This document shows positions 1 to 21,110 of a DNA stretch of 21,110 nucleotides, piece after piece. Under the pieces are notes generated by a model. That model was not told where the DNA came from, ran no database searches, and saw only the letters and a list, made by a program, of their open reading frames with translations. The DNA lies in contig NC_057759.1 of NCBI RefSeq assembly GCF_004010195.1, positions 3,820,860 to 3,841,969 on the forward strand, read 5' to 3'. This stretch comes from Chiloscyllium plagiosum. Lineage: Eukaryota. Position numbers and translations under genes: made by a program. The first letter of the stretch is position 1, and every line of letters starts with the position of its first letter.

Positions 1-597
1 TGCAATGTGAGGCCCAGTTTAAGATGTGACTCAGTGTCGGAAGCAACGTAGTTTATGATGTGGCTACGTTTCCATTGTGGCCGACTGTAGGATCTCATCT
101 AATTTAGCATGTGGTCCAGTATAGGATGCTTCACAGCTTGGTTTCAGGCCCAGTGAAAATAAGGCCCAACTTAGGACTTGACCCAGTTTATAATACGCCC
201 AGTTGAGGATGAGGCGTACCAGTTGAGGATGATTGAGATGTGGCGTACGTAGAATATTTCCAGGTTTAGGATGTAATACATATTGGAACAAGATCCAGTT
301 TAGGATGTTGTATAGTTTATGATAATGCCCAGTTTAGGATGAGGGCCAGATCAGGATGTTATCCAGTTTAGGACGAGGCCCAGTTTCAGATGAGGTCCAG
401 TTTACGATGTAACACAGTTTATAATGAAGTTCAGTTTAGGATATGACCCAGTTTATGATGTGGCCCAATTTGGGATTTGGCCCAGTTTGGAACGTGGACC
501 AGCTTGGCATGTAGCCCAGTTTGGAAAGTAGCTCAGTTTGGAATTTGGCCCGGTTTGGGACGTGGTCCAGTTTAAAATGTGGCCCATTTCGAATCTT
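1..597. repeat. 17-bp degenerate minisatellite (consensus ~GATGTGGCCCAGTTTAG), left part, about 35 units
   Basis: CCCAGTTT/CCAGTT core recurs at ~17-nt period, e.g. tggcccggtttgggacg / tggtccagtttaaaatg / tggcccatttcgaatct at 546-596. Confidence 0.9.
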
Positions 598-928
598 AGA
601 TTAGATTAGACTACATTAGATTACTTACAGTGTAAAAACAGGCCGTTCGGCCCAACAAGTCCACACCGACCCTCCGAAGAGCAACCCACCCAGACCCATT
701 CCCCTACATTTACCCCTTCACTTAACACTACAGGCAATTTAGCATGGCCAATTCACCTAACCTGCACATTTTTGGACTGTGGGAGGGAACCGAAGCATCC
801 CGAGGAAACCCATGCAGATACAGGGAGAATGTGCAAACTCCACGCAGAGAGTCACCTGAGGCAGGAATTGAACCCCGTCTTTGGCGCTGTGAGTCAGCAG
901 TGCTAATCACTGTGTCACCGTGCCGCCA
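598..928 (-). mobile_element. HE1-like tRNA-derived V-SINE inserted into the minisatellite
   Basis: Minus strand reads ggcggcacggtgacacagtgattagcactgctg (A box) ...gggttcaattcc (B box)...; 3' tail (AATCT)n; 7-bp target-site duplication GAATCTT at 591-597 and 929-935; closely similar to 7744-8071. Confidence 0.9.
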
Positions 929-1128
929 GAATCTTGGTCCAGTTCAGAATGTGGCCACGTTGGGAATGAGGCAAAGTTTACACTTAGTCCCAATTTAGGA
1001 TGGGACCCAATTTGGGTGAGGCGCAGTTTGGAATGTGGACCAGTTTAGGGTGAGGCCCAGTTTAGGGTGAGGCCCAGTTTAGGATCATGTCACGTTTACT
1101 TTAGGTCCCAGTTTACAATGAAGCCCAG
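929..1128. repeat. 17-bp minisatellite, right part, about 11 units
   Basis: tgaggcccagtttaggg / tgaggcccagtttagga at 1051-1084; same consensus as 1-597. Confidence 0.9.
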
Positions 1129-1461
1129 CCTCGTCAACAATGTGGGTAAATCTCTCAGGAGCAGGTAGGTCTTGAAACCAGTTCCCAGATCATTTGTGTC
1201 TCCGACTGAAAAGTGGATCACTATCAAGAAACCAAGAGGCCTCCTACTATTCTGATTTTTTTCTGGTCCTGATGGTCAACATTAAAATCTGGAGAGCTCG
1301 AGAATTCCCTCCCTTGGGAAGTAGGATAGAAGCACTCCATTCATCGCTGTGTCTTTGGGACTTGATGAATGGAACAGTATGATATATTGCGTGGTCTCTC
1401 TGCAAAAACAGGATTGTTGTTCGACACAGAGTACATACATCAACACTCAACGTTGACGTAC

Positions 1462-1703
1462 TTATAGTCACCACTTGGAAAGGTTCACTTTGTGAAAACA
1501 TGTTCGCAATTAGACACTGGTAAGAGCCTCTAGTTTTACTGCAAACTCTTCCGCTGAAGTCATAAGATTTGAACTTGTAATAGTTTTTCTTATACCAGGA
1601 AGTCTTTATAAATCTGTTGTTGCACTGATACTTCAGAGTGAACCATTCTCCTTCTTGTTGACACCATCCCTGGGATTAGTTATGACGACCTCTGAATATT
1701 GGC
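1462..1703 (-). pseudogene. Ig-superfamily C2-type domain exon, FcR/FCRL/LITR-like, probably frameshifted (gene B)
   Basis: Acceptor tttttgttcttcggcAG|1703 and donor 1462|GTacgt, phase 1-1. Reads GQYSEVVITNPRDGV-(-1 shift near 1660)-QEGEWFTLKYQCNNRFIKTSWYKKNYYKFKSYDFSGRVCSKTRGSYQCLIANMFSQSEPFQVVTI, showing the EG-x-x-x-TL, W-Y-K, G-S-Y-x-C and S-x-P-x-x-V Ig hallmarks. Length 242 nt, one short of 81 codons. Confidence 0.7.
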
Positions 1704-1999
1704 CTGCCGAAGAACAAAAACAATCATTTCTAATGAATGAAACATCAAGCGAAACCTTTCACTCTTCATCGCAGTTCATGCCTTTGATTTTTCTGCCCAA
1801 TGCAAAATATGCAATTGGTCGATTAATCAACGTTTCGCCTCATCAACACCTGTTCACCACCGACAAGGCACAAGTCCGGATTGTGAGGGAATACTCCCCA
1901 CTTGCCTTGATGGTTGCAGCTCCAGTAACAGTAGAGAAAATTAACACTATCTCGGGACAAATCAGCACCCACTTGATTTAAACTATATCGACAAATATC

Positions 2000-2198
2000 T
2001 ACTCCCACTACCATCGATGCTTAGTAGCAAAAGTGTATATCATCTAAAGATGCATTGCAGACATTCGCCAAAGAACCTCAGACAGCACCTTCCAACCCCA
2101 CAACCACTTCCATTTAGAAGGACACGGTATGCAAACACATGGGAACACCACACCCTACAAGTTGCCCTCTGAGCCACTCACCTTCCTTATTCGCAAAT
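2000..2198 (+). mobile_element. 3' region fragment of a decayed non-LTR retrotransposon (LINE), cut off by the gap
   Basis: Aligns by eye with the reverse complement of 20430-20835 (accatcta-aagatgca-tgcag...cagcaccttccaa...). Confidence 0.65.
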
Positions 2199-2751
2199 NN
2201 NNNNNNNNNNNNNNNNNNNNNNNNNNNNNNNNNNNNNNNNNNNNNNNNNNNNNNNNNNNNNNNNNNNNNNNNNNNNNNNNNNNNNNNNNNNNNNNNNNNN
2301 NNNNNNNNNNNNNNNNNNNNNNNNNNNNNNNNNNNNNNNNNNNNNNNNNNNNNNNNNNNNNNNNNNNNNNNNNNNNNNNNNNNNNNNNNNNNNNNNNNNN
2401 NNNNNNNNNNNNNNNNNNNNNNNNNNNNNNNNNNNNNNNNNNNNNNNNNNNNNNNNNNNNNNNNNNNNNNNNNNNNNNNNNNNNNNNNNNNNNNNNNNNN
2501 NNNNNNNNNNNNNNNNNNNNNNNNNNNNNNNNNNNNNNNNNNNNNNNNNNNNNNNNNNNNNNNNNNNNNNNNNNNNNNNNNNNNNNNNNNNNNNNNNNNN
2601 NNNNNNNNNNNNNNNNNNNNNNNNNNNNNNNNNNNNNNNNNNNNNNNNNNNNNNNNNNNNNNNNNNNNNNNNNNNNNNNNNNNNNNNNNNNNNNNNNNNN
2701 NNNNNNNNNNNNNNNNNNNNNNNNNNNNNNNNNNNNNNNNNNNNNNNNNNN
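2199..2751. other. Assembly gap (N run)
   Basis: Continuous Ns. Confidence 1.
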
Positions 2752-2904
2752 TTTTCCGATTTCTAATGTGATACCGGGTGATCCGTCCAGATTTCTTTCA
2801 TTGTTGAGACTTCTTGGCGATGGATACAACTGAATGGCTTGCTCGGACATTTCAAAGGCGAGTTATGGGTCAACCCTGATAAATGGTTACATGACTCGGC
2901 ATGT

Positions 2905-3160
2905 AAACGTTGTTTCTCGCTCTCTGCACACATACTGCCAGATCTACTGAGTTCCTCCAGAACTTTTTCTGTTTATGACGTTAACTCTGTTTGTCTCTCT
3001 CCATAGATTCTACTCGACCTGCTGAGCTTCTCCAGTACTTTCTTTGTTTATAACCTGTAATGTTAATTCTGTTCCTCTCTCATCACCAGCCGCTCCCATC
3101 ACACCGCACCGCCCCCCACAGACCTGCTAAGATGTTGAAGTTAGGCATTTTTGCGTTCCT
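2905..3160 (+). repeat. Three tandem truncated copies (~75-80 bp) of the dispersed repeat that follows the hammerhead-like motif at 17532
   Basis: Units start aaacgtt/acgttaactctg/aatgttaattctg at 2905, 2978 and 3059 and continue ...ctctccacagat...gacctgctgag...ctccag...tgttt, as at 17561-17640. Confidence 0.7.
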
Positions 3161-3449
3161 GTCCTGATTGATACGAGGTGAGAAATTTCAAACAGAATCA
3201 ATCAGTTTCCAAGTGCAGTAATGCCAAGTGGTTGTGGCAAAGGTTACCAACTTCCCAAGGTGGCCGGGATCTATCTAATTAATTATTCAACTGGAGCAAG
3301 AGGGTGCTCTCAACATCAAGGAGATCCATGTTCACAGTAACAGCTGATGCAAAATACAGATTTCTGTCAATTTTGAACGTTTAAGAAGAAAGACGTCTTT
3401 GGAAGATTGTTGTCAGTTATTGATCATGGTAAATTCACTAGTCTTACAA

Positions 3450-3636
3450 GACCATTGGGCTACTTTCTCATGACTGATTACTAGGTGGTGGTTTAACCTG
3501 AGAGTCACCACTTCTCAGGTGAGGGCAGAGGTTGAGAAGGAGAGTCCTCCATGGTAACCTCAGCTACTGTGGGAACTGAACCCATGCTGTTGGCCTTCCA
3601 ATGTATTACAATGCAACTATCCTAACTAGCCACCCC
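3450..3636 (-). mobile_element. Old tRNA-derived SINE fragment
   Basis: Minus strand has a B-box-like gggttcagttccc after a degenerate A box; family not determined. Confidence 0.45.
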
Positions 3637-3739
3637 CATTCACACACACCCTCTGTCTCAGGCAAGAATGGGGGCTGATCTGGAGTAGGGTAATTACAAT
3701 TCAAATAACATTACCCCCACCCCACCCCCAACATCACTG

Positions 3740-4211
3740 GAGACAAAGGGAATGATTTATCCCGGAGATTGAGCAGTTTTGGCTGATACTGTCTGGAGTT
3801 TAGAAGAACGAGAGGAGATCTAACTGAGGGATAGAGGATGCTAAAGTGGAGGTTGACATAGGAGGTGGAGAAAGGATGTTTCCTCATATGTAACAATCTA
3901 GAACGAGAGGTAATCGTTTCAGGAGAAGGGGCTGGGGCAGATTGAAATCAGAGATGGGGAGGAGCGGGTTCGTTCAATGCCGGGAAGCCGTGTATCTGTG
4001 GGAATATTTCTCCACCACAAGAGTGTGTTGGGGACAGTGAATAAACTGAAAAGGGAGACAGAGAAATTTTTAATCAGTGACAACTTAAAGAAAGCAAGGG
4101 CAGGAAAGTGGAGTTGAGGTCGGTATGGGATTCTCCATGATGAAATGGAATGGGAGAGCAGGCTTCCAAGAGTCTGAATGGCCTCCTACTACTAGCTGTT
4201 ATGCATTTATG
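3740..4211 (+). mobile_element. Decayed CR1-type LINE 3' end
   Basis: ctggagtttagaagaacgagaggagatcta (LEFRRxRGDL-like) through the 3' UTR gaatggcctcctact...ttatg. Confidence 0.75.
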
Positions 4212-4316
4212 ACACGCAATGAACAACAGTGGAGAATTTCCACACTGTGTGAGTAACGAGCGACAATGTCAAGAGCAAGTACAATCAATTCTTGACAGTG
4301 CGGATCCCGAGGAACT

Positions 4317-4640
4317 CATAATCCCTACAGTGGAGAAACAAGTCATTGGGCCCATCAAGTCCACACCGACTCTCTGAAGGGCATTCTACCCAAACCAATC
4401 TCTCTACCCCATCCTATAACTCTGCATTTCCCACGGCTAATCCACCTAACCTTCACATGCCTGGGCACAATAGACAATTTCCTATGGCCAGTCCACTGCG
4501 CATCTTTTGATTATGGGAGGAAATCGGAGCATCCGGATATAAACCCACTCAGACAAGGTGAGAATGTGCAAAGTCCACACAGGCCATCACCCAACGTAGG
4601 GATTGAACCCGGGTCCCTGTGAGGCAGGAGTGCGAACCAC
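4317..4640 (-). mobile_element. Older HE1-like SINE
   Basis: Collinear with 7744-8071 (aagtccacaccgac...gaatgtgcaaa-tccacac...gattgaacccgggtc) but more diverged. Confidence 0.8.
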
Positions 4641-4857
4641 TGAGCTCCCGTGTCATCCCCTGTGTCTGATCTGCCATTCAATGGCTGATATGTGGCCTAA
4701 ATCAATAGACCTTTCTTTGGCCCCAACCCGTTAATACCTTAGCAAATGCAAACTCTCTCAGATTGAAAGCTAACATCTAATCCAGTTTCCACTGCGGTTT
4801 GTCGGCGAGATTTCCAATAGTGTGTGTAAATCTTGTAATGTAATATTTTCAACGTAC

Positions 4858-4886
4858 CATGTGCCTCCAGCTATAAAATGTTTCTA
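4858..4886 (-). CDS. Candidate second leader mini-exon (S2) of gene B, 29 nt
   Basis: Strong acceptor ctctctcttttccttcaacAG| and donor ATG|GTacgt. The 3' end reads CTG GAG GCA CAT G (LEAHG, resembling a signal-peptide end), joining GC CAA TAT of the Ig exon. Length is not a multiple of 3. Confidence 0.5.
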
Positions 4887-5352
4887 CTGTTGAAGGAAAA
4901 GAGAGAGAATTCGCCGTTACATCTAAAAAAGTTCTTAGTTATGATTGTAAACTCTGTGAGATGACACACACGCCTATGTGATCATGTATCATTTGCTTAA
5001 AGAGGAATTTGCTGTTTGAAATCTTGAACTGCAGGATTTGGGGCAGGATTTCTGTTTGTCAAAGGGATATGCCGTTTGTTTTTACCCTGAGTTTGTACGT
5101 TTGTGTTAGAAGCACCACAACCCACGAGAAAACGATATGTTGTTTTTCAGGGGATCCACAGACTGATGTCCAAATGGAAAGATGATTCCGGAACGTCAGA
5201 ATGGAGCGGGGAAGCATTTTACAATAGACAATTGAAAAAGAAGTTAGAGAGTTTAACCAAGAGGAGACAGGGATGAGTGCTGGGCACATAGCTTCATTGA
5301 ATGGAGATGTTTCTTCAATCCGTTTACATCCATAGCTCGGGGAAACACACAA

Positions 5353-5650
5353 TAGTCATCCAGCACCAAAAAAAAATCCCTTTGGCCTAACTCATCCATG
5401 CTGACCAAGTTTCCTAAAGTGAAATTGTCCCACTAGCCTGCAGATTGGCCCATATCAGTCAAAATCTTTCTAATCCATCTACTATCAAAATGTATTTTAA
5501 ATGTTTTTATTGCACCCGTCTCTACCACTTCTTCGAGCTGCTTGTTAGATATATGCACCACCACCTGTCTAAAAATGTTACCCTCAGTTACTGATTAAAC
5601 CTTTGCCCTCTCACCCTAAACCTCTGCCCTGTTGTTATGGACAACACTAC
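5353..5650 (-). mobile_element. Decayed CR1/HER1-type LINE 3' end
   Basis: Reverse complement resembles 18460-18728; also similar to 6611-6900. Confidence 0.7.
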
Positions 5651-5944
5651 ATGATAAGCAATGTGCACTTTAATACGAGAGACTCTCACAATACTGGCGA
5701 GGCCCTTTTACCCATCCAAACTGGACCTGCCAACTCTAAATGATGTTCTCAATTAACGGGTGGAGGCGATCAGAACCAGGGTCACAGTCTAATTGTGACA
5801 GGGTAGGACTAATATGGGGAGAAATTGCTTCACCCAGAGAGTTGGGGAGGCTGTGGAATACTCTGACACTGAAAGCAGTCAGGGCCAAAACACTGAAGTT
5901 CCCCCATCCCTGTGTCTCTCTGACCTGTCGCCATCCTTTTCGCT

Positions 5945-6152
5945 CCCTCAACCTTGCTCCATCTCTCTCTCTCTAGCTCTCAATCCTGACCCCATATAAT
6001 CTCTCTCCCTCAATTCTACCCCATCTCTCTCTCACACACATTCAATCCTATCTCCACTTCACCCCTCTCTTAATCCTGCCCCATCACTCTCTTTCTCGCT
6101 CAATCTTGCCCTTTCCTCTCTCTCTATCTGTCTCACCTTACCCGCCTCTCTT
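5945..6152. repeat. CT-rich short degenerate tandem repeat (ctcaatcctgccccatctctct-like)
   Basis: About 7 recurrences of (c)tcaa(t/c)c(c/t)t..ccc separated by (CT)n. Confidence 0.6.
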
Positions 6153-6295
6153 CCAAAAAAAAATGCAATCTAGAACATACAAACCAATTTGTATTATTTT
6201 AGCTCCTCCTAACAGCATGGCACAAGCATCGCATTAATCTGGAGACAAGCTTACACAATATTTCAGTAAAATATAAATCTGTAACAACCACTTAC

Positions 6296-6424
6296 AGAAA
6301 ACAAGCAGGCAAAACGGATTCATATGAAATATCACGTGGAATCCAAAACAAACTCGACCTCTCTCTTTTTGGGAGGGTAACTACTACATGGAGGCACTTA
6401 ATGTCTTCACCGGTCTTCCTGAGG
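6296..6424 (-). CDS. ATG-bearing leader exon (S1) of gene B; coding part 6296-6323 = MNPFCLLVF, phase 1
   Basis: Acceptor atttactttcAG|6424; ATG at 6323; consensus donor T|GTAAGT at 6295. 28 coding nt of hydrophobic sequence, phase compatible with the downstream Ig exon. Confidence 0.6.
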
Positions 6425-6610
6425 CTGAAAGTAAATGGATTTGTGGCTTCACTGTGCAGGGAATGAGGCCACTCGGTCCATCTACCATCGTGGACATTTG
6501 TAATCTGTGATACTTGCAATCTATGCATTACAAATTGATTTCTACCCACCTCCCTTTTTTCTAATTCTTTTTTCCCTTTAACTGCACCAAATAAAGGGAG
6601 TTCAGCAAAC

Positions 6611-7110
6611 ATAGAATCATACAGTCCGGAAATAGGCCCTTTGGCACAATTTATCCATGCTGACTAGACTTCCCAAACAGAACTAGCCCCATTTGCTTGC
6701 GATTGGGCCCTATCCTGTGAAACCTTTCTAATCGAAACCAATACAATCCATTACAAATGCCTTTTAAATGTTGTAATTTTATCTATCTCTATCACTTCCT
6801 CTGGCAGGTCTTTCCAAATATGCAGCACCAGTTGTGAAAAAATGTACGCCCCAGATCCCTTTTAAATCTTTCCCAGCTCACTTTAGACCTATGCCCTCTC
6901 GCTTTGGACTCTCCTCCCGGGGTAAAGACTTTGGTTATTCATCCTATCCATTTCCTTCATGATATTAGAAACATTTATATTCTTACACCCCAGGGTTAGG
7001 AGGACCCAGCCTATCCAGCCTCTACCTACAACTAAAATTCTCCAGTCCTTGTCAATCTTTTCAGCACCATTCCAGTTTAATAACATCTTTCCTGTAGCAC
7101 CTCAGGCATT
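6611..7110 (-). mobile_element. Decayed CR1/HER1-type LINE 3' end with internal deletions
   Basis: Begins atagaatcatacag...ggcccttt (reverse complement of the CR1 tail); collinear with the reverse complement of 18170-18728. Confidence 0.75.
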
Positions 7111-7566
7111 GCTATTTCATTCATTGGAGGATTTCTCACCAGGATCAATCTCTCCAATCGATCTTCAGAGAGTGAATTGCCTCCAGTTTTCCTACCCCTT
7201 TCTCTCCCATCAGTAAGCCAGACAAACACATCTGACCTATGCACGGCCTTTCCAAATGGTACCTGACCCTGAAAGGATTAAGCCCCACGCCTCCCACCCC
7301 AGGAACCTGGCTTCTGCACATTGGTCTGCAGCTCTGAATCATTAGCTATGGGGTCACAAGGAAACCCTAGAGGCGTCTGTGGGGTGACCTTGGATTAGAG
7401 AGAACAGGAAATGATACTAACCACGTAAAGACAAGTCTGATGGACTGCCTGTAACTGAAACACTAAGAAAAAGGAACTACGCATCACTGGTTGACACAGC
7501 AAACTTCTTATCTGATAGAAACACTTACCAGCAAGGCAACAGGTTTGACGTGGAGTCAACACACTC

Positions 7567-7656
7567 AAAATGTTAACTCTGTCTCTCTTTCTCTCTCTCT
7601 CTTTCTCTGCACAGATGCTGCCAGATGGGCTTCTGCAGTATTTTGTGTTTATAACT
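7567..7656 (+). repeat. Truncated copy of the hammerhead-associated dispersed repeat (left flank of the LINE)
   Basis: aaaatgttaactctg...ctctgcacagatgctgccaga...tgtgttt. Confidence 0.7.
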
Positions 7657-10600
7657 GATATAAAATTTGTTTGCTTTAATACAAGGAGTATCAGGAATAA
7701 AAGTGATGAGCTTAGAACATGGATTAGTACCTGGTGCTATGATATTAGATTAGATTACTTACAGTGTGGAAACAGGCCTTTCGGCCCATCAAGTCCACAC
7801 CGACCCGCTGAAGCGTATACCACTCAGACCCATACTCCTACGTTTAACCCTTCACCTAACACTACGGGCAATTTAGCATGGCCAATTCACCTAACCTGCA
7901 CATTTTTGGATTGTGGGAGGAAACCGGAGCACCCGGAGGAAACCCACGCAGCCACGGGAAGAATGTGCAAACTCCACACAGAGAGTCGCCTGAGGCGGGA
8001 GTTGAACCCGGGTCTCTGGCGCTGTGAGGCAGCAGTGCTAACCACTGTGCCACCGTGCCGCCCACTGGTTGATGATGTTGCGGCCATAACAGAGACGTGG
8101 GTTTCTCTAGGGCAGGAATGGTTGCTGGATGTTCCAGGGTTTAGAACATTTAAAAAGAATAGAGAGGGGGTAAAAAGAGAAGGGGGTGTAGCGCTGCTAA
8201 TCGGAGAGGGTATCACAGCTACAAAAGTTACCATTGTCGAGGAGGGTCTGCCTACTGAGTCAGTATGGGTGGAAATTAGGAACAGTAAGGGAGCAGTCAC
8301 CTCATTAGGGGTTTACTACAGGCCTCCCAATAGCAGCAGGGAGGTCGGCAGATTTTGGAAAAGTGTGAATGTAGTAGGGCTGTTGTAATGGGTGACTTTA
8401 ACCTTCCCAATATGGTTTGGAAGAGCTGTTTTTGTAAGGTGTGTTCAGGAAGGTTTCCTAACTCAGTACATTGACAGGCCGACGTGGGGAGAGGCCATTT
8501 TGGATTTGGTGCTCGGCATTGAGCCGGGTCAGGTGTCAGATCTTGCGGTGAGAGAGCATTTTGATGATAGTGACCACAACTGCCTTACATTCTACATATC
8601 TATGGAGAAGGAGAGAAACAGGCAAAATGGGAGAATATTTAACTGGGGATAAGGAAACTATGATGCTATCAGACGTGAATTGGGAAGCATGGACTGGAAG
8701 AAGTTGCTCCATGGAAATGGCACTATAGACATGTGGAGACTGTTTAAGGAACAGTTGTTGAGAGTGATGCATAAATGTGTTCCTCTGAGACAGGTAAGGA
8801 GGGTTAAGATAAAGGAACCTTGGTAGGCGAGAGCGGAGGAGCTTCTCGTGAAAAGAAAGAACGCAGCTTTCATAAGGTGGAGGAAGCAAAGGTCTTGCTC
8901 AGCTCTAGATGATTACAGGCAGGCGAGGAAAGAGCTCAAAAATGGTCTCAGGAGAGCCAGGCGGGGGCACGGAAAAGGCTTGGCAGGAAGAATTAGGGAG
9001 AATCCAAAGTCATTTTACACGTATGTGAGGAATAAGAGAATGATCAAAGAAAGAGTAGGGCCGATCAGGGATAGCATAGGGAACTTGTGTACAGAGTCTG
9101 CGGAGGTGGGGAAAGCCCTAAATGATTTTTTTGCTTCTGTCTTTGCAAAAGAAAAGGACCTTGTAGTGAATGAAACCATTGAGGAGCAGGTAAGCATGCC
9201 AGAACGGATAGAGATTGACGAAGCTGATGTGCTGAAAAATTTGACAAACGTTAAGATTGACAAGTCGCCAAGGGCCAGACCAGACTTGTCCTCGGCTGCT
9301 TTGGGAAGCGAGAAATGTGATTACTTAACCGCTTGCGAAGATCTTTGCATCCTTGCTCTCCACCAGAGTCGTACCTGAGGACTGGAGTGAGGCAAATGTA
9401 ATTCCTCTCTTCAAGAAAGGAAATAGGGAAATCCACGGCAATTACAGACCAGTCAATCTCACGTCTGTCGTCTGCAAGGTGTTAGAAAGGATTTAAGGGA
9501 TAGGATTTATGACCACCTGGAAGAGTATGGCTTGATTAAATGCAGTCAGCACGGCGTTGTGAGGTGCAGGTCATGCATCACGAATTTCTTTGAGTTTTTT
9601 GAGCATGTTACTAGACAAGTTGATGAGGGTCGAGAGGTGCATATGGTGCATATGGACTTCAGCAAGGCATTTGATAAGGGTCCCCATCCTAGGCTCATTC
9701 AGAAGGTTAGGAGGAATGTGATACATGGAAATTTAGCTGTCTGGATACAGAATTGGCTGGTCGACAGAAAACAGCGAGTGTAGTGGAATGAAAGTATTCT
9801 GCTTGCAAGTCAGTGGTGCGTGGTGTTCCACAGGGCTCTGTTCTTGAGCCTCTACTCTTTGTAATTTTTATCAATGACTTGGACGAAGAGATTGAAGGAT
9901 GGTTTAGCAAGTTTGCAGACGATGCAAAGGTTGGAGGTGTCATTGAGAGTATAGAGGACTGTTGTAGGCTGCAGCGTGACATTGACAGGATGCAGAGATG
10001 GGCTGAGAGGTGGCAGATGGAGTTCAACCTGGATAAATGCGAGGTGATGCATTTTGAAAGGTCGAACTTGAAAGTTGAGTACAGGATTAAATATAGGATT
10101 CTTGGCAGTGTGAAGGAACAGTGGGATCTTGGTGTGCAGGTACATAAATCCCATAAAATTGCCACCCAAGTGGACAGAGTTGCTAAGAAAGCATATGGTG
10201 TTTTGACTTTCATTAACAGGGGGATTGAGTTTAAGAGCCGTGAGATTTTGTTGCAGCTCCATAAAACTTTGGTTAGACCACACTTGAAATACTGTGTCCA
10301 GTTCTGGTCGCCCTATTATCAGAAAGATGTGGATGCTTTGGAGAGGGTTCAGAGGAGGTTTGCCAGGATGCTGCCTGGACTGCAGGGCTTATCTTACGAA
10401 GAGAGGTTGACTGATCTCGGACTTTTTTCATTTGAAAAGGAAGGAAGAGAGGGGACCTAATTGAGGTGTACAAGATAATGCAAGACATAGATAGAGTTGA
10501 AAGCCAGAGACGTTTTCCCATGGCAGAAATTGTTAACACAAGGGGTCATAGTTTTAAGCTGTTTGGCGGAAACTATAGAGGGTACGTCAGAGGCGGGTTC

Positions 10601-10816
10601 TTTACGCAGAGAGTGGTGAGAGCATGGAATGCATTGCCAACAGCAGTTGTGGAAGCGAAGTCATTGGGGATATTTAAGAGACTGTTGGACATGCATATGG
10701 TCACAGACATTTGAGGGTTCGTACATTAGGTTTACCTTACATGAGGTTCAATGGTCGGCACAACATCGTGGGCTGAAGGGCCTGCTCTGTGCTGTACTGT
10801 TCTATATTCTATGTTC
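7657..10816 (+). mobile_element. 5'-truncated, inactivated CR1-clade LINE (HER1-like) with nearly complete ORF2 (APE endonuclease + reverse transcriptase)
   Basis: Endonuclease motifs FNTRSIRNK, ITETW, GVYYRPP, LDLVL, SDHN; RT motifs DFSKAFDK, VPQGSVL, KFADD; C-terminal RPHLKYCVQFWSP, AWNALP. Several stops and frameshifts. 3' tail gggctgaagggcct...(TTCTAT-based repeats). Possible 5-bp TSD TAACT at 7652-7656 and 10817-10821. Confidence 0.95.
7744..8071 (-). mobile_element. Young HE1-like V-SINE nested in the LINE endonuclease region
   Basis: Minus strand ggcggcacggtggcacagtggttagcactgctg...gggttcaactccc, (AATCT)n tail; ATGAT duplicated at 7739-7743 and 8072-8076; removing it restores WCYD-VAAITETW. 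Confidence 0.93.
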
Positions 10817-10945
10817 TAACTCTGTCTTCTCTCTCGCTCTCTTTGTCTTTCTCTCTCTCCAGAGATGCCTCCAGACCTTCTGAGTTTACCCAGTGCTCTC
10901 TATGTTGGTTTCAGATCTCCAGAATCCTGCACTGCGTTGGTTTTG
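10817..10945 (+). repeat. Truncated copy of the hammerhead-associated dispersed repeat (right flank of the LINE)
   Basis: taactctg...ctctccagagatgcctccagaccttctgagttt...gtttcagat, matching 17566-17667. Confidence 0.7.
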
Positions 10946-11140
10946 GAACCTGACAAAATATATTCTTTGTATCAGATGCCAATGGCCCCGCTCCTGTTGA
11001 AAGTGTGGCCACGGCTGTTCAATCAAGAGGAATGACGGGGCTGGCACATTTCAACATAAAATGCATCGCTCTATCAGAAAGGAAGCACAGGATTATGTGA
11101 CTACATTTGATGGGAATGGGGTCCATACAAATATAGGACT

Positions 11141-11790
11141 ATGATTAAGCAATTCAGCCCATCGAGTTTTCTCTCCCATTCAAAGAATTTGTGGCTGATC
11201 TGATCATCCTCAAATCCACTTCACCACCTTTCCCTGATAACCCTCGATTCCCTTTCTGATTAAAAATCTCTCTATCTTTGTCTTCAATATGCAGAAAGAC
11301 CAAGCCTTTGCAGCACTCTGTGGTAAAGAATTCCACAGATTCTATCCCCTCTGAAAGAATAAATTCCTCCACCTCTCTGTCTTCAATGGGCGACCCATCC
11401 CAGATTCTGTGATGACACTCCTCTGGTCTCATGTTCTCCCCTACAAGGGGAAACAACCCCTCTCCACATCTCCCCTGCCAAATCACTCTAAGAATCTTCA
11501 ATAAGATCACATCTCATTCTTCTTAACTCCAATGAGGACAGGCCCAACCTACCCAACCTCTCCCTCGTCAGACTGTCCCTCCATACCCGGGATCAGCTAA
11601 GTAAACTCTCTCTGGACTGCCTCCATTCCCAGTCTATCTTTCAAAAAAGGATCCCCAAAACTATTCACAGTCTCCAAGCTGTGGTATGACCTGTGCCTGG
11701 TATAGTGTTTAAGTAAAACGTCCGAACTTTTATCCACATTCCCTTTGAAATAAAAGTTGTTTCCTTGCCCTATGACCTGCTGAACTTTGA
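11141..11790 (-). mobile_element. Decayed CR1-type LINE 3' portion
   Basis: Minus strand encodes ...MEAVQREFT... (LExVQRRFT-like); the 3' UTR resembles 3740-4211. Confidence 0.75.
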
Positions 11791-12482
11791 TTTGCTTGTT
11801 ATTCACAATCAATAACTTCCTGATCCCTCGGATAAGGAAATTATCCAAGGGAATGTGTTTCAACTTTGTTAGAAGTTGCTTCAGCCTCTGGAATCCAAGC
11901 AACACAAGAATCGTAAGAATTAGTTTTCTTAACTGATTGAGGACTTCAAAGAATCGGTGTACCTTTGCAAAGTGCAGTTGGTGTTTCTGAATGTGTTGCT
12001 CATATACCACAACATCAGACAGCGTTGCAGAGTGTGACGGTATGATTTGAGATCTCCAGAGGGCAGATCTTTTGCTAATCCTATCCAGTGGGCGATATTT
12101 TCTCCCTGAGGAACAAGATAATCTCGTTCCCGCCCCTCTGTAAAATCAGCATTCACCACAAATCTGCATTAGCTGTCCCCTCTTTTTGTCCCTAATCTGT
12201 CCCTGATTCGATTTAATTCTCTTTTTCTATTTATGTTTAAAGCAAACATTTGCTCTTCCCCTTTCTTTTGACTTCTTCAAAAATGCTAATCGGTTCATTA
12301 CACTTTCTTTGCAAATTATCCATATGGCTATTACTTTAGCACTCTGTTTTGTGTACTTGGGCGGTTTAACTGTTGGCTGAACAGAAAGTCAATTTTTTTA
12401 CAGAATTCGGAGGTTTCTGCTCATTCCAGTCATTGTATCTTCAGCTGGCTTGTTTCTGATATAAGGCACGGATGAATAGGAC

Positions 12483-15400
12483 ATGTGTGAGAGAGGGTGT
12501 GCGAGGAAGAGTGGAATAAAGTGAGAAAAAGCACAGACGTCTGAGAAAGCGTGTGAGTGTGCGTGAGGGACAGAATGTGTGTGAGAGAGTAAGCATGCTA
12601 AAGAATGTGTCTGTGAGAGAGTCTGTGAGACAGAGTGTGTGAGAGAGAGACAGTTTGTCTGTGTGAGAGTGTGTGCCTGAGACAGAAAGACAGAGAAATT
12701 TGATAAGAGTAAATATGCGTGTGTGTATGCGTGTGAGGGTGAGAAGGAGATGTGGCTGACAATAACGTTTGGGTGCCAGAGTGTTTGTGTGTGTGTGTGT
12801 ATGAGAGAGAAAGAGAGAGAGAAAGACAGTATGTGTATGTGTGAGAGTGTGTGCGTGACAGAGAGAAACTGTTTGTGTGAGACAGAGTGAGTGAGAAGGT
12901 ACTTGTGTGAGAGTGTGCGTGTGACAGACTGTGTGTGAGAAAGAGCGCTTGTGTGCATGTGGGTGTGAAACACTGCATGAGACAGATTGTGTGTGAGAGA
13001 GAGATTGTGTGTGTGTGTGTGGTGCCTGAGGGAGAGGGAGAGTGCGTGACATGGTGTGTGTGTGTGTGAGAGAGAAAGATAGTTTGTGTATGCGTGGGAG
13101 TGTGAGCATGACAGAGAGAGAAATAAACTGTGTGTGAGAGAGCATGCGAGAGTATGTGTGTGTATGTGTGCGTGACATGGTGTGTGTCTATGTGTCTGAG
13201 AAAGAAAGTATGTGTGACACTGTGTGTGTGACAGTCTCTCTGTGTGTATGTGTGTGTGTGAGAGAGCGAGAGAGTGTGTTTGAAACATTGTGAGAACGGG
13301 ATTGCCTGTGAGAGAGTGTGAGAGAGAGAAAACGTGTGTGTGAGACTGTATGTGTGTGTGTGAGAGAGAAAAAGATAGTGTGTCTATATATGAGAGTGTG
13401 TGCGTGACAGAGAGAGGGAAACTATGTGTGTGAGAGAGTATGTGTGTGTACGTGTGTGAGAGAGAGCATGTGTGTGTGTGAGAGAGAATCTATGTGACAC
13501 ACTGTGTGTGAGAGAGAGCGCCTGTGTGCTGGTGGGTGTGACAGAGTGTATCAGACAAAGTGCGCGTGTGAGAGAATATGTGTGTGACACTGTACGTGTG
13601 TGTGTGTGTGCGCGCGCGTGTGAGAGAGAGAGAGAGAAATTGAGAGTCATTGTGTGTGGGTGTGCTACTTATCTATGAGGCTTTATGTGTGAGAGAGTGT
13701 GTTTGAGAAATTGTGAGAACGAGATTGTTTGTGAGAGAGTGTGTGCGAGAGAGAGCGTGTGTGTGAGACTGTATTTGAGAGAGTGTATGTCTGAGCGTGT
13801 GTGCGTGAGAGAAAGAGAGACCGTGTGTGTGACAATGTGTGTGGGTGAGAGAAAGACATTGTGGGTGTGTGAGAAACTTACGTGTGAGACTTTATGTGTG
13901 AGAGAGTGTGTTTGAAACATTGTGTGAACGGGATTGTTTGTGAGAGAATGCGTGTGTGCGAGAGTGTGTGCGTGAGAGAGAGTGTGTGTGAGAGAGTGTA
14001 TATGTGAATGTGTGCGTATGTTTTAGAGAGAGAGACTGTGGGTCAGAAAGTGTGTGAGACACAGTGTGTGTCTGAGCGTGTGTGTGAGACAGAGTGTGTC
14101 TGTGAGAGAGTGTGTAGAAAGCAAAGAGAGATAGAGTTGATGAGAGTAAGCATGTGTGTGCATGTCAGGATGAGAGGGAAAGAGTGGGAAAGAGGAAAAA
14201 GTGTGTGTGTGAGAGAGAAACAGTCTGTATGTGAAGGATAGCGTGTGTGATAGTGATTGTGTGAGAGAGTGTATGTGACAGTGTGTGTGAGAGAGCGCGA
14301 TTGAGTGTGTGACACTGTGTGTGTGACAGACTGTGTGTGTGTGAGAGAGTGTGAGTGAGACAGTGTGTGTGTCAGTGACACTTTACGTGTGAGACAGAGT
14401 GAGAGAGTGTGTTTGAGACATTGTGTTAACGGGATTGTTTGAGAGAGTGTGTGTCAGAGAGAGAGAGAGAGCGTGTGTGTGAAACAGTGTAGGTGTAAGT
14501 TTCTGTGTGTGAGAGAAAGAAAGACTGTGAGTGTGACATTGTGTGTGTGTATGTGAGGGAGAGAAAGAGAAAGATAGTGTGTGTATATGTGAGAGTGTCT
14601 GCGTGACAGAGAGAGAGAAACTGTGAGAGAGAGAGAGTGTGTGAGAGAGTACATGTGTGTATGCGTGTGAGAGAGCGTGTGTATGTGTGAGAGAGAGTGT
14701 GTGACAGACTGAGTGTGAGAGAGTGCATGTTTGCTTATCGGTGTGAGAGAGTGTATGAGAGAATGTGTGTGTGATACAATACGTGTGGCGCTGCGTATAT
14801 GTGTGAGTGTGTGTGTCTGTGAGAGAGACACAGAGAGTGTATGAGACATTGTGGGTGTGTGAGACTTTATGTGTGAGACAGAGTGACAGAGTGTTTGAGA
14901 CATTGTGTGAACGGGACTGTTTGTGAGAGAGTATGTGTGTGTGAGAGAGTGTGTATGTGAGAGAATGTATGTGTGATTGTGTGTGCATGTGTGTGAGAGA
15001 GAGCGTGCGAGAGACTGTGTGTCTGTGTGAGTGTGTGTGAGACAGACTGCGTCTCTGAGAGATTGTGTGTGAGACAAAGAGAGAGAGTTGCTGAGAGTAA
15101 GTATGTGTGTGTAAACGTGTGGGAGAGAGGAACAAGTGTGTGTGAGAAAGACAGAGACAAAGTTTGCGTGTGAGAGAGAGAGTGCGTGCGAGACAGAGTG
15201 TGTTTGTGTGAGAGAGTGTGCGAGAGTGTGTGAGAGAGAAAGAATGTGTGAGACAGAGTGTGTGTGTGAGAGAGGGAGAGATTATGTGTGAGACAGAATG
15301 TGTGTGTTTAGTTGAGAGAGAGCGTGTGTGTGTATGTGTGAGAGAGAGGGAGTGTGTGTGAGACAGATGTGTGTTTTTTGAGAGAATGTATGTGTGAGAC

Positions 15401-15570
15401 AAAGTGTCTGTGTGTGATAGAGTGAGGGGTGTGAGACTGTGTGTGTGAGAGAGAGAGTTTACAGAGTGTGCTTTTGGTTGAGAGTGTGTGTGTGAAGCAG
15501 TGTGTGTGTGCGTATGTCAGAAAGTGACTGTGCGTGTGTCTGTGTGTATCTGTGAGTGAGAGAGACAGAT
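12483..15570. repeat. ~3.1 kb degenerate (GT)n/(GA)n compound microsatellite with higher-order repeats
   Basis: Continuous tgtgtg/gagaga mosaic; a ~35-bp marker gtgtttga(a/g)acattgtg..aacgggattg recurs 5 times. Confidence 0.95.
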
Positions 15571-15594
15571 TATGAGTATGCGAGAAGTTAGAGA

Positions 15595-15865
15595 CATAGT
15601 GTCAGTGATTTTTACAACATGGAAACAGTTCCTCTGGGTCAAATTGTCAGTGGTGCCCAAAATTTCAACTAGTCCCATGTGCTTGTGTTTGGTCTATATT
15701 CTTCCATACCTATCCCTTTCATGTACAGGTTTAAATGTTTCTGAAATGACAAAACTGCACTCGCTTCCACCACTACCTCCAGCAGCCTGTTCCTGACACT
15801 CACCGCCCTCTGTGTGAAAGAATTCCGCCACTGTACTCTTTCTTATCTCTCCCCTATCACCTTGA
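15595..15865 (-). mobile_element. Decayed CR1-type LINE 3' end
   Basis: Collinear with 5353-5650 and 6611-6900. Confidence 0.65.
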
Positions 15866-15874
15866 AGAAACCCT

Positions 15875-16100
15875 CATCACATTGAAGAAGGATAGATGTT
15901 CACTAATGATGCCAAGGCAATGAACCAAGTGCTGGGGAAATGGGATTAGACAATAGTTAAGTGGTAACTATTTACACGCAGACTCGATGGGCCGATGGGC
16001 CTTTTTCTGTGCTGCAGACTCCCTGCCGCTGGGGCAATTAGGGATGTGGAGATAAACGTTAACCCAGTCAGTGACATACACTTCTCATGATCGAATGTAA
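15875..16100 (+). mobile_element. Adjacent LINE 3'-tail fragments (CR1 tail, then ggggcaattagggat... tail with poly-A)
   Basis: gactcgatgggccgatgggcctttttctgtgctg; second tail matches the reverse-complement ends of 19060-19390 and 20430-20835. Confidence 0.5.
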
Positions 16101-16671
16101 AAAAAAAAAAATCTTTTTTCAACGTGAAGTGAGTTGAGTGAGTTACATTCCCGGGATTGGTAAGGATTTGACCTTTGGAGTGATGGAGATGGGAAAGCAC
16201 TGAAGGAGGACCTTCAGCCCATTGCCCTTGTGCAGGACAGTTTTGATTACCAATTGAATCTTCTGTGATCGATCTCTGCTTAAATCTATCTGGATGAGCT
16301 CGCCCCCCACTGCCCCGACAGTAACCTGCCTGCTGTGAAATATGTGCCCGACAGCCGGGTGAAACTGAACTTTAAAGGCACTGGTGTCATGTGAGGCAGC
16401 TCGGTGTGGGAATGACGGTGAGTAATGTCATCAATGTGCTCCCCAGCCACAGGTTAAGCCGGCAGTGTTGTGGGAGTGTGCACACTAACCAGTCTGTGGT
16501 GTATGGAGAGAGACAACACAAATCAAATATTCTGCCCATCACAGTCACAACGGAATATTGATTCTGTGTAAAGTTACCTCACGTGAACACAACAAATCAT
16601 AGACACATCACAAATAGAAGCAGGAATAGGCCCTACCAACCTGCGCACACCCCCACCCCCCATTCAACAAG

Positions 16672-16735
16672 ATGGAACCCAGGTCTCTGGCATTGTGAGG
16701 CAACAGAGCTAACCACTGAGAGACCGTGTCACCCA
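16672..16735 (-). mobile_element. HE1-like SINE 5' (tRNA head) fragment
   Basis: gaacccaggtctctggcattgtgaggc...ctaaccactg..accgtg matches 8003-8060. Confidence 0.65.
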
Positions 16736-16744
16736 TAAATAAAG

Positions 16745-17520
16745 GATAAAGTGGGGGGGGGGGGGGGCAGAGGAAATAGGAGTGGATAGAGCGGGGCTCA
16801 ACAGAAATGAGATGGGGAAATGGGGGTCGGGAATAGAGTGGGGTAGTGAGGTTCATAGGAAGGTTTATTGAGGGGAAATGGGGAAGGGGAATAGAGTTGG
16901 GGGAGAAAGAGGGGGCATGGGATGGAGAGCGATGGAGTGGGGAGGGGGATCGTTTGTCCCCTTCCCTTTTTTCCCTGCACTCCACCCTAGCACCCTCCTC
17001 TGTTGATCCTGCCTCCACTCTATACCTCTACTGTTACCCTTGGCCCCTACTTTATCCCACTCCCCTGCTGCCCCGTCCCACATTTTTATCTACATCCCCT
17101 GTTTCCCCGACCCATCACTCTATCTCCCCGCCTTGTTTCCCCTGCCAAGCACTCTATCCCCTCTCGTGTTTTATGTGGCNNNNNNNNNNNNNNNNNNNNN
17201 NNNNNNNNNNNNNNNNNNNNNNNNNNNNNNNNNNNNNNNNNNNNNNNNNNNNNNNNNNNNNNNNNNNNNNNNNNNTTCCCCGCCCCACTCTATCCCCCTC
17301 CCCTCTTTCTTCTGCCCCTATTCTATCCTCCTCCCGTTTCGCCTACAATCCCCCACTCTATCCTCCTCCCTTGTTTGCCCTGCTCACAAGGTATCCCGCT
17401 CCCCTGTTTCTCGTACCCCCTCGACACAGTGCCACTCTCGTGTTTTCCCTGCCCCCGCTCCAACTCCATCCCAGCTCCTCTCATTTCCTCTCTCTCCAAA
17501 CTCTCCCCATTCTATCTCTC
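16745..17520. repeat. Purine/pyrimidine-asymmetric minisatellite (core CCCCACTCTATCCCC) that switches orientation near 16952; contains a gap at 17180-17275
   Basis: G-rich units g(g/a)atagagtgggg at 16745-16950; C-rich units ccccactctatcc at 16955-17520. Confidence 0.7.
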
Positions 17521-17531
17521 TTACACACAAA

Positions 17532-17573
17532 CAGTTCTGAGGAAGGGTCACTTGGCCTGAAACGTTAACTCTG
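17532..17573 (+). ncRNA. Minimal type I hammerhead-ribozyme-like motif at the head of a dispersed (probably Penelope-like) repeat
   Basis: AGTT (stem I) - CTGAGGA (CUGANGA core, 17537-17543) - extra A - GGGTC/ACTT/GGCCT (stem II with two G.U pairs) - GAAA - palindromic AACGTT - GUU triplet (17564-17566) - AACT (stem I'). Confidence 0.6.
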
Positions 17574-17954
17574 ATTTCTCTCCACAAATGCGACCAAACC
17601 TTCTGAGCTTTTGTAGCAATTGCTGTTTTTGTTTCTGATTTACTGCATTCACAATTCTTTTAGTTTTTCACTCTGTGATAACTGTCTCACATCACATCAA
17701 CATGGTTTCACTAGCTTACATCTACTTAATAAAAAAAGTCCCAATATGTTATGAACTGGAATTTTGTTTATTACTGAATACATAATTAATGTATACAAAA
17801 GCAAAGCCCACCAAGAAATTGCATTTAGAGTAACTCAGAGATAGATCAGACCCATCCCATGTACACCATCCATGAAGGGAAGCTCCCATTGCTTAATAAA
17901 TGCCGCATCCATCATGTTTCCATTGTGTTTTCCATCTCAACACAGAGTGCGGAG

Positions 17955-18728
17955 TGGGGAAGGGGCTGCGAAAGAGGATGCAGAGATGCTTCCGTGTGCT
18001 TTGGACAAATTGAGTGAGTGGGAAAACGCAAGACAGAAGCAGTTTAATATGGGTCAACATTTGGTTAGCCAATGTGGGAGCGAGATCACGAAGGTGGATT
18101 ATTATCCGAATGGCGATGGAAAAATGAATTGAGGACTGAAGTTGGGTTGCCAATTTATGGCTGTACAAGACATTGACAAGGCCATGTTTGGATTATTGCA
18201 TGGAATTCTGGTCGCCCTGCTGTAGGAAGGATGTTATTAAATTGGAAAAAGTGCAGGAAAGATCTACAAGAATGTTACCAAGGCTGGTGGGTTTTAATAA
18301 TAAGGAGAGGGTGGATAGGCTGAGGCGATTTTTTTCCCTGGAGGGTCTGTGGTTGAGGGGTGGGCCCTATAGAGGTTTATAAAATCATAAGGGGCATAGA
18401 TAAGGTGAATAGACAAGATTTTTAATCGCAGGTTAGGAGAGTCCAAATGAGGGCATAGTTTTTAGATGACAGTGGAGAGATTTAAAAGAGACATGAGGGG
18501 CAATTTTTCACGCAGTGGGTGGTGCATATATGGATCAAGCTGCCACAGGGGATATTGGAGGCCGGTACAGTTACAACATTTTGAAGGCATTTGGACAGGC
18601 CCATGGATAGAAAAGGTGAGAGAGACATGGGTCAAATGGGGCTGGTTCTGTTTAGGAAGCCTGGACAGCATGACTGAGTTGGGCTGAAGGATCTGTTTCC
18701 GTGCTGTATGGCTCTATGACTCTATGAT
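17955..18728 (+). mobile_element. Decayed CR1/HER1-type LINE 3' portion
   Basis: RPCLDYCMEFWSP...LEKVQERSTRMLP; tail gggctgaagg...(CTCTATGA) repeats. Confidence 0.85.
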
Positions 18729-19059
18729 TACAGACACATGCTGTCCTTGCCAGCAATGCTCTACATCCTTTCCCTGAATGAGGGACCACGGTGTTTAAAA
18801 ACCGATAACTCAATCACTGTCCTTGCTCGCTCTAATGCTTGACAATTCATCGACATAATCATGCTGTTTCATTGAAAGACAAATGGCACTTATTGACGAG
18901 AACCTTTCTTGATGGACAGCCGTTATCAGATCTGTACGAGGGCGGTGTTAAAATATTGACATCTTCAACAAAGCCTGTATTTACATCACACCGAGCCCAT
19001 ATGTGGTGCCATGGTAGTGTCCCTAACTCTAGACTGAGATTCCAAATTTTCTTTTATTC

Positions 19060-19390
19060 ATAAGAGGAGGACACCACCGGATAGGTCAGCATTTATTACC
19101 AATCCCTAAAAGCCCACAGGGTAGTTAAGATTCAATCGAATTGCTGTGGGTCTGGTGTCACATGTAGGCTGACCAGGTAAGGAATGGCAGTTTCCTTCCC
19201 TAAAGGACGTGAATGAATCAGATGGGTTTTACTGACAATCGATCATAGGTCACAATCAGCCACTTTAGTCCAGAATTTTGTTGATGTTAAAACCCACCAT
19301 CTGCCATGTAGCATTCATGCGGGTCCCTAGAATATCACAGAGATCTCTGGATTAACAGTCCACCAATAACACCACCAGGCCATCGCACCC
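19060..19390 (-). mobile_element. Old tRNA-derived SINE sharing its 3' tail with the LINE at 20430-20835
   Basis: Minus strand starts gatggcctggtggt... and ends tagggattggtaataaatgctg; a related fragment appears to lie at ~2810-2904. Confidence 0.6.
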
Positions 19391-19834
19391 TTTTCACTAT
19401 TTCCCAACTGTCAGAACCGTCTGACAATTTCTATTCTAAATTGGTCAGAATAGGAGAGATTCCTAATTGCTCATTAAAAGAAGGAGACAGATGATGCATT
19501 CATCCGCTTAAACGTGGACCAAACGCTAAGCTTAATCCTCAGATATGAGAACAAAGAAGAGACAGATATTAAATGTCCAAAGATTCCCAAAAGCCAAAAT
19601 AGCTAGTCAAATACAAAACCCAGTGAGGTCCAGAAGACATTGATGGTCACACTGGCATAAAAACAGCTTCCGCGGAAGAAAATGAGTGGAGTCAAAAGCG
19701 TTGTGAAACACGTTTCCATCATAAAGTTCACAAGATTGTTATCTGTACACAGGAGTTACATTGTACCGCTTCACCAGATGGTGTATAGAATCGAACGAAC
19801 ACCCCTCCCTCCACACAGTCTATCCTCTTGCTTC

Positions 19835-19954
19835 TTATTTGCGTGGAATATTCGCGTAAATGTTTCCATCTGCTCCGTTTCTATCTTGTGAGTGCCCACT
19901 GAGGTTCAGTGTGGCGTATGTGATACAATAATCATCAGGGTCAGTCTTGGCATC
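19835..19954 (-). CDS. Terminal cytoplasmic exon of an ITIM-bearing inhibitory immune receptor (gene A)
   Basis: Acceptor tattattcaactgcAG|19954, phase 0: DAKTDPDDYCITYATLNLSGHSQDRNGADGNIYANIPRK*, TAA at 19837-19835. ITYATL fits the ITIM consensus (I/V/L/S)xYxx(L/V); second motif NIYANI lies near the C-terminus. Confidence 0.8.
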   Translation of the reverse strand, partial: DAKTDPDDYCITYATLNLSGHSQDRNGADGNIYANIPRK

Positions 19955-20194
19955 CTGCAGTTGAATAATATTAGAATGAAAAAGGGTACTGAGTGGGAGC
20001 AGGAAGCTGAAGGGGAGGGAGAGGTCAGTTGGGGTACAGGTGGAACTGGGTATCAGGGGAAAATGAGAATCACCAGCAGGCAGTTCAGGGACTGCGAGTT
20101 AGGAAGCTAGTTTCACAGTGGTAATGTCCCTGCCTCTGAGCTAGGCGGACATGGTTCAAGTCCTACCTGCTCCTATGGTGTGCCATATAATTTA

Positions 20195-20420
20195 TAGAAG
20201 CAGGAATATGACGTTGGACTTGAACAGGAGTTTGGCGATACCATAGCTGGACATTGTGTGCAGTTGTCATCTCTGCACTATTAGAAGGATGTGATACACT
20301 GGAGGGGGTTCAGAGGAGATTCGCGAAGATGTTGCCTGGGATGGAGCATTTCAGTGATGAAGAGAAGCTGGGTAAGCTCGGCTTGTTTTCTTTGGACGAG
20401 AGAAAGCAGAGGGGGTTATA
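20195..20420 (+). mobile_element. Decayed CR1-type ORF2 C-terminal fragment
   Basis: Similar to 10240-10460 (ctggagggggttcagaggagattcgcgaagatgttgcctggg). Confidence 0.75.
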
Positions 20421-20429
20421 AATGTGTTT

Positions 20430-20835
20430 TCCATTCATTTACAGGACATCGGCATGTCTAGCAGAGCCCAGCATTTGTTGTCCTGTCTCTAGTTCCTCGA
20501 CTGAGAATGTGACGGTGAGCTATCTTCCTGAGCCACTGTAGTCCCCCATGCTGTAGATAGACTCAACATTCACTTCGGGAGGGAGTTCTAGCATTATGAC
20601 CCGGCGACACTGAAGGAATGGCTGATATTTTTCCAGAGAGTGCTGAGTGGTTCAGAAGGGAACCTGCAAGGGATGGTGATCCCATCTGCTGCCCTTGTCC
20701 TTCGACCTTGAAGTGGTTGTGGATTTGGAAGGTGCTGTTTGAGGATCTTTGGTGACTTTCTACAGTGCATCTTATAGATGGTACACACTGCTGCTACCAA
20801 TTGGGTGCAAATGACAATGGACTGACAACGATTTA
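20430..20835 (-). mobile_element. Decayed LINE 3' end (same family as 2000-2198)
   Basis: Minus ORF remnant VAAVCTIYKMHC...LKQHLPNPQPL; tail ending gaatggaaaa. Confidence 0.7.
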
Positions 20836-20902
20836 GCGTCAAGATCAGTGATGCTTTGATCATGTACAAGAAGTAACTGGAAAAAACAATATTGAAACCG
20901 AC

Positions 20903-20950
20903 TTGTTCCTGGGCGTTGTAAATGGAGTGAGAAGCACTGATTGATCTACC
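20903..20950 (-). CDS. Candidate 48-nt penultimate cytoplasmic exon of gene A (GRSISASHSIYNAQEQ)
   Basis: Acceptor gcgttctcaatAG|, donor CAA|GTcggt; phase 0-0 and in frame with the ITIM exon; lies in an apparently non-repeat island between LINE fragments. Donor is weak. Confidence 0.35.
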
Positions 20951-20984
20951 CTATTGAGAACGCATTGCTATTTATTTTCTGCTG

Positions 20985-21110
20985 TGTTTAAAGTTAGACA
21001 CAAAGCTAGGAGGAAGGGGAAGCAGAGAAGGAGACTTCAGAGATGCTTCATAGACGTGTTGAATGAGTACGCCAATGTAAGACAGATGCAATTTAGTGTG
21101 GATTATTCAG
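20985..21110 (+). mobile_element. Decayed CR1-type RT fragment running off the window
   Basis: Resembles 9905-10040 (KFADDTK...LQRDIDRLxEWA..WQMQF remnant). Confidence 0.55.

Follow-up and report, generated by a model that had tools for sequence, protein, structure and literature searches.

Whether cartilaginous fish possess receptors of the FcR/FCRL type is the question raised by this locus of the bamboo shark Chiloscyllium plagiosum. FCRL molecules have been said to be absent from these animals, and how sharks manage Fc-dependent functions has been posed as an open question (Akula et al. 2014, PMC4016189; June 2026 review, PMC13337447). The window, that is, the whole stretch of 21,110 nucleotides that we analysed, holds the last exon of one immune-receptor gene (gene A) and, next to it, the damaged front part of a relative (gene B). 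Our reading, to which we give a probability of about 0.6, is that the last exon of gene A and the frameshifted front of gene B belong to one family, that this family is a shark branch of the FcR/FCRL receptors and that its intact members are inhibitory receptors of B cells.

The four exons follow one another head-to-tail on the minus strand (Table 1), and all of them are real, with correct coordinates and splice signals. The spacer between the two genes consists mostly of LINE, SINE and low-complexity DNA; no further exons of the family were detected elsewhere in the window, and a search of Rfam returned 0 matches.

Table 1. Features of the window, with their positions in the 21,110-nucleotide stretch.
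Feature	Position	Strand	Remarks
Gene A, last coding exon	19835..19954	-	phase 0, 39 codons + TAA, AG acceptor
Gene A, canonical ITIM (ITYATL)	19907..19924	-	
Gene A, terminal YxN[IV] tyrosine motif (YANI)	19847..19858	-	not a canonical ITIM
Two AATAAA hexamers, likely poly(A) signals of gene A	19053..19097	-	738 and 777 nt past the stop
Gene A 3' untranslated region and intergenic spacer	6324..19834	.	13.5 kb
Gene B, leader exon S1	6296..6323	-	28 coding nt, ATG, phase 1, GTAAGT donor
Gene B, leader mini-exon S2	4858..4886	-	29 nt, frame-breaking
Gene B, first Ig exon (N-terminal domain of the short shark type)	1462..1703	-	242 nt, frameshifted near 1654

A preliminary description, made from the letters alone, had recognized an ITIM-encoding last exon in gene A, and we confirm it: the exon is open, with its acceptor and its ITIM in place. 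It is identical to P0002/P0003 at 31 of 39 residues and to most A-type tails at 24-31 of 39, and shows 67-79% identity with tails of those Chiloscyllium proteins to which NCBI has given FCRL- or PECAM-like names. When the tail was used as a query, 4 of 10 candidates passed, all of them Chiloscyllium FCRL-named or hypothetical Ig proteins with 75-78% identity. The ITIM tyrosine is conserved in all 11 A-type relatives listed, and in alignments with the FCRL3-like proteins of turtle and gar the terminal YANI falls opposite their terminal YENV. Within the window gene A amounts to this one exon, the remainder lying upstream; the penultimate exon was not found among the 53 GT sites in 19955-21110, where the best score (11) fell below background. 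Judging from its relatives, gene A would encode a type I membrane protein in which about 3-8 Ig domains are joined to a membrane segment free of charged residues; the complete tail would carry about three ITIMs and the terminal YxN motif.

The start of gene B was equally well placed in the preliminary description. Compared with the first leader exon of the zebra-shark relative P0006, S1 ranks first of 1059 minus-strand GT sites (likeness score 23, runner-up 13), and it is the sole hydrophobic one of the two minus-strand frames running from an ATG to a GTRAG donor in phase 1. The Ig exon matches shark Ig domains (E 5e-19) and has 45-48% identity with first domains of the B type; in a HMMER scan the three best of seven matches were shark proteins, the best being a zebra-shark 'FCRL6' (E 2.6e-10). 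For its 71-residue open part nothing useful came from Pfam, a PDB sequence search, a word-index search (0 of 2 candidates) or the Atlas, and relatives of this part surfaced only in the full HMMER scan. In the domain tree the gene B domain falls inside the clade of B-type first domains (support 100/99), whose sister group is the first domain of the A type (100/98). The two types are also joined by their second (100/98), penultimate (99/97) and last (99/96) domains, which makes four domain clades common to them; moreover, the B-type tail matches exon A (44%, E 1e-5), and both types are recorded on one zebra-shark chromosome (contig of 15,641,076). A-type and B-type proteins are thus of common descent. 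The paralogy that could not be demonstrated earlier therefore holds, and the domain clades and the tail match bear out the proposal that A and B are head-to-tail neighbours from a single multigene family of ITIM-tailed Ig receptors in sharks. The family is hardly hidden, as had been supposed, since RefSeq contains many members from six shark species under automatic names that are inconsistent inside the family.

Among vertebrate receptors this family most resembles, and leans towards, the FcR/FCRL lineage. Outside the sharks the highest scores belong to FCRL3-like proteins of turtle and gar (241, 230 and 204 bits), against 167 bits for the best PECAM1. When 41 shark domains were scored, with 3-4 domains cut out per PECAM1 protein for comparison, 26 scored best against FCRL, eight, mostly membrane-proximal, against PECAM1 and seven against CD22. 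The deep forks of the domain tree are mostly open, and two shark clades join FCRL domains (99/96 and 86/92), shark second domains joining a gar FCRL domain with support 99/96. The gene B domain type itself lies on a long branch on the CD22/CEACAM side of the tree (88/86); its scores are 48 against FCRL and 47 against CD22. Shark relatives show a colinear match to the three Fc-gamma-RI domains (64 and 79 bits), whereas bird PECAM1 has none at E 1e-8. Tail profiles gave 10-18 bits for FCRL3-like tails, 5-9 for CD22-type tails and -0.3 to 4.7 for PECAM1, and in the Atlas the top five clusters are FCRL-named, PECAM1 clusters occupying ranks 6, 7, 9 and 10 with scores of 0.96-0.97. The AlphaFold model of a B-type relative, built from a 4-row alignment, reached a pLDDT of 39, too low for use. 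Full-length relatives are type I membrane proteins with 2-4 ITIMs, in keeping with the ITIM of exon A, and the signal peptide of gene B is split across S1 and S2, as it is in FcR/FCRL genes according to PMC2413239 and PMC7940838. However, the second leader exon of mammalian FCRL genes is given as 21 bp in PMC7940838, as against 29 nt for S2, and gene B is not a strict member of the mammalian FCRL1-6 type.

Against human FCRL5 the shark proteins obtained 143-237 bits, turtle FCRL3 536 and bird PECAM1 143. We had considered a best match to FCRL5 as proof of FCRL identity and rejected it after this PECAM1 control: since bird PECAM1 also finds FCRL5 first, such a match is not diagnostic. Indeed, PECAM1 is a close rival. 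The family might have expanded from the PECAM1 side, or from a common ancestor of FCRL and PECAM1, and have reached its ITIM-bearing form independently, which we consider unlikely while taking it seriously. Many members are named PECAM-like by NCBI, the Atlas places PECAM1 directly under the FCRL clusters, and a relationship between FCRL5 and PECAM1 is proposed in PMC7916592; the first match of PECAM1 to FCRL5 and the eight domains noted above also speak for this reading. Yet shark domains form no supported clade with PECAM1 domains, the tail resembles those of the turtle and gar proteins and not that of PECAM1, no PECAM1 chain is among the PDB matches listed for three shark proteins, and two other bamboo-shark PECAM-like genes lie in a distant range of gene IDs. 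As for CD22, Siglecs and CEACAMs, the first shark domain is short, with 35-39 residues between its cysteines, and is no N-terminal V-set domain; Ig_CD22 found no match in 6 shark proteins, and a shark CEACAM was the best-scoring reference for 0 of 41 domains.

Gene A could itself be a dead copy, in which case the window would be a graveyard on the border of the cluster. A single exon is visible, the proteins of our collection match it at 79% at most and provide no clear one-to-one counterpart, it has a weak acceptor tract with a pyrimidine share of 0.57, and its neighbour is a pseudogene. Against this, the exon has kept its frame, its acceptor, the position of its stop and its two tyrosine motifs; where it departs from P0002 and P0003, at 8 residues, the ITIM and both tyrosines are untouched, and two AATAAA sites follow downstream, so we regard the death of gene A as rather improbable.

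The preliminary description had also spoken of a paired-receptor family with LITR or LRC affinity. A split leader, short Ig domains, an ITIM tail and a tandem array fit receptors of the LRC or LITR type in general, and one partial whale-shark model has a Glu in its membrane segment. That Glu and one false call were, however, the only charged residues in the 57 transmembrane segments called for 79 proteins of the family (an incomplete census, isoforms included); no Arg or Lys was found in the membrane core and no activating member came to light among these calls, so the word 'paired' is unsupported. KIR and Fc-alpha-RI reach 22-26 bits, where Fc-gamma-RI reaches 61-64 and FCRL5 168, which leaves the LRC affinity without support as well, and 0 of 55 matches are named LILR, KIR or LITR, LITR being judged here by names only. 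We therefore hold it very improbable that genes A and B come from an LRC- or LITR-type family in which activating and inhibitory receptors are paired.

Gene B is a pseudogene. Position and homology bear out both the mini-exon and the Ig exon proposed for it, but the reading frame does not. S2 has the top score of three mini-exon candidates between leader and Ig exon and ranks 3 of 1059 for likeness to the second leader part of the zebra-shark relative; with its 29 nt it breaks the frame, and in the frame that matches the relative it carries a TAG at 4871-4873. The Ig exon had been described as open in phase 1-1, which it is not, since its 242 nt are one base short of a multiple of three and, read from the acceptor, its three frames meet stops at codons 8, 9 and 23. 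Homology follows one frame until about 1654 and a different one beyond, and the position of the first cysteine reads Tyr, a cysteine standing two residues later. An assembly error was considered as the cause of the frameshift and rejected, because the lesion recurs in another sample: in run X5 a contig is identical across 1300-1688. Contigs with the extra base behind 1654 were found in all three DNA runs, separate from the colinear contigs of two further organisms (B and C), in which the donor G at 1461 is also changed. The frameshift appears to be common to two related species, and the death of gene B likely predates the split of the three species sampled; we take it for a probable unprocessed pseudogene, a relic of birth-and-death turnover within the cluster. 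Its pseudogene status had been missed in the preliminary description. It is very improbable that gene B still makes a protein. For this its leader exons of 28 + 29 nt would end in phase 0 and splicing to a cryptic acceptor at 1669 would reopen the frame to the donor, to give a domain without its first strand. The AG before 1669 does yield a 208-nt exon that is open in phase 0 and ends in phase 1, and there is the cysteine two residues past the lost one. With a pyrimidine share of 0.57 against 0.79, however, this acceptor is weak, and another two AGs downstream are just as open, which puts the open frame near chance; the resulting leader would be poor, the donor GT is missing from the colinear contigs of organisms B and C and, a weak point, no RNA read fell in the gene B exon bins in about 2% of one single-cell poly(A) run, searched with the stretch without gene A.

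As to where the family is expressed and located, its gene IDs in the bamboo shark lie near those of histones, CDC42SE1, APH1A, RPS27, MCL1, SHE and PRUNE1, a neighbourhood of gene IDs only, and a different set (GNB2, MEPCE, TFR2) lies just below the family. By the positions of their counterparts on the human map, the nearer genes would resemble human 1q21-23. Two bamboo-shark genes, LOC122544513 and LOC122544517, which are tied to the family by name and ID spacing only, are B-cell markers (supplement of PMC11372145). There are thus hints of B-cell expression and of 1q21-like neighbours. By analogy, the shark family likely dampens B-cell signals. Co-engagement with the B-cell receptor would lead Src kinases to phosphorylate the ITIMs, to which SHP-1 or SHP-2 would then bind and damp signalling, while the YxN motif would suit Grb2; recruitment of SHP-1/SHP-2 by ITIMs and of Grb2 by YxN is established FCRL biology, on which this proposed mechanism is modelled. 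Shark immunoglobulin Fc is a candidate ligand only.

A wider hypothesis, which we hold as doubtful, is that an FcR/FCRL locus was already present in the common ancestor of all jawed vertebrates and survives in sharks, on a 1q21-like chromosome, as a cluster of fast turnover, expressed in B cells, ITIM-only and equipped with a shark-specific N-terminal domain, some members reading the Fc of IgM, IgW or IgNAR. If this were true, sharks would gain the antibody-feedback receptors that they supposedly lack. If the family is a shark FCRL branch, the lineage would go back as far as antibodies do, and the intact shark members would be concrete candidates for binding IgM, IgW and IgNAR. The window's own contribution is one tail exon and an old pseudogene. 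Since RefSeq and the single-cell paper (PMC11372145) already apply FCRL names to such genes, the gain is a tested family link and not a first sighting.

Among known sequences, the carpet-shark and basking-shark models that RefSeq calls 'Fc receptor-like protein 2/3/5/6' and 'PECAM-like' (for example XP_072422997, XP_043539732, XP_059498327 and XP_078390312) belong to the same family as genes A and B, although neither gene is present among the collection proteins and gene B is broken. PECAM1 (CD31) has related Ig domains, chiefly near the membrane, and likewise an ITIM tail, but its tail motifs differ, and it is a single-copy adhesion receptor of six domains, whereas the shark family is multigene with a variable 3-8 Ig domains. 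The Xenopus FcR-like (XFL) genes, as described in PMC2413239, form a comparable large tandem family with gene fragments and pseudogenes, a split leader and variable domain number; the 30/21 rule is followed in some XFL genes only, and they include activating and inhibitory pairs, in contrast to the shark family, where none were found. Mammalian FCRL1-6 and Fc-gamma-RI share with the shark family the split leader, the ITIM tails and the colinear Fc-gamma-RI match, and mammalian FCRL also the FCRL5-like repeated membrane-proximal domains and perhaps the expression in B cells, while one-to-one orthology with FCRL1-6 is lacking and the second leader exons differ in length. The turtle and gar FCRL3-like proteins (P0039, P0040 and P0043) are just 26-27% identical to the shark proteins, which have an extra short N-terminal domain without a confident counterpart, yet they too have an uncharged membrane segment and a last exon that likewise consists of an acidic stretch, an ITIM-like motif and a terminal YxN[IV].

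The four exons of the preliminary description lie on the minus strand where it had placed them, with AG and GT ends, and the window yielded no further exon of the shark family. Gene A's last exon is of phase 0 and open over 39 codons; it does carry the ITIM claimed for it, a canonical one, and two AATAAA sites lie 738 and 777 nt past its stop. The 13.5-kb spacer between genes A and B consists of LINE, SINE and low-complexity DNA. Two pieces of its retrotransposon, which we take to be of CR1/L2 type, match Pfam RVT_1 (E 6.6e-6 and 1.3e-12), and the third SINE-like copy, 87% alike to the first, sits inside this element and breaks it. The split leader described for gene B also held up. When compared with the leader of a zebra-shark relative, its leader exon ranked first among 1059 minus-strand GT sites (score 23, runner-up 13), while the 29-nt mini-exon ranked third of the 1059 for likeness to the relative and was the top of three splice-signal candidates between the leader and the 242-nt Ig exon.

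Features of the window, with positions and strand
Feature	Position	Strand	Remark
Gene A last exon	19835-19954	-	
Canonical ITIM	19907-19924	-	in gene A last exon
Terminal YxN motif	19847-19858	-	in gene A last exon
Gene B leader exon	6296-6323	-	
Gene B mini-exon (S2)	4858-4886	-	
Gene B first Ig exon	1462-1703	-	
Non-LTR retrotransposon	7549-10714	+	decayed, spread over several frames
SINE-like repeat	605-927; 4326-4657; 7739-8062		three copies
CA/CT low-complexity sequence	12400-15600		about 3 kb, between genes A and B
17-bp minisatellite	12-587; 987-1145		about 17 and 6 copies in best arrays; in intron after gene B Ig exon
Assembly gaps (N)	2199-2751; 17179-17275		one within S2-to-Ig intron of gene B

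Gene B is broken. Read from the acceptor, its Ig exon meets stops at codons 8, 9 and 23 in the three frames, and tblastn with B-type relatives (shark proteins resembling gene B) matched in one frame as far as about 1654 and in a different one beyond it. The first cysteine position of the Ig domain is occupied by Tyr, and a TAG is present in the mini-exon frame matching the relative. An open path through the gene would be possible from a cryptic acceptor at 1669, but this acceptor is a weak one, and we keep to the reading of a broken gene. The frameshift is not an assembly slip, since a contig of DNA run X5, which carries the species label of the best-matching runs, is identical over 1300-1688 (0 differences, 0 gaps). 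With a depth of 45.8, this contig stands at about double the 10-28 of most other colinear contigs, and the broken exon may exist in two near-identical copies, depth being a poor copy count. In 3/3 DNA runs examined there are contigs that carry one base more behind 1654; they are read as paralogues. Among the matches listed, they are set apart by depth from long colinear contigs of two related species, organisms B (depth 12.9) and C (8.88), which are 6-8% diverged and both altered at the donor G at 1461. The Ig-exon lesion is likely common to these two species, a grade chosen because it rests on depth arithmetic over the matches listed, and gene B is likely an old pseudogene left behind by birth-and-death turnover. 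RNA run X21 (single-cell, poly(A)), of which about 2% was covered, had no read on gene B exons, which says little.

The proposal that both genes belong to the same family was borne out. Exon A found four proteins among 10 candidates, all from Chiloscyllium and 75-78% identical, under the names FCRL5-like, FCRL2-like or hypothetical. Protein likeness places the host among the carpet sharks or their close kin. Seven proteins matched the open part of exon B. The best three come from sharks (a zebra-shark 'FCRL6' and two bamboo-shark models); of the other four, one is a CD22-like protein of a catfish and three are weak and unrelated. In a tree of 97 domains and 81 columns, whose bootstrap is not fully settled, the gene B domain groups with the first domains of B type (100/99), a clade whose sister is the A-type first domain (100/98). 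Second (100/98), penultimate (99/97) and last (99/96) domains likewise bring the two types together. Another domain analysis agrees with this grouping, and the B-type tail matches exon A at 44%. By these sequence comparisons, genes A and B are one family. A profile search (E 1e-20) returned 55 proteins, at least 27 of them from the shark family, in five carpet sharks and the basking shark; because it missed the B-type seeds, the census is incomplete and the counts are lower bounds, and no weight attaches to the absence of matches from catsharks, rays or chimaeras. Of the suggested tandem cluster, part stands: within an assembly (C. plagiosum, zebra shark), the contigs recorded for family members share a single length. 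C. plagiosum has at least six such accession runs and zebra shark has many, both types included. This pattern fits a cluster, although these records do not give gene order.

Genes A and B are probably members of the FcR/FCRL lineage in a wide sense, and we do not file them under mammalian FCRL1-6. Outside the sharks, the best matches were FCRL3-like proteins of turtle and gar (241, 230 and 204 bits), the same profile search giving 167 bits for the best PECAM1 and 132 for the best named CD22. Scored against 17 FCRL, 19 PECAM1 (3-4 per protein, cut out by pattern), 14 CD22 and 6 CEACAM reference domains, 26/41 shark domains were closest to FCRL, 8/41 to PECAM1, 7/41 to CD22 and 0/41 to CEACAM. 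Shark second domains group with a gar FCRL domain (99/96), and another A-type domain with turtle and gar domains (86/92). Several results speak against the FCRL reading, with PECAM1 as the alternative to be weighed. Bird PECAM1, as a control, also has FCRL5 as first match (143 bits), turtle FCRL3 scores 536 against 143-237 for the shark proteins, and the Atlas ranks PECAM1 clusters just below FCRL clusters. A relationship between FCRL5 and PECAM1 has been put forward (PMC7916592). However, the 97-domain tree contains no supported grouping of any shark domain with PECAM1. Most of its deep forks are open, and the domain type of gene B, which sits on a long branch, leans to CD22/CEACAM (88/86). 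Against a profile built from 13 shark tails, with four non-shark proteins left out for short or missing tails, FCRL3-like tails (n=3) scored 10-18 bits, CD22-type tails (n=7) 5-9 and PECAM1 tails (n=6) -0.3 to 4.7. The LRC-type affinity suggested earlier found no support, as KIR and Fc-alpha-RI reached at most 26 bits with P0006 (B-type, zebra shark) and P0003 (A-type), which are colinear with Fc-gamma-RI at 64 and 79 bits.

In relatives of full length, about 3-8 Ig domains are combined with a membrane segment that is uncharged and with 2-4 ITIMs. Membrane calls were obtained in 57/79 family proteins (isoforms included), among them one partial model with Glu in the core and one false call; in this incomplete census none of the 57 had a true Arg or Lys in the core. 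The family therefore looks inhibitory, and not paired as had been proposed. Many family models (P0034 cluster, zebra shark) have very short tails or no membrane segment, 22/79 proteins being without a call; they may be secreted products, incomplete models or additional pseudogenes. FCRL ITIMs are phosphorylated near the B-cell receptor and recruit SHP-1/SHP-2, by which the signal is damped, and YxN suits Grb2. By analogy, the gene A product would be drawn to the B-cell receptor and phosphorylated there, would recruit SHP-1/SHP-2 and damp the signal, and its terminal YxN would suit Grb2.

CDC42SE1, APH1A, RPS27, MCL1, SHE and PRUNE1 are human 1q21 genes. According to PMC11372145, bamboo-shark B cells are high in fcgr1a-like, fcrl3 and fcrl5, and its supplement has LOC122544513 (PECAM-like X5; 48% of B cells vs 3%) and LOC122544517 (HSPG-like X3; 43% vs 4%) as B-cell markers, histones at nearby gene IDs, the six genes just named at higher IDs, and GNB2, MEPCE and TFR2 at lower ones. 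Five consecutive family accession runs begin with a PECAM-like and end with an HSPG-like gene, named as in the marker table, in agreement with IDs 513-517; the markers are tied to family members by name and spacing, not by accession. The ID neighbourhood hints at a 1q21-like location, and only hints because gene IDs are loosely positional. LOC122544480 ('IGSF1-like'), also nearby by ID, is a strong myeloid marker (40% vs 2%; PMC11372145 supplement) and a candidate LRC-type receptor, a type likewise said to be absent from sharks.

No FcRL was found in sharks according to PMC4016189, and PMC13337447 (June 2026) repeats the absence and calls shark handling of Fc functions an open question. The elephant shark genome supplement (PMC3964593) had no match for the terms searched, and no paper devoted to the family was found in a search mostly outside subscription journals; supplements may treat it. 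Family members are already named in RefSeq, and genes A and B add to a known kind of gene. The window holds one tail exon and a pseudogene, yet it leads to a family that bears on the standing claim of FcRL absence and is open to direct testing of it.

B-type P0006-P0008 keep a Trp in the second domain where Fc-gamma-RI has one that we take to be part of its Fc contact, and the partner Trp is not kept. Gene B has the split leader of FcR/FCRL genes but departs from the mammalian FCRL rule of a 21-bp second leader exon (rules from PMC2413239 and PMC7940838). Exon A and the last exons of turtle FCRL3-like genes share an acidic stretch, an ITIM-like motif and a terminal YxN[IV]P.
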